Part shown: in pieces, positions 1-64,000 of the stretch
How positions within the stretch are numbered: the first letter of the stretch is position 1
Layout: each line of letters opens with the position of its first letter
From: a virus
IMG/VR virus record: IMGVR_UViG_3300050821_017219
Coordinates: 1 to 64,000 of that record
Direction: 5' to 3' (one strand)
Length of the DNA: 64,000 nucleotides
Made by a program: the position numbers and the translations under genes
Notes under the pieces: model-generated
Database searches by the model: none
Told to the model about the DNA's origin: nothing
The model's input: the letters and a program-made list of their open reading frames with translations, nothing else

Positions 1-112
1 TGAATCTTCGCCGTTTGCGTCCGTCCAACAGACGTACGCAAGAGGCGGGCGAATCAACCGCAACGGTCAACGGATGCCGCAACATCCGCGCAACGAAAGT
101 CGAGTCAATCAC

Positions 113-1279
113 ATGGCGAATCTCAACGCAGCATCGTCTCAATGGGCGTCGCGCCCGGCAGACGAACGATTCTGGAATCTCCGCGACATGAAAGCCGCTT
201 GCCTCGCAAGCCGCGCCGGTAGCAAAGTCGTCAAGGCTAAGTTTGGAAGCCTCCGCGCCGAAAACCGCGACGGTAGCCTCGTCGTCGTCGGTGACCGGGG
301 TGTGCCGGCTCACCTGACCCACTACGCCTTCGGCCAGTTCGCCGGGTCTGTCGGCGCGCCGGCCGGCTACTTGCGAGAATTGCCCCCGAGCATCGCGGCG
401 GATTGCCTCAACGTTGGCCTCGCGAAAGCGAGCGAGGAAAACAGGATCGATCGCGACCTGCTCTTTCATACCAATGGCCGTCTCACGCTTCGCGCGTCAC
501 TCAGTGAGCGATACGAGCGGGTGTGGGACTCGGAAGTCTGCGCCTACTTGGAAGGCCTGACCAATGAAGGCTGGAAGAATCCGGCCGGTCGAACTCCGGC
601 GATCCAAGGCGTCGAAAGCCGCGCCGCGACCGACGCTGACATCTTGCCAGGTCAGATCAATATTCACGTTGGCGATTCAATCTCGCCGGCCGGTCTGTAC
701 GCAAGTGATCACGACATGTTCGCCTTCCTGGTCGCGCCGGACCGCACCATCGGCAAGGGAAGTGACACGCTCATGCGCGGCGTTTTCGTCAGAAACAGCG
801 AAGTCGGTGACAGCAGCCTGGTCTTCACGTTCTTCCTCATGCAAGCGGTGTGTGGCAATCATATCGTGTGGGGTGCCGAAGGCGTTCACGAGGTCCGCGT
901 GCGTCACACGGGGGGCGATCCGATGCGAAAGGCGCTTCGCCAGTTCGAGGGAGAATTGCGGCGGTATTCGGATGCTGCGCCCGAGGAAGAGCGAATGATC
1001 GTCGCCGCGAAGTCGCTTCGTCTCGGCGCGAAAAAGGAAGACGTGTTGGATGCGCTCGTGAAGTATGCCAAAACGCATTCGATTCCGCTTTCGCGGCAAC
1101 GCCTCGCGGAGGGCTACGCAACGGCCGAGCGACACGTCGACTGGTATGGCGATCCGAACACCCTTTGGGCGAACGTCGCTGGGTTGACCGAAGCGTCGCA
1201 AACGGTCGGCTTCTCGGATGACCGGTCAACGATTGACCGCGCGGCGGGGAAGCTGCTGGACATGACGGCGGGTTTCTAA
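113..1279 (+). CDS. DUF932-family phage/plasmid protein
   Basis: WASRPADERF N-terminus, LYASDHDMFAFL, RNSEVG and VCGNHIVWG motifs; ATG at 113 is in frame with track ORF 74. Confidence 0.7.
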   Translation: MANLNAASSQWASRPADERFWNLRDMKAACLASRAGSKVVKAKFGSLRAENRDGSLVVVGDRGVPAHLTHYAFGQFAGSVGAPAGYLRELPPSIAADCLNVGLAKASEENRIDRDLLFHTNGRLTLRASLSERYERVWDSEVCAYLEGLTNEGWKNPAGRTPAIQGVESRAATDADILPGQINIHVGDSISPAGLYASDHDMFAFLVAPDRTIGKGSDTLMRGVFVRNSEVGDSSLVFTFFLMQAVCGNHIVWGAEGVHEVRVRHTGGDPMRKALRQFEGELRRYSDAAPEEERMIVAAKSLRLGAKKEDVLDALVKYAKTHSIPLSRQRLAEGYATAERHVDWYGDPNTLWANVAGLTEASQTVGFSDDRSTIDRAAGKLLDMTAGF

Positions 1280-1297
1280 ACGAAAGGAGGTAGGCGA

Positions 1298-1418
1298 GCC
1301 GAGGGTTCAACCTTCGGCCGCCGCAATCAACATCCTGGAGGCTTTAGCGGTACGGGCTTCCGACCCTCTTTGTAGGGTCGTCCTAAGGGCCGACGACTTC
1401 GGGGTGTTGATTGCGGCG
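1298..1418 (+). ncRNA. Structured intergenic RNA/DNA element 1 (small hairpin plus long multi-stem)
   Basis: cgccgcaatcaacatcc (1319-1335) pairs with gggtgttgattgcggcg (1402-1418); inner stem cgaccct/agggtcg; preceding hairpin gccgagg/ccttcggc. Confidence 0.45.
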
Positions 1419-2680
1419 AGGGAAGCCGCGGAGGGATGAGACGATGTCAAAAGAGCTGGACAAGATTCTCGAAGCAGCCGCGATTGAATCGGCCGCCATC
1501 GAAACGCTACGCGATGACTTGAGCGCAGCCGAGAAGCGGCTCGACGCGTTGCGCGCGCAAGCGGAGAAGCAGTTGCAGGCCGACCTTGCGAAGCTGACGG
1601 GCAAGAAGACGCCGCCTAAGAATACGCACAAGCCTGCGAAGGCTGACGCCATCGATACCACCTACAATGAAGCGATGGCGCGGTCATGAAAACGCGCCAA
1701 TACGAAGGCGTGACCTACTACCGGTACCGCCTCACGTTCAAGTCAACCGACGGCAAGCGCCATCGGGTGACGCACTGGTCGCCGGGCCATCCGTGGTTCA
1801 GCAGCGAAGTGACGCGCCGGCTCAACGATCGGAGTGACGTCGCCGAAGGGGCGCGCGTCGTCGTGGCGGGGCCGTCATGAGCCGACGTAGCGCGCACGCG
1901 CAACATTGGCCCTTCACGGATAGCTCGGTAGCCGGTCTCGGCGTCCCTCCGCACAACGACAACGGTACGCCGATCATGACGCTGAGCTACGCGATGGATC
2001 GGTGGGCGTCCGATACGTTCGGGGGGCTCGGGATGGTCGAGTCGATGCTCCAAGAAGAGCGCTACATCAAAGCGAGAAAGGCCTCGCCATGACCGCCTCA
2101 CGCCTCGGAGACGAGTGCTGCCCGGAATGTCACGGCGAAGCCGAAGTCTTTCTCGTCAAGTGGGATCGCCTCGTGAAGCGCTGCCGCGACTGTAGGCACA
2201 AGTGGCTCGAAGAAGTCGTGAGGCCCGCCGTCGAATTCGTCGGCCGCGGAGGTTGGGTCAGATTCAACTTGAAGGAGGGATGATGGCATCGGTAACGTTT
2301 TACAATGTCACAATCACGTATGATGTTGAAGGCAACGGGTCTCTCGTTGCGAAGGAGGCTTACCGCAAACTCTGCGAAGCGCTCTCCACGCTTGATCGGG
2401 TTGGTGCCCACGTCGAATGGGAGACGGATATCTATTCGATCAACAACGGCGAGCATCGCTCTACAGAGGAGCTTCGACGACGATGAAACCGATAAAGAAG
2501 CCGATGATTCGCGACGGCTTCGGTGGTTGGACTGAAGCAAGCGGCGGAGCGCAACGATTCTGGCGAGTCTACAACGCCGACTATGCTTTGGCGTACCGCA
2601 GCTTCGCCGTCGTCGCCTCCGATGCGTCGAAGGTGCTCGGACCCACCCGAACCGGAAAGGCGGTTGACTGAAAGCGATCA

Positions 2681-2817
2681 CCGAAGCCTTCGCGGGTTTC
2701 GGCGTCGCTAGCAGCCGTCGAGCAGACCATCCCCAGCGAGCACGCCACCCTCCCCACATAGGCGCGCTCACTCATCCCCCCAGCTGGGACAACTGCTCGG
2801 CGGCTGCTTGCGGCGAC
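2681..2817 (+). ncRNA. Structured intergenic RNA/DNA element 2 (same hairpin plus long-stem layout)
   Basis: agcagccgtcgagcag (2710-2725) pairs with ctgctcggcggctgct (2793-2808); nested cccagc/gctggg, gagc/gctc, cgcc/ggcg; preceding hairpin ccgaagcc/ggtttcgg. Confidence 0.45.
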
Positions 2818-3107
2818 TTCAAAAACGAAAGGAGAATCGACGATGGATCGGATTAGAACATACAGCGTGAGTATCACCCGCAAAGATTTGCTAAGGATGC
2901 TCGAAGAGACCTTCGCCATCGGACCGGGCGAGGGAGAAGAGATTGAAGTGTCACCGCATTGCGGCGGCCACAATCAGATGCCTGATCAAGTGGTCGTGCG
3001 GGTGACTTTCTCCCGGCGGCCACCGCCGCTCGCCACCGAGACTTGACGGAGACGCCACCAAACCGCAAGCAGGCTCTACAATACACCTCAAACCGACGGA
3101 GAAGACG

Positions 3108-3572
3108 ATGGCATCGACAACCGCGACAACGACAACCGAGACGCTCTATAGCTGCACAATCCACCGCAACGGCCGCCAGCCGTTCGACTTGATCTCTCCC
3201 CAAACGGCCGTCGAAGTCGCGCACCTTCGCGAGACGCATCCAACCTGGCGCATCGAGGCGACGCCGATCATCCCGATCAACAGCGTCGGCAACAAGCGCA
3301 AGCCGAACGCCTACAGTCGCGCGCTCGTCGCCGTCTCGGACCTCTTCAGCCACGCGGGGGAGACCGGCGACGTGGAGCTGCAAGCGCGCGCCGGCAAGGC
3401 CATCGCGGCGCTGCTCAAGAACAGCGGCTTGTCGGCCGATGATGAGCTGCCGAGCTCGACGAAAATGAAGACGGCGCCGCCGAATGGGCCGCAGCAGCCG
3501 TCGCGGCGTTTTGCTTCATTCGAGGCGGACATCTTCACCGATACGACGATGCCGGGGTTGGGCAAGCGATGA
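3108..3572 (+). CDS. Hypothetical phage protein
   Basis: 154-aa ORF with GGAG SD and an upstream TACAAT at 3077-3082. Confidence 0.6.
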   Translation: MASTTATTTTETLYSCTIHRNGRQPFDLISPQTAVEVAHLRETHPTWRIEATPIIPINSVGNKRKPNAYSRALVAVSDLFSHAGETGDVELQARAGKAIAALLKNSGLSADDELPSSTKMKTAPPNGPQQPSRRFASFEADIFTDTTMPGLGKR

Positions 3573-4594
3573 GACGCTTCGTTATTGACTTCGCCGTCGC
3601 AATCATCGTCGTCTCTGTTTGTTTCGGAGTCGTCGCTGCTCGAAACAAAATCGCATCGATGCCCGAGACGCGCCACTTCGACGCCGGCAGTAGCGACTGA
3701 ACGTGACCGCGAGTGACGCCATCTTCGTCTTCTGGTGCCTTCTCGCTGCTGCTCTACTCGTCGACCACTTCAAACGCCATCACTGAGGTTCCAATGATTG
3801 ATTTCGATACGCCAGAGGAAGGAAGTGTGTGGGCGCAAGCGATGGCGAGCGCTATCACTTATGCGGCGGCGCTTCGCGGCAAAATCGACAGTCAAGTTTT
3901 ACATGATGATGTCTACACCATCGCCGATGACGCCGTCGTCGCCTTCCGTAAGCGCGATGCTACTCGACGGCAACGTAACGAAAGCCGATGATGGCGCGCC
4001 CTGAGCATCGCGACTGCATCGCTCCCCCCGCACCGCGCCGCGGGCTGCTCCGGCTGCTTCGCCGATCGAAGGCGACGCTGATTCCCAAGCCGATGCCGCC
4101 GTCGAAGAAGTGGCGCGACATTGAAGAGACCGCCGTCGATACCGTCAGACCAGGCGTCAGATTGAAGGAAGAAAAGGGTATGCAGTTCGAAGTCTGCGAG
4201 GTCAAGTCAAACGATCGAATCGGTATCGTCGAAGGCGACAATTATGTTACGGCGGCGCTATCTGCGGCTTCGATGTTCTTCAACAAGCAAACGGCGCGTC
4301 GCGAGACGGGCTGGGGTGGGCAGCCGGGGGTGTTCGCCGCGTTCGATTTGGATGAGGAGAAAACCGTCAACTTTTTGTTGAGGCAGCTATGAGCAAACGG
4401 AGCGCGATCATCGTAGCCGCGACCGTCGAAGTGCAGTGCCCGTACTGCGGAGATCCGCAACCCTCGCCAGACAACGGGTCGCACGCGTGGATGCCCTCGC
4501 AGATAGTAACGTTGCAGGGGCCGCGGGTCTGCGTTTCATGCGAAGAGCAGTTCATTCTACATACCCAAAGTCGCGTTAGCGTAGAGAAGCAACT

Positions 4595-5089
4595 ATGAGC
4601 AAGCACCACACCTACGCCGGGGAAGCGACTCACCATCACACCGATGGCTCGATTCATCGCTTTACGCCAGCGAAAAATTCGAGACTGAAGACGTATCACG
4701 AAGCGGTTCGCGAGAATCCAACGACTCGCCTCAGTAGCGGCGGTCTCTCGGCGCGTCTTTTCGTCGGCCTCAACGTCGGACAGAAGCGCGGCTACACCGT
4801 CGATGACGTCGTCGAGATCGTCTGGAAGGTTCGCAAGAAACAGAAGCGCAGCGGCGATGCTTCAATCCTAGCGCAGAAGGGCATCTACGAAGACCGCTCG
4901 GGCAAGCGCGTGACGGAGCCTTCGGTTCAAATAATCATCATCGACTTCTCCGGTGCGGCGAAGGATGTCTTCACGTCGGAGATGGAAGGGTTGGCCGAAA
5001 CGCTTTGCAAGCAGATGAAACAAGAGACGGTCATTCTCGAAATCCAGAAGCGTGGCGTCGTCGAAGACGTCTACTCGGTGACGGCATGA
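4595..5089 (+). CDS. Possible SAM-lyase-like / DUF3574-like ferredoxin-fold protein
   Basis: LFVGLN...KGIY...G..V.EPSV.III...LAETLCKQMKQETVILE pattern resembles the G-x-Y/W...E-x-S...Q-E-x-V-L signature. Confidence 0.4.
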   Translation: MSKHHTYAGEATHHHTDGSIHRFTPAKNSRLKTYHEAVRENPTTRLSSGGLSARLFVGLNVGQKRGYTVDDVVEIVWKVRKKQKRSGDASILAQKGIYEDRSGKRVTEPSVQIIIIDFSGAAKDVFTSEMEGLAETLCKQMKQETVILEIQKRGVVEDVYSVTA

Positions 5090-6229
5090 AGCGGCGACGC
5101 GGCTATGGTTTGAAAAATCGTCGCGATTCGTCTTGCGTCGAAGCGGCGACTTGCGAAGTCTGCGAAGCCGTCGAGGCAACGCCCGGCGACTTTAGCTGTC
5201 TCGAAGGGTTTCTCGTCTGCGAGAGATGCGCAACGAATTCGTCAAAGTTGAAAACGATGCGCAAGAAGGCTGATGCAACATCTCAAAAAGAAAGAGAGTC
5301 GCCATGAAGTGGATCCGCACCACCGACGGCGACAAGGCGCACGCCATCTTCAAACGCCACGACGATAAAACAGTATGTGGAATTCGATTGCGTCACGCGG
5401 CAACGATTGTTTCACCTGCCGAAGACAATCGCTGCGAAAATTGCGATCATGAATGGCGGCGACAGGCGAGGAAGAATAAACCGAAGGCGAAGCCGTCGAA
5501 TGATTATACATCGCGGTTTACCTTTCGCGATTGGGAGGAGTCATGACGGCGACACGCAACACCGACGAGCGTTTCGCAATCCGGACTCTCGTCGACAACC
5601 GCGAGAATGGGCTTTCGTTGGCCATCTCATTTTTCTTCAATACCATCGTGACGGCTGACGATATAAAAGCAATCTATTCTGGCCGACCAGTCGACGACGA
5701 AAAATGGTCGATTGTGAAACGCGTTTTGAAAGAGCGGCTTGCGAAGGATCCGTCGGCCGAAGAGGTGCGGGCGACGCTCGACCGGGCGATGAAGGAGCAG
5801 CGATGAGCGAAGGCGCATTCAAAGGCCGACCACCGGATCTGATCCTGAAGGCCAAATCGAAGGCGAGTGGTGGCGGACGCCGCATCGGAGCCGGCTGGGT
5901 CAACGACAACGGTAAGTTAGGGCAGACCGTCTCGATTCAACTCGACACTTGCGTCACCATCTCGTGGAACGACGACGTCTTTCTTCTGCTTGTCCCCTCG
6001 AAGGAAGAGGCGAGAGAATGATTCGCACACCTCCGCCCGACGGCAACAACGACGAGCTCATCAACGCCTGCGAAAAAGCACGCCGTCTTTTAGAGCTACT
6101 GTCTGAGCTGGTCGACGAGTCGCAGCGCGTCTGTCCGCACCCACTCGAGCATCGCCGCAGAGCGCATTTTACAGCATCTAACGATACGCCGTGGTGTCGC
6201 CTATGCCACAAGAAGCTACTGGAGGTGCC

Positions 6230-7840
6230 GTGATTCGCATCAGCCATCGCGGCGGCCCCCTCTACGCGTTGGTCGGCCCGTGGAATGAAACCGTCAAAGA
6301 CGTCTGCAAGTCGACGCCGGGAATGCAGTGGCAGCCTATACAACGCGCGTGGGTCGGCTACAGCGACGCCGTTGATTGTGTATCGACGCGTCTGCGAAAC
6401 GAAGGCGTCGAAGTCGCAGGCGACATCAAAATCGATTCGTCTAAAGACGTATCGACATTCGCCATCTGCTACGAAAGCTTGCGCGATTATCAGCGAACTG
6501 GTGTCGAATTCTTGGTCGATCATGCGCGCGAGGGCTGCATCCTCGCCGACGATATGGCGCTCGGGAAGACGATCCAATCGATTCGCGCCGCTCGCGCCTT
6601 CAAAGATAAGACGGTCGTTGTCTGCCCGTCGTTCGTCAAGAATCACTGGCTGGACGAGCTGAAGAAGTGGTGGCCATCGGCAACGACGCGAATTCTTTCA
6701 GGCGTCAAAACAACTGACATCATCGATAACTCCGTCGATGTCGTCATCGTCAACTACGACATACTACACGCGTGGCTTCCGACGCTCATCGTATGGCAGG
6801 CGAAGACGCTCATCGTCGACGAGCTGCATTATCTGATGACGCCGTCGTCACGACGAACGAACGCCGCACGCGACTTGGCGCGAACCTGCCAACAGCGCAT
6901 CGGCTTGACTGGCACACCCAAACCGAGTCACGTCAAGAATCTTTGGGCGGCCGTCGATGTCTTATCCGAAAGCCGCTTCGGCAAAACCTTCTTCGGCTTT
7001 GGCCTTCGCTACTGCAACGGTCATCAAGTCTCGATTGACATATTTCAGGAGGGTATCAAAGCGACACGCAACGTTTGGGATTTTTCCGGTAGCAGTCACG
7101 AAGATGAATTACGTCATCGCCTCTCGTTCTTCATGCTTCGCCGTCTGAAGTCAGAAGTGTCTATTCAATTGCCGGCGGTGACGCGTCAGATCATCGAAGT
7201 GGAAGTCAAGGCGCCAAAGTTTTCGCTATCGAAATCGCTGCAGTCTGATCGCGCGTTGCGGAAGGCGCTCGACATCGCAGCAGACCAAAAAATCCCACAA
7301 GCCATCGATTTGGTCAGAAGCTACGTCGAGTCTGGTCGCAAAGTCGTCTGCTTCGGCTACCGCAAAGCCATCGCAGCGGCAATCGCCGAAGGCGTCAGGC
7401 AACATCTAAAATCAAAAATAGAAGTTGTTACCGGCGACATCGACGTCAAAAAACGGTTGGCCATCGTCGCATCGCAGCCTGACTTACTTTGCGCAACGAT
7501 GGATTCGCTAGGCGTCGGGGTGAGCCTCGCCTACGCCGACGTCGGCATCTTCGTCGAGTTGCATTACACCCCGTCGACGCTTATGCAGTGCGAAGCGCGT
7601 ATCCCACGGTCCGACTCGAAGGCGAGCAACGTCTTGATCGTCTACTTGATCGCGCGTGGAACCGCCGATGACATCATCAAACGAATCGTCATCTCGAAGA
7701 TGGCGATCGACGAGAAGATCATCGGCAAGTCGACGTCGAAACTTTTCGACGAATTGAATGCGGCGGCGTCGGTGTCCGTCTCAGAGAAGATGCGCAAACT
7801 TTACGAGAGACTTCTCGAGCAAGACGAGGATGCAGCATGA
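6230..7840 (+). CDS. SNF2-family (SF2) helicase
   Basis: LRDYQ Q-motif, ADDMALGKT Walker A, VDELH, LTGTP, MLRRLKSEV; GTG start after GGAGG. Confidence 0.88.
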   Translation: MIRISHRGGPLYALVGPWNETVKDVCKSTPGMQWQPIQRAWVGYSDAVDCVSTRLRNEGVEVAGDIKIDSSKDVSTFAICYESLRDYQRTGVEFLVDHAREGCILADDMALGKTIQSIRAARAFKDKTVVVCPSFVKNHWLDELKKWWPSATTRILSGVKTTDIIDNSVDVVIVNYDILHAWLPTLIVWQAKTLIVDELHYLMTPSSRRTNAARDLARTCQQRIGLTGTPKPSHVKNLWAAVDVLSESRFGKTFFGFGLRYCNGHQVSIDIFQEGIKATRNVWDFSGSSHEDELRHRLSFFMLRRLKSEVSIQLPAVTRQIIEVEVKAPKFSLSKSLQSDRALRKALDIAADQKIPQAIDLVRSYVESGRKVVCFGYRKAIAAAIAEGVRQHLKSKIEVVTGDIDVKKRLAIVASQPDLLCATMDSLGVGVSLAYADVGIFVELHYTPSTLMQCEARIPRSDSKASNVLIVYLIARGTADDIIKRIVISKMAIDEKIIGKSTSKLFDELNAAASVSVSEKMRKLYERLLEQDEDAA

Positions 7841-8148
7841 GCTACCGCCAGAAATGCGCCGGTCGTCGGATGCGCCGAAGGCTACGCGAGCGTCTCTGGT
7901 TCATCCGTAACGGCTGGACATTCGTCTACTACGACATCGCCGACGCATGCTACTGGAGCAAAGGCAAAGGCAAATGAGTCGTTGTGGAGACGAAACTGAG
8001 ACGTCGCCGTCGCGGAAAAATTGGCGGCAAGCAGCCTCTGCAGCTAGCCTTAGGCTGCTTTTCATTTTCGGCGGTTGGCTCTTCGACGCGGGGGTTGCTC
8101 TGATGGCACTCTCGTTCAGCGCAGAGTGGGAGAAGACGAGGCGAAGTC

Positions 8149-8778
8149 ATGCGACGTGGCATCAGAAAAGCGAATTCGATCGCCGTTACGTCTTCAAGAA
8201 TCCGAAGCCTCGTCATGACGTCAATTAGTCTCGCAGCGACGGCTTGTGGCGGCGCGCCGTTTCAGCTTGGCGTTGTGTATGATGGTGGTGTCGTCGGAGA
8301 CGATGTCGTTACGGCTGACGTCGTGTCGGATTCAATCGTCGTCGATGCCGGTCGAGACGTGAAGCTGGCGTTGCGTCATGACAGCGGCGCTGAAGCTAAC
8401 GTTTTCATTGAAGCTGACGTCGATGCTTCGATTGATTCTTCTTTCATTGACGTCATTGATATCGACGTCATCGATGCGAAGAAAGAAGCCGAAGCTGACG
8501 TCGCTATCGAAGCTGCGCCTGTATGCACGCCAGTGACACCCGTAGCGACTATTTGTGGATCAAACCAAGCCGTCGTCTCGGCGCCGCAGTCTTACTGCTG
8601 GTTGACGGGTCTCGGCGGTACATCCACCAGTGGCGAAGCGCGCGCGATGCCGCAAGGGTGCCGCTGCCAAGAGACGTACGACTGCGGCTGCTTGCTGGCG
8701 GCGGGAATCTCATGCGGTGCGGCAATGGCGTTGCATTGTGGTTTGAGCAACGGAATCGTCGTAGTGAGTTGCACATGA
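8149..8778 (+). CDS. Putative lipoprotein with Asp/Ala-rich linker and Cys-rich C-terminus
   Basis: LAATAC-GG lipobox; DGG/DAG/DSG/DAS linker; many Cys in the C-terminal domain. Confidence 0.6.
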   Translation: MRRGIRKANSIAVTSSRIRSLVMTSISLAATACGGAPFQLGVVYDGGVVGDDVVTADVVSDSIVVDAGRDVKLALRHDSGAEANVFIEADVDASIDSSFIDVIDIDVIDAKKEAEADVAIEAAPVCTPVTPVATICGSNQAVVSAPQSYCWLTGLGGTSTSGEARAMPQGCRCQETYDCGCLLAAGISCGAAMALHCGLSNGIVVVSCT

Positions 8779-9231
8779 AGAAAAAAGACGATTTCTCCGC
8801 GCAGTGCGAAGCGCTGGGGGGCTTCATGACCCTCCCCGAACGCATCGCCGTGCTTCGCGAGATCGCGTCCTATTACGCCGTCGGGCCGAATCGCGCGCAT
8901 CGACGCCGTGATGTCGTGCGACTCGCCAGGGCCGTCCTCGCGCTGACAGACTTCGTTACCGAAGCCGAACGTCGCGAGCGAGCTGCGTTTCGCGTCCAAT
9001 TAGACGACGTCCTCGACGCGCTCGACCGCGCCCTGGCGAAGGAGAGTAAGTGATGACCACCAGATATGACCGGGCCGACAGGAGTAGAGCTCGCATGGCT
9101 CTACGGTGTAGCCTCTCTGTCGGCGCGCGCATTGCGGAACTGGAGCGCACCGTCGACGTGCTCAGGAACCTGTCGCTACCGGAGGGCCGCGCTGCGTTCG
9201 TTCAGCTCGGCCCGGCGAAGGAGCAGAAGAC

Positions 9232-9744
9232 GTGACCGACTCAGTAGAACGCGACGTGCAATGTCAGGCGTGCGGCCGATGGCACCCGAGAGAGCGCGCT
9301 TGCCAGGTGAGCACCGAAGATCTGCTGAAGCGCGCAGCCCTGGCAGAGAGCGCGAAGCCTCCGGCGTCGGCGGAGACGGACATACTCGGGCTACAGCTTG
9401 CCGAAATCGCGAGACTCAGTGCCGCGCTGGACGCAGAGCGCGCCGCGCACGAAGCGACGAAGCACAAGGCCGCCGCCGACCTCTCCGAGGCGCACCGACT
9501 CTACGCGCGAGGGATGGGCGAGCTGCGCGCGGACGTCGAGCGCCTCACCCGAGAACGCGACGAATCGCGTTCGGAACTCGCGAACGTGAAGATGGGCGCG
9601 AACGAACTACATCACGAAGTGCAGCGACTCACCCGGAAGCTGGCGGAGATGCGGAAGCTGCTTGAGTGTTGGGTGGACCACGGCGGGGCTCTCGATCTGT
9701 GGGATGACACGCGCGCCGCGCTCGCGCGGCGGAGCGGCAAGTGA
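9232..9744 (+). CDS. Coiled-coil hypothetical protein with N-terminal CxxC
   Basis: CQACGRWH motif followed by heptad-rich helix. Confidence 0.55.
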   Translation: MTDSVERDVQCQACGRWHPRERACQVSTEDLLKRAALAESAKPPASAETDILGLQLAEIARLSAALDAERAAHEATKHKAAADLSEAHRLYARGMGELRADVERLTRERDESRSELANVKMGANELHHEVQRLTRKLAEMRKLLECWVDHGGALDLWDDTRAALARRSGK

Positions 9745-9762
9745 ACAACGGAAGGACTGACC

Positions 9763-10620
9763 ATGAAACTCATCGCAATACTCGCACTCACGCTCGTAGC
9801 GTGTGGATCCTCGACGTCGCCAACCGATGGGGAGGTAGCGTCACAGGCCTCGGCCTCGTCGTGCTTTTGCGGAGGGCGCATCGTCGCGTGCTACGACTGT
9901 CCGCCATACCATTCGGCACCCGCTGGCACGCCGAGCAACATCCATCAGTGGCTATCCATGCAACAGACGCCGCCGGACACCTATAATGGTCAGCCGACGC
10001 AGGTCCCGCAAATGTGGAAATTCGTGTACGCGGAAATGACCGTGCCTCCAGTTCCGCCAACCGGTGGCGACCATGAGGTCGGGTACTGGGCGAGTATCCA
10101 TTCTTTCGATGGCACGTTTATCGTCCAGCCGTTCATCCAGTTCGGATCGCGTTGGGACTGTCAACCGCATCCGAGCGATGGCTGGTACATGATGGCCTAC
10201 GCGCTCGACAACCGCACCACTGCTTCCTGCGGATCCGGCGCGGTCGCCGTCAACCCCGGCGATCTGATCACGTTCCAGATCACCCTGCTCTCCACCGACG
10301 GAGCCGATGATACGTGGGGGCTCTCCGCAGAGGACGTCAATTCGCGCGTTTTCGTCAGCAATACGCACGTCGCTCCGCGCGTGCCGAATATGCTCGATTT
10401 TTCCCAAGAATGGCTCAACGTGTCATGCGACGGCACGCCGTCGGCGACATTGAATTACATTTCGGCGCTGTCCGGTCCTGCGGACGCAACGATCGCTAGT
10501 GCGGCCTCCGCGATGAGCTTCTCGAAGGTCATTATCGACGACGGCACTTGCGGCCGTGATATATCGGCGGACCTGCAGTTCGGTATCCCAACGTTGGCGG
10601 AGGTCTGGTGGACACTCTGA
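9763..10620 (+). CDS. Lipoprotein, possible peptidase G1-like (concanavalin-like beta-sandwich) domain
   Basis: MKLIAILALTLVAC lipobox; MTVPPVP...YW.SI...IVQP.IQFG...VNPGD.I pattern. Confidence 0.5.
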   Translation: MKLIAILALTLVACGSSTSPTDGEVASQASASSCFCGGRIVACYDCPPYHSAPAGTPSNIHQWLSMQQTPPDTYNGQPTQVPQMWKFVYAEMTVPPVPPTGGDHEVGYWASIHSFDGTFIVQPFIQFGSRWDCQPHPSDGWYMMAYALDNRTTASCGSGAVAVNPGDLITFQITLLSTDGADDTWGLSAEDVNSRVFVSNTHVAPRVPNMLDFSQEWLNVSCDGTPSATLNYISALSGPADATIASAASAMSFSKVIIDDGTCGRDISADLQFGIPTLAEVWWTL

Positions 10621-10801
10621 TAGTTGTGGTCGTAGTACTCGTCGTCTCCGTACTCTCGGGGTGCACATCGGAGACGGCGCCGCCGTGCCAGGAACCGGTG
10701 TGCTACCACACCTATCCGGCACCATGGGACGGGGGAGTGGTGACCGATGGTGGTGCACAAGATGGTCCGGACTAGGACATTCAGCCCGCTAGGAGAACAT
10801 T

Positions 10802-11410
10802 ATGAAGTTATCAATCTGCGCTTTCACGCTCACCGCAGCATGCGGAAGTGTTTCCAACGCGTTCGCTAGTAACCGCATCGACTGCCCGAGCCAGACGAAC
10901 TGGTATGCTGCGGTGTTCTCGAACGATCTCGACAACAACGTACATGGTTCGGGAACGTTTAGTTGGGATCCGAAACTCGCCACTGCGCGTTTCGCCCCTG
11001 ACTCCATGTACGGGTTCGAGACTCCCACGTGCGATGTGAGCGGCAGTAACGAGTATTTCGTGTGGGGCAACGCTAGGCCGCCTGGCAGTTCGTGCCCCGC
11101 GAACGCTTCACTTTATATCGAGCAGTCGGTCACGGACACGTATGGGGTTGCATGGGCCTCCTACAACTGGGGGACGATCGTGACCGCGTCCGTTACCTCG
11201 CTTGACTTCGGATATGTATATTGCGGCTATTATTACGGAGCCGGTAACACGATTGAGAGGCACTTGGACTGCGTGACTCAATCATGCACGTCAAGCTTTG
11301 ATTGCGCGGTCGAGGACGGGTACGTCAACAATCCGCCGCCCATTCACGCGACGAGTCACTATTTTCTCGATTACCACTTGATTAGGGGCTGCAACGGAGG
11401 TTCGCTATGA
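10802..11410 (+). CDS. Cys-rich secreted protein/lipoprotein
   Basis: MKLSICAFTLTAAC signal/lipobox; AGGAG SD. Confidence 0.6.
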   Translation: MKLSICAFTLTAACGSVSNAFASNRIDCPSQTNWYAAVFSNDLDNNVHGSGTFSWDPKLATARFAPDSMYGFETPTCDVSGSNEYFVWGNARPPGSSCPANASLYIEQSVTDTYGVAWASYNWGTIVTASVTSLDFGYVYCGYYYGAGNTIERHLDCVTQSCTSSFDCAVEDGYVNNPPPIHATSHYFLDYHLIRGCNGGSL

Positions 11411-12477
11411 GAACGTCAATCATTGTACTGCCGTTCGCGCTCGTAGCGTGTAGCAGTCATCCAGAAACGCTACAGGACACGTCGCACCCTCGTGTCGAAC
11501 CTGAAGATTATCGTATGGCGGCCGGTGCGCTTACGTCCGACTCGGCCGGCTATATCGCCACGTACGGAGGGCTCATCGAGCCGCCAACGGCTAAGCAATA
11601 CGTGCTCACTGCTGTGGGCGACTCATTTGTCGAGGGGAACGAGGTCGACTTCGAGCCATTGCGTTATAGCGTTGGTCAACGCTGGAACGCCACGAACTTG
11701 TGTTCGTCTTCTGGCTACTGCGACATGCAAACGCTCTATAACCGCGCCAATCCTGGGTGGCACATCTACACGCGCACTGACGGCCGACTCGGTATTACTC
11801 GAAGCTCTCAGGCGCAGGTGTTCGGATTTGAGTTCAACGTCGCATTCAACATGGGGCCGCCGTACACGTTCGGCTGTCTTGGCACCGAGACTGGTACCCC
11901 TAGCGGGCACACGACGTGGTCCACTAACTGTATCTCCAACCGATCGCAAATCATCTGGCCGCTAGGTTTCCCGACTGCGTTCGTTGCGAACAACTTCATT
12001 GGCCCGAGTTCGCCCACGCGGTATATGACCCATGGATTTGACAACGTCGATGGCCACGACACCCCAGTGAATCTAGGGCTCAACGGCGAAAACTGCTCGT
12101 TCGTCAACCCGCCAACCGCCTGCACTTGGCAGCCACCGCAAGACCCGACCCACTACAATGATGGCCGCTGGCAGCTCTACCCTGGCACGTCCTCCGCTGG
12201 ATCGCAGATTGCGTACTTGGGTGTGGTCACGTCGGCCGTGCATTTTCTGTCCTCCCAAACAGGCACGCTGCAGAACGGCCCTACGGACTACGAGGCGTGG
12301 TCCGGAAGTCTAGGAGGCGGCGCCTGTCCGACGAATCTGGTCGCGACTCGTTCGTCCTTCACCGGCGCTACGCTGATCAGCGTGTTTACGGACCACTGGT
12401 TAGCCTCATCTGAGGCGGTCAACTGTAACTCGATCGGTAGCGGCTCATTCTGGCCAGTCATCGCCCCGCTACCCTAG
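11407..12477 (+). CDS. Lipoprotein, beta-rich
   Basis: MRTSIIVLPFALVAC lipobox; GGAGG SD. Confidence 0.65.
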   Translation: MRTSIIVLPFALVACSSHPETLQDTSHPRVEPEDYRMAAGALTSDSAGYIATYGGLIEPPTAKQYVLTAVGDSFVEGNEVDFEPLRYSVGQRWNATNLCSSSGYCDMQTLYNRANPGWHIYTRTDGRLGITRSSQAQVFGFEFNVAFNMGPPYTFGCLGTETGTPSGHTTWSTNCISNRSQIIWPLGFPTAFVANNFIGPSSPTRYMTHGFDNVDGHDTPVNLGLNGENCSFVNPPTACTWQPPQDPTHYNDGRWQLYPGTSSAGSQIAYLGVVTSAVHFLSSQTGTLQNGPTDYEAWSGSLGGGACPTNLVATRSSFTGATLISVFTDHWLASSEAVNCNSIGSGSFWPVIAPLP

Positions 12478-12507
12478 TCGGCTCAATAGCTCTAAATAAG
12501 GAAAGCC

Positions 12508-12735
12508 ATGAAACCGTCAATCGTCATTACCACGCTCGCTCTCGCCGCGTGCGGTAGCCGACCGCCGACGGCAATCATCGAAGAGCCGCCAGATCGCCTC
12601 GCTGCCGCCGGAACCGGTCTGCTACTCGAGCGGCGCGCCGCAGGACAGCTCGCGAATCATCACGGAGTGGGTGCTCACGCTCTAACTCGTATCGTCTCGT
12701 CTACGTCTCAAACGCCGCCAGCGCCAACGCGTTGA
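12508..12735 (+). CDS. Short, possibly degenerate lipoprotein
   Basis: MKPSIVITTLALAAC lipobox; N-terminus resembles ORF 11407. Confidence 0.45.
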   Translation: MKPSIVITTLALAACGSRPPTAIIEEPPDRLAAAGTGLLLERRAAGQLANHHGVGAHALTRIVSSTSQTPPAPTR

Positions 12736-13166
12736 CGGCGTTTCTCTTTTGTGAAACGCTGAACCGTGTGACGACGCCGCCTGTTTCGCCGGTGACGCCC
12801 GACGAGCGTCTCGCAGCCATCTCAGGGAAACTCGACATAGTCATCCGCCATGTCGAGATCGATAGGCGTCTCGTCGACGGCTTCGACGACCGCATCGCGC
12901 GTCTGGAAGACGTCGCCAAAAAGCAAGCGGAAACGGCGAAGATGCTCGCCGACGCTGCGATGCGGTTGTCGATCGCGCGCGTCGCGAGCGTGCCGTCGCT
13001 GCGTATCTTGACGTTGCTCGTCATCGCCGCAGTTGCTGGAGGAGCAGCCGGCGGAGTCGCAGTAGCCGGCCGTCGTCAATCAAATTCGCCGCAAAATCAG
13101 ACGATACAGCCGACAAATCTGTCGTTGCCGACGCCGAATTTGTCGCTGTCACCGTCACAAAAGTGA
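12732..13166 (+). CDS. Coiled-coil protein with C-terminal TM segment (holin/spanin-like candidate)
   Basis: Heptad region followed by hydrophobic ILTLLVIAAVAGG; start uncertain. Confidence 0.4.
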   Translation: MTAFLFCETLNRVTTPPVSPVTPDERLAAISGKLDIVIRHVEIDRRLVDGFDDRIARLEDVAKKQAETAKMLADAAMRLSIARVASVPSLRILTLLVIAAVAGGAAGGVAVAGRRQSNSPQNQTIQPTNLSLPTPNLSLSPSQK

Positions 13167-13171
13167 CGCGG

Positions 13172-13208
13172 GTGACAGCTGTGACTTTTTCGTGGTAGCC
13201 TTCGTCTA
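13172..13208 (+). promoter_or_regulatory. Sigma70-type promoter with predicted leaderless start at ATG 13209
   Basis: GTGACA (13172-13177), 18 nt, TAGCCT (13196-13201, preceded by TG), 7 nt, ATG; no SD. Confidence 0.5.
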
Positions 13209-13610
13209 ATGCGCCCGCGACCCCCCGCTGACCCTCGGACGTTCGCTCGCCTCAGTTACACGACGCTTTTCGATCACGTCGTCCCGACAAGCGTCGTCAT
13301 TCCGACGCTATACGGCAAGCTCTACGCGATCAACGGTGCGGGAAACCTCCGCTTCTTGCTGCCACCGTCGTCGTTCCTCACGAAGGCGAACGGCCAGAAG
13401 GACACCTACCACGTCGGGTTCATCAACTGCGACGGCGCCAACCAAGTCAACATCGGGACGAGCGACGGCAAGCTGATCAACTTCTCGGGCGCCGACGTCA
13501 TCATCACCGCCGGAGAGCCGGGGGGGTTCGCCATCTGTTTTTGGGCGAACGACGCTGGAGTAGGCGGGGGTTGGGTCGCGATGCTCGGTTGCTGCGCGCC
13601 ACCGACGTAA
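13209..13610 (+). CDS. Beta-rich putative virion protein
   Basis: First ORF of the fibre cluster; beta-strand and Gly-rich composition. Confidence 0.5.
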   Translation: MRPRPPADPRTFARLSYTTLFDHVVPTSVVIPTLYGKLYAINGAGNLRFLLPPSSFLTKANGQKDTYHVGFINCDGANQVNIGTSDGKLINFSGADVIITAGEPGGFAICFWANDAGVGGGWVAMLGCCAPPT

Positions 13611-13655
13611 TTCTGCGAATTTGAAACAAATCCGCAAACATTCAAGGAATCAACG

Positions 13656-14249
13656 ATGAAATCGACACTTCTTGTTCGCCGTGCGCGTGTTTCGATCTCC
13701 TACGAGCCGCAGTCGGGGGCGACCGGCGCAACAGGATCGCCGGGGGGTGCAACCGGAGCAACCGGCGCAGCGGGCTCACCTGGAGGAGCAACAGGCGCAA
13801 CGGGAGCCGCAGGCGGAGGGGCGATCGTCAACTTCGCCTCCTTCTTCGCGCTCATGCCCGGCGACAACGCGTCGACCATCGCCGTAGGCGCGGCGATTCA
13901 GTTTCCGCAAACCGGACCGACGGCCGGGCTCTCCCCGCCGACGCGCGCTTCAGCATCGACGTTTACTCTCCCAAACGTCGGCGTCTACGAAGTCACGTGG
14001 CAGGCGAGCATCACCGAAGCCGGACAGCTGCAGCTCGCGCTCGCTGGGGTCGGTCTGGCCAGCACAGTCGTTGGTCGAGCAACGGGCACCAACCAGATCT
14101 TCGGATCGACCATCATCAACAACCTCGTCGCTGGTCAAGTTCTGTCGGTCATCAATCCGGCCGGCAACTCAACGGCGTTGACGATGACGGTCATTGCCGG
14201 AGGAACGCATTCGGTTTCGGCGACGCTGAGCATCAAACAGCTGTCGTAA
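13656..14249 (+). CDS. Collagen-like fibre protein 1 with BclA-C-like (TNF/C1q-like) head
   Basis: STLLVRRARV N-motif; GAT triplets; FTLPNVGVYEVTWQ...GQLQLAL...ATLSIKQL resembles exosporium BclA C-terminal domain. Confidence 0.75.
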   Translation: MKSTLLVRRARVSISYEPQSGATGATGSPGGATGATGAAGSPGGATGATGAAGGGAIVNFASFFALMPGDNASTIAVGAAIQFPQTGPTAGLSPPTRASASTFTLPNVGVYEVTWQASITEAGQLQLALAGVGLASTVVGRATGTNQIFGSTIINNLVAGQVLSVINPAGNSTALTMTVIAGGTHSVSATLSIKQLS

Positions 14250-14481
14250 ATTCAAAGACGTATCTAAAACGCCGATGAATTTGTCGAGACAAACGCAGCT
14301 TCTCGTCGATCAGGCGAACACCATCAAGGCCGCCTACGACGATCTACTGCAACAAATCAGACGAGATGGCCGCTTCGACTTCAGCGCGGCAGTAAAAGCC
14401 GCCGACGTGGAGATGCGCTGGAAGATAGCGCGACTCGCCGCACTAGAGGCTATCGCCAAAGACGCCGAGATAGAGGTTTGA

Positions 14482-17121
14482 TTGAGTGCCAACGGCCCCC
14501 CCGGTAATCCCCAGCTCGATGTGCTCCGTGCTCGCGTAGCCATCGGCGGCATCGGCGGGGGTGCGTCCGGCCCTACCGGTGCGACGGGTCCGGCCGGTTC
14601 ACCAGGGGGAGCGACGGGCGCAACTGGTGCCCCCGGAGCAACAGGCGCAGGCGCAACCGGAGCAGTCGGGGCTACAGGTGCGATCGGCGCTACTGGCGCA
14701 GTCGGGGCAACTGGCGCTACCGGCTCTGGCGCTACCGGGGCAACCGGAGCAACAGGTTCCGCCCCTCTCTTTTCGATCACAAATCCAGCGTTTGCGGGAG
14801 GCGCCAGCGCCGCTGCCACACCGACGCAGAACGTCGCCGCTATCAATGCGACAATCGCGGCAGCAAATGCCGCGGGGGGCACGGTCTATGTCCCGAACGA
14901 TCCGGCCGGGGCATACCGCATCAACGCGCCGATCTCGATCCCTCATGACACGGTGATCGTCGGGGAAGCCTCGTCGATCGGTACGCCCAAAAGCGTATTG
15001 CAAGCGGCCGTTGCTATGCCGGCCATGCTGCAAGTTGAAACGCAGCAAAATCAAACCCTGCCGACCCCTGCGCAGATCCGCGCGATCACGCTCGACCAAA
15101 ATCTTCTCGCGATCTGGGGCATCGATCGCCGAAGTGACCTCTCGAGCCGATATAGCAGTGTGCAGTGTCGTAACGCGCCGCTCGATGGCTTCCACTCGAG
15201 CTCACATTCGGTGGCCGTCGCGATTTCGGCTATCGTTCCGGGCGGTGGCGCTGGCGCAGGACAGCTCACGCTCTCGCAACCGGATGTCAGCTACGCGGGC
15301 GACATCTCAAGTTCGGGTACGCACTACGCCATCAAGTTTGTGGTCGCTGGAGGGTACGGCGTCGGGCAATTCGTACTGTCGCAAGACGGGGGCGTAACCT
15401 TCGCTACGGCGCGGCAGACAGTCCAGGCCGTCTCCAATCTCATTGTGACACAGGCTGCTCAGTATACCCACGCGATGGGGTTGCAGGCAACCTTTGCCAA
15501 TATCGTATACGGTCTCAACTGGACTTATACATGGACGGCCACGGGTGGGCTTGAGCCCAACACGAGCAATACGACAATCAACGCGCTCGTGCGCTTCGAC
15601 GATTGCTCTGTCGTCAATCTCGGTGTGGCGTATTGCTCGGACGCCGGTACGCGCGCGATCTACAGCAATCTTTTGGCTCAGGCCTTCACGACTGGTGGGA
15701 CCGTCACCTCGACGCCAGGCTCGCAGCTCTTGGTCGGCACCGGGACGGCGTTTCTCACAGGCTCGCAACCGAATTTGGCGCCTCGACCCGGCGATACTAT
15801 CTGGCTGAATAACAGCCCGGCGGACCCTCGGATCGCCAACTTTCAGATCCTCGCCGTCATGGACGACTTCACGGTGGTCGTATCCGTGGGCGATGCCCCC
15901 AACTTGCCCGCCCTCGCGGGTGTGCACTTCGCGCTCGTCGTCGGAGCCGGCTGCTACGTCACCGATGGCGGCGACAACATCGGAGAGGCTTGGCACGACG
16001 GCTACATGGAGACGGTCGCCAATGGTTGGCGGCTAAGCGGCGTCTCGCCCATGAGCCTCTATAGCCCATTTCTCGAAGCCGACTCCGCCGGTATTGGCGT
16101 GGGGATTGGCGGCCAGATGAGCGCGGGTGCTCAAACTATCGTACAAGCGCCCTACATCAAACTATCAACGCAAGGCCGCCAGTATTACGTCCAGCAGGCT
16201 TCCCTCTGCGAAATCATCGACCCCGAGGGGCCGTTCGGGCCCGATGGGCTAGGGGGCTCGGGCTTCGCGCGCGTCACGTTCAACGGCCAGCCGTACGCCT
16301 ATAACTTCGTCCAGAATGACTTTCAACCCAAAGCCAATTTGGTTTTGCAGGCAAGCGTCGTCTCGGTCACTGTGCCCAATCAAGTCCTCGTCGGCCCTCC
16401 CCTCGATGTGTTCCAGGGGGGCGCCACGGCGTACACGGTGCTTGTCCCGAATGCGGATTACATCGGGACGGCCAACACGCCGCTTTTGCCCGCGCCGAGC
16501 GTGCCCGGACAGCTTTGGCTCATCGAAAATCAGTTGAACAGCGCTCACGTCTTCGAGTTCTTCGATAACGGGACATTCGGGGCATCTCACCTGAACCTGG
16601 CGTGTCAGTCGCTTTTTATGTTTCCGGGCGAGCGGATGCTACTCGTCGCCTCGGAGGTCGCCGGCTCTGTTGCCTCGTGGCAGATCATGGGGGACGTCCA
16701 GCGGAGCTACCGCGGCCAGAGCGGCGAGGGAAGCAAGTGCGGGCCGGGCTCGGGCGTGGCGATCGGCGTCGGAACGATCAACGTGCAGCTCTGGGACGTC
16801 GTGTTTGTTCCAACGAGAGGTTTTGCCGCAAAGCTCAACGTCAGCGTCAAGGACGCGGCATCGGCCTCGTTTGCGTGTTGGCTCGGCTGCACGGTGGGCG
16901 TCGACGGCACGGGGGCCATCATCGGGCAATTCGTACCGACGACGCAGGCGCAAGGCGCCTTCGGCAGCAACGCGGGGCTGCCCCCCGTCGGTTGGGCAAT
17001 GCAATTCGCTATCGTAGTAATCGGGGGCAGTAACCAAGTGGCTGCGCAGGTGACAACGACAGGCGGCATCACGGCAAAAGCGCTTTCCCAGAGCGAGCAG
17101 ATCGCTGCATACCCAATTTAG
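14482..17121 (+). CDS. Collagen-like fibre/spike protein 2 with pectate-lyase-like beta-helix
   Basis: DVLRARV N-motif; GAT repeats; NVAAINATIAAANAAGGTVYVP...AYRI..PISIP..TVIVGE beta-helix cap motif; TTG start. Confidence 0.75.
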   Translation: MSANGPPGNPQLDVLRARVAIGGIGGGASGPTGATGPAGSPGGATGATGAPGATGAGATGAVGATGAIGATGAVGATGATGSGATGATGATGSAPLFSITNPAFAGGASAAATPTQNVAAINATIAAANAAGGTVYVPNDPAGAYRINAPISIPHDTVIVGEASSIGTPKSVLQAAVAMPAMLQVETQQNQTLPTPAQIRAITLDQNLLAIWGIDRRSDLSSRYSSVQCRNAPLDGFHSSSHSVAVAISAIVPGGGAGAGQLTLSQPDVSYAGDISSSGTHYAIKFVVAGGYGVGQFVLSQDGGVTFATARQTVQAVSNLIVTQAAQYTHAMGLQATFANIVYGLNWTYTWTATGGLEPNTSNTTINALVRFDDCSVVNLGVAYCSDAGTRAIYSNLLAQAFTTGGTVTSTPGSQLLVGTGTAFLTGSQPNLAPRPGDTIWLNNSPADPRIANFQILAVMDDFTVVVSVGDAPNLPALAGVHFALVVGAGCYVTDGGDNIGEAWHDGYMETVANGWRLSGVSPMSLYSPFLEADSAGIGVGIGGQMSAGAQTIVQAPYIKLSTQGRQYYVQQASLCEIIDPEGPFGPDGLGGSGFARVTFNGQPYAYNFVQNDFQPKANLVLQASVVSVTVPNQVLVGPPLDVFQGGATAYTVLVPNADYIGTANTPLLPAPSVPGQLWLIENQLNSAHVFEFFDNGTFGASHLNLACQSLFMFPGERMLLVASEVAGSVASWQIMGDVQRSYRGQSGEGSKCGPGSGVAIGVGTINVQLWDVVFVPTRGFAAKLNVSVKDAASASFACWLGCTVGVDGTGAIIGQFVPTTQAQGAFGSNAGLPPVGWAMQFAIVVIGGSNQVAAQVTTTGGITAKALSQSEQIAAYPI

Positions 17122-17148
17122 CGTCTGAATTCCGAAAGCAAAATTCCA

Positions 17149-18042
17149 ATGGCAGTCGACCATCCCTTCGTTCGTCGTTCCCGCGTCGCCAACGTCGCTC
17201 TCACCGGCGGAAGTGGCGGCGGTGCCACCGGCGCTTCAGGTAGCAATGGAGCGACTGGCGCTACCGGCTCAAACGGAGCGACAGGTGCGACCGGCGCGGG
17301 GGTAACCGGCGCGACGGGCAGTGCTGGCGCTACAGGATCTCTCGGCGCAACCGGCGCGACCGGAAGTGGAGCAACAGGCGCTACCGGAAGCCAAGGCGCG
17401 ACGGGACCTGGCGCAGGGGCGACCGGGGCTACGGGAGCGACCGGACCGGCCGGCGTTGGCGCTACAGGTGCGACTGGAGCGGGCGTTACGGGAGCCACCG
17501 GAGCCGTAGGCGCAACTGGGTCGGCGGGGGTCGGAGCAACCGGTGCAACTGGCGCAGGAACGGTCGGTGCGACTGGCGCAACGGGCGCGGGCGGCGCAAC
17601 AGGCGCTGCTGGTGCAACGGGGGCGGGCGGGGCCACCGGAGCTACGGGGGCGACACCCGCCGCGACGCTCGTTCAGACCACAAGTGTTTCTAGTGGAAAT
17701 ACGGGGCTAACAACGACCGGCCAAACTCTCACTTCTGTAGGGATTACAATAGCGACTGGGCAGCGCGTCTTTATTTGGGCCTCTTGCTCATCGCAAATCA
17801 CTGCGGGCGTCACATCGACGGCTACCTACAAAATCACGCGAAATGGAACTCAACTTCAGGCGGCGGTGTTCCATAACCAGACCAATGCGGCTACGAGCAG
17901 CACTCCGGTATGTATGTTCGCTTTTGATACTGCGGGCGTAGCCGGTGTGCAGACCTACGCCTTTGTCGGAACGACGAGCGGTGTCAACGGTGACATCACC
18001 GCGATCGCACCGGAGATGATATTCTTCATCACTACTGTCTAA
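17149..18042 (+). CDS. Collagen-like fibre protein 3
   Basis: PFVRRSRV N-motif; roughly 145 aa of GAT repeats; beta-sandwich C-terminus. Confidence 0.8.
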
Positions 18043-18077
18043 TCGGCTCTAGAAGGTTTCAAGAAAGCAAATACAAA

Positions 18078-19820
18078 ATGGGTCGTTCAACGCTACTTGT
18101 CCGTCGATCTCGCATCAGCGTCGATCCCTCGCCGTCGGGTGGAGGCGGAGGGACGGGGGCCACCGGATCTCCCGGCGCGACCGGGGCCAACGGCGCTACG
18201 GGTGCGACCGGCGCCGGTGTCACGGGAGCGACGGGCAGCGCGGGGGCGACCGGTTCTGCGGGAGCCACGGGGGCTACGGGAGCCGGAGTGACCGGTGCAA
18301 CCGGCTCGCAAGGTGCGACCGGACCGGGCGGTGGTGCGACCGGCGCTACAGGCGCGACCGGAAGTAATGGTGCGACGGGCGCTACCGGAGCCGGTGTTAC
18401 TGGCGCTACCGGCGCCGCTGGAGCTACTGGCGCGGCGGGCGCTGGAGCAACCGGAGCGACGGGGGCAGGTACAGCGGGAGCTACGGGAGCAACTGGGGCA
18501 GGCGGGGGCGGTGCCCTCACGGCGTTCGGAGCGGACCTCGTTGGGTCGGCTGCGACAACGCAGTGGATCGCATCGATCAGCGGGCAAGGTGGTACTGGCG
18601 GGACCGTTCCCATCGGAGGGTCCGCCAATACGGTGATGCAGTTCCGGGCCGGCGCCGTTCAATCTTCGGCGGGGCTTTCGCAGGCACAGCAGACGAGTGA
18701 CATCCCGACGGTCGACCTCGTCTTCGGGTCGCAGCGAGGATTCGCGACTGCAACAGGAACCAACCGCACCGCGGGCAGCATCGTCGCTGCGATTCCAGCG
18801 GTCACCAACGCTGGTACGGCTGCAGGGGCCTTCCGTGTGACGGAATCAGGCGCTGGAGTCATCGCCATCGCGCCTGGAGGCTTCGGGCAAGCGCCAACGT
18901 CTGGCGCTGCTGCTGCCGCAATTTGGTTGAACCTCACTCGCGGTACAGAGTCCGGTACGAACTACTCCATCGCAGCAAACTCTATCAATACGACCGTAAA
19001 TGGAGTCTCTACCGTTCGTCTCGACGTCGCTGGTTTCGATCAGCTTTCCATGACGTCGGTTGGTGCGCAGTTCTTCCGCACCAACGGAACGGTCGCATTC
19101 GGCGGTGGGACCGGCGGAATTATCTCGATCGACAGCTCAGCGATCGTCCCACCGACGGCACTTCCGACGACTGCGGTGCTGGTTTACGCCAATACCGGCT
19201 CCCCAGGCAGCCTAGGGCTGATGGCGACGGGGATCCAGTTCAACAAGACGCTCGGGACGGTTACCGCAACGATCGGATCGGACGGACCCACGACGGATGT
19301 CATACCAAACGGCATCCTAGTGCAAGCGGCATCGGCCTTTGCTGCTGCAGTCACCAACACCACTGGTGGGTCGGTGATTATCGCTGCTGGGGCCGCCTCT
19401 GCGCTCTCCAACGGAACGCAGATCTCACTGTCCGGCGGGGTCACCGGTGGTGGTGTACCCACCAATCTCGGGACGGTTCAGTTCCGAACGTCGGGCGTCG
19501 GCGGCAACTTGTCGGACCCATCGACGCTGTCGGTACCGTTCGCGTGGATCACGGCGCCGTCGTTCTCCATCGCGTCGGGTGGAACGATTACCCTCTCGGG
19601 CGCGCAGGCGGCATCGCCGGTGCTGACGATGACTGGGACGACGGCCGGAACGACGATCGCGTTTCCGAACGTTCCTGGCTTCTGGCTAGTCGACTTCAGC
19701 ACCGTAACAGGTCCGCTCACCTTCACGAGCGGATCTGGAACGACGGCCGCGTTGACGGCAGTGGCGGGAGCCATCGTGACCGTCGTCACCATGGGTGGAA
19801 ACAGAATCCGCATCAAGTAA
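18078..19820 (+). CDS. Collagen-like fibre protein 4
   Basis: [11 protein letters not shown]-motif; GAT repeats; long Gly/Thr/Ala-rich beta C-terminal region. Confidence 0.8.
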
Positions 19821-19841
19821 GACGTTTGCAATCGACGACGT

Positions 19842-20219
19842 CTATGGCGACGCCGTCTTCGACGAGGCCGCATTCGACGGCTTCGTCTCCGGCGCATCCA
19901 AGACGGCCTGGGTGAACGGGAGCAGCCGTACGGCGATGGTGGGGGGGAAGAACGCCTTCGGCTGCTCCGCGATGCTCCGAAGCGTCGCGTAGTCTTCGTC
20001 TTCCAACGCCAACACGTCGCCGGCTTTGACGGCATCGAAGGCATCGATGACATGGCTCCACCGTACGAGCCTCGTGAAGGCACCTTGCGTCGCGCGCTCG
20101 TCGTTCAGCCAGATGTTGAGCGCGTACTTCTTGAACGAGACCGCCTCGGGTCGCGCGTCGGGCGCGATCTCGCGGTGGGGGGTGACGATGATGTCGGCGG
20201 GGATGGTGATGTAACGCAT
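19842..20219 (-). CDS. Hypothetical protein (fibre chaperone-like candidate)
   Basis: 125-aa ORF with AAGG SD, convergent with the fibre genes. Confidence 0.5.
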   Translation of the reverse strand: MRYITIPADIIVTPHREIAPDARPEAVSFKKYALNIWLNDERATQGAFTRLVRWSHVIDAFDAVKAGDVLALEDEDYATLRSIAEQPKAFFPPTIAVRLLPFTQAVLDAPETKPSNAASSKTASP

Positions 20220-20264
20220 TAGTTTCGCCTTTCGATTGTTGAAATCGTTTTGAATTTACAAAAT

Positions 20265-20831
20265 TTATAGAATCCACGCGCGGCCAAAACATTCAGACTC
20301 GCCGCGTAGTGTGACGACTCTGCCTTGTTGGTTTGTCCAACTGTTCAACGCAGCTTCGGTCAAAGTTTGCGGATGGCCTTCGTGTGGCGGCGTGTCTATC
20401 CACTCGAAGATCTTCAGCTGCTTCGCGCAGGCCTTCGCGTTGGCGATGATCTTCGCTGGGTCGTCGGTATGTTGGAGGCAATTGTAGATGAGCGCAACGT
20501 CGAAAACAGACGCCTGGACGATGTCTTCGCCGCGAGCTTGCAGGGAGACGATATTGGCCGAACGATATCTGTCGTAAACCCATTGTGGGTAGACGCCAGG
20601 ATCGACAACGAGGCAATGCCTCACATTCTCGAATTTCAATAAGACACTGCAAGGACCACCGCCGATGTCGATGAAGGATTGATTGTTGCCGTTGAAACTC
20701 CAGGCCGTTCGCCAAGTGGGGTAGGATAGAAATCCCATCTCTCGAAGGTAGAGAAGCTGCTTCGTCTCTTCGTTGTAGCTGTTACAGCAGTTACCCCAGA
20801 AGCGAGATTCGAGATCATCATGCGAATCCAT
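20265..20831 (-). CDS. Class I SAM-dependent methyltransferase
   Basis: IDIGGGP motif I; FDVALIYNCLQHTDDP; start refined to ATG 20831. Confidence 0.8.
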   Translation of the reverse strand: MDSHDDLESRFWGNCCNSYNEETKQLLYLREMGFLSYPTWRTAWSFNGNNQSFIDIGGGPCSVLLKFENVRHCLVVDPGVYPQWVYDRYRSANIVSLQARGEDIVQASVFDVALIYNCLQHTDDPAKIIANAKACAKQLKIFEWIDTPPHEGHPQTLTEAALNSWTNQQGRVVTLRGESECFGRAWIL

Positions 20832-20833
20832 GT

Positions 20834-21718
20834 TTAGCCTCGTTTGAAGATTAGACCGTTTTGGGTCAACCAACCGAGATGGTAGCCACCGCGCATCCAA
20901 TCGAGCCATTCGTCGGTAGCGTCAGGGTCTAGCCAATAGCTAGCGTGGTGTAGCTTCTCCACCCAGTAGGCTTTCGGTTGGCAGTTGATATGGCCTTCGC
21001 CGCCTTGACCGGGGCGAGCCGCGCTGAAGTAGACCGTCGACGGATTGTTTGCAGCGATAAATTCGACGTAGGCGTCGGCTTTTTCTGCGGGTATATGCTC
21101 GCCGACTTCGAGACTCAGTACGACGCCTGGTTGCGGACACCAACTGCAAAAGCCCGGCTTGTCATCAGCGATGATATCGACTCGTTTGAGATGATCGCCT
21201 TCGACCAATCGCGAGTCGTTGTCTACGCCAAATGCGATCAAGCCGGCGTCGCGCATCGCTTTGACGTAGATGCCTGGGCCGCATCCGACGTCTAAGATTG
21301 TTGCGTCTTTACGATGAAGACGAAACCAGTCGGCGATGCGTATTGCCTGCGGCGTCTCTTCGCGCGTAATTCTATCGAAGTCACATTTTTCGACTTGATT
21401 CATCTGTCTTTTCTTTCGCTGAGACTTTCGTGTCAATTCGGCCGATTTTTGGCGATGCTCGACGCAGTAGTAGAAGCCTTCCGACGAATTATTGCAGCGA
21501 CTCCAACCGCAGATTTTAGTTTCGTCGTCTGTTAGCGGCGTCGCGCAAGCGTCGATGGCTTCTTGTAGCCATCTCTGACTGGCGATGCGCGTTTCGTTTT
21601 CGACGGCGGCGATGTTGGCGTGGCTGAGCAGACCGAGGCGAACGGCGAGGCGCTGCATCGACAGATTGGCCTTGTGTCTAGCCTTTCGTAAGTCGAAGCC
21701 TGTCAACCGCGACGCCAT
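20834..21718 (-). CDS. XRE-HTH plus Cys-rich segment fused to class I methyltransferase
   Basis: LRKARHKANLS...AVEN HTH; CGWSRC..YYCVEH; LDVGCGPG; SLEVGEHIP; PGQGGEGHINCQ. Confidence 0.8.
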   Translation of the reverse strand: MASRLTGFDLRKARHKANLSMQRLAVRLGLLSHANIAAVENETRIASQRWLQEAIDACATPLTDDETKICGWSRCNNSSEGFYYCVEHRQKSAELTRKSQRKKRQMNQVEKCDFDRITREETPQAIRIADWFRLHRKDATILDVGCGPGIYVKAMRDAGLIAFGVDNDSRLVEGDHLKRVDIIADDKPGFCSWCPQPGVVLSLEVGEHIPAEKADAYVEFIAANNPSTVYFSAARPGQGGEGHINCQPKAYWVEKLHHASYWLDPDATDEWLDWMRGGYHLGWLTQNGLIFKRG

Positions 21719-21720
21719 CG

Positions 21721-22896
21721 CTACGGTAACGTCAGTGTTTCCAGATTGCGCATCTCGTAGTAACCTTCAAACCATCTCGCGTAGAGACGATCAAAATAAC
21801 GCTCGTATTTCACCGCGATTGCATCGAGCGAATACAACGACGACGCCTTCAGTTTGATGTTGGCGCGATCAGCTGACGTCAACTTCTGCGCGCGCAACGC
21901 TGCTTCGACAAATTCTCGGTGACTCGCACATCTCCAGCCTTCTTCAACTGTCTGCGTAAAGGCGCCATGGTCTGTCGTGATCGCTGGTGATCCGGCGAGT
22001 TGCGCTTCGACGGCCGTTCCGCCGAAGGGCTCACGAAAGTCGGTGGGGCAGAAGCAAGCGATGGCCCCGCTCATCAACCGCGCGCGCTCGGCGGTATCGG
22101 CGCGGCCGAAGAAGAAGACGTGGTCGTTACGCGAATCGTCGAGAAACTCTTGCCCGACGCCGCCTTGACCGGCGATGATGAGTTTTGCGCCGATGTCGCG
22201 GCAGACGTCGACGGCTACGTTCCATCCTTTGTCAACGATGATACGACCTAAAAAAAGATAATAGTCGCTACCGACGCCTTCGATGAATTCGTTCGCGTCG
22301 TCTGAGATTGGTTTGACGACAAAGTCTTCTAAATCCCAGTAATTCTCACAGACGATCGTGTCGTTATCTGATACCTTGTGACCGGCGGCGCCCATCATCC
22401 ATTCGCGATGCGCATGCGACTCAAAGACACGGTAACGACTGAAGGTACCGTAATACCCTACCCCCGCCTCAACGAAGAAAGGCCCCGTTGCGATGCCAGT
22501 GTGACTGCCAGGGAAAGCCATTGCGATTGGCGCTTGGCAGTTGCCGGACCATGAGCAGATGAAGTCACCCTTGGCGACGCGTAGCTTCAACGCTTCGATG
22601 CAGCGATCGTTGAAGAGCCGCCAGTAAGGCTCATTGGCGTCCCAGCGGAGATCATACAATTTCTGCGGATCGTGTTTACCAAACCAACTTGCGCGTTCAG
22701 CTTCGGAAAGAATATCAACGCATTCGATATCGACGCCGACGTCGGCGCCTTCGTTGGAGTAGAGGATTACTTCATGGCCGCGCGGCGCAAGCATCCCAGC
22801 GAGCTTTAGGATCTTCTGGCTGTAGGCGCAACAATTGAACTCTTTCGTGATTGTCGTATGCGGTAGGCCAAGCAAATGTAGACAGTGCGTTTTCAT
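21721..22896 (-). CDS. GT-B glycosyltransferase (GT4-like)
   Basis: HLLGLPHT N-terminus; LFLGRI...KG; EPFGGTAVEA (E-X7-E); start refined to ATG 22896. Confidence 0.88.
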   Translation of the reverse strand: MKTHCLHLLGLPHTTITKEFNCCAYSQKILKLAGMLAPRGHEVILYSNEGADVGVDIECVDILSEAERASWFGKHDPQKLYDLRWDANEPYWRLFNDRCIEALKLRVAKGDFICSWSGNCQAPIAMAFPGSHTGIATGPFFVEAGVGYYGTFSRYRVFESHAHREWMMGAAGHKVSDNDTIVCENYWDLEDFVVKPISDDANEFIEGVGSDYYLFLGRIIVDKGWNVAVDVCRDIGAKLIIAGQGGVGQEFLDDSRNDHVFFFGRADTAERARLMSGAIACFCPTDFREPFGGTAVEAQLAGSPAITTDHGAFTQTVEEGWRCASHREFVEAALRAQKLTSADRANIKLKASSLYSLDAIAVKYERYFDRLYARWFEGYYEMRNLETLTLP

Positions 22897-22949
22897 TGAC
22901 GACAAGCCTACCGCCGCGTCTGCTTCTCCGCAAGCCGAAAGCGGACGCG

Positions 22950-23366
22950 TCAGTGCAGCAGCTTCAGCAGCGCGTGGATCAAAACGGTTGCAAGCGCAAC
23001 CAAGATGATCGTCGCTGGCTTCTCCGTCACCCGCGCGAGCCACGGCGGCGTCGACGGCCGTTTGGACCGCAGCGGCGTGACGATCGGCAGGGCAACCGGG
23101 GGGATGTTGAACCTTCCGGTCGCCTCCCCTTGCGCTCGCGAGATGGCTTGCTCAAGTTCACGGATGCGTTCGTCGATGGCGTCGTGACGCCTCTCGTCAG
23201 CACTGAGATGCTCGTTGTGACGTTTCTCGGCGAAAGCGCCGTGCTCGGACAGCTGACGGTTGAGCGCACGAAGGTTGATGCCGTCGAAGGTGTCGCGGCG
23301 GCGCTCTTCGAGTAGCTCTCGGATCTGCTCCAAGACCAGGTCGTTGCTGCTCGATCGGTCAGGCAT
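22950..23366 (-). CDS. Coiled-coil protein with C-terminal TM (holin-like candidate)
   Basis: Hydrophobic C-terminus ATIILVALATVLIHALL; near the lysin gene. Confidence 0.45.
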   Translation of the reverse strand: MPDRSSSNDLVLEQIRELLEERRRDTFDGINLRALNRQLSEHGAFAEKRHNEHLSADERRHDAIDERIRELEQAISRAQGEATGRFNIPPVALPIVTPLRSKRPSTPPWLARVTEKPATIILVALATVLIHALLKLLH

Positions 23367-23438
23367 CGAGATGAAATTGTAGCATAATCGGCTACGGATG
23401 CTTAGATTCATCCGCAACCGTGACGTTGCAGTTGGTCG

Positions 23439-23636
23439 ATGCCTCCGAAGTTTCCGTCTGAACCCCCGACGAACCCCGACCTCCGCCGCTTCGCCTGCCC
23501 GGAATGCGCCGGTGTCGGCAGCATTGCATCCGTTGACGAACGCGGCGCCGCTTGCCGACGTGGCTGCGACGCTTGCTTCGGCAAGAAGTGGCTCGACCGG
23601 CAGGGGTACGATCGATGGAGGAAAAACCGTGGATAG
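23439..23636 (+). CDS. Small zinc-finger protein
   Basis: CPECAGVG...CDACFG. Confidence 0.45.
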   Translation: MPPKFPSEPPTNPDLRRFACPECAGVGSIASVDERGAACRRGCDACFGKKWLDRQGYDRWRKNRG

Positions 23637-23844
23637 TTACAGTTTCTTCTTTCGTCGCTGCGTTATCGACTCAGCCTCAAACGTCGGTGGTGGATCAGTA
23701 TCTATCTTCGTCAGAATCCACTGGTAGCGCGTGGTCGCCGCCAACAACGCGAGAGACGCTGCATCTTTCGGCGTAGCACTTCGCGTGTTTGCCCATTCGA
23801 CGCAGAGCTTCAACACCAACGCTTCGGCTTCAAGCAACTGGCGT

Positions 23845-24492
23845 CTACGCATTCACAATAATAGCAGATTTGATCGACCATGTCGGCAGATCGCCAAAGT
23901 TGTCCGGCTGGATGAAGTCGTGGTCGACCTGAACACCGTCGAGCCAAACATCGAGGGGGTAGCCTTGGACGTTGCAGAAGCCTCGCTGCTCCGGCGTAGG
24001 CACGTTCGACCCTGACTTCCAATAGCGCGTCATCTTCAGCGCGTGAAACCACTGCGCCGCCGTCAGAATCGACTGGAAGCCGACGTAGACGCCCGGCTGA
24101 AACCCTGCGGCGGCAACGGCGTCAAACCAGGCGTTGGCGTAGACGATGACGTCGAGACTTGAGCATTCCAGCGAGACGCCTTCGATGTCACACCAGAGAG
24201 TCGTTCCAGCGGCGAAGCCGGCGCGTTGGGCGAAGTTGGCGAGGTTCATCCCGTCGAGCGCGCCCATACCGGCGTTGGGCTTCCAGGGAGGGTAGCGCAC
24301 ATGCCCCGCGCCCATGATCGCCAAACCGGCGTCGATAATGACGTTGAATTCGGCGGGTTGCACGTCGCGCGCGTAGCGAATGACGAAATCGACGCCGTCT
24401 GATTTGAGTTTTTGACAAATCTCCGCCGTCAAGACGGTGTTGCAGTCGATGCCCTTCGCGCCGGGTCGGGCCAATGTTGCGATGGCTGTCAT
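23845..24492 (-). CDS. DUF1906 / Rv2525c-like glycoside hydrolase (putative endolysin)
   Basis: KGIDC...GVDFVIRY...LWCDIEG...AGFQPGVYVG...VDHD TIM-barrel pattern. Confidence 0.75.
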   Translation of the reverse strand: MTAIATLARPGAKGIDCNTVLTAEICQKLKSDGVDFVIRYARDVQPAEFNVIIDAGLAIMGAGHVRYPPWKPNAGMGALDGMNLANFAQRAGFAAGTTLWCDIEGVSLECSSLDVIVYANAWFDAVAAAGFQPGVYVGFQSILTAAQWFHALKMTRYWKSGSNVPTPEQRGFCNVQGYPLDVWLDGVQVDHDFIQPDNFGDLPTWSIKSAIIVNA

Positions 24493-24721
24493 GACACCTT
24501 CTCGAATGACACCTTCTCGAAGAGCCCGAGCGCGATCTCAATGTCTTCGACGAGGGTCGCTGGGGTATTCGTCAAGTCAGTTTCGTCGAACCAAAACCAC
24601 TGCGGGTCATCATTGACCCAAACGCAGACGCCGCACTTCTCATCCCAGAGAAACAAACCGTGGCGCCGCTCGCCAGGCGGAAATTTGGCCGTCAGAAGAC
24701 GAAGAAACTCGTAGGCGTTTG

Positions 24722-24955
24722 TCATTTCCCCAACCAATGGCTGATCCAGCCAGCCGCAATGAGAACTCCACCCGTCACCTCGACGGTCTTCGCGAGGCGC
24801 GCCGCCTTCTCGTCGGCGACGCATTGAATTTTGTCAGCATCTGTCACTTGCGGATTGTTGAGGCAGGGCAAGAACGCACCCTTGCGCAGCGTCAGAAGCA
24901 GACCGGTTCCACCAACAACGGCGCCACCGATGAGCAGAGCCGTCGACACGCGCAT
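24722..24955 (-). CDS. Small two-TM membrane protein
   Basis: Two Gly-rich hydrophobic segments. Confidence 0.55.
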   Translation of the reverse strand: MRVSTALLIGGAVVGGTGLLLTLRKGAFLPCLNNPQVTDADKIQCVADEKAARLAKTVEVTGGVLIAAGWISHWLGK

Positions 24956-25452
24956 CAGACAGGCTTGCCGGCGTTCGCCGCGATGTTCGTCGCGAGGTTG
25001 ACCAGGATAAGCGCGCCCAATCCGATGCCCGCCGTCGCGAAGCCGACGTTGCGATTGGCGGGGGAGACCAGACCGACGACGAAGCCGCCGAGCGCCGTCG
25101 CACCGACGCCGACGCTGCCCCCACCGACTGCTCCGCCGAGGATGTCGACGGGCTTCGCCATCGCCCCTCCGAACGCGCCGAGACCCCCGCCGACCGCGGC
25201 GCCGAGACCGAGGTAGCCGAGGGCGCCACCGATGGCGCTGTTGCTGGTAGGGTTGGCGTAGGCGAGACCGCGGTCGCGACGACGAGAAAGTCGGTGAGAC
25301 ATGTTTCGCTTCTTTTTCTGCTGCTTTGACGCTGCTTTGCGTTGAATGCGGTAGGCGATGGCTGCGGCTTGCGCGGGTGGGTAGCCGTCGCGGCGAAGGG
25401 TCGCGATGTTGCGGCTTCGGGTAGCGTCGCTTGAGCCTCGGAGGAGAGGCAT
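24955..25452 (-). CDS. Basic N-domain, NP motif and Gly-rich TM region; putative virion membrane protein
   Basis: MPLLRG...SRNIATLRRDGYP..QAAAIAY resembles a common small phage domain; RRRDRGLAYANP; three hydrophobic segments. Confidence 0.6.
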   Translation of the reverse strand: MPLLRGSSDATRSRNIATLRRDGYPPAQAAAIAYRIQRKAASKQQKKKRNMSHRLSRRRDRGLAYANPTSNSAIGGALGYLGLGAAVGGGLGAFGGAMAKPVDILGGAVGGGSVGVGATALGGFVVGLVSPANRNVGFATAGIGLGALILVNLATNIAANAGKPV

Positions 25453-25533
25453 GCGTCTACTCTAGCAGCGACGTCGATTCGGCGGTAGAGTCAAGTAGTA
25501 GACATGCGCCGTCAGACGAGACGTTGCTGAGAC

Positions 25534-26271
25534 ATGCTTGACTTCCCCGCCGCCGCCGCTGCACTCTGGGCGATCACCGCTGCGACGGGGGTAAAGCCCG
25601 AGCATCTGTTGCCGCCGTTGTTTTTGGAGAGCGGATTCGATCCGAGCATCCCGAATGCGGCAGGGCAGCCATTTTATGGGATCAACCAGGCATCGACGCA
25701 GCTGATCTCCACCTATGCCGGAGTCGATCCGCAGACGTATCTGACGTGGCCGGCGTCACAGCAGCTCTCGACGGTCGTCAAGGGAATGATCGCAGACATC
25801 GTCCACCGGTACGGTCCGATCCGAAGTGCGACCAGAATGTATCAAGCGAATTTCCTGCCAGCGACGCTACCGACCGCGCGACAGCTTTCGGATGTTCTGA
25901 CGTCGCCGCCGTCACCCTTCTACAATGCCAACTCGGGACTCGACGCGAACCACGACGGCGCCATTACCCTCGGCGACCTCGCGGTAAAGATGACGCAGAT
26001 GGCGCATCGCCCACAGGTGCAGCAGGCGATTCGCGACACCTACGCGGCGCGTGACGGCGCAACCGCTTCGGCGTCAGCTGCGGCATCGCCGACGGACATC
26101 AACGAGATCGTCTACGGCGACGACTTCAGCTTCATGCAGCAAAATCCGACGCTACGAAACGCGTTGGTCGTTGCTGGCATCCTCGCGGTTGGCGGCGGTG
26201 TCATCTACGCCATCGAGACGCGGCGGTTGGATCGATTTATTCTACCGAAGCGAAACCGACGTCGCCGTTGA
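25534..26271 (+). CDS. Lysozyme-like/lytic transglycosylase with C-terminal membrane anchor
   Basis: LFLESGFDP catalytic Glu, YGINQ, LDANHDGAIT; TM followed by RRRR tail. Confidence 0.7.
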   Translation: MLDFPAAAAALWAITAATGVKPEHLLPPLFLESGFDPSIPNAAGQPFYGINQASTQLISTYAGVDPQTYLTWPASQQLSTVVKGMIADIVHRYGPIRSATRMYQANFLPATLPTARQLSDVLTSPPSPFYNANSGLDANHDGAITLGDLAVKMTQMAHRPQVQQAIRDTYAARDGATASASAAASPTDINEIVYGDDFSFMQQNPTLRNALVVAGILAVGGGVIYAIETRRLDRFILPKRNRRRR

Positions 26272-26304
26272 ATCGATTCATCTAAAAGAATCTGAGAATC
26301 ACAA

Positions 26305-27858
26305 ATGGCCGGAACACTCATCGTTCGTCGAGCTCGCGTCGTCACCAACGTCGGCTCGGGTAGCGGCAACGGCGCAACCGGCGCAACTGGACCGGGCGGA
26401 GGCGCGACTGGACCGACGGGGGCGACAGGTGCAACCGGGGCCGTCGGCGCATCAGGTGCCACGGGTGCTTTCGGTGTCACCGGCGCTACGGGGCCGACCG
26501 CACGCACGCCGCTTGGCGCAGTCAGATTCATCGATCCATCCAACTCATCTGGCCTGGCGTCAGACAGCAACAACGGCGCAACCAACGTAACGCCAATTCT
26601 GACGACAGCGCATCTCAATAACCTTCTGTTCTTCAAATCGCTGACGGCCAATACGACGATTACGTATATGAGCGACGATCTTAGCGGCGTTGGGTTGGAT
26701 TATTCAACGATGGCGTTGGGCAATTTCAACTTGACGTTTCAGATGACGCCGGTCGTTACGCATACGGGTGGAACGCTCAACGCCGGCACGGTCGCGATCA
26801 ATCCGTTGGCGGCGTCTGGCGGTCAACGCCAAGTCGTTCATACTTCCGACGTTGTGACGTTCAATCCGTTTGTCTTTACAGGATTGGGCGGAGCGTCGGC
26901 GCATCCACAACGACTCGTCGCGACGAGTGGAGGCGACGTCAATACTGGCGCGTGGATCGTCTCAGCAACAACCCCAGCTTCGCCGTCGATGTCTCGGTCA
27001 ATCACGCCTGGTGGAACCAACGGCAATCTAACGATTGGCGACACCTACAAGATTCAGCGTGGGGGGATCATCAACGTCACGCAAGGCCAACCTCCCACAC
27101 AAGACGCCGGGCCGTCTGGAGGTGGCGGTGGTCTAGTGTTCTTCAACGACGCCGCCTTTGGCCTAACGAGCTGGGGCATCGGAGGTATACAATACGCCCG
27201 ATGTAGCTTTGAGAATTCACTTGTCGTTGCTGCGGGTCTTACCGATTGCTTCGTCGGCGCTGGTATTATCGAGATTCTACCGATTGGATCTATCTCGATG
27301 ACAGCCGGTGTTCTTGTGACGACTATCTTCGATTTACTTCATTCGTCCATTAGTTTTGCTGACGATACGTACATCACCGGATCAGCCTTTATTCTTTCGG
27401 GCAACGTCTATGGTAGCGTAACGGCTCTGCCAGGTAGTGGTAACGGGATTCAAATCCAAGATATGACGAACCCTACCGGCGCGCTCATCGTTTTGACCGC
27501 CATCCCGTTTGCGAATCAGACGGGGTCGCCGTCGAACCCGCTCATCTGGGGAAACGGTAACGTCGGACCGGGTATCACGATCGGACCGGGAGCGTGTATC
27601 ACGGTGGCTGACGAGGTTGGGGTTGTACCGAGCGTCACCGGAACCGGCGGAGACTTCGCATTCATCGCCGAAAATAGCGGACCGCTTGTGACGGTAGCGC
27701 GCGCTTGGAACAACGCGACGGGCGCCTACACGGAAGCGGGGGGCGTTGCGACCAGAACGACGACCTGGGCGCATTTCGCTGCTAGTATCTCCCCCGGTGG
27801 CGGTTTTCTCTTTCAAGCGCATAACGTAGCGACAGCAGCGTCAATCATTGCGGTCTGA
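26305..27858 (+). CDS. Collagen-like fibre protein 5
   Basis: TLIVRRARV N-motif; GAT repeats; FIDPSN...ASDSNNG..P spike-like motif. Confidence 0.75.
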   Translation: MAGTLIVRRARVVTNVGSGSGNGATGATGPGGGATGPTGATGATGAVGASGATGAFGVTGATGPTARTPLGAVRFIDPSNSSGLASDSNNGATNVTPILTTAHLNNLLFFKSLTANTTITYMSDDLSGVGLDYSTMALGNFNLTFQMTPVVTHTGGTLNAGTVAINPLAASGGQRQVVHTSDVVTFNPFVFTGLGGASAHPQRLVATSGGDVNTGAWIVSATTPASPSMSRSITPGGTNGNLTIGDTYKIQRGGIINVTQGQPPTQDAGPSGGGGGLVFFNDAAFGLTSWGIGGIQYARCSFENSLVVAAGLTDCFVGAGIIEILPIGSISMTAGVLVTTIFDLLHSSISFADDTYITGSAFILSGNVYGSVTALPGSGNGIQIQDMTNPTGALIVLTAIPFANQTGSPSNPLIWGNGNVGPGITIGPGACITVADEVGVVPSVTGTGGDFAFIAENSGPLVTVARAWNNATGAYTEAGGVATRTTTWAHFAASISPGGGFLFQAHNVATAASIIAV

Positions 27859-27872
27859 AAAGGAGACTAAAA

Positions 27873-28280
27873 ATGTTCAAGCAAAGCTATCCAATACCGG
27901 CGCCTACCTACTTCTCGGCATCGTCGGCTCAACCGTTCAATCTTGTCCTAAACCTAGCGACCGGGCCTAATCCGATTCCAGTCGCAGCGACACAAGCTCG
28001 GATGCTCATTATCAAAGCTAAGTTCATATTCTTATGCCCTACCCCAGCCAATTCTGGCGCGGACGGCTGGGACGATTTGGTGTTTACGGTAATATCCGGT
28101 TCAACGCTGAGCGTCTCAACGCACAACACCGGCGGCGGTGGCGGATTCTCTAATGCAATAGCAGCTGCTTCGATCAATGCTAACGGAGACTTGCAGATCA
28201 GTCTCGGGTCGGCAGGTGGCGTAACCCCGTATGATATTTGGTTTGAAGTCGACGAGATGACACTATATGGCGATACTTGA
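27873..28280 (+). CDS. Beta-rich putative virion protein
   Basis: AGGAG SD; follows fibre 5. Confidence 0.55.
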   Translation: MFKQSYPIPAPTYFSASSAQPFNLVLNLATGPNPIPVAATQARMLIIKAKFIFLCPTPANSGADGWDDLVFTVISGSTLSVSTHNTGGGGGFSNAIAAASINANGDLQISLGSAGGVTPYDIWFEVDEMTLYGDT

Positions 28281-28290
28281 ATCGCGACGT

Positions 28291-29529
28291 TTATTTGACG
28301 CGCAATTCTTTGCGTTCGCCAGATTCGATACAGCCTAGTTTTTTCAACTTCTCAATCATTCGGCCGCCTTCGAGTTGGCCGAGCGCGCGTATGATGCTGG
28401 CCTGGCTAAGATTCGTGAATGGCCGCGAAACGAAATCGACCGGTCTTCCGTCTGGTCTGATCGCCTCGCCGTTTTGACGAATCCAAGCGCGAATTTCGGC
28501 GTCGATGACGTCGGCCATCGATTCAAATCGTTTCTTCATCTCCGACAGCTTTTGATGCGCCGCGCCGACATCTTCAGCCGTTTGAAGTTGCTTTCCATTT
28601 CGTAATTCAATCAAGGCTGGCTGATTGACTGGACATGCCGAGAATGTCTGGCAGTAGCGGCAGTAGAAGTCGGGCCGAATGAAGCCACTGTCGCGTCGAC
28701 TTTCGGCTTCTTTCAATGCGTCGGCGTGTCGATTCAAGTCGTCTGAATCTAATGTGTCGGCGTAAACCGTCGGCGTCATACCAGCTGGCGCATGCATGAA
28801 AGCGATGATCGCGAAGTCAGCTTCATAGAGACGCGTCGCAGCCAACGCCAATGTCTTCAGCTGGCCTGACTCCATCGGCGAGCCGACGTCGAAGCCGCTC
28901 TTGTGGTCTAACACCAAGACGTAGCTACGTTGGCGATACATACCGACGCCAAGCAGGTCGATGGCGCCTGGAATCTCGTGCGTCTGACGGTCGCGATACT
29001 CGTGAGTGTCACTCGTTGGCGGATCGCATCGACGCGCTTCGCCGGTTTCGATGTTGTAGGCGATCGTCTCTTCGTAGGAGAGACGCCATGTTTTCACTTG
29101 AAAATTGATTCGCCACGGATTCTCTCCGCCAAGCCACGCGCGTAGGATTGGAAGAGCAGCTTCGACGCGTTCGCCGACGGCTTTCGCATCGACGTCGAAT
29201 TTGGCTGCGGTCGTCTTCAAGGTTGTAGCTGCGTCTCTGCCTCGTTTTCTTTTGAGGCGAGACTCTAAGACGGCATGAAAGGCAGAACCGAAACGCGCAG
29301 GCTCGCCGACTTCGTTGTCAGTTTGAGGCTTACCCCACGGAAACGAGCAGCCGAGGAAGCGATCTGTTTTCGACGCGGTTGGCTCAACCACCACCGGCGC
29401 GACGTCGATAGCATATGCTTCAGGAAGTCGGCAGTAGGGAAGCGATGACGGTTCGATGGTTTTGGCGGCATCTAAGGCGGCGAGACTCTCCATCAATTCT
29501 CGCGAAGCCGCTTCGACGCGTTTCTTCAC
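28291..29529 (-). CDS. Cas4-like PD-(D/E)XK exonuclease
   Basis: GSAFH; GAIDLL...LDHKSG...QL..LA; CRYC...CP cluster. Confidence 0.8.
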   Translation of the reverse strand: MKKRVEAASRELMESLAALDAAKTIEPSSLPYCRLPEAYAIDVAPVVVEPTASKTDRFLGCSFPWGKPQTDNEVGEPARFGSAFHAVLESRLKRKRGRDAATTLKTTAAKFDVDAKAVGERVEAALPILRAWLGGENPWRINFQVKTWRLSYEETIAYNIETGEARRCDPPTSDTHEYRDRQTHEIPGAIDLLGVGMYRQRSYVLVLDHKSGFDVGSPMESGQLKTLALAATRLYEADFAIIAFMHAPAGMTPTVYADTLDSDDLNRHADALKEAESRRDSGFIRPDFYCRYCQTFSACPVNQPALIELRNGKQLQTAEDVGAAHQKLSEMKKRFESMADVIDAEIRAWIRQNGEAIRPDGRPVDFVSRPFTNLSQASIIRALGQLEGGRMIEKLKKLGCIESGERKELRVK

Positions 29530-29542
29530 GACGCCGTCTCCA

Positions 29543-29965
29543 TCAGCCGCATCGCCTCGTAGATTCGCTTCGCCTGTCTACCAGATCGAAAGCGTCGTCG
29601 ACGGCGGCTTTCAGCGCTTCCCAGGTCTCGCGCGTGTGATCGACTGAGGCGAGGCGCAGGGTCGGCGGGAAGGGCCCGTGGGCGTGCGGCGCGGGCGTCT
29701 CTTCGTCGACGGCCTGGTCGACGAGCACGGCGAGCTCGACGGGCGCCGTGCGGCCCGGGAGCACGGCCCGGACCGACAGCGTGCGATCGCGCACGCGCCA
29801 TTCGCGGGCCAGGTACCCGCGAATGTGCCAATCGGCGATCCGCAAGCACCCATCGGGCGCGACGGCGATCGCGCCCGCCTGGACGACGGCGACGCCGGCG
29901 GCGCCGAGCAGCTCCGCGCAGACGCGCGCCGCGAGGGCCTCGTCGAAGGGCTTCAGGACGGCCAC
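29543..29965 (-). CDS. Hypothetical protein (paralog A)
   Basis: GTG start after AAAGG; C-terminal TRETWEALKAAVDDAFD. Confidence 0.5.
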   Translation of the reverse strand: MAVLKPFDEALAARVCAELLGAAGVAVVQAGAIAVAPDGCLRIADWHIRGYLAREWRVRDRTLSVRAVLPGRTAPVELAVLVDQAVDEETPAPHAHGPFPPTLRLASVDHTRETWEALKAAVDDAFDLVDRRSESTRRCG

Positions 29966-30128
29966 CCTTTCGAGAGAAAGCCGACGAGGTAGACGAGGCC
30001 CATGCCCCACACGGTGGCCGTCGCCCAGGGCGGCCACTTGTCGCCCTGGCCGAGCGTGTAGCCGGCGGCGAAGCTGAGCGAGGCGCACGCGACCGCCCCG
30101 GCGACCGCCCCCGTGCGTCGGCCGGCGT

Positions 30129-30524
30129 TCATGGCGACGGCCACTTTCCCTCGAACGCGTCGAAGGCCCGATCGACCGCCCGCTTGACCGTTTCCCAGTC
30201 GGCGCGCGTGAGGTCGCGGAGGTCCACGAGCGTGACGCGCGGCGGGTCGTCAAAGACGCCGGCGCGGTTCGAGTGCTGCGCGACCGTGCCGAGGTGCGTG
30301 GTGGGGGGGCGGTCTCCGAACACCACGAAGGATGCCCGGCGCACGCGGTCGAGCCGCTCGGATTCGACGAGCTCGAGCTCGATCGCCGGGGCGTCGGAGG
30401 GGTTCGAGACGCTGTGCACGGCGTCGGGCGGGGGCGGGGTGTGGACCATGGGAAATCCGTGGAGGAAAAGGTTGATTGCATCCCAGTCGATGATGCATCG
30501 CTGGGCGGGCGGCGGCTGACGCAT
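30129..30524 (-). CDS. Hypothetical protein (paralog B)
   Basis: C-terminal TRADWETVKRAVDRAFD. Confidence 0.5.
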   Translation of the reverse strand: MRQPPPAQRCIIDWDAINLFLHGFPMVHTPPPPDAVHSVSNPSDAPAIELELVESERLDRVRRASFVVFGDRPPTTHLGTVAQHSNRAGVFDDPPRVTLVDLRDLTRADWETVKRAVDRAFDAFEGKWPSP

Positions 30525-31066
30525 GTTTAACCGTGCCGTCCGTTGGCGGCCTTGCCGGTCTTTCTCATCCCGAACGACCGATTGACCCCCGAGGGGCGCG
30601 CGAGGCCGAGCCCAGCTCGTCAGCCTGATCGGCGGACTCAACGAGCATTCTGGCAAGCTCGCGCGCGTCGCGAGATGAAAGAAGCGTCTCTATGGCGGTG
30701 TGATCCGACTGAGAATCGACGAGAAGGCGTACGACGTTCCCCGGTGACGGCCCGACGAGTGATCTAACCACCACTTCAAACATCGTCTTCATTTGCGGCT
30801 CACCACCGGCGCTTCGTCGACGGAGACGCGCGCATCAGCATCCACCATTGGGATTTCGACGACGCTCACGATGCTGCCGACGCCGTTCATCCACTGCTTC
30901 GCGTTGCTCGATGCACCGGCCGACGTGGCAGCGTAGACGATTACTTTGCGTTCGATCGTCACCTCCCACCGTCTAACCTTCGATGCTGCTTCCGTCGTCG
31001 TTTCGTCGGTCATTTCGACGTCTCCCTTCGGTCTCCCACTTGCTGAGTCACAACCGTCACGGTAGT

Positions 31067-31109
31067 GTCTGCTTGTCGTTTCGTGCTGCCCGACTTAGTC
31101 TAAGCAGAC
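31067..31109. promoter_or_regulatory. Inverted GTCTGCTT/AAGCAGAC pair in the divergent control region
   Basis: 31067-31074 and 31102-31109 lie between leftward (31013) and rightward (31142) genes. Confidence 0.4.
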
Positions 31110-31326
31110 GCGGCAGTAACGCAAGCGAAAAGGCGGCTAGAATGAAAAACGTATCGACTGAAAAAGTCGACGAGTTGTTTCGTGCGGTCGAAGCGCATCT
31201 CGCGCAAGCGCCGGATTTGGCGGATCGGCTAGAGGCGGAGCTTCAGCATCATCTCGCCCGCGCGCGAGAAATCGAGACGGCGCTCGTTCATATACGACCG
31301 ATTGCCCTTGCGCATCGAAGCCGTCG

Positions 31327-31704
31327 ATGACGAAGCGCATCCTCGTCGTCGGGGGTCGCTCCTTCAAAGACTGGCGTCTCCTGTTTCGCATCCTCGGCGA
31401 GATCAAGGCAGCGCTCGACGAGAAGCCCGTCATCGTCACCTGGAACGCCATCGGCGAGAAGACCGACGGCGCCGTTAGGCTGGCGCGGAAGTTCGCGCGT
31501 GAGAACGACCTGCTTTGGGTCGAGAATCTCTTCGCGGAGCTACAGCTTGTCGTCGCCTTCCCGGGGGCCGGCACAGAGCGAGCGCTGCAGCATGCATGGC
31601 GCAAGCGCATCCCGGCGCTGAAGGTCTTCGCCGACGGCAACGTCATCGTCGTCGGAAGTAGCTGCAAACAATTCTTTGCGACACGGAAGGCGGCACCACG
31701 ATGA
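31327..31704 (+). CDS. SLOG/YspA-like (DUF2493) protein 1
   Basis: ILVVGGRSF; VVAFPGAGT. Confidence 0.7.
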   Translation: MTKRILVVGGRSFKDWRLLFRILGEIKAALDEKPVIVTWNAIGEKTDGAVRLARKFARENDLLWVENLFAELQLVVAFPGAGTERALQHAWRKRIPALKVFADGNVIVVGSSCKQFFATRKAAPR

Positions 31705-32123
31705 GGGTTCTGGTCTGCGGCGGTCGCGACTATCGCGGCATCGAATGCGTCAACGCGACGCTCGATCGCCTCCACGCCGTCTACGGCATCGAGGTGGTCA
31801 TCCATAGCGGCGTCGGTAGTCTTACTGATTTTTACGCCGGAGGATGGGCGACTCATCACGGCGTTGGCCAGCATGTTTTTCGCGCAGATTTCAGAAGCTA
31901 CGGCAAGTCTGCCGGCCCGCGCCGCAACGCCGAGATGCTCCGCAAAGGGAAGCCTGACCTGGTCGTGGTCTTCCCGGGGAGATGCGGAACGCGCGACATG
32001 TTTCACAAGTCGATCCGCGTCGGTGTCGCTGTCGTCGAAATAATGTCGTCGCGCGTCGTAAAAATTCATGGCGAGGCCGTTCGATACGCGCGCGCCTTCG
32101 CTGAAGAAAAGGCGACGCCATGA
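31701..32123 (+). CDS. SLOG/YspA-like (DUF2493) protein 2
   Basis: VLVCGGRDY; GKSAGPRRNAEML; VVFPGRCGT.DM. Confidence 0.8.
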   Translation: MRVLVCGGRDYRGIECVNATLDRLHAVYGIEVVIHSGVGSLTDFYAGGWATHHGVGQHVFRADFRSYGKSAGPRRNAEMLRKGKPDLVVVFPGRCGTRDMFHKSIRVGVAVVEIMSSRVVKIHGEAVRYARAFAEEKATP

Positions 32124-32254
32124 CGCTGCCGATTTTTTGGATGATTCTGCTGCTCGGCGCCTTCGCTATCGTTTTCTGCGGTCTGCTGATCTGGCTGTCA
32201 TTCGTCGAGACGAAGTTTTTAGACGGCTCCAACAAAAACGGCGACGGCGAATGA
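32120..32254 (+). CDS. 44-aa membrane peptide (not in track)
   Basis: MTLPIFWMILLLGAFAIVFCGLLIWLSF...; ATGA-coupled on both sides. Confidence 0.55.
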   Translation: MTLPIFWMILLLGAFAIVFCGLLIWLSFVETKFLDGSNKNGDGE

Positions 32255-33966
32255 CCGCCGCCAACCCGAAACGGCCGTCACCCCTGGCGGCTGCGGCAGC
32301 CATCGTTGACGACGACAGCAACGCCAACGGCGGCGACTTCGACGGCATCAGCGGCATCGTCGCTAAAATTCAACAACAGAATCAATCGTCGACGACTCCG
32401 ACTGCTTCTGCTTCGACACCGCCACCAACAACGCCGCCGAAGCAACGCCAGCAGCCACCGGCGAACACCAAGCGCTTCGCGAAGACCGACACCGGCAACG
32501 CCGAGCGACTCGCCTACTACTTCGGGCAGCGCTTCCGCTACGTCGAGGAGTGGGACGAATTTCTGGTCTGGCGATCGACCCACTGGCAACGCGACCCCCA
32601 GCACGTTCGGGTGGAGGCGTTGACGAAGGAGGTCATCGCCAAAATTCGCGACGAAGCGCGTGGCTTCGGATCAACGACAGCAGAAGGTCGCGCGCTCTAC
32701 GCATGGAGTTTAGAAAGTCAGAAGCGGGCGAAGCGTCAGGCGATGGCCGCGCTCTCCCGAAGCGAGCTGGGGGTAGCCGTCTCCCACGAGAAGTTGGACG
32801 CCAACGCGTGGCTGCTGAACGTCAAGAACGGCGTTTTAGATCTACGCAGCGGTGAACTGTCGCCGCATCGACCGACCGACTTGATCACACGCGTCGCCGA
32901 CGTCAGATTCGATCGCAAAGCTAAAGCCGAAAATTTCAAACGATTTCTGTCGCGTGTGTTGCCGGATGAAGAGACGCGTCTATTTTTGCAGCGCTTCATC
33001 GGCTACAGCCTCACGGGGGATGTGGGGGAGCGCGTTTTCGTCGTTTGCTACGGCGGTGGCCGCAACGGCAAGTCGGTGTTGCTGCGCATCATCCAAGCGA
33101 TGCTCGGCAAATATTCGACGACCTGCGCGCCTGGTCTTTTGATGGCGCGCAAGGATGAAGCTCACCCCGCCGACGTCGCCGACTTATTTGGCGCGAGGTT
33201 GGCGGTGGCTTCTGAAGTCAAAAAAGGCCGAACGTTCGACGAAGAGAAGGTCAAGCGCATCACCGGCAACGACATGCTCAAGGCGCGGCGGATGCGCGAG
33301 AATTTCTGGGAGTTCTTGCCGACGCACAAGATCATCTTGGCGACCAACCACAAGCCGAGGGTGGCGGATGCGACCGACAGTTTTTGGGACCGCATCGCGC
33401 TCATCCCGTTCGACGTGCGCATCGACGATGGTGAAGTCGATCGAAGTCTCGCCGAGCGTCTGATCAAGGAGGAGCTCTCCGGCATCCTTACGTGGGCGAT
33501 GGAGGGCTGCTTGGCGTGGCAGAAGGAGGGGCTGCGCATCCCGAAGGCCATCGTCGACGCGACGCGGGAGTATCGCGCTGCCGAGGACGTCGTAGGGGGC
33601 TTCGTGGGCGAACGCTGCTTGTTCAGCACCATTGAGTTTGAGTCGATAGCGACGCTCATGGCGGCGGCGCAGAAGTGGTGCGCGACCAACGAACGCTTTC
33701 CCTTCAGCAAAAAAGACCTGGGCGAGTGGTTGAAGCAGCACAAGTGCATCGAGGGCCGAGATAAAGCCTGCAAAGTGCGTGGATGGAAGGGAATTCGCCT
33801 ACGAACGCTCTCCGAAATGGCTCCAGACGTTCAAGACGTTCTAGACTCAAATTTACCCTTATCGGTAGGATCGGGAGTTACAGATCCCAATACGCGCGCC
33901 ATAGGTAAAACAGCGTCTGAAACGGCTAGAACGTCTAACGCTAAAAAAGGCGATAAAATCAACTAG
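32251..33966 (+). CDS. D5/P4-family SF3 helicase (D5_N, ATPase, C-terminal wHTH)
   Basis: TDTGNAERL; LNVKNGVLDL; GGGRNGKS Walker A; VKRITGND; ATNHKP. Confidence 0.9.
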   Translation: MTAANPKRPSPLAAAAAIVDDDSNANGGDFDGISGIVAKIQQQNQSSTTPTASASTPPPTTPPKQRQQPPANTKRFAKTDTGNAERLAYYFGQRFRYVEEWDEFLVWRSTHWQRDPQHVRVEALTKEVIAKIRDEARGFGSTTAEGRALYAWSLESQKRAKRQAMAALSRSELGVAVSHEKLDANAWLLNVKNGVLDLRSGELSPHRPTDLITRVADVRFDRKAKAENFKRFLSRVLPDEETRLFLQRFIGYSLTGDVGERVFVVCYGGGRNGKSVLLRIIQAMLGKYSTTCAPGLLMARKDEAHPADVADLFGARLAVASEVKKGRTFDEEKVKRITGNDMLKARRMRENFWEFLPTHKIILATNHKPRVADATDSFWDRIALIPFDVRIDDGEVDRSLAERLIKEELSGILTWAMEGCLAWQKEGLRIPKAIVDATREYRAAEDVVGGFVGERCLFSTIEFESIATLMAAAQKWCATNERFPFSKKDLGEWLKQHKCIEGRDKACKVRGWKGIRLRTLSEMAPDVQDVLDSNLPLSVGSGVTDPNTRAIGKTASETARTSNAKKGDKIN

Positions 33967-33980
33967 TTGCAGAAACGTCT
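33825..33980. repeat. AT-richer tract with AGACGTT direct and inverted repeats; candidate replication origin
   Basis: agacgtt at 33825 and 33834; aacgtct at 33930 and 33974; perfect 11-bp IR 33834-33844/33926-33936. Confidence 0.4.
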
Positions 33981-33982
33981 AC

Positions 33983-34396
33983 GTGACCGATCTCACAAAC
34001 AGCCACGGTTTTATAGCTCAGCCGGAAAGCCGCCAGATGAAGACCGCCAAGCACTACGCCGACCTTCTCGTCAACAACGTCACAAAAACGGTGGCGGCGC
34101 CGACCATCGAAGACTGGCGCGCCGAAGCCGAAAAAATCTTCGCCTTCATTCTGTTCCAACCGCAGCATCGGCCCAACATTCGCGTCAACGAGCAGATCAT
34201 CGCTACGACGGTCATCTACATCGACAGCGTCGGCAACAAGTGGGGCGAGATCGAGACGGCAGAAGCGATTCGTCGCGCGAAGGCGTTAGGGTTGTCACTC
34301 GTCGAGATCAACCCGCGCGCGTCGCCACCGGTCTGCAAGGCGATCAAGTGGCCCTACAGAAAAAAGCCGACCGAACCACCGCCGGAGATCGTATGA
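33983..34396 (+). CDS. Protein carrying only the N-terminal domain of translation initiation factor IF3
   Basis: NIRVNEQI...V.YID..G...G.I...EAI..A...GL.LVEINP.ASPPVCK matches IF3-N; no IF3-C domain. Confidence 0.8.
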   Translation: MTDLTNSHGFIAQPESRQMKTAKHYADLLVNNVTKTVAAPTIEDWRAEAEKIFAFILFQPQHRPNIRVNEQIIATTVIYIDSVGNKWGEIETAEAIRRAKALGLSLVEINPRASPPVCKAIKWPYRKKPTEPPPEIV

Positions 34397-34704
34397 GCAA
34401 CGTCAACGGCAAGACGAATGGCATCGCCAAAAAATCCGAAGCTGATGCCGCTTCCGACGACGACGTCGATACGCTTCCGACCATCGAAGCCGTCGTCGAA
34501 GCCTTCCTCGCCGACTCGACGTCGCCCGATCGTGCCTCCTTCACGTCGACGGCGGACATCATGGCGGCGGCGCGCGCGTGGTGCGACGACCGCGGCGAGT
34601 TTCGCTTCGGCCGGCGCTTGCTCGCGAAGCAGCTGCAGCAGCGTGGGTGCAAGCCGCAGCGGACGAACACACAGCGGGGATGGAGAGGAGTGAGGTTGCG
34701 ATGA
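34393..34704 (+). CDS. Stand-alone winged-helix paralog of the D5 helicase C-terminal domain
   Basis: IMAAARAWC...F....L...L....RGWRGVRLR versus LMAAAQKWC...F...L...L...RGWKGIRLR. Confidence 0.7.
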   Translation: MSNVNGKTNGIAKKSEADAASDDDVDTLPTIEAVVEAFLADSTSPDRASFTSTADIMAAARAWCDDRGEFRFGRRLLAKQLQQRGCKPQRTNTQRGWRGVRLR

Positions 34705-35626
34705 CGAAGGAATGGTTTGAAGGCGTCACGCGAGAATTCGGCATGCCGGGCCGCGCGGAGGAACGCATCCGCCGATGCCCTAGAACGCCGGGTTGGTACA
34801 TCGCCGAGCTCGAGTTCGCTTGCTGCGGCGTCGGTGGGGCCGCCCACCTGATCCCTATCGGCGCGTGGATCTACGTCGCCGACGATGACGGATACGTTTG
34901 CTGCGAGAATCATCCGCCTTACGGCGGGTTTCCAGTACGTCGATGAACTACGTCGTCAAAGACGAGCACAACCGCTACCACCGCGAGGTGCACGAGCTGC
35001 GCGGGAAGCGTTGGCATCGCCGCTTCGAGTGGGTCACGTCGCGGCTCGAAGCGACGGTCTTCACGACTTACACGGCGGCGAAGTTTCGGCGCGACAGCCT
35101 CTACACGACGGCGGCGATTTTCGTCGTCGAGCTGACGTGAATAGAAGCGCGGCGGGTGACGTCTAACGAGGCGGAGGCTGAGTCTTCGATGAAAACAGAG
35201 CGCAACTACGAGACCGAGAAGGCTGCGCATGAAAAGACACGTCTGGAGCGCAACGACGCCCAGAAGCGCGCGCAAAGCCTGATCGGAACCGTCAGAGGCC
35301 TCGAAGCGAAGGTGAAGCGTCTCGAAGAGCAGAACTTGCGGCAGGAAAAATTGATCGCTGGTCTCGAAAGCGGAGAGAGACGTGAGTTTCAGCAGCGATG
35401 CCGCCTTCTAGATCAACTTCGACAACTAGTGACGGAGGCAGACGACCGATGACTGAGCCGCTCCGGTGTGATTTCTGCAGGCGCACGGATGGTGGGCCAT
35501 TCGCTGAAAAGACGAGGCGCGGGCGTATTTTGAAGCAGGCTGACTTCCCGTGGATCATCTGCAAGCGTTGCTGCGACGCGGCATCGAGGTCAAGTGGGGA
35601 CCGACGTACACATTCAAGGTGGAGCC

Positions 35627-36196
35627 ATGAACGACGAAGACAAGAAGCTGATCGAAGAGGCGGAGCGACTCGACGCGGAAGCGACGCCGGGGTGGGCTAG
35701 CTATCCAGTGGGGTTCTGCGGGTACGCCTACGAAACCGTTTGGGCGAAAAACGTAGACGACGAACCTCTGTTTGAATCGTACAGCCAACCCGACACGCGC
35801 TTCGTCGTCGCCGCTCGTACGCTGCTGCCTCAGCTCGCGAAGCGTCTGCGCGAAGCGTTGAACGTTCCCGACGTTCCGCCGGAGCCGCCGAAGCTGCCGG
35901 AGCCGCTCGTCGACGGCTACTACTGGGTCCGCCTCCCTAGCGACGCGCCGATCATCGCCGAGCGCGAAACGTATGGCGGACGCGCTCACTGGTTCCATTT
36001 CGGTGCCGATGGTTCTGACAACGTCGAACCGCTGTTCGGCCCACTGCAGCCACCCGCCGTCACAAACACGTCGCCGATTGTTCCATGGCCTGTCGATCTA
36101 CCTCCGCGTTTCAATGGCGGAGTTCAATGCGATGCCCTCGAAGGCCCGTGCGCATGCGGCGCGTGGCACTCTAAGGTCACAAACGTCACGAAATAA
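35627..36196 (+). CDS. Ead/Ea22-like phage protein
   Basis: ATPGW...DTRFVVAARTLLPQL. Confidence 0.5.
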   Translation: MNDEDKKLIEEAERLDAEATPGWASYPVGFCGYAYETVWAKNVDDEPLFESYSQPDTRFVVAARTLLPQLAKRLREALNVPDVPPEPPKLPEPLVDGYYWVRLPSDAPIIAERETYGGRAHWFHFGADGSDNVEPLFGPLQPPAVTNTSPIVPWPVDLPPRFNGGVQCDALEGPCACGAWHSKVTNVTK

Positions 36197-36282
36197 CAGC
36201 CAGATTTGACGGAGCGACCAAAATGTCTCATCATCGACTCAACGATCGGCGACGCGTCGTGGCGGATGTCGGTCTCGCGCTT

Positions 36283-36325
36283 CCGTCGCCCCCCTCGCCT
36301 AGCCGCCAGGGGGGCGACGGTTTCT
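36283..36325 (+). terminator. Possible intrinsic terminator
   Basis: Perfect 13-bp stem ccgtcgcccccct/aggggggcgacgg followed by TTTCT. Confidence 0.4.
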
Positions 36326-37883
36326 CAGGCGCAGACGTCAAGATGCCGTTGACTCCGCCAGCGGCAATCTACGTCACGACGATGCGTCTCGTGGGCGGCG
36401 AAGGCGGCGTCTGGGTTTGGTTCAACGTCGAGGTGCCATTGTGATGCGCCACGGCTACTTCCTTCCCGGGCGCGGTCTCTTCGGCGACATCGACCTCGCT
36501 GTTGATGCGCAAACGTTCTGGTCCCTAAGCCCAGCGGGGGACTTCCTCTGGAAGCACCTCGGCCACTACGACGGCGCTTCGATATGGATCACCAATGACG
36601 GCCGAACCACCATCCGTTTGTGCCTCCAAGACTTCTTCAGCGAGAAGTTCCGCGTCGAGGTTCGCGACTGGAGTGGTATCAGTTGGGAGCGCGCGCGATG
36701 AAACACTCGCCACTCGTCGGCGACTCCGTCAGCATCACTCGGGGCGTCTCCCTCGTCTGCCCATTCTGCGGCGGTACCGTCGACATGGGCGACCTCTCCT
36801 GTGGTGGCGTTGGCGCGATCCATACGTTCCCCACCTGCGACACGTTCGATCGTCTCACCGTCGACGAGTTTGCCTACGCCTGCCGCATCGCCATCGAAGC
36901 GACGGTGAAGGCGGAAAAAGCATCGTGATCGATCTTCATGAAGGCGTCGCCGAAATCTTCGCTGCGGCGCAACAAGACGACGGCGTCGACCACGGCGACC
37001 TTCGGTTCGACTCAGACACCGCGCGGAGCCTCACCTACGAAGCCGCTTTCATTGCGCAGGCGCGCCTCGCCGAAGGTGTCACGCGATGGCGTTGCGCTAC
37101 CTGCGGCGAGGAAGTAGAACAACGACCCGGCGTTCGTGTGGCGTTTCACATGGGAAACCTACGCGACTCGAACTGTGGCCGACGAGAAGCGCCTAGAGAC
37201 TTTCAAGAGACGCAAAATCGTCTTGCTGTCGCGCCCGCTTTGACTTACCGTAACTCCTCACGCTGACGCCGCCGCTTCGTGCCGCCGCGTCGGTAGCTAC
37301 CGCGAGACTTGAAGTCGACGAAAATTCAATCGTCGAAAACCACGACTGAAAGGCGTTGCCGATGGCGTCGAAGTTTCGACAGATTTCTGTGTCGTCTGTT
37401 CCCGACGATAATGATGGCGTCATCGATAGCGTCTACGCGCTCGATGAAGCCGGCGTCGTCTGGCTGTTCAACAACACCGACGAGCGGTGGGAGGCGCTCT
37501 CGAAGCAGCGGTATGTCGCTGGCGCGTCGAACGACGATGCCGGCGAAGACGAGGGGGAGTGATGCCACCGACAAAAGAAGAAGTTGCTGACGTTCAGGAA
37601 ACTTGGTTCGGTTGGTTGCTGAAGGATGGTGGTTGATGCCATCTTACAACGACTGGCCGACGAACGACGAAGATTGGGCCTTCCGTCAACAGCTTCGTCT
37701 TCGCGACGCGCGATGGCAGCGGTTGGAGCCGACCTACAACGAGCTCGAAGCGGCGCTCAACAAGGCCACCGCCGAAATCATCGCGCTGAAGGCCGCGCAC
37801 AAAGCCGCGATGGAGACGGCGCTAAAGGCGCAACAGGAATACTACGACGGGCAAGCAATCCACCAAGCCTCGTGGGGCGGCTG

Positions 37884-38705
37884 ATGCCCATCCCCTCTTC
37901 CGCGCTCGAGAACGATCCGTTCCTCCGCGTCTTGGTGATGGGACCACCGAAGCTCGGAAAGACGACCACCGCCATCACTACCTCCGAAGGCAAGACGCGC
38001 GTTCTGCTCTGCGAAGCCGACTCGGCGCTCTCCGAGGCCAAGCGCCGCAAGGGCAACTTCGACTTCGAGCGTTGCCTTAGCGATAAAGCCTACGAGCAGA
38101 TGACGACCTTCCTTGCGCAAGCGAAGGAGGACGCCAAATCCGGAAGCATCCAGAATCTTCTGATCGATCCGTTGAGCGACTTTGCGGATCGACTGTTGGC
38201 GCAGTCGCACAAACTCAACCTGACGAAGGGTGGAGAAGAAGACGGACGGCGCGCCTACCCGCAGTGCACCAAACGGCTGCTACACTGCCTCGACCTCGCC
38301 TTTACTATTCCCTGCCACGTCATCGTCGTCTGCCACTACATCGACGTCGGCGGCCAAGAGTTACCCGGCGCGCTGGAAAAGACCGGAGACGGCATCGTTC
38401 CTCTTCTTCCCGGGCAAGCACGCGCTCGCGTGGCGGCGAAGTTCAACGACGTCGTCTGGTTCGACATCGACAAGGCCGACAACGAGAAGCGCATCTTCGT
38501 TACCGGCCCGCAAGGCGCGTGGGGGCCGGGATGCCGAAGTCTGAGCCGCTTCGCGATCCTGCCGGCCGACTTCACGAAGCTGATCGAAACCTTCAAGACC
38601 GGTCTGCCGAAAAAGGCTGCGCCAACGACGACGCCAACGAATGGCGTTGCGAAGTCGCCGTTGAAATCGCCAACAAAACCGCAGCCGCCGCAGCCACGCA
38701 AATAA
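37884..38705 (+). CDS. AAA_24 (Sak4-like) ATPase/recombination protein
   Basis: GPPKLGKTT; LLIDPLS; HVIVVCH; start refined to ATG 37884. Confidence 0.8.
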   Translation: MPIPSSALENDPFLRVLVMGPPKLGKTTTAITTSEGKTRVLLCEADSALSEAKRRKGNFDFERCLSDKAYEQMTTFLAQAKEDAKSGSIQNLLIDPLSDFADRLLAQSHKLNLTKGGEEDGRRAYPQCTKRLLHCLDLAFTIPCHVIVVCHYIDVGGQELPGALEKTGDGIVPLLPGQARARVAAKFNDVVWFDIDKADNEKRIFVTGPQGAWGPGCRSLSRFAILPADFTKLIETFKTGLPKKAAPTTTPTNGVAKSPLKSPTKPQPPQPRK

Positions 38706-38801
38706 AGACGTTGCCTCGATTGTCGCTGCCTTCAGACTCATCGACAATCTAAGCGCGAAACCGACACGACAACCTCAAACCGAGACAAGAGAACATCATC
38801 A

Positions 38802-39407
38802 ATGCCTCCCTCCAATCACGCAGAAGAGCAGCAATCCTACGGCGGTCAGTCCTTCCAGCCCTTCGAGTTCGACGAGACGGTCGAGCCCGATCTCTACGAC
38901 GGCAGCTACGAGCTCGAAATCTCCGACGTCAAGTTTCGGATGTCGAACCCCGATGCGTCGACGGGCGTCGCCTACCCGCAGCTCGTCATCGAGTGGAAGG
39001 CCATCGAGACCACCGAGGAGAGCGAAGAGTGTCGCCGCAGCGTCGGTAACACCATCAGCGAGTTCCTCACCTTCCGACCGAAGGGCGACCGCAAGGGGAA
39101 CATGTCGAAGCAGCGGTTGACCCTACTGCGCAACAAATTCGGCATCGGCAGCGACGTCATGCCGACGCAGATCACTTCCCCCAGCGACTTCGACGACCTC
39201 CGCGGCGCGCTGAAGGGCCAACGCATGACGGCGACAGCGGTCAACAAGACCGACAAGACCGGCGCGTTGCGAACGAATCTCGTCATCGAAGCGGCGGGCG
39301 GTGGCGCCGTCGAGGCGGAGGAAGAGGAGACGGTTGCGAAGCCTGCAGCGAAGTCGCCGAAGGCAACCGCAGCCAAATCGAAGGCGGCGCCGTCGAAGCG
39401 TCGATAA
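38802..39407 (+). CDS. Putative ssDNA-binding protein (DUF669-like)
   Basis: Position after AAA_24; DGSYELEISDV OB-like start; acidic then basic tail. Confidence 0.55.
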   Translation: MPPSNHAEEQQSYGGQSFQPFEFDETVEPDLYDGSYELEISDVKFRMSNPDASTGVAYPQLVIEWKAIETTEESEECRRSVGNTISEFLTFRPKGDRKGNMSKQRLTLLRNKFGIGSDVMPTQITSPSDFDDLRGALKGQRMTATAVNKTDKTGALRTNLVIEAAGGGAVEAEEEETVAKPAAKSPKATAAKSKAAPSKRR

Positions 39408-39676
39408 AGACGTCGGTCGACGGTTAGTTGAGTGTCGTTTTCGATTCTCATCGGCCATCGAGTCTGAATAGCGGCGCCGCAGCGCTACGACGAAGGCTTC
39501 TGCGGCATCTTGAGGCGGCTGCTTCGGTCATACGAGCAGCAGACATAGACCCGTGGAGGGTTGAAAGCGGTGGTTCGTAACCCCGTCGCCTCTCTGACGC
39601 TTCGATAGCGTTTATTTGCGCGCGCAGACAGACGCAATCGATGCGTCACATTTGAATTCGATTTTGGAGAAACAAA

Positions 39677-39940
39677 ATGTCTGAAAACCACGACAACGAT
39701 TCGTCTACGCCGAAGAAGCTTCACGGCTTCGCAGCTTGGTCGAAAGAGCGTCAACGTGAGGCTGCCTCGAAGGGCGGTAAGACCGCTCACGCTCTGGGTA
39801 CAGCTCACAAATTCTCTGGCGACGAAGCGAGAGAAGCCGGCCGACGCGGCGGGTTGGCCATCGCAGCGAAGAAGCGGCGCATGAAAGAAGAAGCAGAATT
39901 GAAGACATTCGTCGAAATCGAAGAAACGACGCCGCGATGA
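39677..39940 (+). CDS. KGG-repeat general stress protein
   Basis: GFAAWSKERQREAASKGG; AHKFSGDEAREAGRRGG. Confidence 0.85.
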   Translation: MSENHDNDSSTPKKLHGFAAWSKERQREAASKGGKTAHALGTAHKFSGDEAREAGRRGGLAIAAKKRRMKEEAELKTFVEIEETTPR

Positions 39941-40404
39941 TGCCGATGATGCCGCGAGTATTTCTCGTCACGCCTTACGCCGAAGTCATCGCAGACAAAT
40001 ACAAGACAGATGGATACAACTGGCTTCATCGGCCAAACGTCATCTTCGCGCAGCGTTGCATGGCTGATTGTCTTCGTCGCGAGGAAGCCGTCTTCGCTTG
40101 CCACTTGCTCTACACGCAACCCGGCGTCTTAGACGACGCCAAAACCGACGAAAGGCATCTCGGTCTAACCGCCGGTCGTCGGTTCCTCGCGGTCTGCGAC
40201 CGCGCCGTCTGCTACGTCGATCGCGGCATCTCGAGCGGAATGCGCGGCGACTTGGAAGAGGCGTTGAGACTGAAGACGCCGATCAACTTTCGGCGGCTCG
40301 ACGGAGCGATGGTCGGTGGAACGTTTCTTCATACGTATTCGGTTCCGCATTGGCCGTGCGGTTTGTGTCTAGACGTGGCGTTGTCGAAAGTCTCGGCGAG
40401 ATGA
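39937..40404 (+). CDS. Nucleoside deoxyribosyltransferase-like phage protein
   Basis: TPY; HLLYTQ.GVLDD...ER..G; CD...Y.DRGISSGM. Confidence 0.65.
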   Translation: MMPMMPRVFLVTPYAEVIADKYKTDGYNWLHRPNVIFAQRCMADCLRREEAVFACHLLYTQPGVLDDAKTDERHLGLTAGRRFLAVCDRAVCYVDRGISSGMRGDLEEALRLKTPINFRRLDGAMVGGTFLHTYSVPHWPCGLCLDVALSKVSAR

Positions 40405-40964
40405 TGCAATCCTTCATCGTTGGCTTCGAGGATTTCGCCGACAAGCCGGCTTGCGTCATCAAATCCAACGACGGCGAAAACGCGTTCATTCTCGTTGCGC
40501 TGACGCGTGGCGAGATGACGATCGAGCGGCGCAATCGCATCGCGCGGTTGGCGCAATCGCTCGCCGTCGAATGTACGGGCGGGATGCCGCTAGAGATCAG
40601 CAACAACCCGAAGGATGCGTCGTGAAAGTCGAAGATTTGGTCGGCAAACGCGTGCGACTCCACCTCTCGGGCGGGCGCGTCGTCGAAGGTGTCTGCGGCG
40701 ATACGGTCTCCCACGGTATTCGAGGCAACAGTTTCGTAGTGTTTCCGTCGCCGGACAAGCGAGGAATGTACTACGTCGATGCGTCGCGCCAGGTCGACGT
40801 TTGGCGCGACGAGGCGTGGATGGCGGTGGAGTTTGACAAGTGATCCCAATGCCTGACGAATTGGTGGGTCAATCAGAAGGATTCGATCTTCATCGAATTC
40901 TACTGATCCTAGGTGGAATGGCCTTCGTTATGCCGTTCTCGGTGGCATTCGTCTATTCTCTTGC

Positions 40965-43586
40965 GTGGCTAGTAAAGCGAGTCGACAACGAATTGTATCG
41001 TCGTGGTTACCGCAAATGAACGCCCTTCCAACCGGCGTCGCCTACGACGCTCGCGCGCATCTCGCCGAATGCGATAGGTGTCCGCTCGGTGGGAATGTTG
41101 TCGTTCCCCCCGACCCCCCGCGTCGGGCGTTGAAGCTCATCGTAATTGGCGAAGGCCCAGGCCGTTTAGAAGAACGATACGGAAGAGCCTTCGTCGGTCC
41201 GAGCGGCAAGATGCTCGATGCGGCGCTGCTCGAAGCCGGCGGCCATCGCCAAAACAGCTACGTCACCAACGTCATGCTTTGCCGCGTCGACGACGACAAG
41301 CAGATGGATGCAGCCATCGCCTGTTGCGCGCCACGTCTCGCCAAAGAATTGTCTGAATTGCCATCAGACATACCGATTCTATCGCTTGGCGCTGGCGCCT
41401 CTCGGATGACCATCGGCAAGTCGGGCATCCAAAAGTATCGCGGCTTCGTCTGGAAGGCGCCAGAGATAAAACAACAACAGATAAGAAATGCTGAAAGGCT
41501 TTACGAAAAACGCATCGAAAAAAAGCGAAGCCTCAAAGACGTCGAGAAGGCGTTGAACAGCTGGACGATTCTGAAGGCGAGACAGCAGATTCAAGGCCGA
41601 ACCGTTATTCCGACAGTACATCCGGCCTACTTGCTTAGGGGTGCAGACGGGTGGTATCCGATCTTCCGCGTGGACGTCAAGCGCGCCATCGCCTTGTCGC
41701 TGAATCCTCATACGATTCTCGAAGATGAAGGCGCGTTCGTCAAGACGACGTCGCCGAAGGAGGCAGCAAAACTACTCCGAGGCTTCTCGCAAACAGTCTT
41801 GGTCGACATCGAGACCGACGCCCCCGACGCCATGCGAGCCGGCATCACCTGCGTTGGCGTCGCCGACGTCGGCGATCCGACCAAGATTGTCGTGATGGAT
41901 CGCCGCAGCGAAAATCATCCGTGGCCTCGTGGCTTCATCAAAGTGTTGAAGCGATTCTTGCGCCGCCGAACCGTCGTCGGCCACAACATCAAAAACTTCG
42001 ACGAGCCGGTATTGAACCGCTACGGCATCTTTCTCGGCAGCGTCGAGGATACACTAGTGGCGCATCGAAGTTACGCGAGTCATTTGCCGCAGTCGCTGGC
42101 GCACGTAGCTTCGGTTTATTGCACGAGCGCGCCGTGGAAGTTGAAATTCAAGACGTCGGAAGAGAAAGGAGCGGTCGCTGGGTTTGGCGTCAAGGCAGAG
42201 GACCTCGCCATGTACAACGCCGCTGACTGTAGGCTCAACGCCTTCGCTTGGTTGCGGATGCAACCCGACTTGAAGCGAGAGATGAGCGTCTACCGCGACG
42301 ACACGGCGATGGCGGGGCTGTTCAGCCAGATGCAGCGGACCGGATTGCTTGTCGACGTCGAGAAGCAGCGTCAGCTCTCCAAGAAGTTGAAGCATCGCGC
42401 CGCCGCTTTGGTAGGTGAGATGCGCCAACTATTGCGCCGCCGCCAATTCAGCCCCGGTAAAACGGCCGACATCCGCAAGGCGTTGTACGGTCAGCTGAAG
42501 GCACCGCTTTGGCTCGCCCCGCCAACCCCCACCGGCCTTCCATCGACCGCCGCCATCGTCTTGGAGGCCCTAAAGGAGAGCGACACGCGCGCCGGCAAGC
42601 TCGCCGACTTGATCATCCGCTGGCGCTCCGCCAATGACAGCCGCAGCGAATACTTGGACGTGTATGTTCACCCTGATGGCCGCGTCAAACCAAGTTGGGG
42701 GCAAGTCGAAACTGGGCGGCCCCGCACGCGTGGGCCGAACATCCTCAACATCCCCCGCATCGCTTTCTGCTCGGGTTGCGGCGCGAAGCTGCTCGACGGC
42801 GTCATCCACAAAGACACCTGCAAAAAACGAGACGTACCGCAACCGGAGGAGATGCTCCGCGACATCTACGTTTGCGCGCCGGGGTGTAGCTTTGTTTACT
42901 ATGATATTTCTCAGGCGGAGATGCGCCTAGCGGCCTATCTGTCTGATGACGAAAACTTCATCGCGTCGTGCGCGAAGGATATCCATACGGAGAACGCATG
43001 CGTGTTGTTCCCCGATGGCGCCGACTTGATCAGAAGTGATCCGCAGGGTCGAGGCAAGAAGTTCCGTGAGATCGCAAAAAGCTGCGGTTTCGCAGTCAGC
43101 TACCTCGCGGAGGCGCCTAAGATTTTCGCTACGCTCCGAGGAAAAGGTTTCGACGTGTCGATGGATGACGTCGAGACGATGCTCGACAACCTTCGCTCGT
43201 CCTACCGGCGCTACTACGCCTACGTCGAAGGCAACGTCGAGTTTTGCCGCAAGCATGGGTTTCTCAGAACGCCATTCGCCGGTCGGATCAGGTGGCTTGG
43301 TTATTTCCCCCGACCTACGCAGGTGGCCAACTTTCCGATTCAGTCGGGCGTCGCCGACATCGTCAACCGACGGCTCTTGGAGATGGAGAAGAGACGCACT
43401 AAAAACGCTCGGTTGGTCGTCTACCACTACGATGCTGCGATCTACGAGACGCCAGCTGCGGAGGTCGAGACGATGAAAGGTCTCATCAAGGAATTGTGGG
43501 AGGAACCGGTGGTCGTTCCGACGAACGGGCGCAGCTTCGTACTACCGATTGAGCTCAAAGATGGGAGTAGGTTGAGTGACTTCTGA
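40965..43586 (+). CDS. polA: Family A DNA polymerase with N-terminal family-4 uracil-DNA-glycosylase domain and 3'-5' exonuclease
   Basis: CDRCPL, IGEGPG..E...G.AFVGPSG, HPAYLLR (UDG4); DIET, GHNIKNFD (exo); YDISQAEMR, R..AK...F...Y, NFPIQS (pol). Confidence 0.92.
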   Translation: MASKASRQRIVSSWLPQMNALPTGVAYDARAHLAECDRCPLGGNVVVPPDPPRRALKLIVIGEGPGRLEERYGRAFVGPSGKMLDAALLEAGGHRQNSYVTNVMLCRVDDDKQMDAAIACCAPRLAKELSELPSDIPILSLGAGASRMTIGKSGIQKYRGFVWKAPEIKQQQIRNAERLYEKRIEKKRSLKDVEKALNSWTILKARQQIQGRTVIPTVHPAYLLRGADGWYPIFRVDVKRAIALSLNPHTILEDEGAFVKTTSPKEAAKLLRGFSQTVLVDIETDAPDAMRAGITCVGVADVGDPTKIVVMDRRSENHPWPRGFIKVLKRFLRRRTVVGHNIKNFDEPVLNRYGIFLGSVEDTLVAHRSYASHLPQSLAHVASVYCTSAPWKLKFKTSEEKGAVAGFGVKAEDLAMYNAADCRLNAFAWLRMQPDLKREMSVYRDDTAMAGLFSQMQRTGLLVDVEKQRQLSKKLKHRAAALVGEMRQLLRRRQFSPGKTADIRKALYGQLKAPLWLAPPTPTGLPSTAAIVLEALKESDTRAGKLADLIIRWRSANDSRSEYLDVYVHPDGRVKPSWGQVETGRPRTRGPNILNIPRIAFCSGCGAKLLDGVIHKDTCKKRDVPQPEEMLRDIYVCAPGCSFVYYDISQAEMRLAAYLSDDENFIASCAKDIHTENACVLFPDGADLIRSDPQGRGKKFREIAKSCGFAVSYLAEAPKIFATLRGKGFDVSMDDVETMLDNLRSSYRRYYAYVEGNVEFCRKHGFLRTPFAGRIRWLGYFPRPTQVANFPIQSGVADIVNRRLLEMEKRRTKNARLVVYHYDAAIYETPAAEVETMKGLIKELWEEPVVVPTNGRSFVLPIELKDGSRLSDF

Positions 43587-43730
43587 AAGCGACAAACCTG
43601 ATGCTCGCGAGCGAGAGCAGACGGCCCGCGCTTTGATCGTACGTCTTCGCGACAAGGCGTTTCTATACTCGGCCGACCCGATTCTTGAAGAGGCGGCTGA
43701 CGAAATAGAACGCCTGCTGTCGGAGACGAA

Positions 43731-44507
43731 ATGACCACCGACAAGCAGCTGACACGCGAAGACTTGTCGCCGGACCAGCGCGAGGTCTACGAAGCGATAA
43801 TTAGATGGTGCCACGGTAGCCTCGGCGAACGTTATGGCAACTCGATGCTTCTCACGATCGGCGGATTTGCTGGCGTTGGAAAATCTAGCCTTTTAGGCGT
43901 CTTCGCAGCCGAGACCAAGCTGCGCGTCGCCTACTGCGCCTTCACCGGCCGAGCCGCATCTGTCTTGCAGCGAAAACTCCGCGCCGCTGGCTGCAACGCA
44001 GCGGTGACGACAATCCACCGCCTAATTTATCTTCCGGTCATCGATTCAAAAACCGAAGAAGTCTTAGGCTGGAAGAAGCGACAGCATCTCGACGGTATCG
44101 ACTTGATTGTCATCGATGAAGCGTCGATGGTCAGCGGTAAGATGCTTGACGACTTGAAAATCTATGGCAAGCCGATCCTCGCCGTCGGCGACCACGGCCA
44201 ACTCCCACCGGTGATGGATTCGGGCGACTTGATGAAGAACCCCGACTTGAGGCTTGAAAAAATACATCGCCAAGCTGAGTCATCGCCGATTATTCAATTC
44301 TCGAAGGTTGTTCGCGAGACCGGCTGCCTCGATCGGCGGTTGGCCGATGGCGACAAGATTCGTTTTGCGTCGAGACGTGACATTGAATCTGTTTTGGCTG
44401 ATGCTTACAGATTCGTCGATCCTAGCTGGGAGCTCGTCTCCTACGCGTATCAAGAGCCGGGCTATGCGCTGATGTTCTTCAAACGGCAGCGAAAGGAAAA
44501 CACATGA
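43731..44507 (+). CDS. Dda/RecD-like SF1 helicase, N-terminal half only (possible truncation)
   Basis: GFAGVGKS; TTIHRLIY; IDEASMV; GDHGQLPPV; LEKIHRQ; no motif V/VI domain. Confidence 0.75.
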   Translation: MTTDKQLTREDLSPDQREVYEAIIRWCHGSLGERYGNSMLLTIGGFAGVGKSSLLGVFAAETKLRVAYCAFTGRAASVLQRKLRAAGCNAAVTTIHRLIYLPVIDSKTEEVLGWKKRQHLDGIDLIVIDEASMVSGKMLDDLKIYGKPILAVGDHGQLPPVMDSGDLMKNPDLRLEKIHRQAESSPIIQFSKVVRETGCLDRRLADGDKIRFASRRDIESVLADAYRFVDPSWELVSYAYQEPGYALMFFKRQRKENT

Positions 44508-44775
44508 GAGTCAACATTTACGCCGAAGAGATGACAGACCGCGTCGAGATCATCTCGAAGGAAATTGAAGGTCAGAAGTTCACCGGGTTGCGCCTCTACT
44601 TGGAGCTGCCAGTTACGTTACCGCCAGAAATGGGAGTCGGTAGCGTGAGGGGACCGTTTCTGCATCACGCGGGCGACGACGACTCGGCGGCGGTGACCTT
44701 CTGGGGGAAGCGTGACCTCCGAGACGTTTTGCGCAAGATGCTCACGATGCTCGATGAGCACTACGCGAAGGGCGC

Positions 44776-44806
44776 TTGACAGAAACCGGAAGCGAGCTCA
44801 TCATTG
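44776..44806 (+). promoter_or_regulatory. Conserved promoter copy 1
   Basis: TTGACA-N8-AAGC-N3-CTCATCATTG; same spacing as 50770. Confidence 0.6.
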
Positions 44807-44814
44807 GAGGCAAC

Positions 44815-45486
44815 ATGAGCGACTGGAGCGAGGCTGAGTATCAAAACGCGTACGCCGATCCACCAGACCCGGAAGACGAGGAAGAAGACATGGACGAGTT
44901 GAGCCACTTTCGACGCATCGGAGGCGCAGAAGGCGCCGCCAAGCGAACCGGCGCTGGCTTCAACCGCGGCGCATCCAAACAAGACTATGCGACGCCTGTC
45001 GAATTCATCAAGGCCGTCAAGCGTAAATTCGCCATCAAGCGCTTCGCGTTTGATCTCGCTGCGACGCGCGACAACGCCGTCGACAACCTCGGACCGGCCG
45101 ATCTTTATCTCGGACCCGACCACACCAACGCAACGTGCCGCGACGCGCTCACGTTCGCTTGGTCGAGACTGCCGAATGGTGACCTATGGCTCAACCCGCC
45201 ATTTTCGCGCATCGAGCCATGGGCCAAAAAGTCTTACGAGTCATCTCTGATTCGTTTGAATGCTTCTGATTTGCCGCCGACGCCTCGACTGTTTCTGCTG
45301 ATCCCCGCCGCCGTCGGAGCCAACTGGTGGTCGCGGTGGGTTCACAAGAAGTGTCGCGTTTACTTCTTGAATGGGCGCATCAGCTTCGACGGAAAGAATG
45401 GGTATCCGAAGGATTGTGCGATTTGCTTGTATGGCGCGCCTATTGGCTATCGCGTCTGGCGTTGGAAGGAGACGAAGGCGAAATGA
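44815..45486 (+). CDS. Phage DNA N6-adenine methyltransferase (Dam-like)
   Basis: DYATP; FDLAA..DNA; WLNPPFS. Confidence 0.85.
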   Translation: MSDWSEAEYQNAYADPPDPEDEEEDMDELSHFRRIGGAEGAAKRTGAGFNRGASKQDYATPVEFIKAVKRKFAIKRFAFDLAATRDNAVDNLGPADLYLGPDHTNATCRDALTFAWSRLPNGDLWLNPPFSRIEPWAKKSYESSLIRLNASDLPPTPRLFLLIPAAVGANWWSRWVHKKCRVYFLNGRISFDGKNGYPKDCAICLYGAPIGYRVWRWKETKAK

Positions 45487-46152
45487 AACTGACAGACGAA
45501 GAGTTGCGCCGTCTTCGGTTGGAGACGCCGCGTGGCGTAACGCGAGAGGCATTCGCCGAATATCTAACGCGCGAGCGATTCAACGATATCATCGATGAGC
45601 TGCTCGCGGCGCGGCGTGTCGTCGAAGCGGCGAGGCAACATCTCGTTGCAGCTGTTTCGCAGCAAAGAATAATCGACGCCATCGTCGACTACGACAAGGC
45701 GACGCGATGACACCGACGACAATGCCTATCTGCGGCGTCAAACTTCGCGACTCCGGCGTCTGCGGTAGCGCCGCCACCTGGGTGGTCGTCACCCCCTGGA
45801 ATCAACGCCGACTCGTCTGCGACGACTGCGCGCGTCACTACGCAGCAGTGTCGGGGTTCATCGCAAGGCCGATCGACCAGGTCTGTGATAGCTGCAATCA
45901 ACCGCTGCCGAAGAACTACGGCTTCTATTGCTGGTGTGGTTCAGCGACCAACGTCAAGCGTTACAACGTCGACGGCTTGTGGTTCACGTTGTGTGAAACA
46001 CATCAGCCGCTACGGCTGTCTATTCTCTGGCGTCGGCTGTGGCTTCGTCTGAAATTTCGATTGATTAGTCTTTTCAAGAAGCCGAAGGAGATGTCTGCTG
46101 CAGACATCGCTGATTTGACGGAGATGGCGCGACGGCGCGCGAAGGGAAGCAA

Positions 46153-46800
46153 ATGAATCTTATCGGCATCTGCGGTCGAGCCGGCGCAGGAAAGGATACT
46201 GCCGCCGACGTCTTGGTGAAGGATTTCGGCCACGTCAAAGTCGCCTTGGCCGACCCGATGAAACGCGCATGCGCTGAATGGTTCGGCTGGGATGAACAAA
46301 CGCTGTGGGGTCCAAGTGAACGGCGGAACGAGCCTCACGCGCGTCTCGGTGGTCTGACGCCGCGTCACGCGCTGCAGACGCTCGGCACCGAGTGGGGTCG
46401 CCGATGCTACAAAGACGTTTGGGTAGACATCGCGATCCGAACGGCGGCGAAGCTGCTGGACAATCAAACGCTATCGCAAATTGACCGGCGAGATGGGCAA
46501 TGGATGTATAATCCACAAGAAGGCGCGTACTGGCTTTATTTCAACGTAGAGACTTTGCCGCAACACCGCGGCGTCGTCATCTCCGACGTGCGCTTCCCGA
46601 ACGAAGTCGCCGCCATCAAAGCCGCCGGAGGCCGCATCTGGAAAATCGTTCGGTCTGAGTGGTCTATAAAAGACTTCGCGTGGAAACACCACGCGAGCGA
46701 ATCATACGCCGACGGTATCGAAGCTGATCTCGACATCGCCAACGTCGGGTCGCTCGAAACGTTCCAACAGATGATTCGAGATTTGATGAGGACGGGATGA
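46153..46800 (+). CDS. Deoxynucleoside monophosphate kinase
   Basis: GRAGAGKDT; ADPMK; PR.ALQ.LGTEWGR; ISDVRFPNE; H.SE. Confidence 0.88.
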   Translation: MNLIGICGRAGAGKDTAADVLVKDFGHVKVALADPMKRACAEWFGWDEQTLWGPSERRNEPHARLGGLTPRHALQTLGTEWGRRCYKDVWVDIAIRTAAKLLDNQTLSQIDRRDGQWMYNPQEGAYWLYFNVETLPQHRGVVISDVRFPNEVAAIKAAGGRIWKIVRSEWSIKDFAWKHHASESYADGIEADLDIANVGSLETFQQMIRDLMRTG

Positions 46801-47567
46801 CGAATCGAACCGACTGTATTTACGTCTTAGATCACGGCTTCGTCAAAGTCGTCGAATCGTGGGGGAGCGACGAGCGCATCATCGAAGCCGCGCGGATGTC
46901 GACGGGGAAGGGCTTCTTGGGATGGGGGCCGAAGCATTCGAGCGAATGCGCATGCGGCGGAAATGTCGATGCTGATTCGACTTGCGTTGGCGTCTCCGGC
47001 GACGAGAAGTTGCTTCGCTATCTCTACGAGAACAAGCACGCGACCCCCTTCGAGTTCGCCGGTCTCATCGTCGAGGTGCAAGCGCCTATCTTCGTCTTTC
47101 GAGAATGGTTGCGCCATCGGACACAAAGTTTCAACGAAATGTCCGCTCGTTACACGCCGCTGCCCGACCTCAACTACATTCCAACCGTCGAAAGATTGCT
47201 CATCCAAAGCGGCACCAACAAGCAAGCGGCTTCGACCGGCGCGACGCTGACGGAAGAAAACGCCAAACGCTTTCAGAAGCAACTCGGCGAAGTCTATCGT
47301 CACCAGCAAGACATCTACGAGAACGCGCTCGCCGCTGGTGTTCCGAAAGAACTGGCGCGGATTCATCTCCCCGTCGGCCGCTACAGCCGCATGCGCGCAT
47401 CGGCGAATCTCCGCAACTGGCTTGCCTTCCTGACGCTACGGATGGCCCCAACGGCTCAATTCGAGATTCGCCAATACGCCGACTGTGTTTGTCAAATTGT
47501 CAGAGAGAAGTTTCCGCGCACGTGGCAGCTATTTATCGAAGCAGATGAAGCATCAAGACGCCGATGA
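46797..47567 (+). CDS. thyX: FAD-dependent thymidylate synthase
   Basis: H.TPFE; REWLRHRTQSFNEMSARY; ELARIHLP; NLRNW; AQFEIR. Confidence 0.95.
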   Translation: MTNRTDCIYVLDHGFVKVVESWGSDERIIEAARMSTGKGFLGWGPKHSSECACGGNVDADSTCVGVSGDEKLLRYLYENKHATPFEFAGLIVEVQAPIFVFREWLRHRTQSFNEMSARYTPLPDLNYIPTVERLLIQSGTNKQAASTGATLTEENAKRFQKQLGEVYRHQQDIYENALAAGVPKELARIHLPVGRYSRMRASANLRNWLAFLTLRMAPTAQFEIRQYADCVCQIVREKFPRTWQLFIEADEASRRR

Positions 47568-48094
47568 TTCGTCTCACTGCCATCATCTGCTTCACAATGA
47601 CGACGTCGTGTCTTGACTATCCATCGTCTTACTCCGTCGGCATCTCCGGCTTCACCACCGACCGCAAAGCCGTCGTCATCGAGGCCATCGACAAGTGGAG
47701 CGACGCCACCGACGCGCGCCTCGTCACCTACGACGGCTGCGATGGCAACAGCGACAACGACATCTGCGTTTACGGCATCGACAACGCCGAGACGGCCCGA
47801 CGTGGCTTCGTCGACGCTCATCAGCCGCGACTTGGCTTCACTTACATCATGACGCGCCAAAATCCGTTCGACCCGTTCGGACCGCAGGTCTTCATCAACA
47901 ACGACAAGACGGGCCTACTCGGCGTCTTGAGCCACGTCGTGCAGCACGAGATGGGGCACGCGATGGGATTGGAGCACACCGGCGTCGGGACGGTCATGTA
48001 CCACGCCACCAGCGGCATCGTCGAAACGCAGACGGTGGCAGCGCAAGACGTGACGACGGCAGACGTAGAGCAGTGGCGGAGGCTACGGAGGTAG
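47564..48094 (+). CDS. Matrixin-like (metzincin) zinc metalloprotease, probable lipoprotein
   Basis: HEMGHAMGLEH plus Met-turn VMY; N-terminal signal ending TTSC. Confidence 0.85.
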   Translation: MIRLTAIICFTMTTSCLDYPSSYSVGISGFTTDRKAVVIEAIDKWSDATDARLVTYDGCDGNSDNDICVYGIDNAETARRGFVDAHQPRLGFTYIMTRQNPFDPFGPQVFINNDKTGLLGVLSHVVQHEMGHAMGLEHTGVGTVMYHATSGIVETQTVAAQDVTTADVEQWRRLRR

Positions 48095-48227
48095 AATGTT
48101 TCGCTTTATCGTTTCGTCGGTGGTCGAGCGCGTTGTCTTCGCGCTGCCGCTCTACCTGTCGGCCCGACGGCTTGGATTGAGTCGATGGCGAGCGCTCCGC
48201 ATCGCTGTAGCGCCGTTGAAGAAGTAA

Positions 48228-48620
48228 ATGAAAGCCGATAGTTCAATCGCGCTTGTCATTAGCTGGTACGCCCAACCGATGCTTTTGGCCGTTCGCGAAC
48301 CACGTGGTTTGTGTTTGCCAGGTGGAAAAGTAGAGCCCGATGAGACGCCACAAGCAGCGTGCTGCCGTGAGCTTCGCGAAGAGACCGGCATCAAAACATT
48401 ACCTGGGCACATCGTCTATATCGCCGAGGGCTTGAGCGGCACCGAAGACGATCGGTTGGTGCGCATCTACCACGTCCGAGAAGCAATTCTACGTGGAGCG
48501 TGTGGTCAGTGGACGACCTTCGAGAAGCTGCTCGCCGAATCGCCGTTCGCCGACTTCTACAGGCGCCATCTGCCGAGCGGCATTGTTCACCTACCGCTGA
48601 CGCGCTTCCACGTTGGCTGA
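48228..48620 (+). CDS. NUDIX hydrolase
   Basis: GGKVEPDETPQAACCRELREETG Nudix box. Confidence 0.9.
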   Translation: MKADSSIALVISWYAQPMLLAVREPRGLCLPGGKVEPDETPQAACCRELREETGIKTLPGHIVYIAEGLSGTEDDRLVRIYHVREAILRGACGQWTTFEKLLAESPFADFYRRHLPSGIVHLPLTRFHVG

Positions 48621-48634
48621 GCTACACTGACGCC

Positions 48635-50773
48635 ATGCCTTCCACCCGCCTCTCCAGCGCCGAAAAGCCCACCATCGAAGGTCTCGTTGCAGAACGCCGC
48701 ACCTACGACGGCAAGTGGGTAGGATTTTGGAACGACGGTACGATCGTTGTCGGTCATCCGGTGGTGAACAAAACGATCGCGCGGAACGTACCCAAAGCGC
48801 TCTGGTTTATCATCGCCGATGACGTTTCGCTCTACGACGAAGCTGAACTAAAAGGACTCGTCAAAGCGGCGCGGAAGGCATATGACCTCCACAAGCGCGA
48901 GCCACATCGAGTCCGAAGCGAAGATCTACTCCGTCTCATGCGTTCGTATGCGCCGCCAACGCATGCGGCAGCATCAGAGACGACGCGTCTCTCCAGCGGC
49001 GACGTCTCCTCGTCCGATCGCCCGACGACGACCCCCGACGAGTCCGGCCCCCGCATCGTCGCCGCCGGTACCTACGAGGCGGTGCTGCGCCGTTGTCTCT
49101 CAGATTTAGGATCGAACGACCCGGACATCTTGCTGCGGATGAGCGGCGACTTCTGGAAGCGTTGCCGCGACGCCGGAGTCGATCCGAAGGTGGCGGCGAC
49201 GACCATCTACACCGCCGAGCGGCATCACCATGAAGTCGCGCGCGTCGTGATCAAAGAAGCATCCGAAACATCTTCAGCGTCAGAATCGCCAACGATGCTC
49301 GGCGAAGAGTGGGAAGTCATCGTCAGGCGTCACGGCGCATCGATGAACAAGATCGTCGAAGCTGCTGGTAAGAAGGCTGACGCCGTCGAAGGCCCGAACG
49401 TCATCTTCGGAGACTTCCGCGACGATGAGAAGGCAGCGGCGTTTGCGCGCAAGATGACGAAGGCTGGTTTTGTTAGCTACTATGGCCCGCACAAACAAAT
49501 CTCTGCTGAGGCCAAAGAGACTTCGACGTCGCCGTTTCAGCGGCCAGACGCGCTAACGCATGCGCGCGGCTACTACAAGCAGTATCTACAGGTCGAGAAG
49601 GAAGATCCGGGCGGTCTCCACTCGAGCGAGCTTCGCGGCTACCTTCTCGCGCAATTGCTTCGCCAAGATGGATCGATCCCCACCTGGGATGAAGCGGTCG
49701 CGCTGATCGATGGCGGCGCCGAATTGTCGGACGCAGAAATCGCCGCCATCGCCGCCGCTGTCGTCGCCTCGGGTGGATCGACCGACAAAAACGTGGAGAA
49801 GCTAGGCGGAAGATCATTCAGTCACTATGGCGCGCCACGACGATTGACCGACCACGAATTGGCGCGCGTGCAGCAATGTATCCACGCAGCAGACGAAGCA
49901 ACCGAAGCCGACGACAAAAAACCAGACTGGGCGCAGCGCCGTTTCCTCAAGCTGATCAAAGAGGTCCGCACCAACGGCGGGCGCGCCCGAATCGCCGACC
50001 TGCGCGATCGCCTTCCATTGCTATCGAAGTCGGAGTTCGATCAGACGCTCGTACGGATGCAGCGCGAGGGCTTCATCGTACTCTACCCCATCGACAACCC
50101 TCAAGAGATGAAGCAGCGCGACATCGACTCCGCCGTGAGCATCGCCGGTGACCCGCGGATGCTTATCTACATCGAGCCGGCGTGGGAGAGCTTCGTAGTC
50201 AACGAGGCTGAGGAGATGCCGCGCGGCGAAGGTGGCGTGCAGTCGCAAATCGCAGCGCGAATGCAGCCGGTTGAAGTAACGCCAGACAAATCAGCTTGTG
50301 TGACGTGCATCCCATGGATCAAAGTCTCTCGCGACCCCGCGCAGCACGCGGCCATCGCTGAGCTCGCGAAGAAGTTCGGCAAGATCCGAACGCCGCGCGA
50401 TGTCTACGCCATCGTCGGCGACGACTTGAACCGCGAGACACAAGAGGTCTTCCTCGTCATCGCGCTGAACGTTCACTCGCGGCTGATGTGCGCCCCCTAC
50501 GAGATTGCACGAGGGCAGCGTGACCGAGTCGCCGTCGGCATCGACAACGTCATGGACGCCGCCTCCGACGCGCGATGCGCCGCCTTTCTAGTTTGCCATC
50601 AACATCCTGGAGACTCACCCGAGCCCTCCGAGGCCGACTGGAAGCTCTACAAGGATATCGTCAAGGCGACCCCACCTGGTAGAGTTTGTATCGACAGCCT
50701 CGTCGTCGGACCAGCGAGCATCTATAGCTGCGCCGAGAAAAAGCTCCACAAAATCGCTGCGTCGAGGCGTTGA
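48635..50773 (+). CDS. Multidomain protein with C-terminal RadC-like JAB domain
   Basis: QEVFLVIALN...HQHPGDSPEPSEAD; start refined to ATG 48635, 6 nt after TACACT. Confidence 0.78.
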   Translation: MPSTRLSSAEKPTIEGLVAERRTYDGKWVGFWNDGTIVVGHPVVNKTIARNVPKALWFIIADDVSLYDEAELKGLVKAARKAYDLHKREPHRVRSEDLLRLMRSYAPPTHAAASETTRLSSGDVSSSDRPTTTPDESGPRIVAAGTYEAVLRRCLSDLGSNDPDILLRMSGDFWKRCRDAGVDPKVAATTIYTAERHHHEVARVVIKEASETSSASESPTMLGEEWEVIVRRHGASMNKIVEAAGKKADAVEGPNVIFGDFRDDEKAAAFARKMTKAGFVSYYGPHKQISAEAKETSTSPFQRPDALTHARGYYKQYLQVEKEDPGGLHSSELRGYLLAQLLRQDGSIPTWDEAVALIDGGAELSDAEIAAIAAAVVASGGSTDKNVEKLGGRSFSHYGAPRRLTDHELARVQQCIHAADEATEADDKKPDWAQRRFLKLIKEVRTNGGRARIADLRDRLPLLSKSEFDQTLVRMQREGFIVLYPIDNPQEMKQRDIDSAVSIAGDPRMLIYIEPAWESFVVNEAEEMPRGEGGVQSQIAARMQPVEVTPDKSACVTCIPWIKVSRDPAQHAAIAELAKKFGKIRTPRDVYAIVGDDLNRETQEVFLVIALNVHSRLMCAPYEIARGQRDRVAVGIDNVMDAASDARCAAFLVCHQHPGDSPEPSEADWKLYKDIVKATPPGRVCIDSLVVGPASIYSCAEKKLHKIAASRR

Positions 50774-50800
50774 CTTTCGGCGCAAGCAGACTCATCATTG
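50770..50800 (+). promoter_or_regulatory. Conserved promoter copy 2
   Basis: TTGACT-N8-AAGC-N3-CTCATCATTG. Confidence 0.6.
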
Positions 50801-50831
50801 ACGACGCATCGATTCGTTGGAGAAAGAAAAA

Positions 50832-51377
50832 ATGACAGCCACGACAACGCCGACGCCGGTGACGCCAGAAGCCGCCGATGACATCGTCGACTTCGACGAG
50901 CGAAAATTCGAGACGCAGGAAGACTTCTCGAAGGCGCTCTTCAAGGAGATCCTCGATCGATCCGGCCTGGATTCGTTCGGAGACGTCCCGATCCCCAAGC
51001 GCGCCGTGTGGGAAGACCCCGGTGGGTCGCTGATGAACATCGAGATCAACGAGCCGTCGCCCTTCGACAAAAACTCCATCGTACTTGGGCTCTTCCACGA
51101 CGATGAAGAGGTGCGTGTCTATACCCTCCCGAAACAACGAGGCGAAGCGAAGCGCTACTGTCTCTCCAAGCGCGGTCGCACGTTCGTCGTCGAGACCTTC
51201 TCGTCGCTCGAGATGATCATCGACTCGTTGGCCGAAGAGTATCACGTCTTAGGTATCACTACCGAAGTCATCGACGACGATGACGACGACGACGAAGACG
51301 AAACTCCAGCGAATGGCGTCACAAACGATGGCGTTGCTGCAACGCCTTCGTCGGCAACGCCGTCGGTGACGTCGTGA
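50832..51377 (+). CDS. Acidic hypothetical protein
   Basis: GGAG SD; poly-Asp tail. Confidence 0.6.
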   Translation: MTATTTPTPVTPEAADDIVDFDERKFETQEDFSKALFKEILDRSGLDSFGDVPIPKRAVWEDPGGSLMNIEINEPSPFDKNSIVLGLFHDDEEVRVYTLPKQRGEAKRYCLSKRGRTFVVETFSSLEMIIDSLAEEYHVLGITTEVIDDDDDDDEDETPANGVTNDGVAATPSSATPSVTS

Positions 51378-52183
51378 ATACCACCGTCACGTGCGTCTAT
51401 CGCATCGCGCAAGGCGGCGCGGCGTTGACGACGCTTCAGTCGAAGGTCGCCGCCGTCGTCGTCAACTCTTCCATTCTGTCGACGCTCGGCGCGCGTATCA
51501 CGAGCGACGTCACTACCATCGCCGCCGGTTTCGCCATCCGAACCATCGTCTTTTCGATCGTGCCGACGGTCGCAGCCGGCGCGACGGCAGCGCTCAACTC
51601 CAACGACTTCCTCTCCGGCGTGTCGGTCTTCTCGGCCGGCTCTGACTACATTCTGCCGCCCGTCGTCAAATTCGCTGGTGGAAACCCCTACAAAATCGCG
51701 TCGGCGCGCGCGACGTTGAAGGCCGTCGGCGTCAACGTCGTCGCTGGTGGCTCAGGCTATACCGCAGCGGCGGTCGCAACAGCCGTCGGTGCGATCAACC
51801 CCAACCATGACATCAAGCTCGGCCAAGCCCCACCGAAGCCTGTCTTGATGACGTTGACGCTTGGCGGTGGCGGAGCCATCGTCGGCGTCGCCATCACCGA
51901 TGCGGGCGCTAACTACGAAGGCGTTCCCTCGGTTGTCGTCACCGACGTCGTTGGGGGTGGAAGCGGCGCCATCATCGATCTGTCGATGGGCGTCAGCGCC
52001 GTCGATGTGATCTACCCCGGGCAAGGCTTCCAGGCGGTTCCGGCGTGTCAGCTGATCCCAGCCTTCCGTGTGATGTTCCCCGACGGACCTTCGCAGGCGG
52101 CACCTTTCGCGAACCTCATGACGACGGCGATTGCGCAAGCAGTGATGACGCCGGTCGTTGCGGATGCGCCGGTGTTGTCATGA
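51374..52183 (+). CDS. Virion structural protein with GSGY-type beta repeats
   Basis: Four repeats: AGSDYILPPVV, GGSGYTAAAV, AGANYEGVPSV, PGQGFQAVP. Confidence 0.6.
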   Translation: MNTTVTCVYRIAQGGAALTTLQSKVAAVVVNSSILSTLGARITSDVTTIAAGFAIRTIVFSIVPTVAAGATAALNSNDFLSGVSVFSAGSDYILPPVVKFAGGNPYKIASARATLKAVGVNVVAGGSGYTAAAVATAVGAINPNHDIKLGQAPPKPVLMTLTLGGGGAIVGVAITDAGANYEGVPSVVVTDVVGGGSGAIIDLSMGVSAVDVIYPGQGFQAVPACQLIPAFRVMFPDGPSQAAPFANLMTTAIAQAVMTPVVADAPVLS

Positions 52184-53685
52184 CGCGCGAAGATGACAAC
52201 TACGACGAGCGAGACGACGATGACGGCGAAGGCGAGCCGCCTGAAGAAGTCGTCGAAGCCAAAACGAAGGCAATACCGCCGAAGAAGCGCAATCCGAAAG
52301 CGCGAAACGGCGTCGGTGGAGCGTTGGGTGGTGCGCCCGAAGATTCGCCGCGTGAAGCTGAGCTGCTCTGGCTGTGGATTCTCGCGCGACTTCCCAGCGA
52401 AGGCCGCTCCGCCTACGACGTGACCATCCAAGTCTTGCAGCTCGATCCACCCGCCTCAAACGGCCGCGCCTTCATGGTGGGAAGCTTCGGCGGTGGCGCA
52501 ATCCGCGGCAGCGAAACTGTTGATCCGTCGCAGGCGTTGATCAGCTACGTCACCGACAACTTTCACATGCCGCGGTCTCAGTCGAGACAGTCGGTGACCT
52601 ACCAGATCCGCTTCATCTGGGCATCGAACAGCCAGCAGATGAAGCGCGGCGAGCTGACGCTTCCCCCGCGCGACGAGATCATCGCCGTTCGACAAGAAGA
52701 GGCGCGCCAGCGGCAGGCCAACGGCGAGCCGGTGACCCCCTACAACCCGCCGCCGATGCATCAGCAAGGCGTCGGTGTGCCGCAACCATGGCCGCAGCCG
52801 TTTGGCTTTCCGCCGTCTTACTACCCCCCGCCTGCCGGTGGCGATGCGCAGATGATGCCGCAGCTGCTGACGATGATGCAGGAGATGTGGCGCGCGCAGC
52901 TCGAAGGCCGCCCACCCAATCCCGCAGCTGCCGGTGTCGCTGCGCCACCACCCGCGCCTCTCAACGAAGACAGCATCGTACAGAAAACGACCGCCAGCGT
53001 CTTGATGGCGCTGCAGCAAGCCGGCATCTTGACGAAGCCAACCGCCGGTGTCGCCGCCGCAACGCCAACGCCTGCGGTCTCGCCTGCGTCGCCGGCTGCA
53101 TCGAATCCATTCGCAGGCATGATGGAAAAAGCCGTCGGTCGCATGTTCGAGGCGGCCGTCGGTGAGGTGGAGAAAAGCGTCAAGAAGACCATCGCTGGCG
53201 TCGGCAAGCCGCAAGACGACGACTATTACTTCGACGACGATGACGATGGAAAGAAAGGCGGATCATCTTCGCCTGCATCTGCAGCCGTTGGCGTTGGCGC
53301 GCCACCGACACCGCCGAAAGAAGACGCCTTCGATCTGCCGTGGGCGACGAAGCCAGTCGCCGATGCGAAGTGGGGCGACGGCCGCCCAGTCGTCTACGCC
53401 GAAGACAAAGAGACCGGCAACTTCTCGTGGCAGGGCGCGCTCATGAGCAACCCCACCGTGCTCGAGAAGGGGATGGAAGCCGCGCAGGGTCTCGCCGGAG
53501 CGTTGACGAACATCGTGAAGCAGGTCGGCGCCAAAGCTTCCGCCGGCTTCGCGCAGGCGCCGCAGAATCCGCCGCCGCAGATGACGCCGAAGACGGTTTC
53601 GATACCGCCTGCCGCAACGGTTGTGGCGGAGACGCCCGCGGGCGCGGTGGATGCGACGCCAAAGTCTTGGAAAGACGGCGACTAG
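52180..53685 (+). CDS. Pro/Ala/Gln-rich putative scaffold or morphogenesis protein with repeated GV(G/A) motifs
   Basis: Low-complexity linkers; NGVGG, QGVGV, AGVAA twice, AGVGK, VGVGA. Confidence 0.6.
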   Translation: MTREDDNYDERDDDDGEGEPPEEVVEAKTKAIPPKKRNPKARNGVGGALGGAPEDSPREAELLWLWILARLPSEGRSAYDVTIQVLQLDPPASNGRAFMVGSFGGGAIRGSETVDPSQALISYVTDNFHMPRSQSRQSVTYQIRFIWASNSQQMKRGELTLPPRDEIIAVRQEEARQRQANGEPVTPYNPPPMHQQGVGVPQPWPQPFGFPPSYYPPPAGGDAQMMPQLLTMMQEMWRAQLEGRPPNPAAAGVAAPPPAPLNEDSIVQKTTASVLMALQQAGILTKPTAGVAAATPTPAVSPASPAASNPFAGMMEKAVGRMFEAAVGEVEKSVKKTIAGVGKPQDDDYYFDDDDDGKKGGSSSPASAAVGVGAPPTPPKEDAFDLPWATKPVADAKWGDGRPVVYAEDKETGNFSWQGALMSNPTVLEKGMEAAQGLAGALTNIVKQVGAKASAGFAQAPQNPPPQMTPKTVSIPPAATVVAETPAGAVDATPKSWKDGD

Positions 53686-53706
53686 CAGCTCTGCTACGAT
53701 TGCGGT

Positions 53707-55047
53707 GTGACAACGACGCCGCATTGGCCGCAGGTAGTGGTGCCGCGCCGTGTCGGTGTCGCCGGTCTGACCGATTTTGAGGCGCACTTCGCGTCCGACC
53801 CCAACTTTGCGTCGGCGTGGAACGATGTCGGTGGCCAGCTCCTCGCCGAAGGCGCTAGCAGCTCGCAGGTCGACCAAGCGAAGACGTGGTTCGTCAACGC
53901 CGTCGAGGGAGCTGTCCCTGGGGTAACCGGCGACCAGGCCATCGCCTCCGCGAAGCAGCTCGTGCTGCTTGGGCAGACGGTCATGGGCGCCGTCGCTACG
54001 GTGCAAGGTCTTCTCCAGACCGTCGAAAGTGGGTCGGTCCCACAAATTACGCAGGCGTTTACCGGCGTCTTGATCAGCCTCGGCGTCGGCACTGGGTTAG
54101 TCTCGGCCGGTATCGGCGCGGCCATCGCGCTCGGCATCTCCGTCGTGTTGGCGGCGCTTCAAGACCTTGGATTTTTTACTAGCAACGCCCCTCCGACATT
54201 TGACATCCCTGGGTGCGGCAAGTGGTACTGGGTGCCGGACTACCTCATCGGATGCATGGGCGTTCAAGCGAAGGGCGGCACTGCCAACGATCCGCTCTTG
54301 ACGCAACCCTTTCATGTCGCGCCGGGCTCCCCCAACTGGCGGACGTTCCCGGTGCCGGGCAACATCATCCCATACGTCGAAGGCGCGGACAAAGAATGGT
54401 ACGTCCCTGGGTTGGGGATGGTTGGCCACTGGAAGGGCATCTTCATCGACTACGGCGCCGTCGATGCAAGCGATGGGCGGCGGCCGATCGATCGCGCGTT
54501 TCCGAATTTTCGGCAGCTCGAAGCGGACAGCGGACCGGGAGCAAGCGACTTCCAGCGCGCGTTCGGTGGCGCATGGCGAAGCAACGCGGAGTATGCGTTC
54601 AACGGGTTGAAGCCGCAGCCAGACGAACAGGTGCTGCTCCATACCATTCGATTGTGGAACCGTTCGCACGATGGCCCCGCAGTTACGCTCGATCAAAGCA
54701 ACGCGACCTACGCCAATTCGCTCGTCGACGCCGCCGTCAACAACGTGATGTCGAGTGACATCGGTTTGCTGTCTGGCCAAAGCTTGCTCGTCAACGCCGG
54801 TGGGTTGAAAACCCAAACGCCACGTGTCGTCACGCTGCATCTAGGCGGTAGTTTCGATTCAGCGACGTCGCCAACAACCGGCCTTATGTCGTCGACGGGT
54901 GGAAAAATTCTCGCGGGTACAGCTGCAATCGGCGGCGCCGCACTGCTCGGAAGCGCGGCGTACGCCTTCGCAAAGAAAGAGAGCATCGGCGCCGTCTGGA
55001 AGAACGTCTTCAAGACGGTGACGAAACCTCTGAGAGGTGGAAGATGA
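53707..55047 (+). CDS. Membrane-associated putative virion protein
   Basis: Internal and C-terminal hydrophobic segments; GTG start 6 nt after TACGAT. Confidence 0.6.
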   Translation: MTTTPHWPQVVVPRRVGVAGLTDFEAHFASDPNFASAWNDVGGQLLAEGASSSQVDQAKTWFVNAVEGAVPGVTGDQAIASAKQLVLLGQTVMGAVATVQGLLQTVESGSVPQITQAFTGVLISLGVGTGLVSAGIGAAIALGISVVLAALQDLGFFTSNAPPTFDIPGCGKWYWVPDYLIGCMGVQAKGGTANDPLLTQPFHVAPGSPNWRTFPVPGNIIPYVEGADKEWYVPGLGMVGHWKGIFIDYGAVDASDGRRPIDRAFPNFRQLEADSGPGASDFQRAFGGAWRSNAEYAFNGLKPQPDEQVLLHTIRLWNRSHDGPAVTLDQSNATYANSLVDAAVNNVMSSDIGLLSGQSLLVNAGGLKTQTPRVVTLHLGGSFDSATSPTTGLMSSTGGKILAGTAAIGGAALLGSAAYAFAKKESIGAVWKNVFKTVTKPLRGGR

Positions 55048-55370
55048 GACGAAGACACGGTCGTAGAAATCCTTCGACGCAAACGACGACGCTGCTGATC
55101 GCCGGTGGCGGTTTGGCGCTGCTCGGCGTTGGCGTCTACCTCTTCACGAAGAAGCCAGCGGCGGCGACAACGACGACTGCGATCACGGCGACGTCACCAA
55201 ATTCTCGACCGTTCGGTGACCCCGCCAACACGTCGAGCGTCGCGTTCGCGTGCAACACCTGCTGGAAGCTGAACGCACTCGGCCATCCGACGCAGGCGAC
55301 GGCGTGGTGCACGAAATGCACCGCCAACGGTGGGGTAGTACCGCAAAGCGCTGCTCAGTTGTATACTTGA
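55044..55370 (+). CDS. Small membrane protein (RRNP, TM, two CxxC)
   Basis: MRRRHGRRNPS; TM; CNTC/CTKC. Confidence 0.6.
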   Translation: MRRRHGRRNPSTQTTTLLIAGGGLALLGVGVYLFTKKPAAATTTTAITATSPNSRPFGDPANTSSVAFACNTCWKLNALGHPTQATAWCTKCTANGGVVPQSAAQLYT

Positions 55371-55418
55371 GGCGCCGGTAGTCATTTTTGACGGCGACGC
55401 AAGACGAAAAGATAAAAA

Positions 55419-55775
55419 ATGGCCGACATTTACGACACGCTGACCCCCGCCGACCAGGCAACGGTTCGCTCGAAGCTGCTCGCGATCGTGCAGTCGAAGC
55501 CCTGCCCGAACGTCGACGTGACAGGCATCACCACCGTCGACAGCCTCACCAGCGCGGACAATCGCGGCATCGCCATCGATTGCTTCCAGCAAGCGCACAA
55601 GGTTGGCGCCGTCGCAGGCGCGCTCGATCAGGCGACTTACAGCGCGCTCGTCGGATGGTGGCCCGCGCGGCCGTTGTGGCAGAAAGCGGCGATCGTCGGC
55701 GGAGGCGTCGCAGCGGTGGCGGTTGGATACCATCTCATGGCGAAGCGAAGCCGTCGGCGTCGGCTAAGTCGTTGA
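55419..55775 (+). CDS. Small protein with C-terminal TM and Arg tail
   Basis: AAIVGGGVAAVAVGY followed by KRSRRRR. Confidence 0.6.
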   Translation: MADIYDTLTPADQATVRSKLLAIVQSKPCPNVDVTGITTVDSLTSADNRGIAIDCFQQAHKVGAVAGALDQATYSALVGWWPARPLWQKAAIVGGGVAAVAVGYHLMAKRSRRRRLSR

Positions 55776-55841
55776 TGTAAACGTCTGAAATTTCAGACAA
55801 TTTTCAACTTTCAAACGCAAAAACAACCAAACGAGACTCCG

Positions 55842-56240
55842 ATGACGAAGAAACATCAGACGTACATGATCGTTGGTGGCGTCGCGCTCGCGGCGCTCGC
55901 CGTCGGTGGCATCGCCTACGCGCGCATGAAGGCGGCAGCGCCTCCAGTTCCTGCCGGTCAGCTTCCCGCCGGGACCCCCGCGACCACTTTCACCGCCGGT
56001 ACGAAGTACACCTTCGCCGCCGTCCTCCCCGCGGGCGCGACCGACCAGGCGACGCTCGTGACGATGCTCCACACCGCAGGGTGGCAGACGCCTGCGGTCA
56101 TCTTCTTCGGTCCGACGAACACCGGAACGATTCCGACCGGTCTCGAGGCCAACACGTCGGGGTACGTCGCGACGGGCATTTGGCAGGGCCCCGCCACACC
56201 GGTACCGGCGGGTGTCATCGCTGTCGTGTCGCCTCCGTGA
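55842..56240 (+). CDS. N-terminal TM protein
   Basis: IVGGVALAALAVGGIAY. Confidence 0.6.
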   Translation: MTKKHQTYMIVGGVALAALAVGGIAYARMKAAAPPVPAGQLPAGTPATTFTAGTKYTFAAVLPAGATDQATLVTMLHTAGWQTPAVIFFGPTNTGTIPTGLEANTSGYVATGIWQGPATPVPAGVIAVVSPP

Positions 56241-56641
56241 TCGACGCTGCGGTCTCCTCACAGCTTTCGACGCTTCGCTTTCGGCAAAGTCTCGTCGACG
56301 CTGCGCCATCGCCCGGCGGCAGTAGCGAAATCGTCGCGCTCGTTCCGTTCAACTTCGCGACGACGACGTTGGTGCTCGGCCCAATCCACGCTGGGTGGGT
56401 CGTCAACGAGGTCGTCTACGACATCCTGACGCCCTTCGCTGGCGCAACGGCGCTGAAGTTCGGCACGTCGACCAACGCGAGCCTCTTCTTCGAGCTCGAT
56501 ACCCCCATCATCGGCATCGCGCAGCAGTACGTTTCTCCGCTCATCATCGTCGCTCCGATCAACGATATCCTGCTGTTGAACGTCAGCGGTGGCGCTTTGG
56601 CGGGCGCAGGTTTACTGTTCTACCGGATCTTCACGCCGTAG
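56237..56641 (+). CDS. Beta-sandwich virion protein, paralog of the C-domain of ORF 56652
   Basis: AGWVVNEV.YDILTPF.G.....GT...AGAG versus ANAVVARA.LNITTPY.G.....G...AGAG. Confidence 0.55.
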   Translation: MIDAAVSSQLSTLRFRQSLVDAAPSPGGSSEIVALVPFNFATTTLVLGPIHAGWVVNEVVYDILTPFAGATALKFGTSTNASLFFELDTPIIGIAQQYVSPLIIVAPINDILLLNVSGGALAGAGLLFYRIFTP

Positions 56642-56651
56642 GTAAGACCAG

Positions 56652-57467
56652 ATGGCGAACGCATTTCAACGACTTGCCGGCGTCATCGCCAACTTCTTCC
56701 AGATCGGCGGCCCCGCCGGCCCCGGCTGGAACGCGAACGGCGGCGCCATCGAAGGCCGCAACGCCGCCAATTCAGCGTTTGCGATCGTTCGGGGCGCGAC
56801 CCCCGTCGGCGACAACGACCTGACGACGAAGACCTACGTCGATACGATCTTCAAGCCGATCCCCGTCTCGCTTCAGTTCAACGGTGGCAGCGCGCTGCCG
56901 AGCAACAGCGGCACCGAGCAGTACTACGTCGTCACGACGACCGGGGTCAACGCGACCATCGGTCAAGTTCTCTGGGATGACGGGTCTGGCGTTGGAACGG
57001 TCACCGTCCTTCCCGCGAAGACGGGCAACGAGATCGTCACGACGGCTTCGTTCTCTGGCGGCACGATCACGCTTCAGTCGAACCAAAACTACGTCTGGTC
57101 CGGTACGGCGTGGCTCAACATCTCCCCCTCGGTTGCTGGCGCGCTCCTCTGCATCCGTCTGCCGATCACCAATGCGGCATCGCAGAGCTCCGCCACAACG
57201 ATCCCCGCCAACGCCGTCGTCGCGCGAGCGCTCCTCAACATCACGACCCCCTACTCCGGTGGCGCGACCATCTCCGTTGGCCAAACAGGATCGACGGCGC
57301 TGCTGATGGCGACGGGTGACAACGTCGCGACGCTCGCCAACATCTACGACGCCCCCCAAGACACCGCGTGGGGCGCGAGCGCGCTGGCGTTGCTCGTGAC
57401 CGTCGGTGGCGCGCCAGCTGCAGGTGCTGGCTTCGCGGTTGTATATTACAGCATCCCGCAGGTTTGA
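56652..57467 (+). CDS. Multidomain virion protein
   Basis: FQIGGPAGP; TPVGDNDLTTKTYVD fibre-like motif; beta-sandwich C-domain. Confidence 0.65.
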   Translation: MANAFQRLAGVIANFFQIGGPAGPGWNANGGAIEGRNAANSAFAIVRGATPVGDNDLTTKTYVDTIFKPIPVSLQFNGGSALPSNSGTEQYYVVTTTGVNATIGQVLWDDGSGVGTVTVLPAKTGNEIVTTASFSGGTITLQSNQNYVWSGTAWLNISPSVAGALLCIRLPITNAASQSSATTIPANAVVARALLNITTPYSGGATISVGQTGSTALLMATGDNVATLANIYDAPQDTAWGASALALLVTVGGAPAAGAGFAVVYYSIPQV

Positions 57468-57489
57468 CGCATGCAACTTCGAGTCTGAG

Positions 57490-57744
57490 ATGAGCGGTTT
57501 CAACAACAACAGCGGCACGACGCAGTCGTCTTTCGAGATCGGCGGCCCCGCCGGACCGGCGCTGCAAAGCGATCCGCTCGTTCAAGCGATCAATCTGCTC
57601 GACCCGACGGGAACGATCCTTCTCGCACTGCGAGCCGGTTGGGCCGTCAACCCCAACGACGTCGTGACGCTCGTGCGGCTGCAATCGATTCTGAATCCAC
57701 CGCCGCCGTTGGGCGATCCATGGGCGTCTTCTTCCGCAGGATGA
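57490..57744 (+). CDS. Paralog of the N-domain of ORF 56652
   Basis: FEIGGPAGP...NDVVT. Confidence 0.55.
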   Translation: MSGFNNNSGTTQSSFEIGGPAGPALQSDPLVQAINLLDPTGTILLALRAGWAVNPNDVVTLVRLQSILNPPPPLGDPWASSSAG

Positions 57745-57757
57745 TGGGGATGACATC

Positions 57758-58489
57758 GTGAGCCAACAAGGACCGACCGGCTTCATCACCTCGCAGGGGC
57801 TGCCCAACCCGAAGCTGCCCGATGGCCAAGGCGTGTTGGCTCGTGTTGGACCGCACCGTGAGGTCTACACGAACCTTGTGCTGCCCGACTTCAAGACGTC
57901 GGCGGACGAGGGGAGCTACTTCACGGGAACGAACGCAACGTTTGGCGCGGCTATAGCCGCAGCAAATCAAGCGGCCTTCTCGGCGACGTCGGCTATCTTC
58001 ACCTTCTTGAACAAGGCTGGCGTCGGTGGGCCGCGAACCTATCTCGACTACATCCGTTTGATTTGCACGGCAGCTGGAACAGCGTCGGCGAGTATGCAAA
58101 TCGGCGTCGTTACCGACGCGATCGTACGTGGAAGCGCCGGAACCCCCGTGACGTTGGTGTCGCCCAACCAAGACGCTGGTGTCGGCGCGAACACGCAAGT
58201 GCTCTACACCCCGACGGTAGCGGCTGCAGGTCTTGCTGCGAGAAACGTCGATCGCGCTTGCGCCAAAGGCGCAGGACTCGCGATAGGCGATGAAATTCTG
58301 CTCGTCTTCGGAACCGTCGAGAAGTCAGCGAGCGCCGCATTCGCTGCAACAGCCGGGCGATTCGTGGTGCCGATGGCTCCAGTCATCCTTGGGCCTGGCA
58401 GCGTTCAGAGCGCCGTCATTCATGCGTGGTTTCCGAGTATCACCGCAGCAGCATCGTTCGAGTTCGCCGTTGGTCTCCTCGAACGTTGA
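57758..58489 (+). CDS. Beta-rich putative structural protein
   Basis: 243-aa alternating beta pattern within the morphogenesis block. Confidence 0.55.
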   Translation: MSQQGPTGFITSQGLPNPKLPDGQGVLARVGPHREVYTNLVLPDFKTSADEGSYFTGTNATFGAAIAAANQAAFSATSAIFTFLNKAGVGGPRTYLDYIRLICTAAGTASASMQIGVVTDAIVRGSAGTPVTLVSPNQDAGVGANTQVLYTPTVAAAGLAARNVDRACAKGAGLAIGDEILLVFGTVEKSASAAFAATAGRFVVPMAPVILGPGSVQSAVIHAWFPSITAAASFEFAVGLLER

Positions 58490-58522
58490 TTGTCAAGCGC
58501 TTTCGCTGCTAGACTGACACCC

Positions 58523-58999
58523 ATGGCGAAGAAACCCGAGCAAGACCGCGCTCTCATCATCGTCGGCATCGTCGGCGCTGCTGCGGTCGTCGGAGGGGCG
58601 CTCTACTTCGCCTTCACGTCGCAGCCGAAGACAGCGACGGCATCGCAGGCCAACCCCACCCCGACGCCGCCAACGACCGACACCGCTTCGGCGACTCCGC
58701 CAACGCAAGCGCCGTCGTCGACGACTTTCGCGATGCAAGTCACCGGCGACACGTCGATCGCGCTGAAGAGCGGTGAATCTGTCGCGCTTTCGTTGCCAAC
58801 CGTTCCTGCGCCAGCGGCGATGTGGCAGGTCGTCATGGAGAACCACGACGGTCGTGCGGAATACACGGTGGTGGATGCGACGCACTTCAACGTGATCGCA
58901 GAGATGCCCGGCGTTTCGGTGCTGCGGTTCACCCCCATCAGCGCGCAGGGCGGATCGATCGGCCTTCCTGGCCTCAACATTACGCTGTCGATCAGCTGA
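58523..58999 (+). CDS. N-terminal TM plus Ig-like protein
   Basis: Start refined to ATG 58523, 7 nt after TAGACT. Confidence 0.6.
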   Translation: MAKKPEQDRALIIVGIVGAAAVVGGALYFAFTSQPKTATASQANPTPTPPTTDTASATPPTQAPSSTTFAMQVTGDTSIALKSGESVALSLPTVPAPAAMWQVVMENHDGRAEYTVVDATHFNVIAEMPGVSVLRFTPISAQGGSIGLPGLNITLSIS

Positions 59000-59421
59000 T
59001 GAGCGCCTGGACGGGCATCATCATCGGCGGTCTCGTCGGTGGAGGCTTAGGTTTCGTCGCGACGAAATTCTTGTTGAAGAAGCCTGACGCTGGCGTCATC
59101 GGCGCTGCCGCAGCTGCGGGCGCGCTCGCCGGTGGCGCGTTGACCGCGACCCCCGCAACCGCCTCGTCGTCACCGACGTTGCACATGCTCTTGTTGGCGC
59201 ACGGCGACACCGCCCTCGCGACGAAGATCGGCGACGTCGTCGATTTGCTTCCCGCCGCTGGTTTGACGGTGAGCGCCATCGACGCGCATGGCAGCGACGC
59301 CATCGTCGTTGCGTCGGTCAATCCCGCCACCGTCAATGCGGTGAAGCTCGGCGGTGCGCTGCTGGCGGTGACGCTTTCCGACGCGTCGAAGGTCAACGTC
59401 AAAATCACCGTCGCCGCTTGA
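58999..59421 (+). CDS. Two-TM plus Ig-like protein
   Basis: Gly-rich TMs; C-terminus ends ITVAA, similar to the ITLSIS ending of the previous ORF. Confidence 0.55.
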   Translation: MSAWTGIIIGGLVGGGLGFVATKFLLKKPDAGVIGAAAAAGALAGGALTATPATASSSPTLHMLLLAHGDTALATKIGDVVDLLPAAGLTVSAIDAHGSDAIVVASVNPATVNAVKLGGALLAVTLSDASKVNVKITVAA

Positions 59422-59460
59422 CTTTCGACGCTAGCGGCGTCTTGCGGTAGACTGAACGCC

Positions 59461-59727
59461 ATGGACATCAATGGCGGCGCTAAGGTAGGGCTCGCGACGG
59501 TGCTCGGAGGCGGCGCCGGTCTCGTCTTCGGGTTCTTCGTCGGTGAAATCCTCGACGTGAAACGTCCCGGTCAAATGTCGCTGGCGTTGGCGGCGCTGGG
59601 TGGGCTCACCGGCGCGATGGTCGGCGGAACCTTTGTCGCTCCGACGCCTGCGTCACCGACAACTCCGGCTCTGCAGCCCATCGCTTCGACGGCCGTGACG
59701 ACTCCGCCGACGCCTGCGACGCCGTAA
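59461..59727 (+). CDS. Small two-TM membrane protein
   Basis: Gly-zipper hydrophobic segments; ATG 7 nt after TAGACT. Confidence 0.6.
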   Translation: MDINGGAKVGLATVLGGGAGLVFGFFVGEILDVKRPGQMSLALAALGGLTGAMVGGTFVAPTPASPTTPALQPIASTAVTTPPTPATP

Positions 59728-59731
59728 AAAG

Positions 59732-62035
59732 ATGAGCGACTTCTCGCCTTCGCTGCAAAACGCGGCCGCCGCCGGTATCCCGACGACGCGGCAGCCGTAT
59801 CTCGACGGCAACGCTGGCGTTCGCCAGAGCCTCGAAGCGATGGCGCTGAAGATGCGCGAGGGCCGCGTTGATCCTGCGGTAGTCGGTTGGGCGGGTGGCG
59901 TTTTGAAGGATGCGGGGTTGGACGGTCGCGACGGCTTTCCGATCCGTCGTCAAGTCTCGGCGTTGCTCGAAGCGTTGCGCAGCCAAGTCATTTACGCGCC
60001 CGATGCGTACGGCGCTGAAGTCGTGTCGAGCGCGGCTGCAACGCTCTGTCTACGACCGAACCTCTGTCTTCACCGCGGCGACTGTTTCCCGAGCGGGACG
60101 TTGCTTCTTCGAGAAGACTACGAGCTCGTTCCGATCGAAAAGATCAAGGTAGGCGAGCGAATCTGGGGGCTCGACGGTTGGACGACCATCAAAGCGACCG
60201 CCTTCAAGGGCAACCTCGCCGTCGACGCGATCGAGATGAACAACGGCTCGACGATGTTTTTGACCGGCGAGCACAAGGTCTTCGTCGGGCGATGCAAACA
60301 CGATCGGACGATCTGCCCGTCGTGCTATCCGGCGCTACGACGAGAGCGCTTCGAGCGGGTCTCTGTTGCGGACCTTCAAGAAGGAGAGGTTCTTCTTCAA
60401 CCCGAGCGAATCGCCTTCGGCTCTGAAGAACCAGATCCCGGACGCATGTATATCGAAGGGCTGTACATCTCCGACGGTTGGTCGGAAGAAAACCGCTTCG
60501 CCATCTCCGGCAAGGACGGCTGTCGAAAAGAAGCGCAGAAGCACGAGGTCAAAGCGATCTGTGAGCGGCTCGGCATCCCGACCTACTGGCACAAGAGGTA
60601 CATCCGCATCAACGATGCCGCATGGGCCAATCGTCTAGCGCAGCGTGGAACGCGTGCACGCTTCAAGCACATCGAGACGCTCAACCTCAACGAAGCCGCC
60701 GCCGAAGCACTGCTCCGCGGGGTTATGGCCGACAGTACCGCGAACACGAACGGCCCCGGTCGAACATTCTCGACGACGTCTCGAGAGCTGATGGTTCAGA
60801 TGCGCATCTTGCAGCGCATGTTCGGCGTATCGACGGGGCTCAAAATGTTGACCCCCGCGCAACACGGCGGCGTTGGAACGCATAATCTGTGGCGTCTCGG
60901 CGTCCGAGCGACGAACGGCCGTACCGAAAAAACGCTGGCCGTGAAGTCGATCGACCGCGCCGTCCGAAAGGTTCCGTGTTGGGACATCCAGACGGAAGAC
61001 CACTACGTCTACCTCGCCGAGCATGATGTGACGGTCTCCAACTGTGACGATCTCGCCGTCGCGCTTGGTTCTGCAACCCTTTCGTTGGGCATTCCGACCG
61101 TCATCGTGAAGCAAAACTTCGGCGGCGAAAATCAAGAGCATGTTCTCATCGCCTTCCAGGACGAGAACCAAGAGTGGACCTACGCTGATCCCTCGACGAA
61201 GCTTCCCGTCGGTCGCGCACCGCAAGGTGCCGTCGATGAGATCTGGATCGACCCGATGGGGCCGGTTGGACCGATTCCAGAGGCTGGCGCTGAAATCGTC
61301 ACGCTTGGATCTGCGATAGCGTCTTCGTTTTCGTCTGAGATTCATTCGCCAGTCGAAAGACGGATGCATTTCGCCGGCAACCATTGGTGGCATCACGATG
61401 CGTCGGGTGTCTCTGTCTACGTCGACGACGCATGGCTTTCGACAGGTCTCTCTGGAATCCCTTCCGAAGTCGGCGTCGGCACCATCTTCGGTGCGCCAAC
61501 GGTCAACGAGATGATCGATTTCGCTTCGGTGGTCGGCGCCGAGATGAAAGACATCGGCGCGGTACCGACGACGTGCACCGGTTGGCCGAAAGACCCCGTC
61601 GGCTACCAAGCGTGGCTGATGGACATGCAAGACACGATGGCCGAGTTTCAGACGGCGAGCGACGCAGCGTTGGCGAAATTCAACTCGACGTCGAAGTATC
61701 TGCGCGACTTCACGTCGGCACCGGAGGAAATGAACGCGCTCGCCGATGTGGCTCGACAAATCACCGACTTGGATCGCCGACTGCGCGCAGCAACGGGTGG
61801 CGCCGGTTGCTCGGCCCCGACCTACGCCGACGTGCAGCAACCCCAGGCTATCGATTGGGACCTGCAGGGCTATCAAGGCGCCGACTTCGCCGCGAAGGTC
61901 GTCGAAAACGCCGGCAAAAAAATCGCAGGCGCGGCGCAACCAGCGGGCATCGCGTTTGGTGGTCTCATCGTCGGCGCTGCGCTCGCCGTCGCCGGCTTGA
62001 TCGTGTTGGACCACATGCTGCCGTCGCGTCGTTAG
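59732..62035 (+). CDS. Intein-containing transglutaminase-like cysteine protease with C-terminal TM
   Basis: Spliced product reads HRGD-CDDLAVALG...EHVL...WTYADPS (Cys-His-Asp triad). Confidence 0.8.
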   Translation: MSDFSPSLQNAAAAGIPTTRQPYLDGNAGVRQSLEAMALKMREGRVDPAVVGWAGGVLKDAGLDGRDGFPIRRQVSALLEALRSQVIYAPDAYGAEVVSSAAATLCLRPNLCLHRGDCFPSGTLLLREDYELVPIEKIKVGERIWGLDGWTTIKATAFKGNLAVDAIEMNNGSTMFLTGEHKVFVGRCKHDRTICPSCYPALRRERFERVSVADLQEGEVLLQPERIAFGSEEPDPGRMYIEGLYISDGWSEENRFAISGKDGCRKEAQKHEVKAICERLGIPTYWHKRYIRINDAAWANRLAQRGTRARFKHIETLNLNEAAAEALLRGVMADSTANTNGPGRTFSTTSRELMVQMRILQRMFGVSTGLKMLTPAQHGGVGTHNLWRLGVRATNGRTEKTLAVKSIDRAVRKVPCWDIQTEDHYVYLAEHDVTVSNCDDLAVALGSATLSLGIPTVIVKQNFGGENQEHVLIAFQDENQEWTYADPSTKLPVGRAPQGAVDEIWIDPMGPVGPIPEAGAEIVTLGSAIASSFSSEIHSPVERRMHFAGNHWWHHDASGVSVYVDDAWLSTGLSGIPSEVGVGTIFGAPTVNEMIDFASVVGAEMKDIGAVPTTCTGWPKDPVGYQAWLMDMQDTMAEFQTASDAALAKFNSTSKYLRDFTSAPEEMNALADVARQITDLDRRLRAATGGAGCSAPTYADVQQPQAIDWDLQGYQGADFAAKVVENAGKKIAGAAQPAGIAFGGLIVGAALAVAGLIVLDHMLPSRR
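60083..61042 (+). mobile_element. Intein (320 aa) with LAGLIDADG-type homing endonuclease
   Basis: CFPSGT block A; LTGEH block B; GLYISDG and LLRGVMADS endonuclease motifs; WDIQT..HY block F; ends VSN followed by Cys+1. Confidence 0.9.
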
Positions 62036-62042
62036 GCGTCGA

Positions 62043-62507
62043 ATGATCATCGTCAAAGGGAAGGCAGTCAGCTTCGACATGGCGAACGGCGACGAAATCG
62101 ATGCGCCAGCGCGCTCGGCGATGTTGCACGATCCGCGCGGCAAATTCTGGCGTCGAAATTCTATTCTTGTTGCGCCATTCAAACGCGGCGGCGGTGGTGA
62201 AGTCGACGGCGACAGCGACTCGAAAGACTATCTCGGCCGAACGCATCTGACGCGCGTCGGTGATGTACCGCTTCCCCCGAAAGAGTTGTCGGCCTGGACG
62301 TACGAAGGCGAAGTGAGCGAGATTTGGTACACGCGTCACGGCGCAAAGTACGGCGGCAAGCGGTTCCGCCACGCGTTCAACAAGTCGTTGCTCGGCCGGC
62401 TCGTGAAGGGAACCGGCAAGGCGCGGCTGTACAGCCGTGGTAGTCTCTACCGATTGGAGCTACCGCGCGGCGCCATTGTCGATGGGAGAGGATTTTTATG
62501 GCCGTGA
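62043..62507 (+). CDS. Hypothetical protein
   Basis: 154-aa ORF in operon context. Confidence 0.55.
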   Translation: MIIVKGKAVSFDMANGDEIDAPARSAMLHDPRGKFWRRNSILVAPFKRGGGGEVDGDSDSKDYLGRTHLTRVGDVPLPPKELSAWTYEGEVSEIWYTRHGAKYGGKRFRHAFNKSLLGRLVKGTGKARLYSRGSLYRLELPRGAIVDGRGFLWP

Positions 62508-63019
62508 TCTGGAAGTCTGTCGTCGGTTACGAGGGGTTGTACGACGTCTCTGACGAAGGACAGATCCGGCGTGTGGCGCCGGGGCGACGTACACACCCCG
62601 GGCGTATCGTTGTCGGTGGCGTCTCGAAGGGGCGTTACCGCATCGTCAAACTCTATCGAGGAACGACGAAGAGCGACTTCCGCGGGTTCTCCGTTCACGG
62701 TCTCGTCGCGGCAGCCTTTCTTGGCCCGCGTCCGGAAAGGGGCGAGGTGAACCACAAGAACGGCATCAAGACGGACAACAGGCTCGAGAATTTAGAGTAC
62801 ACAACCCGCCTCGGAAACGCGCGCCACGCAGCAGTGAACGGGCTGCTCCGAAACGGCGAACGAGTCGTCGGCTCCAAGCTTACGGCCGACAATGTTCGCT
62901 CCATCCGCGCTCTGTCCGCTTTTGGCGTTCCGAAGCGACGGATCGCGAAGATGTTCGGCATCGCGCATTCGACCACGCAAAGCATCATCGACCGTCGTTG
63001 GTGGAAGCACGTCGCATGA
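62498..63019 (+). CDS. NUMOD4-HNH homing endonuclease
   Basis: WKSVVGYEGLYDVSDEG; VHGLVAAAFLG; VNHKNGIKTDNRLENLEY. Confidence 0.92.
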   Translation: MAVIWKSVVGYEGLYDVSDEGQIRRVAPGRRTHPGRIVVGGVSKGRYRIVKLYRGTTKSDFRGFSVHGLVAAAFLGPRPERGEVNHKNGIKTDNRLENLEYTTRLGNARHAAVNGLLRNGERVVGSKLTADNVRSIRALSAFGVPKRRIAKMFGIAHSTTQSIIDRRWWKHVA

Positions 63020-64000
63020 TCGATTATTCGCGCATGATTGACGCCAGCCGCAACGCGCCCGAACACGCGGCATCTGCGCCCGTCTTCTACGAAACAGCGA
63101 AGACGAAGACGCGCGCGCGTAGCCGTCGTTTGACAAAGCGCAAGAAACAAGCTTCACTTACAAAAGCGCGCGACCGGAAATCCACGAACCGTCGTCGTCG
63201 AAGCACCCCAGGGAAGGCTGCATCGATGGCAAAGCGAAGAATGTCGAGAAAGCAGCGCGCAGCGGCGCTGAAGAACCTCAAGAAGGCTCGCTCCGCCCGT
63301 CGGAGCAAAGCTTCTCGGCGCGGGATGCGCGTTCGGCTTCATCGGAAGTCGCCCCGTCGGCGCCGCTACATGACCGGCGGTGGTGTGAAGACGAAGCGTC
63401 GTCGTCGCCGCAAGGCCAAGCCGGAAGCAGAAGCAACACCGAAGCGTCGTCGGCGTAAGTCGGGCGGCAAGCGGAAGTCGGCCAAGCGAGTCGCGGCTGG
63501 CAAGAAGGCCGCTCGTACGCGCAAGCGCCGTCACTCCCGCAAGGGTGGCGCACCGAAACGCCGTCGTCGTCGGTCGCGCAAAGCCTCGGCGGCTCCCCGG
63601 CGGCGGCGTCGGCGTTCACGTCGGTCGTCTCCCCGTCGTCGTCGGCGCAGCCGCAAGACCGGTCGGGCGATGTCGATGCGACTCCCCCGTCGGGCGCGCA
63701 AGGTCTACGTCGTCGCCGCCGAGAAGCGCCGTCGTCGTGGACGCGGCCGTCGTCGTCACGGCGCGATGGAAAATCCGCTCTCTGGCGTCGAGCTGTTCGT
63801 CGGAAGCCTCTTCGGGTTGACCGGCTTCGCCATCGGCGATCTCACCGACCGCCTCATCGCGACCCACGCGTTGACGTTGAAGAGCGCCGCGACCACCACC
63901 ACGCCGGCCCTCTACGCCGACAACCCCCCGACGACCGGCAGCTACGCTGGCCTCTTCAATCCGACGGCGATCACTTCGCCGATGAACCTCCCCCGATGGG
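63016..64000 (+). CDS. Protamine-like Arg/Lys-rich protein, putative DNA-condensing core protein (partial, not in track)
   Basis: Hand-translated frame open from ATG 63016 to the window end; SPRRRR, APRRRRRR and TPKRRRR runs, then GAMENP and a hydrophobic segment. Confidence 0.8.
   Translation, partial: MIDYSRMIDASRNAPEHAASAPVFYETAKTKTRARSRRLTKRKKQASLTKARDRKSTNRRRRSTPGKAASMAKRRMSRKQRAAALKNLKKARSARRSKASRRGMRVRLHRKSPRRRRYMTGGGVKTKRRRRRKAKPEAEATPKRRRRKSGGKRKSAKRVAAGKKAARTRKRRHSRKGGAPKRRRRRSRKASAAPRRRRRRSRRSSPRRRRRSRKTGRAMSMRLPRRARKVYVVAAEKRRRRGRGRRRHGAMENPLSGVELFVGSLFGLTGFAIGDLTDRLIATHALTLKSAATTTTPALYADNPPTTGSYAGLFNPTAITSPMNLPRW

What the first reader, a model, noticed from the sequence alone, without database searches (positions are those of the whole stretch)
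13656..27858. Five collagen-like fibres share one N-terminal address tag but carry different heads: a modular 'hairy coat' system
Seen: ORFs 13656 (STLLVRRARV), 14482 (LDVLRARV), 17149 (PFVRRSRV), 18078 ([10 protein letters not shown]) and 26305 (TLIVRRARV) all begin with the same short motif or a close variant. Each then has a Gly linker, interrupted Gly-Ala-Thr triplets and an unrelated C-terminal domain (BclA-like, beta-helix, beta-sandwich and others). Collagen blocks such as [16 protein letters not shown] and [11 protein letters not shown] recur between genes. Known: Bacillus exosporium BclA-type proteins use a short N-terminal motif to dock collagen filaments on a basal layer. Inference: the motif is a common virion docking or processing tag that lets one particle display interchangeable adhesins, with the shared repeats allowing head swapping by recombination.
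Basis: partly seen in the sequence, partly recalled or inferred. Interest (0 to 1): 0.85.

Follow-up and report, generated by a model that had tools for sequence, protein, structure and literature searches.

The report
Swappable viral fibres with short address tags
An uncultured 78-kb soil virus encodes five collagen-stalked host-binding fibres whose first 12-25 residues are short conserved tags. Related viruses mix these tags freely with different fibre heads, so they are most likely plug-in peptides that fix interchangeable fibres to the virus particle, a principle already shown in some tailed phages.

Summary
The five collagen-like ORFs are real and are the only collagen ORFs in the complete 78,382-bp virus genome. 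Four start with h-h-V-R-R-[A/S]-R-[V/I] ("class C"). The fifth (14482) does not carry a variant of this motif. It has a separately conserved tag, P-G-N-P-Q-[L/V]-D-[A/V]-L-R ("class A").

All five have the order tag, Gly hinge, interrupted G-A-T stalk, then a head. The heads are mutually unrelated: one BclA_C-like, two beta-helix depolymerase-like, two unknown.

The virus belongs to a large uncharacterised soil clade. In relatives the same heads carry other tags (classes A, C, D, helical), and several fibres within one genome share one tag. Codons in the tag vary synonymously, so selection acts on the peptide.

My best reading (about 0.6) is that the tags are docking peptides for trimeric, probably glycosylated, receptor-binding fibres. 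This resembles the proven N-terminal "conserved peptide" of Klebsiella-phage RBP2 and the BclA targeting motif.

Three things remain unshown:
- the docking partner;
- the virion architecture;
- the presence of these proteins in virions.

Head swapping through the shared repeats is not supported for today's genome, because exact nucleotide matches between the genes are at most 17 nt. This scan has noted similar constant-foot collagen fibres in giant viruses on other DNA. I class it as a new variant of a known kind.

The parts
13656..14249 (+). Fibre 1 (197 aa): class C tag, short G-A-T/G-S-P stalk, BclA_C-like head
   Evidence: ORF. Pfam BclA_C E 1.5e-7, 31.8 bits, below the 38-bit cut-off. PHROG 'collagen like minor tail' E 6.5e-13. 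Homotrimer model score 0.94 against best control 0.00.
13668..13691 (+). Class C tag core L-L-V-R-R-A-R-V (residues 5-12)
   Evidence: Identical in relatives P0002-P0004.
14275..14481 (+). Small helical ORF (68 aa). Its stop overlaps the TTG start of fibre 2. Possible assembly factor; function unknown.
   Evidence: No Pfam or PHROG hit.
14482..17121 (+). Fibre 2 (879 aa): class A tag, Gly hinge, collagen stalk, large head that begins with a pectate-lyase-like beta-helix
   Evidence: Pfam PF12708 E 4.4e-7, 30.3 bits against a 27-bit cut-off. No relative of solved structure by sequence.
14497..14550 (+). Class A tag P-P-G-N-P-Q-L-D-V-L-R-A-R-V-A-I-G-G (residues 6-23)
   Evidence: Matches the tags of four G007 fibres and of P0246/247/248/260/273/279/298. 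This also supports the TTG start.
17149..18042 (+). Fibre 3 (297 aa): class C tag, Gly hinge, about 150-aa collagen stalk, small head of about 115 aa and unknown fold
   Evidence: Pfam Collagen 29.7 bits against 27.2. Relative P0121 has the same tag and head but a much shorter stalk.
17164..17187 (+). Class C tag core P-F-V-R-R-S-R-V (residues 6-13)
18078..19820 (+). Fibre 4 (580 aa): class C tag and a stalk about 85% identical to fibre 3 in protein, then an unrelated 406-aa head of unknown family
   Evidence: No Pfam family. No close relative in IMG/VR.
18093..18116 (+). Class C tag core L-L-V-R-R-S-R-I (residues 6-13)
   Evidence: Nearly the same tag heads P0006, which lies on a contig that also holds a capsid-like homologue.
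20265..20909 (-). Methyltransferase, probable partner of the glycosyltransferase (fibre glycan modification is inferred)
   Evidence: Weak Pfam methyltransferase hits. Homologues in G001, G007 and G009 only. Fused to the glycosyltransferase in G001.
20834..21718 (-). HTH plus methyltransferase protein
   Evidence: Homologue in G009.
21721..23043 (-). GT1-family glycosyltransferase, candidate O-glycosylase of the Thr-rich stalks (inferred)
   Evidence: Pfam Glycos_transf_1 E 2.2e-11. Present in all four collagen-bearing genomes and absent from the two collagen-free relatives.
25534..26271 (+). Lytic-transglycosylase-like protein with a C-terminal membrane helix, directly upstream of fibre 5 (context)
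   Evidence: PHROG 196 'baseplate hub' C-terminal region E 7.7e-8. Syntenic homologue next to the G009 class C fibre.
26305..27858 (+). Fibre 5 (517 aa): class C tag, Gly/Ser hinge, short stalk, right-handed beta-helix head like tailspikes and polysaccharide depolymerases
   Evidence: AlphaFold2 model pLDDT 88.5, pTM 0.84, with residues 1-62 disordered. Foldseek matches to tailspikes and depolymerases at E about 1e-4. VIA-align Z 9-13.5 to beta-helix glycosidases, lyases and tailspikes.
26317..26340 (+). Class C tag core L-I-V-R-R-A-R-V (residues 5-12)
27873..28280 (+). 135-aa beta-rich ORF directly downstream of fibre 5. Unknown; possible accessory or chaperone.
   Evidence: No family hit. 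No homologue in the relatives compared.

Best explanation
The first 12-25 residues of each fibre are a docking (anchor) peptide. Behind it come a flexible poly-Gly hinge, a collagen-like triple-helical stalk rich in Thr (probably O-glycosylated by the neighbouring GT1 and methyltransferase genes) and a trimeric head that binds or degrades a host surface polymer.

The tag plugs the fibre into a socket on a virion protein. Fibres with the same tag use the same kind of socket. In this genome four different heads (class C tag) would share one kind of site, and the 879-aa fibre (class A tag) would use a second.

Across the clade, tags and heads are independent modules, so a virus can change host-binding heads without changing its attachment interface.

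Shown here:
- the anatomy of the five genes;
- the tag classes;
- peptide-level conservation of the tags;
- independent assortment of tags and heads;
- the tailspike-like fold of one head;
- model support for a trimer.

Inferred:
- docking on the virion;
- the number of sites;
- glycosylation.
For: 1. Anatomy. All five genes have the order tag, Gly hinge, G-A-T stalk and head, and the heads are unrelated.

2. Peptide-level selection. Every conserved codon of V-R-R-x-R-V differs synonymously among the four genes: GTT/GTC, CGC/CGT, CGT/CGA, CGT/CGC. The residues just after the motif are not conserved.

3. Conservation in relatives.
- A profile of the five N-termini searched against 1.84 billion proteins gave only four hits. 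Among them were P0121 (same tag, head of fibre 3) and P0124 (same tag, new head).
- P0002-4, P0006 and P0251 also carry the tag.

4. Independent assortment.
- The BclA-like head (at least 60% identical) carries class C, class D or the W-D-L tag.
- The beta-helix head of fibre 5 (35-54% identical) carries class A (at least 8 proteins), class C (at least 5), class D (2) or helical tags (13), with or without collagen.

5. Sharing of one tag within a genome is general in the clade:
- G001 and L076: three or four fibres with W-D-L tags;
- G007: four with class A and two with M-P-I-P-Y;
- G009: two with K-P-x-D-R-G-R-V-K-R-L-E-A-L;
- L071: two with class D.

6. The heads look like receptor-binding proteins.
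- Fibre 5 is a beta-helix with Z 9-13.5 to tailspikes, lyases and glycosidases.
- Fibre 2 matches Pfam PF12708.

7. Trimer model. Three copies of fibre 1 gave a homotrimer score of 0.94 against a best control of 0.00.
- In calibration this mark was reached by 20 of 30 proteins solved as pairs and by 1 of 23 solved as single chains.
- The runs agree in at least 86% of contacts, and partner pLDDT is at least 84.
- I used my own alignment and three copies, unlike the calibration. A BclA trimer structure exists, so the pass may reflect likeness to it.
- Confident contacts start at residues 18-20, just after the tag.
- The tag is also unstructured in the fibre 5 monomer model.

8. Experimental precedent.
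- Deleting the 29-residue N-terminal conserved peptide of Klebsiella-phage KP32 RBP2 abolishes incorporation into the virion.
- Fusing that peptide to a foreign enzyme domain is enough for incorporation (PMC13352976; PMC6872550).
- BclA and BclB share an N-terminal motif needed for incorporation into the exosporium (PMC4674009, citing Thompson and Stewart 2008 and Tan and Turnbough 2010).

9. Glycosylation. The GT1 and methyltransferase genes occur in all four collagen-bearing genomes, are missing from both collagen-free relatives, and are fused in G001.
Against: - No docking partner was identified.
- There is no proteomic or structural evidence that these proteins are in virions.
- The virion type is unknown. 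Pfam and PHROGs find no terminase, portal, HK97 capsid or tail, and the capsid-like model is poor.
- The tag is very short and basic and could serve another purpose.
- The link between the glycosyltransferase and collagen rests on six genomes (Fisher p about 0.07).
- The tags show no sequence similarity to any experimentally studied docking peptide.
Confidence: 0.6

Rival explanations
1. The tag is a propeptide or assembly signal. A chaperone or the virus-encoded protease recognises it, and it is removed or used only transiently. The mature fibre would then be anchored by something else, such as the hinge or stalk base.
For: BclA loses its first 19 residues on attachment (Tan and Turnbough 2010, as cited in PMC4674009). 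Gly-rich hinges follow every tag. The tag is disordered in the models.
Against: No cleavage consensus is shared by the hinges. Several unrelated tag classes would each need recognition. This rival is partly compatible with docking, as in BclA.
Confidence: 0.13
2. The shared N-termini are only a footprint of gene duplication. A tag-plus-stalk unit was copied and new heads were attached, and the tag has no address function of its own.
For: Fibres 3 and 4 are adjacent. They share the tag, the stalk and even an upstream GAAAGCAAA stretch.
Against: The copies are old: 32 of 53 identical codons differ synonymously. Even so, the tag is invariant at V-R-R-x-R. The tag persists in relatives whose capsid-like protein is only about 64% identical. 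The same tag sits on non-homologous stalks and heads, and other tag classes behave in the same way.
Confidence: 0.12
3. The tag nucleates or sets the register of the collagen triple helix, acting as an N-terminal trimerisation cap.
For: Bacterial collagens need a trimerisation domain. Several tag classes look like short amphipathic helices.
Against: The same tags head proteins with no collagen at all: G009 18828 and 21590, P0253, P0254 and P0266. In the trimer model, confident contacts begin after the tag. Trimeric heads of the BclA_C and beta-helix types normally drive trimerisation.
Confidence: 0.07
4. The tag is a leader that recruits the glycosyltransferase and methyltransferases to the stalk, like a leader peptide for a modifying enzyme.
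For: The GT1 and methyltransferase genes sit among the fibre genes and co-occur with collagen fibres.
Against: One glycosyltransferase would have to recognise several unrelated tag classes within a single genome (G007, G009). Fibres without collagen also carry tags.
Confidence: 0.05
5. The conservation acts on the nucleotides, as a translation-initiation or regulatory RNA element, and not on the peptide.
For: AT-rich stretches precede the start codons in a genome of 60% G+C.
Against: Third codon positions vary freely while the amino acids are kept. Relatives keep the peptide. Promoter and terminator scans are at chance level.
Confidence: 0.03

Closest known systems
N-terminal 'conserved peptide' of the secondary receptor-binding protein (RBP2) of Klebsiella podophages KP32, K11 and KP34, which docks on the T4gp10-like branching domain of RBP1 (PMC6872550, PMC13352976)
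   Same: A short N-terminal peptide of about 29 residues precedes an exchangeable depolymerase-type head. It is necessary and sufficient for incorporation into the virion, and heads can be swapped behind it.
   Different: There is no sequence similarity. Here a poly-Gly hinge and a collagen stalk follow the tag. At least five tag classes exist in one clade, and up to four fibres share one tag. No branching domain or other partner was found, and the virus has no recognisable podovirus tail genes.
[quoted passage not shown]
   Same: Several collagen-like, Thr-rich glycoproteins share a short N-terminal motif that fixes them to a basal layer. One fibre here has a BclA_C-like head, and glycosylation genes lie nearby.
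   Different: The tags here are unrelated in sequence. The setting is a virus genome and not a spore. Four of the five heads are not BclA_C. The partners ExsFA/BxpB have no counterpart here.
Adenovirus fibre tail on the penton base, and the PRD1 vertex spike P5 with its short collagen-like region (from my own knowledge, not checked here)
   Same: A trimeric fibre with a short conserved N-terminal tail binds a capsid vertex protein, and some viruses carry two fibre types with the same tail.
   Different: A jelly-roll capsid or penton is only weakly hinted at here (Z at most 3.5). There is no sequence similarity, and the number and diversity of tags are larger.
Giant-virus collagen fibres with a constant N-terminal foot, noted earlier in this scan (e1-5588535, e1-5308180, e1-5392075)
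   Same: A constant N-terminal module, a variable collagen stalk and unrelated heads, encoded by neighbouring genes. BclA-like and beta-helix collagen proteins of giant viruses are the nearest viral relatives of two heads here.
   Different: Those feet are a Tyr-rich Cys-Cys tag or a 175-residue domain in Nucleocytoviricota. Here the tags have 12-25 residues and no cysteine, and the virus is a 78-kb prokaryote-type virus with several tag classes.
Prophage-borne collagen-like tail-fibre proteins of E. coli O157:H7 (PMC3368898)
   Same: Collagen-like stretches in phage fibre proteins, flanked by conserved N-terminal and variable C-terminal modules.
   Different: Those proteins have large, recognisable phage tail-fibre N-terminal domains. 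No such domain is present here.

Membership tests
BclA-type exosporium collagen-like glycoproteins | C-terminal BclA_C domain (PF18573) | tested here: inconclusive
   Fibre 1 only: E 1.5e-7, but 31.8 bits is below the 38-bit gathering score. Its close homologues carry precomputed PF18573. The other four heads do not match.
BclA-type exosporium collagen-like glycoproteins | N-terminal BclA/BclB exosporium-targeting motif | tested here: not met
   The N-termini are hhVRR[AS]R[VI] or PGNPQLDVLR. Neither is Pro-rich like the B. anthracis motif as I recall it. The comparison was by eye only, and the exact consensus was not retrieved.
BclA-type exosporium collagen-like glycoproteins | Collagen-like G-X-Y region rich in Thr | tested here: met
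   G-A-T and G-x-T triplet runs in all five proteins.
BclA-type exosporium collagen-like glycoproteins | Encoded by a spore-former and attached to ExsFA/BxpB | tested here: not met
   The genes lie in a complete virus record with direct terminal repeats and an integrase.
Collagen triple-helix repeat proteins (PF01391) | Match above the Pfam gathering score | tested here: met
   Fibre 3: 29.7 bits against 27.2. The others have shorter, interrupted runs seen directly.
Phage tailspike / polysaccharide depolymerase (right-handed parallel beta-helix) | Beta-helix fold of the head | tested here: met
   Fibre 5: model pLDDT 88.5. Z 13.5 (rmsd 4.0, 254 aligned) to BT_1002 and Z 11-12 to the Sf6, CBA120, AS12 and 7-7-1 spikes. 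Foldseek E 9e-5 to 1e-3. Fibre 2: PF12708, 30.3 bits against 27.
Phage tailspike / polysaccharide depolymerase (right-handed parallel beta-helix) | Catalytic acid residues and enzymatic activity | not tested
   No active-site mapping or assay was done.
Branched RBP system of Klebsiella podophages (docking peptide plus branching domain) | Short conserved N-terminal peptide before an exchangeable head | tested here: met
   This is an analogy of design, with no sequence similarity.
Branched RBP system of Klebsiella podophages (docking peptide plus branching domain) | T4gp10-like branching domain in a primary RBP that receives the peptide | tested here: inconclusive
   No such domain was reported by Pfam or PHROGs for the five fibres or the other large ORFs scanned. 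A distant version cannot be excluded.
Vertex fibres of jelly-roll-capsid viruses (adenovirus, PRD1 type) | Double jelly-roll capsid and penton proteins | tested here: inconclusive
   The capsid-like 455-aa model has pLDDT 56. Only weak jelly-roll-type rows appeared, Z at most 3.5, among them PRD1 P3, HCIV-1 and P23-77.
Homotrimeric fibre | Three chains form one stalk and head | tested here: met
   Model only. Score 0.94 against best control 0.00. In calibration 20 of 30 solved pairs and 1 of 23 single chains reached the mark. Runs agree in at least 86% of contacts, and pLDDT is at least 84. The pass may reflect likeness to the solved BclA trimer.

The most novel reading that the evidence does not exclude
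The tag classes form a combinatorial address code. Each class (A, B, C, D, helical) would specify a different socket on a tailless, jelly-roll-type, possibly membrane-containing virion of a large uncharacterised clade of soil bacterial viruses. One particle would then carry a mosaic, glycosylated coat of collagen fibres, like the fibril layers of giant viruses but on a 78-kb prokaryotic virus. The four class C fibres of this genome would compete for, or co-occupy, the same symmetry-related sites.
Probability: 0.2. Interest if true: 0.8.

Novelty: new variant of a known kind. Interest (0 to 1): 0.55.

Why it matters
Host recognition sets the host range of a virus. This system separates a very small plug (12-25 residues plus a Gly hinge) from the host-binding head, and natural relatives show many plug-and-head combinations. 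It offers a natural catalogue of minimal docking peptides. It also gives a handle on an abundant soil virus clade that has no cultured member and no recognisable morphogenesis genes: at least 270 capsid-like homologues lie on contigs of 60-82 kb. Finding the socket for each tag would identify the first structural proteins of this clade and show where on the particle the fibres sit.

Tried and rejected
I could not fetch the long metagenome contigs that carry the closest tag-bearing relatives (P0006, P0008, P0022, P0028).
- Single-protein searches of IMG/VR with the heads of fibres 4 and 5 found no relatives.
- A DNA pattern for the class C tag plus collagen in IMG/VR gave 11 matches. All were chance or out of frame.
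- The capsid-like 455-aa protein gave a poor AlphaFold2 model (pLDDT 56). Foldseek found nothing at E <= 0.001. VIA-align wide gave only Z <= 3.5, jelly-roll-type rows. The ESM Atlas gave nothing useful. The virion type stays open.
- Host: a scan of 185,579 species genomes with the capsid-like alignment found only two short MAG contigs, binned as Polyangiaceae and Chloroflexota. No prophage was found, so the host is unknown.
- GenBank phages (INPHARED) gave no match to the structural DNA, the capsid-like protein or the tag.
- PDB sequence searches with the heads of fibres 2 and 5 found nothing. The profile of BclA-like heads hit only one chain, labelled FliK.
- The 249-aa conserved structural protein has G-N-P-Q-L-D-A-V, which resembles the class A tag. 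Its homologues lack this stretch, so I rejected it as coincidence.
- Promoter and terminator scans of 12.5-28.6 kb were at chance level.
- I ran no tag-to-partner complex prediction. No candidate partner could be justified, and the single job went to the fibre 1 trimer.
- Genes shared only by the genomes with class C tags (12732, 22950 and 24955 homologues) are small membrane or coiled-coil proteins. They look like lysis genes and not sockets, so I did not pursue them.
Full report
WHAT THE WINDOW IS

The window is the first 64 kb of a complete 78,382-bp IMG/VR virus record. The record has 97-bp direct terminal repeats and a tyrosine integrase.

The replication genes are of the prokaryotic-virus type: a PolA-type polymerase, a primase-helicase, a helicase, an exonuclease, ThyX and a dNMP kinase.

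Pfam and PHROGs recognise no terminase, portal, HK97-type capsid or tail protein in the 50-78 kb block.

THE OBSERVATION

They are the only ORFs in the genome with substantial G-X-Y runs.

Four begin with the same core at residues 5-13: [24 protein letters not shown] and L-I-V-R-R-A-R-V. A strict pattern for this motif finds only these four on the coding strand of the six-frame translation.

Each conserved codon varies at its third base among the four genes. The residues just behind the motif are not conserved. The constraint is therefore on the peptide and not on the DNA.

The fifth ORF (14482, TTG start) reads M-S-A-N-G-P-P-G-N-P-Q-L-D-V-L-R-A-R-V-A-I-G-G. It aligns with a different, independently conserved N-terminus, P-G-[N/S]-x-Q-V-D-A-L-R-x-R-V-A-L-G-G. 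That N-terminus occurs on four fibres of relative G007 and on at least eight homologues of another head. It is a second tag class (A), not a variant of the first (C).

The five heads are mutually unrelated by BLASTP.

THE HEADS

- Fibre 1 is BclA_C-like. Pfam gives E 1.5e-7, below the gathering score.
- Fibre 2 starts its head with a pectate-lyase-like beta-helix (PF12708, above the cut-off).
- Fibre 5 gave a confident AlphaFold2 model (pLDDT 88.5, pTM 0.84; residues 1-62 disordered). The model is a right-handed beta-helix.
  - Foldseek matched phage tailspikes and capsule depolymerases at E about 1e-4.
  - VIA-align gave Z 9-13.5 to beta-helix glycosidases, lyases and the Sf6, CBA120, AS12 and 7-7-1 spikes.
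  - The best viral match is a collagen-repeat protein of a giant virus.
- The heads of fibres 3 and 4 remain unassigned.

These are the kinds of heads found on virus receptor-binding proteins.

A three-copy model of fibre 1 supports a homotrimer, with a score of 0.94 against a best control of 0.00.
- In calibration, 20 of 30 solved pairs and 1 of 23 single chains reached the mark.
- The runs agree in at least 86% of contacts, and pLDDT is at least 84.
- I used my own alignment and three copies, which differs from the calibration.
- A BclA trimer has been solved, so the pass may reflect likeness to it.
- Confident contacts begin at residues 18-20, just behind the tag.

RELATIVES

A 455-aa capsid-like protein (genome 64707-66074) has at least 270 homologues. 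They have no Pfam family or name, and many lie on contigs of 60-82 kb from soil metagenomes.

Seven relatives are in IMG/VR. I read six of them in full. They share about 25 syntenic genes with this virus at 30-63% identity. None is in GenBank phages.

The host is unknown.

THE KEY COMPARATIVE RESULT

Tags are conserved, they fall into classes, and they assort independently of the heads.

1. Class C recurs in close relatives. It heads P0002-4, P0006, P0121, P0124 and P0251. A looser form, L-N-x-x-[A/S]-R-[V/I]-x-[V/I], occurs in G007, G009, P0010/18/28 and P0270/276/295.

2. The class C tag is rare overall. A profile of the five N-termini found only four proteins at E <= 0.001 among 1.84 billion.

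3. The BclA-like head (at least 60% identical) carries different tags in different viruses:
   - class C;
   - class D (R-L-E-R-G-x-R-I-x-x-G-G-V-Y-G);
   - the W-D-L-A-A-L-L tag of G001.

4. The beta-helix head of fibre 5 (35-54% identical, 57 homologues) also carries different tags, with or without a collagen stalk:
   - class A (at least 8);
   - class C (at least 5);
   - class D (2);
   - short helical tags such as K-P-x-D-R-x-R-V-K-R-L-E-[A/S]-L (13).

5. Within single genomes, several fibres share one tag:
   - G001 and L076: three or four;
   - G007: four with class A and two with M-P-I-P-Y;
   - G009: two;
   - L071: two.

The general architecture is a tag, then a poly-Gly hinge, then an optional collagen stalk, then the head.

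RECOMBINATION

Fibres 3 and 4 share the tag and about 145 residues of stalk at about 85% protein identity. They then diverge abruptly at the junction with the head. This is a clear footprint of head replacement.

The DNA is not similar enough for present-day exchange.
- In a 57-residue block with 53 identical residues, 32 of the 53 identical codons differ, and nucleotide identity is 74%.
- The longest exact nucleotide match between any two fibre genes is 17 nt.
- From general knowledge, efficient homologous recombination needs roughly 20-30 nt or more of exact match.

Shuffling of tags and heads therefore happened in the clade's history, but the shared repeats in this genome are a poor substrate for it now.

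GLYCOSYLATION

A GT1 glycosyltransferase and two methyltransferase-like genes lie among the fibre genes.
- Homologues exist in all four collagen-bearing genomes.
- Both collagen-free relatives lack them.
- In G001 the two functions are fused in one ORF.

This fits O-glycosylation of the Thr-rich stalks, as in BclA. The numbers are small, so this remains an inference.

MECHANISM

The best-supported reading is that the tags are docking peptides that fix trimeric receptor-binding fibres to a virion protein.

The principle has been proven elsewhere.
- Deleting the 29-residue N-terminal conserved peptide of Klebsiella-phage RBP2 prevents virion incorporation. Fusing it to a foreign enzyme domain confers incorporation (PMC13352976, PMC6872550).
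- BclA and BclB share an N-terminal motif needed for exosporium attachment (PMC4674009).

Still missing here are the socket, proof that the fibres are in virions, and the particle type.

The rivals are a propeptide or assembly signal, mere paralogy, trimer registration, a leader for the glycosyltransferase, and a nucleotide-level signal. Each has some evidence against it and each is listed with the result that would refute it.

COMPARISON AND NOVELTY

The design, a constant short N-terminal plug with exchangeable heads, is known from tailed phages and spores. This scan has also noted it in giant-virus collagen fibres on other DNA.

Four things are new here:
- the very small, cysteine-free tags followed by Gly hinges;
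- at least five tag classes combined with shared heads;
- up to four fibres per tag in one genome;
- the setting in a large, uncharacterised virus clade.

I rate it a new variant of a known kind, with interest 0.55.

Noticed in passing
window 56652-57467 and 57406-57744: Two adjacent structural-block genes share another N-terminal motif, F-[Q/E]-I-G-G-P-A-G-P. The first continues with ...N-D-L-T-T-K-T-Y-V-D. In relative G001 their homologues, and that of 57758-58489, lie directly upstream of the collagen fibre cluster and also share an N-terminus (S-L-W-S-K-x-R-G-T...F-Q-I-G-L-G-G-P-Q-L). This may be a further tag class on fibres without collagen.
   Followed up: partly
L003:7367-7846 (genome 69367-69846, outside the window): A 159-aa ORF starts with M-P-I-P-Y and has no collagen. 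Its homologues in G007, G009 and G006 start the same way and do carry a collagen stalk. This is a tag class (B) encoded inside the structural block.
   Followed up: partly
L003:2707-4074 (genome 64707-66074) and the two genes after it: A capsid-like 455-aa protein and the next two genes (249 and 283 aa) are the most conserved genes of the clade. The 455-aa protein has at least 270 unnamed homologues on contigs of 60-82 kb, none in GenBank phages, and its fold is unresolved, with weak jelly-roll hints only.
   Followed up: partly
window 20265-23043 (minus strand); G001 13415-15190: The glycosyltransferase and a methyltransferase are separate genes here but form one fused 591-aa ORF in G001. Both are absent from the two relatives that lack collagen fibres.
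   Followed up: partly
window 17270-17440 compared with 18187-18357: The stalks of fibres 3 and 4 are 93% identical in protein over 57 residues, but 60% of the identical codons differ. This shows strong purifying selection on a repetitive stalk, including its interruptions, or selection against DNA identity between the paralogues.
   Followed up: yes
window 26305-27858; loci L015, L024, L025, L037, L038: The nearest viral structural match of the fibre 5 head is a collagen-repeat protein of Harvfovirus. BclA-like heads also occur on giant-virus MAG contigs and in bins of amoeba-associated bacteria. Fibre modules seem to be shared between this clade and giant viruses.
   Followed up: no
L087:12820-16563 and L095:11456-15967: More distant relatives (exonuclease about 31% identical) encode single giant collagen proteins of 1247 and 1503 aa with yet another N-terminal tag...L-L-x-F-L-A-S-R.
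   Followed up: no
window 14479-14484: The stop codon of the 68-aa ORF and the TTG start of fibre 2 are adjacent (TGATTG), which suggests translational coupling.
   Followed up: no
window 23845-25452 (minus strand) and 25534-26271: A probable lysis cassette sits between the fibre genes. It has an Rv2525c-like glycoside-hydrolase-like protein, small Gly-zipper and coiled-coil membrane proteins, and a lytic-transglycosylase-like protein with a C-terminal membrane helix. The order is syntenic in G007 and G009.
   Followed up: partly

Follow-up and report, generated by a model that had tools for sequence, protein, structure and literature searches.

The ORF at 33983-34396 (+ strand; ORF list) of this phage DNA carries a genuine, intact N-terminal domain of translation initiation factor 3 (IF3_N). 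The IF3 linker and C-domain are absent, so the product, P0001, is not an IF3 and is unable to serve as an initiation factor. IF3_N-only proteins were also found in metagenomic data, and moderate evidence from their sequences points to an undescribed family. We tentatively propose that P0001 may retain the N-domain contacts with host initiation and may interfere with it. Recruitment of the domain to a replication or nucleotide-metabolism module was judged about equally likely.

The IMG/VR record is 78,382 bp long, has direct terminal repeats and is complete according to CheckV; the window, the whole stretch of DNA analysed, is its first 64 kb. No tRNA gene, tmRNA gene or Rfam family was found in the whole genome, and no other recognised translation gene was found in it. 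The family searches that were run showed no terminase, portal or major capsid protein in the window. Several large ORFs at 14482-19820 and 26305-27858 matched tail-fibre PHROGs via short N-terminal collagen-like segments only. The ORF at 59732-62035 (767 aa) gave a weak LAGLIDADG homing-endonuclease match at the threshold (22.7 bits), and an intein may be indicated.

The start of the IF3_N gene is more likely the ATG at 34037 (119 aa) than the GTG at 33983 (137 aa). GC3 was 0.61 in the 18 codons between the two (33983-34036) versus 0.80 downstream. A GGAAAG motif lies 8-13 nt 5' of the ATG and none such lies 5' of the GTG; elsewhere in the block, genes are preceded at 7-13 nt by motifs of the GGAG or GGAA type. 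In the public gene call, too, the protein has 119 aa and starts at this ATG. Residues are numbered here on P0001 (119 aa), and 18 is added for the 137-aa reading. With this start, the leader in front of the domain is about 49 aa long; the initial annotation had correctly described it as unrelated to IF3, with a length of 60 aa that does not hold. GC1/GC2/GC3 of the gene were 0.55/0.42/0.77, a normal coding signature for this phage genome. The features discussed are listed in Table 1.

Table 1. Positions of the features, given in the window unless another sequence is named.
Feature	Position	Strand	Basis
Two adjacent YspA/SLOG-family proteins	31327-32123		
D5_N + DUF5906 (SF3) helicase, P4/D5 'primase-helicase' family	32251..33966	+	Pfam, PHROG
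AGACGTT/AACGTCT heptamer cluster and 11-nt perfect inverted repeat	33825..33980	.	Sequence counts
IF3_N-only gene, 119 aa (P0001)	34037..34396	+	ORF list, public gene call, GC3, GGAAAG motif
Leader, aa 1-49, two predicted helices	34037..34183	+	AlphaFold2 model
IF3 N-terminal domain, aa 50-103	34184..34345	+	Pfam PF05198, AlphaFold2, Foldseek
Tail KWPYRKKPTEPPPEIV	34346..34393	+	Alignments; replaces IF3 linker helix (DYGKxKYE...)
A_AAA_AAG heptamer, -1 phase	34360..34366	+	30 nt 5' of stop; sequence, phase check
103-aa ORF, free paralogue of helicase C-terminal domain	34393..34704	+	BLASTP, PHROG
DUF7768 protein (nucleoside 2-deoxyribosyltransferase-like)	39937..40404	+	Pfam PF24963 73 bits, PHROG 355
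PolA with N-terminal UDG-like domain	40965-43586		
IF3_N insert in nucleoside hydrolase	L141:793-1836; Myxococcota genome G244, contig C1, 191091-191225		

Pfam IF3_N (PF05198) matched the protein with an E of 1.5e-14 and 54.4 bits, twice the gathering cut-off of 26.9. The match covered aa 68-121 of the 137-aa reading and model positions 1-54 of 70, consistent with the IF3-N match placed at about 34170-34350 in the initial annotation. A six-frame search of the genome gave IF3_N at the same place with 55.4 bits. The HMMER search with the second Pfam model, IF3_C (PF00707), gave no match in the protein and, at E<=10, none in the six frames of the complete genome (78,382 bp), in agreement with the missing C-domain noted earlier; the same six-frame search found IF3_C in control genomes. 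The protein ends 16 aa past the N-domain. The NCBIfam model TIGR00168 (infC) scored 45 bits, under its equivalog cut-off of 60, and PHROG 9787 ('translation initiation factor') matched weakly. A phmmer search against PDB sequences returned IF3 chains only, in the N-domain region only.

The structure of P0001 was modelled with AlphaFold2 from a 62-sequence alignment, with a mean pLDDT of 86.6; a single-sequence model with a pLDDT of 49.7 was discarded. The pLDDT was about 98 over residues 50-103, which formed a predicted four-stranded beta-grasp of the order b-b-a-b-b (strands 58-62, 68-73, 87-92 and 99-103; helix 74-83). Foldseek matched the model to 5lmn_X, 6o6d, 1tif and 9a5a_B, with E values of 4e-6 to 7e-6 and an rmsd of 0.4-1.1 A over 54-58 residues.

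The identity between the phage domain and the N-domains of full-length IF3 was 40-55%, and we take the domain to be originally of bacterial infC descent. Nearly all conserved positions were kept when it was compared with 50 full-length IF3 sequences from the match list. The invariants N16, I19, V24, I27, D28, G31, G35, A42, A46, L51, L53-E55, P58 and P62-P63-V64-C65 were all present. The departures from the same 50 sequences were R20I, R25I, L26Y, L34W, D52S, I67A and D69K. [quoted passage not shown] P0001 has Ile, Lys and Lys, respectively, in these places. A Lys at 33 or 66 is frequent in true IF3, and at the Arg66 position it is the residue found most often among full-length IF3. About 30% of 103 canonical IF3 sequences have Leu or Phe at position 25, so the phage Ile falls inside the natural variation of full-length IF3 and is suggestive, not decisive. 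Asp occupies this position in the nearest tree neighbours P0005 and P0146 and is absent from the 103 canonical sequences.

The leader contains one predicted helix at aa 4-15 (pLDDT about 62-66) and a second at aa 24-39 (pLDDT about 90), the latter with the hydrophobic segment IFAFILF. No Pfam, NCBIfam or PHROG family covers the leader, and no credible homologue of it was found among 1.84 billion protein representatives. Matches to P0002 (six tandem 59-aa repeats) and P0085 (Calx-beta repeats) were rejected as repeat-driven. R20I and R25I could, as an idea from model and alignment, form a hydrophobic patch on the sheet face of Ile55 and Ile60 under the leader helix; if the helix covers this face, the canonical tRNA face would be occluded. 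At the other end, the Lys-rich helical IF3 linker, which starts D-Y-G-K-x-K-Y, is absent and KWPYRKKPTEPPPEIV stands in its place. This tail is basic and aromatic at first and then proline-rich. It was unstructured in the model, with no helix predicted beyond aa 103. In the alignment to E. coli IF3 (8jsg_A), D69-Y70-G71-K72 fell opposite K-W-P-Y, as the initial annotation had it.

Relatives of P0001 were sought in proteins and in contigs. No close homologue or orthologue was present in either of the two large protein collections. Among the best 150 phmmer matches, about 40 had IF3_N followed by a tail unlike the IF3 linker. The partners confirmed by Pfam were a ClpX-type zinc finger (P0005, P0055), DUF7768 (P0025), PP2C (P0038) and a short-chain dehydrogenase, adh_short (P0091). 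Long contigs encode IF3_N-only proteins: 79.5 kb for P0055, 80.0 kb for P0111 and up to 48.6 kb for the P0032 cluster. The scans of viral contigs with P0001, P0005, P0055, P0002, P0111, alignment A2 and the PPVCKxIKWP pattern returned nothing or full-length IF3 only, and every virus-borne IF3 homologue with retrieved DNA was full-length. A look-up in ESM-Atlas gave, as a lead only, an all-viral IF3_N cluster of 84 aa with a score of 0.86. Several candidates were rejected: the seven matches of a metagenome pattern scan were all chance, and the examined tblastn matches in GenBank phage records were all full-length IF3, several of them in 'UNVERIFIED' records.

The scan of genome contigs with P0111 found nothing. 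With alignment A3 it found 80 loci, of which 72 were full-length IF3, two were cut by a contig end and six failed a motif check. In Myxococcota, about 24 of 301 genomes had at least two IF3_N matches. Of the extra or weaker matches that were translated, six proved to be full-length IF3 paralogues and a seventh an insert in a nucleoside hydrolase. This IF3_N lies at aa 237-281 of a 348-aa homologue of inosine-uridine nucleoside hydrolase (IU_nuc_hydro), with Pfam scores of 45 and 39 bits; no prior description of the architecture was encountered. The literature was also searched for stand-alone IF3_N proteins of phages or other sources; no paper was found, and this absence is not proof.

A maximum-likelihood tree was calculated from 59 domain columns. 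The N-only proteins clustered on it, with 23 label changes versus a mean of 36.6 in shuffles, and none of 2000 shuffles was as low. P0001 fell in a clade of 12 (support 0.69), ten of which were labelled N-only, the others being P0032 (unclassified) and P0071 (a fragment). An inner clade of five (P0001, P0005, P0146, P0046 and P0054) had a support of 0.81, and its residues at the R25 position were I, D, D, M and R, respectively. The nearest neighbour of P0001 was the zinc-finger protein P0005, which ends in ...KWPRPR. The clustering of the IF3_N-only proteins speaks for persistence as a family. Since only 59 columns were available and kin share labels, the tree is moderate evidence; at that strength it argues for N-only lineages that are old and separately evolving, not fresh truncations.

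The initial annotation had placed the gene in a replication operon, and the Pfam and PHROG matches of its neighbours agreed with this. The co-directional block runs from two YspA/SLOG genes through the D5-type helicase, the IF3_N gene, the 103-aa ORF and small ORFs without a family to a Sak4-like ATPase, the DUF7768 protein, PolA, a Dda-like helicase and a Dam-type methyltransferase; a PD-(D/E)XK exonuclease lies upstream on the opposite strand. The D5-type helicase matched Pfam D5_N with 106 bits and DUF5906 with 42 bits, and PHROG 2478 and 1156 with E about 1e-115; no primase domain (AEP or TOPRIM) was recognisable by Pfam. Its longest ORF opens at 32068, but the first residue of its relatives P0278 and P0279, and of the public gene call, is the Met that matches 32251, probably the start. 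The YspA/SLOG pair, the DUF7768 protein and the UDG-like PolA suggest nucleotide or base processing, possibly for DNA modification or counter-defence.

On the + strand at 31000-36500, a consensus scan placed a single promoter-like site at 36206 and a single terminator-like site at 31154, with neither kind between about 31.2 and 36.2 kb. This is weak evidence that the IF3_N block may be one transcription unit. Of the 14 copies of the heptamer AGACGTT/AACGTCT in the window, four lie within 156 nt that run from the 3' end of the helicase gene into the spacer ahead of the IF3_N gene, the last overlapping the GTG at 33983. The arms of the inverted repeat are at 33834-33844 and 33926-33936. The cluster may represent iterons of an origin, or an operator.

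The ATG of the 103-aa ORF overlaps the stop of the IF3_N gene (ATGA), and the ORF has its own GGAG 7-10 nt upstream. Its product shared 36% identity over 74 aa with helicase aa 506-579 (BLASTP, E 4e-12) and was matched by PHROG 6088 and 1156, at the primase C-end. This paralogue may regulate the helicase or compete with it at a DNA site. A complex prediction for P0001 and the 103-aa protein scored 0.00, which is no evidence either way.

Helicases 73-82% identical to that of the phage occur on other contigs, including P0278 (82%) on a contig of 75.9 kb. No orthologue of the IF3_N gene was detected although these relatives exist, so the gene looks accessory and not a fixed part of the replication module.

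It is debated what the N-domain of IF3 does: the C-domain alone sustains growth, and the N-domain tunes fidelity via the tRNA elbow. In the mechanism that we tentatively propose, P0001 would be an accessory early protein in which an IF3 N-domain is flanked by a new leader of two helices and by a short tail, basic and rich in proline. It would still bind the native partners of the N-domain, namely the 30S platform near uS11, the initiator-tRNA elbow or both. By competing with the N-domain of host IF3 during infection, it could alter the fidelity or kinetics of initiation. The analysis established the identity and fold of the domain, the lack of IF3_C, the operon setting and a place in a clade of IF3_N-only proteins; contact with the ribosome or tRNA, the part played by the leader and any change in translation are what we infer.

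The reported properties of IF3 bear on this mechanism in several ways. Anchoring to the 30S, anti-association of the subunits and proofreading at the P site are tasks of the C-domain and linker (PMC9723500, PMC5037330). The N-domain first contacts the platform close to uS11 and later the elbow of the tRNA; residues 63-70 are listed by Hussain et al. among the 16S rRNA binders (PMC5037330). The isolated N-domain of E. coli IF3 was reported not to bind 30S (PMC7145577); therefore the leader would have to add the affinity that the free N-domain lacks. The proposed mechanism is favoured by the high identity to true IF3 N-domains, with near-complete invariants and Lys at position 66, by a tail that is basic and aromatic like the start of the linker, and by the normal coding signature of the gene within a co-directional block that appears uninterrupted. 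It is weakened because R20 and R25 are both Ile, D52, I67 and D69 are replaced and neighbours carry Asp at R25, and because the fusion partners elsewhere are non-translation domains, the phage has no tRNA or other translation gene and the gene is accessory.

The initial annotation had offered a choice between a decoy or modulator of host ribosomes and an exapted protein. Its N-only basis stood. A simple 30S decoy is disfavoured by three points: the isolated N-domain is reported not to bind 30S; R20 and R25 are changed to Ile, with Asp at the R25 position in the two nearest relatives; and the IF3_N-only proteins form their own clades and have non-translation fusions. The idea of an effect on leaderless mRNA found no support in any sequence analysis run.

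It is also possible, rather than probable, that P0001 is an exapted beta-grasp adaptor for protein or nucleic acid, working in the replication or nucleotide module and off the ribosome and tRNA. Candidate partners would be the helicase, its free C-terminal-domain paralogue, the iteron-like cluster and the DUF7768/SLOG enzymes. The position of the gene between the helicase and the ATGA-coupled paralogue, adjoining the cluster, is consistent with such a role. Two further points agree with it: the nearest relatives have Asp in place of R25, and the surface arginines R20 and R25 have become Ile in P0001; judging from model and alignment, these Ile residues may pack on the hydrophobic leader helix. 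Elsewhere IF3_N recurs, C-terminal or inserted, with zf-C4_ClpX, DUF7768, PP2C, adh_short and IU_nuc_hydro, and beta-grasp domains are known as recruited adaptors (PMC1949818). The phage DUF7768 protein, 5.5 kb downstream of the IF3_N gene, is 41% identical to the N-domain of the DUF7768-IF3_N fusion P0025 (E 2e-22). However, more than 7000 DUF7768 matches included this fusion only once, in a protein encoded on a 5.7-kb contig. Nor is the linkage to the helicase conserved, as no IF3_N gene stands beside the more distant helicase relatives in IMG/VR (38-40% identity), and the identity to true IF3 N-domains exceeds what retention of the fold would need.

The proposal of interference with initiation can be extended to the relatives, in a form that we regard as possible rather than probable. 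The IF3_N-only proteins may be an unrecognised family of phages and mobile elements that aims the IF3 N-domain at the initiation machinery (30S platform or tRNA elbow), alone or with a helical leader, a zinc finger or an enzyme domain. The phage copy would then relax or redirect the IF3-dependent control of start sites.

A functionless remnant of a recent host infC capture, open by chance and drifting, is improbable. Several family-conserved residues are indeed replaced, and no orthologue was detected despite the close helicase relatives. Against this, the frame is intact with normal GC1/GC2/GC3, the model of the fold has very high confidence, the protein has gained a new tail and a structured leader, and P0001 groups with IF3_N-only proteins and not with full-length IF3, as an old, maintained lineage would.

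The last alternative concerns the A_AAA_AAG heptamer near the end of the gene. The -1 frame from it is open to 34704, into the next gene, so a -1 slip there would give a fused reading of 223 aa, and a homopolymer error in the assembly could have hidden the same product. It would join IF3_N to a winged-helix-like domain in an IF3-like layout of N-domain, flexible linker and C-domain, but with a C-terminal domain of helicase type. At its start, the downstream ORF has about 30 residues of low complexity that resemble a linker. The codons of the heptamer are unusual for the phage: AGA makes up 6% of its Arg codons, and R-K-K written as AGA-AAA-AAG is expected at about 1.5%. However, no stimulatory structure was predicted past the heptamer (fold z -0.14), the nearest hairpin being 14 nt downstream. 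The heptamer is not enriched in the window (7 found versus 5.4 expected), and another in-phase copy lies in mid-polymerase gene. In sequencing data aligned to the DNA, one identical contig of 220 nt covered 34799-35018 and nothing crossed the junction of the two genes; the survey of sequencing runs found no RNA run, and one soil DNA run shared 5% of words. In dnaX-type and phage tail-chaperone G/GT cassettes, an in-phase X_XXY_YYZ heptamer and an open -1 ORF2 are likewise found, but these have a stimulatory element, namely a stable structure 5-9 nt downstream, an SD-like sequence upstream or both, and an ORF2 without its own start; no such structure was predicted at the phage site. The GGAG and overlapping ATG of the downstream ORF suffice for separate translation. 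A fusion product is very improbable.

A natural protein limited to the N-domain, kept by a phage and with similar relatives, would be a ready-made probe of what the isolated N-domain can do. If it acts on initiation, it would be a new kind of phage takeover device, in which a domain mimics an initiation factor. Otherwise it would show a basal beta-grasp, the class to which the IF3 N-domain belongs (PMC1949818), recruited to replication and nucleotide-metabolism contexts, including fusions to nucleoside-processing enzymes.

P0001 was compared with three groups of known or related proteins. With bacterial IF3 (InfC; 1tif, 6o6d, 5lmn, 8jsg) it shares the b-b-a-b-b fold and the invariant core, including the PPVC(K/R) motif, but it lacks the linker helix and C-domain and has the additional 49-aa helical leader. 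Full-length IF3 genes are known in large and jumbo phages (PMC7824862). These proteins (BFVD A0A8S5RZ17; IMG/VR loci L002-L009 and L027-L046) are virus-borne infC homologues like P0001; they are complete N- and C-domain proteins of 170-200 aa, whereas P0001 is N-only and comes from a 78-kb genome. The metagenomic IF3_N-only proteins P0005, P0146, P0046, P0054, P0107, P0094, P0028, P0109, P0041 and P0032 have the same plan of an IF3_N with a short non-IF3 tail and often an unrelated N-terminal extension. All ten fall in the clade of P0001 on the domain tree. They differ from P0001 in detail: P0005 has a ClpX-type zinc finger as leader, P0028 lacks a leader, and P0041 and P0146 carry a helix at the C terminus. 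Their identity to P0001 is at most about 50%.

Follow-up and report, generated by a model that had tools for sequence, protein, structure and literature searches.

What kind of virion is assembled from a gene block that combines many small membrane proteins with protamine-like and beta-rich proteins is the question raised by the right-hand part of the 64,000-nucleotide stretch of viral DNA analysed here (IMG/VR record IMGVR_UViG_3300050821_017219; hereafter the window). A preliminary description had proposed an unusually large internal-membrane virus grafted onto a PolA replicon, with the capsid and packaging ATPase genes lying just past position 64000. The window is the first 64 kb of a 78,382-bp genome, with which it shares its numbering, and this genome is complete, with an exact 97-bp repeat at both ends (DTR according to IMG/VR, 100% complete according to CheckV); the repeat is direct, and an inverted terminal repeat is absent. 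Most likely, the block serves to build the particles of a 78-kb temperate virus that infects a soil bacterium. On balance we favour a particle with a jelly-roll shell, a membrane and protamine-condensed DNA that is assembled without a motor, a reading that is computational throughout.

The genome carries phage-type replication and nucleotide genes, including a family A polymerase fused to a UDG, and also encodes a tyrosine integrase and a DUF932 protein. It was compared with four full related genomes (G002 among them), the 50%-complete genome G005 and a distant relative known from a 17-kb contig; apart from this contig, the related genomes are uniformly 69–78 kb in length and have terminal repeats. 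PolA accompanies the structural module in each of the four full relatives as well as in G005, i.e. the supposed grafting does not look recent. Host assignment was attempted via tRNA genes, of which the genome has none, and via GTDB matches, and yielded no host: the latter are short contigs in one Polyangiaceae MAG and one Chloroflexota MAG, where binning may be wrong. The Polyangiaceae MAG also includes the 17-kb contig of the distant relative (GC 68%), which has no flanking host genes. With rather more confidence than doubt, we regard the block (50.8–70.8 kb) as the virion module of a temperate bacterial virus whose genome of about 78 kb is complete and was assembled as a circle, and which belongs to a widespread and uncultured lineage that is not one of tailed phages.

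Table 1. Features of the structural block, its continuation beyond the window end and related genes elsewhere in the genome (TM, transmembrane).
Feature	Position	Strand	Characteristics
Acidic 186-aa protein, first gene of block	50817-51377	+	Net charge -24, poly-Asp tail
Conserved 269-aa Gly/Ala-rich structural protein	51374-52183	+	Short GGSGY-type repeats
Conserved ~500-aa protein	52180-53685	+	Pro/Ala-rich, low complexity, acidic blocks
446-aa multi-pass membrane protein	53707-55047	+	TM scan; N-terminal TPHWPQ leader
108-aa protein	55044-55370	+	MRRRHGRR start; Arg tract, then NP, then TM helix
132-aa single-pass membrane protein	55842-56240	+	TM scan
Cassette of three to four small beta-rich ORFs (56237, 56652, 57478, 57758)	56237-58489	+	Variable
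158-aa Gly/Ala-rich membrane protein	58523-58999	+	TM scan
140-aa Gly/Ala-rich membrane protein	58999-59421	+	TM scan
88-aa Gly/Ala-rich membrane protein, 2 TM	59461-59727	+	TM scan
Membrane-anchored transglutaminase-like Cys-His-Asp enzyme	59732-62035	+	C-terminal TM helix
Conserved basic 154-aa protein	62043-62507	+	Shared by all relatives, the distant one too
Free-standing HNH/NUMOD4 homing endonuclease	62498-63019	+	Family matches
Protamine-like 516-aa protein	62998-64548	+	ORF crosses window end at 64000
455-aa major capsid candidate	64707-66074	+	Jelly-roll AlphaFold model; best conserved protein of lineage; GC3 0.86
249-aa second shell candidate	66103-66852	+	Conserved
283-aa penton candidate	66858-67709	+	Conserved; single jelly-roll AlphaFold model
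Three further membrane proteins, 217, 138 and 171 aa	67706-69311	+	TM scan
Lysozyme- or lytic-transglycosylase-like protein	25534-26271	+	C-terminal TM anchor
GroES-like co-chaperonin	70445-70756	+	Family match; conserved in relatives

The most conspicuous trait of the block is its wealth of membrane proteins. A Kyte-Doolittle scan predicts at least 12; those encoded at 53707-64548 are all rich in Gly, Ala and Thr, and at least eight Gly/Ala-rich ones lie upstream of the shell candidates, which agrees with the at least seven Gly-rich proteins, several with Arg/Lys tails, of the preliminary description. Several share a recognizable build, in which an Arg tract is followed by the dipeptide NP and a TM helix: this module is found in three proteins here, including the first of the three encoded at 67706-69311, and in three of the four full relatives, each of which has four to seven such proteins. 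The PHWP leader of the 446-aa protein recurs in the protein encoded at 68796-69311 and in homologues from the related genomes G001 and G004. At the upstream end of the block, weak PHROG matches (phrog_460, E 3.5e-7) link the 269-aa protein, which is present in all four full relatives, with structural proteins of virions. Its two neighbours, the acidic 186-aa protein (with homologues in three of these four) and the ~500-aa protein, match no PHROG or Pfam family; the former may act on the basic proteins as scaffold or chaperone, and the latter may be scaffold-like or link capsid and membrane. The variable cassette of small beta-rich ORFs, which gave no match among GenBank phages, is present in only one of the four full relatives (G002), where it adjoins fibre genes; 56237, 56652 and 57758 are not core genes, and the cassette likely provides spike or receptor-binding accessories rather than the core shell.

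Further downstream, the block contains an enzyme and an Arg-rich protein that are candidates for roles in particle maturation and DNA condensation. The transglutaminase-like protein is interrupted by a 320-aa intein (residues 118-437, with Hint and LAGLIDADG matches) directly before its catalytic Cys438. Three of four intein-free homologues score 17.2–22.6 bits against Transglut_core, i.e. just below the cut-off of 23, and six homologues, the most distant at 23% identity, all keep C438, D439, H470 and D486; a PDB search with a profile of an intein-free homologue gave nothing meaningful. By these sequence features, the enzyme seems a candidate maturation protease. It is followed by the 154-aa protein, which has no PDB or family match, and by the HNH/NUMOD4 endonuclease, a mobile insert outside the virion. 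The 516-aa protein, which is conserved in all relatives, consists of 17% Arg and 8% Lys and has a net charge of +113; about 250 residues of Arg/Lys/Ser tracts lead to an NP and a TM helix, after which a Cys-rich domain forms the C-terminus. Outside the block, the TM-anchored protein at 25534 resembles, over its N-terminal 150 residues, the lysozyme-type portions of baseplate-hub PHROGs (E 8e-8); a PDB search adds a weak match to a lytic transglycosylase (E 0.39), and the protein is a candidate virion-borne or lysis enzyme. Thus, the membrane-anchored transglutaminase-like protein, the protamine-like protein and the anchored lytic enzyme that had been noticed earlier all reappeared in our analysis. 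Collagen-like fibres are encoded at 13.6–27.9 kb, and a pectate-lyase-like fibre is encoded as well.

Where, then, is the shell? Three candidates are indeed found just past 64000, at 64707-67709, where capsid genes had been expected. The 455-, 249- and 283-aa proteins are conserved, beta-rich and free of TM helices and signal peptides, and they head the codon-bias ranking of the genome, in which the 455-aa protein comes first among all genes for at least 200 residues; in a relative with 31% identity, its homologue reaches a GC3 of 0.96, again the top value among the long ORFs of that contig. The 455-aa protein is more similar to its counterparts in the relatives (46–63% identity) than is PolA (38–51%), and even in the 31%-identical relative the order transglutaminase-like protein, 154-aa protein, Arg-rich protein, 455-, 249- and 283-aa proteins is preserved. 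At least 270 homologues of the 455-aa protein were found, falling into at least 178 clusters at 50% identity that are nearly all unnamed; among the matches listed, many lie on contigs of 60–82 kb, and homologues also occur on longer contigs of 95–148 kb. Fold matches of the jelly-roll models include P3 of PRD1/PR772, STIV, HCIV-1 as well as HHIV-2, and the 283-aa model has its best match in a shell protein chain, probably the penton, of HHIV-2, an internal-membrane virus. The top Foldseek matches are weak (papillomavirus L1 for the 455-aa and polyomavirus VP1 for the 283-aa model, both at E about 1e-3), and the likeness to papilloma- and polyomavirus capsids is an analogy only, because TM-scores are 0.08–0.26. 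PDB searches with profiles of the three families gave nothing meaningful, hhalign detected no kinship among them or with a 243-aa protein, and in the ESM Atlas the 455-aa protein had no informative match (best score 0.79). None of the fold search lists contains an HK97, portal or terminase fold, although such absence is not proof.

The packaging ATPase, by contrast, which had been expected next to the capsid genes, was found neither there nor elsewhere in the genome, and five relatives gave none either. Six-frame searches were carried out with seven profiles, and those with Pox_A32, FtsK_SpoIIIE and DUF87/HerA came back empty, which suggests that an ATPase of the FtsK/HerA/A32 type is missing. 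The only ORFs of the genome with a Walker A motif are a D5-type primase-helicase, Sak4 and a Dda-type helicase; Walker A scans of five full genomes and the distant contig likewise returned replication enzymes only, with no P-loop ORF in the structural block. Sequence searches could nonetheless have missed an ATPase, and packaging might use a host motor or the Sak4-like ATPase. The hallmarks of tailed phages seem to be missing as well. PHROG and Pfam searches of 77 ORFs, among them all those of at least 400 residues, revealed no terminase, portal, HK97 capsid, tail tube or tape measure in the 78,382-bp genome, so that what had been noted for the window is true of the whole. Six-frame searches for the large terminase subunit (Terminase_6N, TerL_ATPase) were empty while control genomes matched, as were those for the portal (Phage_portal), with no unexplained portal-sized ORF left, and for the HK97 capsid (Phage_capsid). 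The preliminary description had set a terminase, portal and HK97 capsid elsewhere on the contig as the refutation of an internal-membrane virus; this reading has gained from their absence and from the jelly-roll candidates, and it is the gene content that points to a membrane in the particle.

These observations can be combined into a scheme of assembly. The 455-, 249- and 283-aa proteins would form an icosahedral jelly-roll shell, in which the 455-aa protein would be the major capsomer and the vertices would consist of the 283-aa protein, and a lipid membrane bearing about a dozen small Gly/Ala-rich proteins would lie inside it. The basic tails of the proteins with the Arg tract, NP and TM helix, together with the 516-aa protein, would tie the DNA to this membrane and neutralize it, so that the genome would be condensed and wrapped during assembly instead of being pumped in by a motor. 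The transglutaminase-like enzyme would probably mature the particle, in this genome only after intein splicing has restored it, whereas the viral GroES would assist folding of the shell protein and the collagen-like fibres would act as spikes. The positive-inside rule puts Arg tails on the cytoplasmic face of a membrane, and in PRD1-type assembly this face points outward to the capsid; for this reason, the topology of the membrane–DNA contact is ambiguous.

Could the same proteins make a particle without a closed shell? In an enveloped or pleomorphic virus the membrane would wrap protamine-bound DNA and bud, with the jelly-roll proteins as spikes or matrix. The negative searches for a packaging ATPase and the very large number of TM proteins would fit; enveloped pleomorphic viruses, too, typically have many small ones. 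Arg tails beside TM helices would suit a budding membrane with DNA at its cytoplasmic face. However, three highly conserved proteins without TM helix or signal peptide top the codon bias, both modelled proteins are jelly-rolls, one of them closest to an HHIV-2 shell protein, and the viral GroES is conserved; moreover, the pleomorphic prokaryotic viruses known to us are several times smaller. We therefore consider this alternative unlikely.

A little less probable still is a strict PRD1- or sphaerolipovirus-type virus of the Varidnaviria, in which a diverged ATPase at a unique vertex would pump the DNA into a preformed, membrane-lined procapsid. The jelly-roll matches listed above include just such viruses, and internal-membrane members of the Varidnaviria normally carry a packaging ATPase (PMC8328091), which speaks for this possibility.

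A highly divergent tailed phage, with HK97 capsid, portal and terminase beyond the reach of all profiles, is very improbable. Collagen-like and pectate-lyase-like fibres and a baseplate-hub-like lysozyme domain do occur in tailed phages too, and a single feature-based atlas match of the 243-aa protein leads to clusters labelled Uroviricota, which is a lead only. Yet the genome is complete, all its ORFs of at least 400 residues are accounted for or unlike an ATPase or portal, a long helical tape-measure ORF is absent, and the structural proteins with the best conservation yield jelly-roll models, with zero HK97 matches in fold searches. Equally improbable is a non-viral integrative, conjugative or other mobile element with the membrane proteins as a secretion or transfer apparatus, for although the tyrosine integrase, the DUF932 protein, the many small membrane proteins and the wall-degrading enzyme would suit it, no VirB4/VirD4-type ATPase and, among the family matches of the scanned ORFs, no relaxase was found, the module is missing from 72,556 plasmids (PLSDB, tblastn with the 455-aa protein), the related genomes are uniform in size with terminal repeats, and capsid-like jelly-rolls, fibres and phage-type replication and nucleotide genes are present.

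A motor-free, membrane-containing jelly-roll virus thus being the favoured reading, how common is it? Among 50,697 GenBank phage records, megablast with the block and tblastn with the 455-, 271- and 243-aa proteins gave zero matches, IMG/VR pattern scans for the 243-aa family brought back only a relative already known, and the ESM Atlas placed the 243-aa protein in unnamed viral clusters only. Our literature search, mostly outside subscription journals, found no paper describing the lineage or such a build in bacterial viruses of such size. Single sequencing runs each cover at most 0.09 of the stretch, and relatives 85–95% alike occur in soil, mine and watershed metagenomes, which together with the number of shell-protein clusters indicates a common lineage. 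Three matching contigs of 206–240 nt are present in a soil metatranscriptome library, which is no proof of transcription. Somewhat short of an even chance, in our judgement, the lineage is a major and new branch among the dsDNA viruses of bacteria, ranking as a family or above and perhaps falling outside existing realms, that is widespread in soil, has genomes of 69–78 kb and a jelly-roll shell protein unrelated in sequence to known capsid families, and encapsidates DNA motor-free on membrane-anchored protamine-like proteins.

To our knowledge, bacterial dsDNA viruses larger than about 20 kb are almost all tailed phages, which pump their DNA into HK97 capsids, and motor-free condensation on membrane-anchored protamine-like proteins is so far known only from one 20-kb archaeal virus. 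Known tailless membrane-containing bacterial viruses are mostly smaller than about 20 kb and have a motor of the FtsK/HerA type. If our reading is correct, a soil lineage that is common, has genomes of about 75 kb and lacks both HK97 capsid with tail and such a motor would widen the range of bacterial virion architectures, and protamine-style, motor-free genome condensation would extend beyond archaeal and eukaryotic viruses. Because the hallmark genes are absent, pipelines that depend on them may miss or misclassify such viruses; the conserved trio of 455-, 249- and 283-aa proteins offers ready markers for detecting the lineage.

Several known systems share parts of the proposed build. As in PRD1 and the Tectiviridae, the particle would be tailless, would hold numerous small membrane proteins in an internal membrane and would carry a wall-degrading enzyme in the virion. 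In adenovirus (pVII, mu) and in papilloma- and polyomaviruses, Arg-rich proteins condense dsDNA within a jelly-roll shell, and a cysteine protease matures the adenovirus particle, but these are eukaryotic viruses without a membrane. In viruses of the sphaerolipovirus type the packaging ATPase gene adjoins the MCP genes, and the genome of Thermus phage P23-77 is about 17 kb in size. In comparison with this set (Sphaerolipoviridae/Simuloviridae with HCIV-1, HHIV-2 and SH1, PDB 6H9C and 6H82, PMC6414509; P23-77), the present genome has no detectable ATPase, a protamine-like protein, direct terminal repeats or a circular genome and PolA, and is two to four times larger. The nearest analogue is best seen in Sulfolobus polyhedral virus 1 (SPV1, Portogloboviridae; PDB 6OJ0; PMC8459092): the basic nucleocapsid protein of this family may have a counterpart in the conserved 516-aa protein, which shows no similarity to VP1, and the predicted membrane proteins of the structural block, at least 12, hint indirectly at an internal lipid layer.

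The single contig totals 78,382 bp, of which the window is the initial 64,000 bases, and its two ends share an exact terminal repeat of 97 identical bases, i.e. the assembly closes on itself. In IMG/VR it is entered as a virus with direct terminal repeats (CheckV completeness 100); since the contig is complete, what lies past position 64,000 can be answered in full. Its replication and nucleotide gene set (D5-type primase-helicase, Sak4-like ATPase, family A polymerase fused to UDG and Dda-type helicase) is of phage type; a dNMP kinase, a thymidylate synthase and a methyltransferase are also encoded, and the 13.6-27.9 kb region contains genes for collagen-like fibres whose heads are BclA-like or pectate-lyase-like (see table). 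The ORF of the Dda-type helicase is 258 aa long, its counterparts in the four relatives all having 438-465 aa, and may be truncated or split in the present genome. In three relatives (G003, G002 and the 50%-complete G005; loci L013, L014 and L010, respectively), PolA matches are interrupted by in-frame stops (TGA, once TAG), with the gene of G002 in three pieces, which could reflect sequencing error, inserts or recoding. The small matrixin-like metallopeptidase, located just upstream of the RadC-domain protein, is a candidate second protease.

Features located in the complete genome (numbering as in the window)
Feature	Position	Remarks
SNF2 helicase	6191-7840	
Collagen-like fibre genes, several	13656-19820 and 26305-27858	heads: BclA_C-like, pectate-lyase-like beta-helix, one unassigned type
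Glycosyltransferase	21721-23043	between the fibre genes, on the opposite strand
Rv2525c-type glycoside hydrolase	23845-24492	between the fibre genes, on the opposite strand
Lysozyme-like protein with TM anchor	25534	
Exonuclease	28291-29529	minus strand
D5-type primase-helicase	32068-33966	
Sak4-like ATPase	37626-38705	
Family A polymerase fused to UDG	40965-43586	
Dda-type helicase	43731-44507	
Matrixin-like Zn metallopeptidase, small	47564-48094	Peptidase_M10, 25.8 bits vs cut-off 24; very high GC3, 0.83
RadC/JAB domain	end of ORF 48500-50773	
Free-standing HNH/NUMOD4 endonuclease	62498-63019	460 bp downstream of 59732-62035
Metatranscriptome contig positions	64773-65513, 67656-68042	5774-6514, 8657-9043 of L001 (genome 59000-78382)
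101-aa Lys/Arg/Gly-rich protein, KGG-like repeats	69921-70226	phrog_30946
GroES-like co-chaperonin	70445-70756	adjoins the 101-aa basic protein
Tyrosine integrase	75083-76471	minus strand

Capsid genes had been expected just past position 64,000, and candidates are indeed found there: three TM-free ORFs (455, 249 and 283 aa; 64707-67709) follow directly 3' of the Arg-rich gene, with no relationship of the three families seen at the profile level. For the 455-aa protein, a word-based search gives at least 270 homologues and an exhaustive HMMER run 178 cluster representatives (50% identity), almost all of them unnamed and about 400-490 aa in length, with many on contigs of 60-82 kb. No other protein is conserved as well across the present genome and the four related IMG/VR genomes (46-63% identity versus 38-51% for PolA). 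At 0.86, its GC3 exceeds that of all other genes of at least 200 aa, and a homologue in a 31%-identical relative (0.96) likewise leads the long ORFs of its contig; these features are consistent with a very abundant virion protein. From an alignment of 32 sequences, AlphaFold2 gave a beta-rich model of fair quality (pLDDT 76.7, pTM 0.76), with weak Foldseek matches only (E 2e-3 or worse, TM <0.1 for named capsids) to papillomavirus L1, AAV and CRESS-virus capsids; as modelled, the protein therefore belongs to the jelly-roll rather than the HK97 fold class, with no family assigned. The alignments cover residues 63-426, a span that suggests one jelly-roll built from both chain ends plus an inserted domain. 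The model of the 283-aa protein matches best chain b of HHIV-2, which begins at residue 39; since the first 40 residues of the HHIV-2 penton protein are disordered (PMC6414509), we infer that chain b is probably the penton. Three contigs of 206-240 nt from a soil metatranscriptome library, 90-95% alike, map to the shell gene and to the end of the gene for the 283-aa protein and may represent expression of a relative, with DNA carry-over also possible.

Upstream of these genes, the ORF 59732-62035, previously described as a membrane-anchored transglutaminase-like protease, contains Hint and LAGLIDADG matches, and alignment with five intein-free homologues reveals residues 118-437 as a clean insertion ending directly before an invariant Cys (GD|CDD). 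C438, D439, H470 and D486 are invariant among homologues down to 23% identity, Pfam Transglut_core is matched slightly below threshold by three of four homologues that lack the intein, and a hydrophobic helix terminates all aligned homologues, so that a membrane-anchored transglutaminase-like enzyme is a reasonably supported prediction. In the present genome, an intein interrupts the predicted enzyme at its catalytic residue, with the same Cys serving also as the +1 splicing residue; none of the five homologues carries it. The G001 homologue of the nearby HNH/NUMOD4 endonuclease adjoins the Dda helicase instead.

The reported run of small to medium Gly-rich membrane proteins is likewise borne out by a hydropathy scan, which finds Gly/Ala/Thr-rich examples at 53707, 55044, 55842, 58523, 58999 and 59461 and further membrane proteins beyond the window at 67706, 68366, 68796 and 70964. 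The protamine-like ORF from 62998 encodes 516 aa with a net charge of +113, in which Arg/Lys/Ser tracts take up about 250 aa and precede a TM helix and a Cys-rich tail. An Arg tract followed by Asn-Pro, a few residues and a Gly-rich TM helix is common to three proteins (55044-55370, 62998-64548 and 67706-68359) and recurs in four to seven proteins per genome in three of the four relatives (G001, G003 and G004), with none found by the same scan in G002. Judged by sequence, this module looks like a lineage-wide tether of polycations to the membrane; its role may be that of a polycation anchored in the membrane or that of a processing site. Two otherwise unrelated membrane proteins (53707-55047 and 68796-69311) both start with a TPHWPQ leader followed by VGV...GLTD, and homologues of the former in G001 and G004 retain PHWP at residues 5-8.

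The four related genomes (69-78 kb, two with terminal repeats) have in common SNF2, exonuclease, Sak4, PolA, Dda, RadC and integrase as well as the 269-aa and 500-aa proteins, the transglutaminase-like enzyme, the 154-aa and Arg-rich proteins, the 455/249/283 trio and GroES (kept in all four; the 101-aa basic protein in three). A distant relative, a 17-kb contig (GC 68%) of a Polyangiaceae MAG whose shell protein is 31% identical, retains the series transglutaminase-like gene, 154-aa, Arg-rich, 455, 249, 283 with identity down to about 30%. Replicon and virion module thus appear to be a long-standing pair and not the product of a recent grafting onto a PolA replicon. On a further contig of the same MAG (2.3 kb) lies a shell gene with 54% identity, i.e. 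two different viruses of the lineage were binned with one myxobacterial genome, a weak lead to a myxobacterial host. Metagenomes from soil, mine and watershed sites contain relatives that are 85-95% alike. The 455-aa protein is absent from the GenBank phages and PLSDB plasmids searched, and no published description of the lineage was found in the literature searched.

Gene content, conservation, jelly-roll models, charge/TM architecture and the failure to detect motor genes together form the observed basis of a working model, which is computational throughout and which we hold to be somewhat better than an even bet. In the shell, the 455-aa protein would make up the capsomers and the 283-aa protein would sit at the vertices, with possible docking of these on small membrane proteins of the single-pass type, as seen in HCIV-1 (PMC6414509); enclosed by the shell would be a membrane with many viral proteins. 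Arg-rich tails and the large protamine-like protein would neutralize and condense the 78-kb DNA against this membrane, for which the nucleoprotein core of SPV1 provides a model (PMC8459092); with such condensation, DNA would be enclosed while the particle assembles instead of being pumped in. The acidic 186-aa and Pro-rich 500-aa proteins may act as chaperone or scaffold, GroES may fold the shell protein, the membrane-anchored Cys-His-Asp enzyme would process virion proteins, and the collagen-like fibres would be spikes.

By the positive-inside rule, the Arg tails should point toward the cytoplasm, i.e. the outer vesicle face in PRD1-type assembly. This leaves two options: a membrane that arises around the DNA, de novo or from open sheets, or a particle with an envelope in place of an internal lining. 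Such an enveloped or pleomorphic particle, set beside the jelly-roll shell candidates, seems unlikely. Slightly less probable still is a true member of the Varidnaviria whose ATPase escaped detection. The packaging ATPase predicted past 64,000 did not appear: only three ORFs in the genome carry Walker-A motifs, all replication enzymes (D5-type primase-helicase, Sak4 and Dda-type helicase), and no candidate in the structural blocks emerged when the present genome and its four relatives, complete or nearly so, were scanned with a relaxed P-loop pattern and one distant relative for Walker-A. Among 77 ORFs scanned against PHROGs, Pfam or both, including all of at least 400 aa, none matched terminase, portal, HK97 capsid, tail tube, tape measure or FtsK/HerA/A32 ATPase, and six-frame searches of the whole genome with Terminase_6N, TerL_ATPase, Phage_portal, Phage_capsid, Pox_A32, FtsK_SpoIIIE and DUF87/HerA were empty, the same seven profiles matching control genomes. 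At the level of sequence, the absence of tailed-phage hallmarks from the window therefore extends to the complete genome, so that the refuting check named beforehand, for a terminase, portal and HK97 capsid elsewhere on the contig, came out negative. A divergent tailed phage is very improbable. So, to the same degree, is a non-viral mobile element.

Overall, the preliminary description of the block itself is confirmed, and of its interpretation the type of virus and the position of the capsid genes stand, while the packaging ATPase and the PRD1 model find no support. A higher rank may be warranted for the lineage should the shell protein turn out to have no relation to known capsids. A jelly-roll shell combined with a membrane and a nucleoprotein is a design known from SPV1 and the sphaerolipoviruses, to which the predicted particle would correspond; SPV1 has a genome about one quarter the size of the present one, whose lineage is apparently bacterial.

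Follow-up and report, generated by a model that had tools for sequence, protein, structure and literature searches.

A polycationic arm conserved in charge and joined to a helical hydrophobic domain: a candidate genome-neutralising protein of an uncultured virus

Analysis of the window (the whole 64,000-nt stretch, the first part of a single contig of 78,382 bp) revealed a gene whose product joins a long arginine- and lysine-rich arm to a helical hydrophobic domain. Judging from its homologues, which keep the frame, the short motifs and the charge, the gene is real; its product is, with moderate probability, a virion-internal DNA-neutralising protein anchored to a membrane or to the shell. The initial annotation had proposed a genome-condensing core protein and had made this depend on conserved homologues beside structural genes. 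Such homologues were found, always directly upstream of the best capsid candidates. For this protein we infer that it binds DNA, is present in the virion, is inserted in a membrane, is made from two starts and has a role in encapsidation.

The open frame on the + strand begins with an ATG at 63016 (a TTG at 62998 is an alternative candidate start) and contains no stop up to the last base of the window at 64000. It had been described as running off the edge, and extension into the full contig with full translation bore this out: the stop lies at 64548, giving a protein of 510 amino acids (P0001). Residues 1-250 include 78 arginines and 33 lysines versus eight aspartic and glutamic acids, a net charge of +103. 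Arginine and lysine together account for 44% of the arm versus 11% of the remaining predicted proteome. The strings KSPRRRRY, APRRRRRRSRRSSPRRRRRSRK, AMENP and YMTGGG were each found in the translated frame, and a hydrophobic helix follows AMENP (Kyte-Doolittle 19-mer value of 1.63 at residues 255-274). The order of a basic stretch, AMENP and a hydrophobic segment is thus as first described; the basic character of the arm stands, and its length is about 250 residues rather than the 230 or so given at first. The "SPRRRR repeats" did not hold, as the string occurs in two copies only with no tandem repeat at the DNA level (nor are there tandem DNA repeats of note elsewhere in the gene), and the bias is compositional. 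C-terminal to the hydrophobic domain, up to 64548, the protein carries a CxxC cluster, the motif G-x-G-W/Y-P-S-x-P-R-E, a proline-rich tail and a terminal WG. Promoter and terminator signals flanking the gene were at chance level only.

Analysis of GC content per codon position revealed a flat profile in the arm (0.64, 0.69 and 0.66), whereas third-position GC is high in the adjoining genes, as is usual; composition alone is therefore no proof that the arm is coding. CGT accounts for 41% of the arginine codons in the arm (63016-63765) versus 15% elsewhere in genes. In public collections the gene start is often called at the junction methionine, which leaves the arm under-annotated. Such calls, together with the flat GC profile, make the arm easy to miss.

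Residues 250-510 used as query matched 84 proteins (E 1e-20 to 1e-153), many of them on contigs of 45-95 kb, and a profile of the C-terminal domain, run against 1.84 billion representatives, matched 368 clusters; for 244 of them E was below 1e-10. The homologues come, without exception, from metagenomes or Myxococcota MAGs. A total of 78 homologues have an arm longer than 100 amino acids, with a median length of 228 (range 128-395), a net charge of +44 to +123 (family median +80) and an arginine plus lysine content of 29-48% (median 39%). The ratio of arginine to lysine varies from 78:33 to 17:67 and 34:95. By this comparison the arm is conserved in charge rather than in sequence, which is the pattern expected for non-specific polyanion binding. 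Its composition is protamine-like, i.e. a long arginine/lysine tract with almost no acidic residues that is kept in relatives. Furthermore, since the homologues keep frame, motifs and charge with lysine (AT-rich AAR codons) replacing arginine, the frame is not an artefact of high GC content. Relatives with basic tails of 12-33 amino acids also occur. A Myxococcota-like MAG contains, on a contig of 302 kb, an arm-less copy of the C-terminal domain (266 amino acids, L002:9956-10756); a ParA-like gene and a tyrosine integrase are close by, and no capsid-candidate genes lie within 10 kb on either side.

Searches of Pfam-A at E values up to 0.01 returned no family for the 510-aa protein, and Pfam, PHROGs and NCBIfam searches with the protein and its neighbours gave no identifying family. 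With the profile of 65 homologues, every PDB chain stayed at or above E 0.33; neither predicted model had a significant match in Foldseek (PDB, BFVD) or VIA-align, and the top feature score in the ESM Atlas (0.87) was under the useful level. Searches of the published literature returned no description of the virus group or of the arm protein.

Table 1. Positions of the gene, its conserved elements and related features (window numbering unless stated otherwise).
Feature	Position	Strand	Remarks
Transglutaminase-like protein, membrane-anchored	59732..62035	+	Candidate protease or cross-linker; intein-interrupted
154-aa conserved protein	62043..62507	+	Directly before the target gene in all related loci
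HNH/NUMOD4 homing endonuclease	62498..63019	+	This genome only; absent from 8/8 related loci
Target gene, 5' part	63016..64000	+	985 of 1,533 nt; continues to 64548 (L001:1016-2548)
N-terminal motif M-x-DY-x3-hydrophobic...HAA	63016..63075	+	Kept at 31-36% identity; AF2 helix at aa 4-12, pLDDT about 76
Purine-rich AGGGAAGG (63210-63217), then 8 nt, then ATG (63226-63228, Met71)	63210..63228	+	Candidate internal start
Basic helix, KQRAAALKNLKKARSA type	63247..63327	+	Conserved; AF2 helix at aa 78-104, pLDDT 76-91
KSPRRRR, then YMTGGG (63367-63384)	63349..63384	+	K-S/T-P-R/K-R-R partly conserved; YMTGGG not
Second basic helix KSAKRVAAGKKAARTRKRR	63475..63531	+	Almost unchanged between the window, L004 and L009-L011; modelled by AF2 as a helix at aa 156-171
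Junction A-M-E-N-P	63763..63777 (aa 250-254)	+	N253 and P254 in at least 90% of homologues
Start of helical hydrophobic domain	63778..64000	+	aa 255 to about 415, end at contig position ~64260
Small proteins with basic/N-P/helix signature	Window 55044-55370; contig ~67900-68360 (L001:5900-6359); small ORFs of L004, L005 and L006		

Within the arm, the conserved islands are the N-terminal DY-x3-L...HAA, an "LT" motif, Met71, the basic helices and K-S/T-P-R-R-R (Table 1). The basic helix that follows Met71 (KQRAAALKNLKKA type) is present in two to four copies in some homologues, and only the first of the two SPRRRR strings is partly conserved. Met71 is found in at least 90% of 65 homologues despite variable flanks. 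In seven of eight loci GGAG, GAGG or AGGA occurs at positions -16 to -5 of Met71, compared with 1-14% at other arm codon positions; the copy in the window has just the weaker GGGAAGG within AGGGAAGG. On this pattern an internal start at Met71, giving a nested shorter product, is probable, and conservation at the protein level upstream of Met71, even at 31-36% identity, indicates that translation probably begins at both. For the junction methionine (MENP), use as an internal start was also considered and was rejected, as an SD-like motif is missing in five of six loci. Separate anchor genes starting at MENP, as many database proteins would imply, were rejected too: at least one such protein is identical to the C-terminal part of an L010 ORF that starts further upstream in the same frame, and the entries beginning at MENP look like gene-calling choices or products of truncated contigs.

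AF2 with 65 homologues modelled residues 250-410 at pLDDT above 90, with long helices at 257-282, 325-342 and 348-380 and a small hairpin. The helices are glycine-rich and moderately hydrophobic, and E259, D275, D278, R279, R327 and K368 are invariant. In the model the C-terminal domain is confidently folded, and its insertion into a membrane is plausible.

The junction, in its longer form G-A-M-E-N-P, is strongly conserved between the arm and the hydrophobic domain. A scan for a run of at least five basic residues followed by N-P and, within some 10 residues, by a hydrophobic helix revealed the same pattern in two other proteins of the target genome (one at the extreme N-terminus, one internal). 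It also occurs in seven small proteins from related loci, in most of them at the N-terminus or close to it. The pattern was confined to genuine reading frames. In the small membrane proteins M-(R/K)4-6-x-N-P-x3-5-W stands at the N-terminus, with a hydrophobic helix after it; this signature may act as a topogenic or virion-targeting tag specific to the lineage. Because its N-terminal occurrences need no cleavage, N-P is taken to cap the helix that follows a positive-inside tail; on sequence grounds, the target protein's junction resembles a membrane signature of basic tail and helix cap and not a cleavage site. The protein can accordingly be read as belonging to this set of small membrane proteins, with a tail that has lengthened from about 10 residues to 250, and both the relatives with tails of 12-33 residues and the arm-less MAG copy fit this.

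The motif YMTGGG had been taken as a site for an adenoviral protease that would release the arm. It is shared with one 94%-identical fragment only, and at the aligned MTGGG columns 60-63 of 65 homologues have a gap. Adenain-type motifs occur in five of 78 arms at non-homologous positions, which leaves release by cleavage unsupported. Neither the arm nor the arm/anchor junction contains a conserved cleavage motif, and no match to the adenain family was found among the ORFs scanned, which took in part of the small ones. Conserved G-x-G islands (LPSAGLG and G-x-G-W/Y-PS-x-PRE) are present amid variable linkers in the C-terminal tail; cutting there would leave the arm unreleased, as these islands are C-terminal. 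The leader of a neighbouring 455-aa protein, a capsid candidate (contig 64707-64900; L001:2707-2900), is about 35 amino acids long and disordered (pLDDT below 50), and has invariant or near-invariant glycines in two G-x-G motifs resembling the islands of the target tail. The motifs of leader and tail could be shared processing or docking sites.

Intein-less homologues of the transglutaminase-like protein align with nearly the whole Pfam Transglut_core model (E 4.7e-4, 20.8 bits versus a curated cut-off of 23), and their cysteine, histidine and aspartic acid are invariant and in the expected order; no PDB relative was found by sequence. In the window a LAGLIDADG intein (Pfam LAGLIDADG_3, Hint) is inserted directly before the conserved cysteine of GDCDD. 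The first residue of the intein is cysteine and the last residues are Ser-Asn; it is absent from the homologues in L004-L007 and L009-L011.

A direct repeat of 97 bp at the two contig ends (window 1-97 and contig 78286-78382) indicates that the genome, about 78.3 kb in size, is complete and either circular or terminally redundant; the complete relatives compared have genomes of 69-78 kb. Among the encoded proteins are an SNF2 helicase, a D5-type primase-helicase, a PIF1-like helicase, a family-A DNA polymerase fused to UDG, a PD-(D/E)XK nuclease, ThyX, Dam, an AAA_24 protein and a tyrosine integrase. There are no tRNA genes near the integrase. The structural block gave no match to terminase, portal, HK97 capsid or tail families, and a Walker-A scan of the 99 called genes that passed a GC3 filter detected the motif in three replication-type proteins only. 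Roughly 11-13 of the 27 genes in the block have TM-like segments, an indirect hint at lipid in the particle. An 879-aa protein with a pectate-lyase-like beta-helix domain (window 14482-17121; PF12708, E 4.4e-7) is probably a host-recognition fibre or depolymerase.

Comparison with eight IMG/VR contigs of 38-77 kb revealed the same order in all eight: the transglutaminase-like protein, the 154-aa protein, the target gene and proteins of 455, 249 and 283 amino acids. These last three are beta-rich capsid candidates. The 455-aa protein is the most conserved gene product seen, with 270 homologues, the best 120 of which are at least 50% identical; its gene has the top third-position GC (0.86). The capsid candidate found no match by tblastn against 50,697 phage records. 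In the target genome the HNH/NUMOD4 gene separates the 154-aa gene from the target gene; its TGA overlaps the ATG of the target gene (ATGA), and the latter may now be translationally coupled to this mobile gene. Relatives were found in two MAGs, an "uncultured delta proteobacterium" and a Polyangiaceae bacterium, so the host is probably a soil bacterium of the Myxococcota. The virus is uncultured, temperate and apparently tailless.

Two 151-nt contigs from a soil metatranscriptome run are identical to L001:1761-1911 and 1926-2076, inside the target gene, a weak hint that it is transcribed, with DNA carry-over as another possible source. DNA runs from watershed and soil metagenomes contained relatives of about 90% identity with unchanged gene order. 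Each of the sequencing runs contained 9% or less of the sampled words, and gaps in RNA coverage of the gene therefore carry no information.

According to the reading that we prefer, the arm (250 amino acids, net +103, disordered apart from three short basic helices) would bind the DNA backbone without sequence specificity and would neutralise and compact the viral genome, while the helical C-terminal domain would fix the protein to the inner layer of the particle, which would be a lipid membrane or else the inside of a jelly-roll-like shell. The start at Met1 would give a long form with the conserved N-terminal interaction motif and the start at Met71 a shorter form. The genome carries about 156,600 phosphate charges, so that about 1,500 full-length copies at +103 each would be needed for full neutralisation. 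Adenovirus pVII is present at 500-800 copies (PMC7998265); that number of arm proteins would, by this estimate, neutralise about a third to a half. Condensation may also contribute to enclosure of the genome, as no packaging ATPase, terminase or portal is recognisable.

The main difficulty for a DNA-facing arm concerns topology. The positive-inside rule places the +103 arm on the cytoplasmic face of the membrane, which in the assembly model for PRD1 becomes the outside of the internal vesicle, and it is not plausible that such an arm crosses a membrane. With PRD1-type inward budding the arm would therefore lie on the capsid side, not on the DNA side; to face the DNA it would need a wrapping or de novo route of membrane formation. 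An arm acting off the DNA was considered, located between membrane and shell or on the host inner membrane, where it would bind anionic lipid or acidic capsid as an assembly glue or spacer. The basic-tail/N-P/helix signature shared by several small membrane proteins is also in line with such a role. It is nevertheless unlikely: about 100 net charges over 130-395 amino acids with free exchange of arginine and lysine are far beyond anchoring needs, for which 5-9 basic residues suffice in the short-tailed relatives and sibling proteins, and the leader of the 455-aa capsid candidate is basic or glycine-rich, not acidic. A low-copy pilot or ejection protein, with the arm holding the DNA or one of its ends and the hydrophobic domain forming or lining an entry channel in the host envelope, is likewise improbable. 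The predicted nucleic-acid-binding type of arm on a helical, glycine-rich hydrophobic domain would suit it, and the N-terminal motif and the tail islands suggest specific partners. However, the length and charge of the arm scale as in a bulk neutraliser and not as in an end-binder, no tail or vertex genes are recognisable for comparison, and the place directly before the capsid candidates would suggest high expression.

Two further alternatives were weighed. The protein might serve only in assembly, as a scaffold or DNA recruiter at the membrane site that is removed or degraded before maturation; the transglutaminase-like candidate protease lies two genes upstream in all loci, and the tail islands are short conserved segments in variable linkers. 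The lack of a conserved cleavage motif in the arm or at its junction with the anchor, together with the C-terminal place of the G-x-G islands, makes this alternative quite improbable. Least probable, and hardly to be expected, is a host-directed or lytic role in which a membrane-anchored polycation compacts or sequesters the nucleoid or permeabilises the envelope late in infection. A polycation with a membrane domain can disturb membranes, and the arm-less copy resides beside an integrase in a Myxococcota MAG chromosome without capsid genes; against this, the gene has a fixed position within the capsid-candidate block in eight of eight viral loci, and Pfam, PHROGs and NCBIfam revealed no similarity to holins, spanins or nucleoid proteins.

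Returning to the preferred reading of a DNA-neutralising protein anchored inside the virion, its comparison with known viruses shows what is at stake. To our knowledge, cultured dsDNA bacterial viruses use an ATPase motor that pumps naked DNA into a preformed shell, and we know of no description of genome compaction by such a polycationic protein among them. Protein-condensed genomes are found in adenoviruses, baculoviruses, giant viruses and a few archaeal viruses. If the reading is true, chromatin-like genome packing would reach widespread large bacterial viruses of soil and freshwater without a recognisable motor, and the arm protein would be a concrete target for expression, localisation and deletion. 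A bolder extension, speculative and on balance doubtful, is that tailless viruses of 70-180 kb are motor-free: an anchored polycation of about +100 and small arginine-tailed membrane proteins would condense DNA on a membrane around which the shell then closes, the two isoforms separating few anchoring from many condensing copies. Motor-free condensation onto a membrane would then be a way of enclosing the genome that is not known from bacterial viruses.

Protamines, baculovirus P6.9 and the C-terminal domain of the HBV core protein neutralise nucleic acid through the charge of arginine runs broken by serine or Ser-Pro (SPRRR-like), with low conservation of sequence and conserved composition. 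The target arm shares with them the arginine runs with Ser-Pro and the conservation of composition over sequence. It differs in size, at 250 amino acids compared with about 30-100 in these proteins, which are free or carried on a capsid assembly domain, and in having just two SPRRRR strings. PRD1 and other viruses with an internal membrane (Tectiviridae, Corticoviridae) package naked DNA with an FtsK/HerA-type ATPase into particles with genomes of 10-15 kb (PRD1 P3: PDB 1hqn and 1w8x). Such an ATPase was not recognisable here in the Walker-A scan of the 99 called genes, and we know of no comparable polycationic protein in these two families.

[quoted passage not shown] SPV1 differs in its archaeal host and its genome of about 20 kb compared with 78 kb here; its structure (PDB 6oj0) matched far below significance, and its core protein is not described there as membrane-anchored (PMC8459092). 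Adenovirus VII and pre-Mu (pX) are virion proteins rich in arginine whose binding to the genome is non-covalent and which assist its condensation; pVII is described as a functional mimic of protamine, and VII and pre-Mu are matured by the adenovirus protease, which cuts (M/I/L)XGG-X or (M/I/L)XGX-G (PMC7998265). Sequence and profile similarity of the target protein to VII or pre-Mu is absent, processing sites are not conserved in the arms, and no adenain was found in the ORFs scanned. The likeness consists in a hydrophobic segment joined to a basic segment, as in pre-Mu, and in gene position, since the adenovirus core-protein genes lie among late structural genes and the target gene lies beside capsid candidates. 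In contrast to the adenoviral proteins, the arm exceeds mature Mu 5-10 times in length, is joined to a conserved helical domain of 160 amino acids and belongs to a virus whose host is a bacterium.
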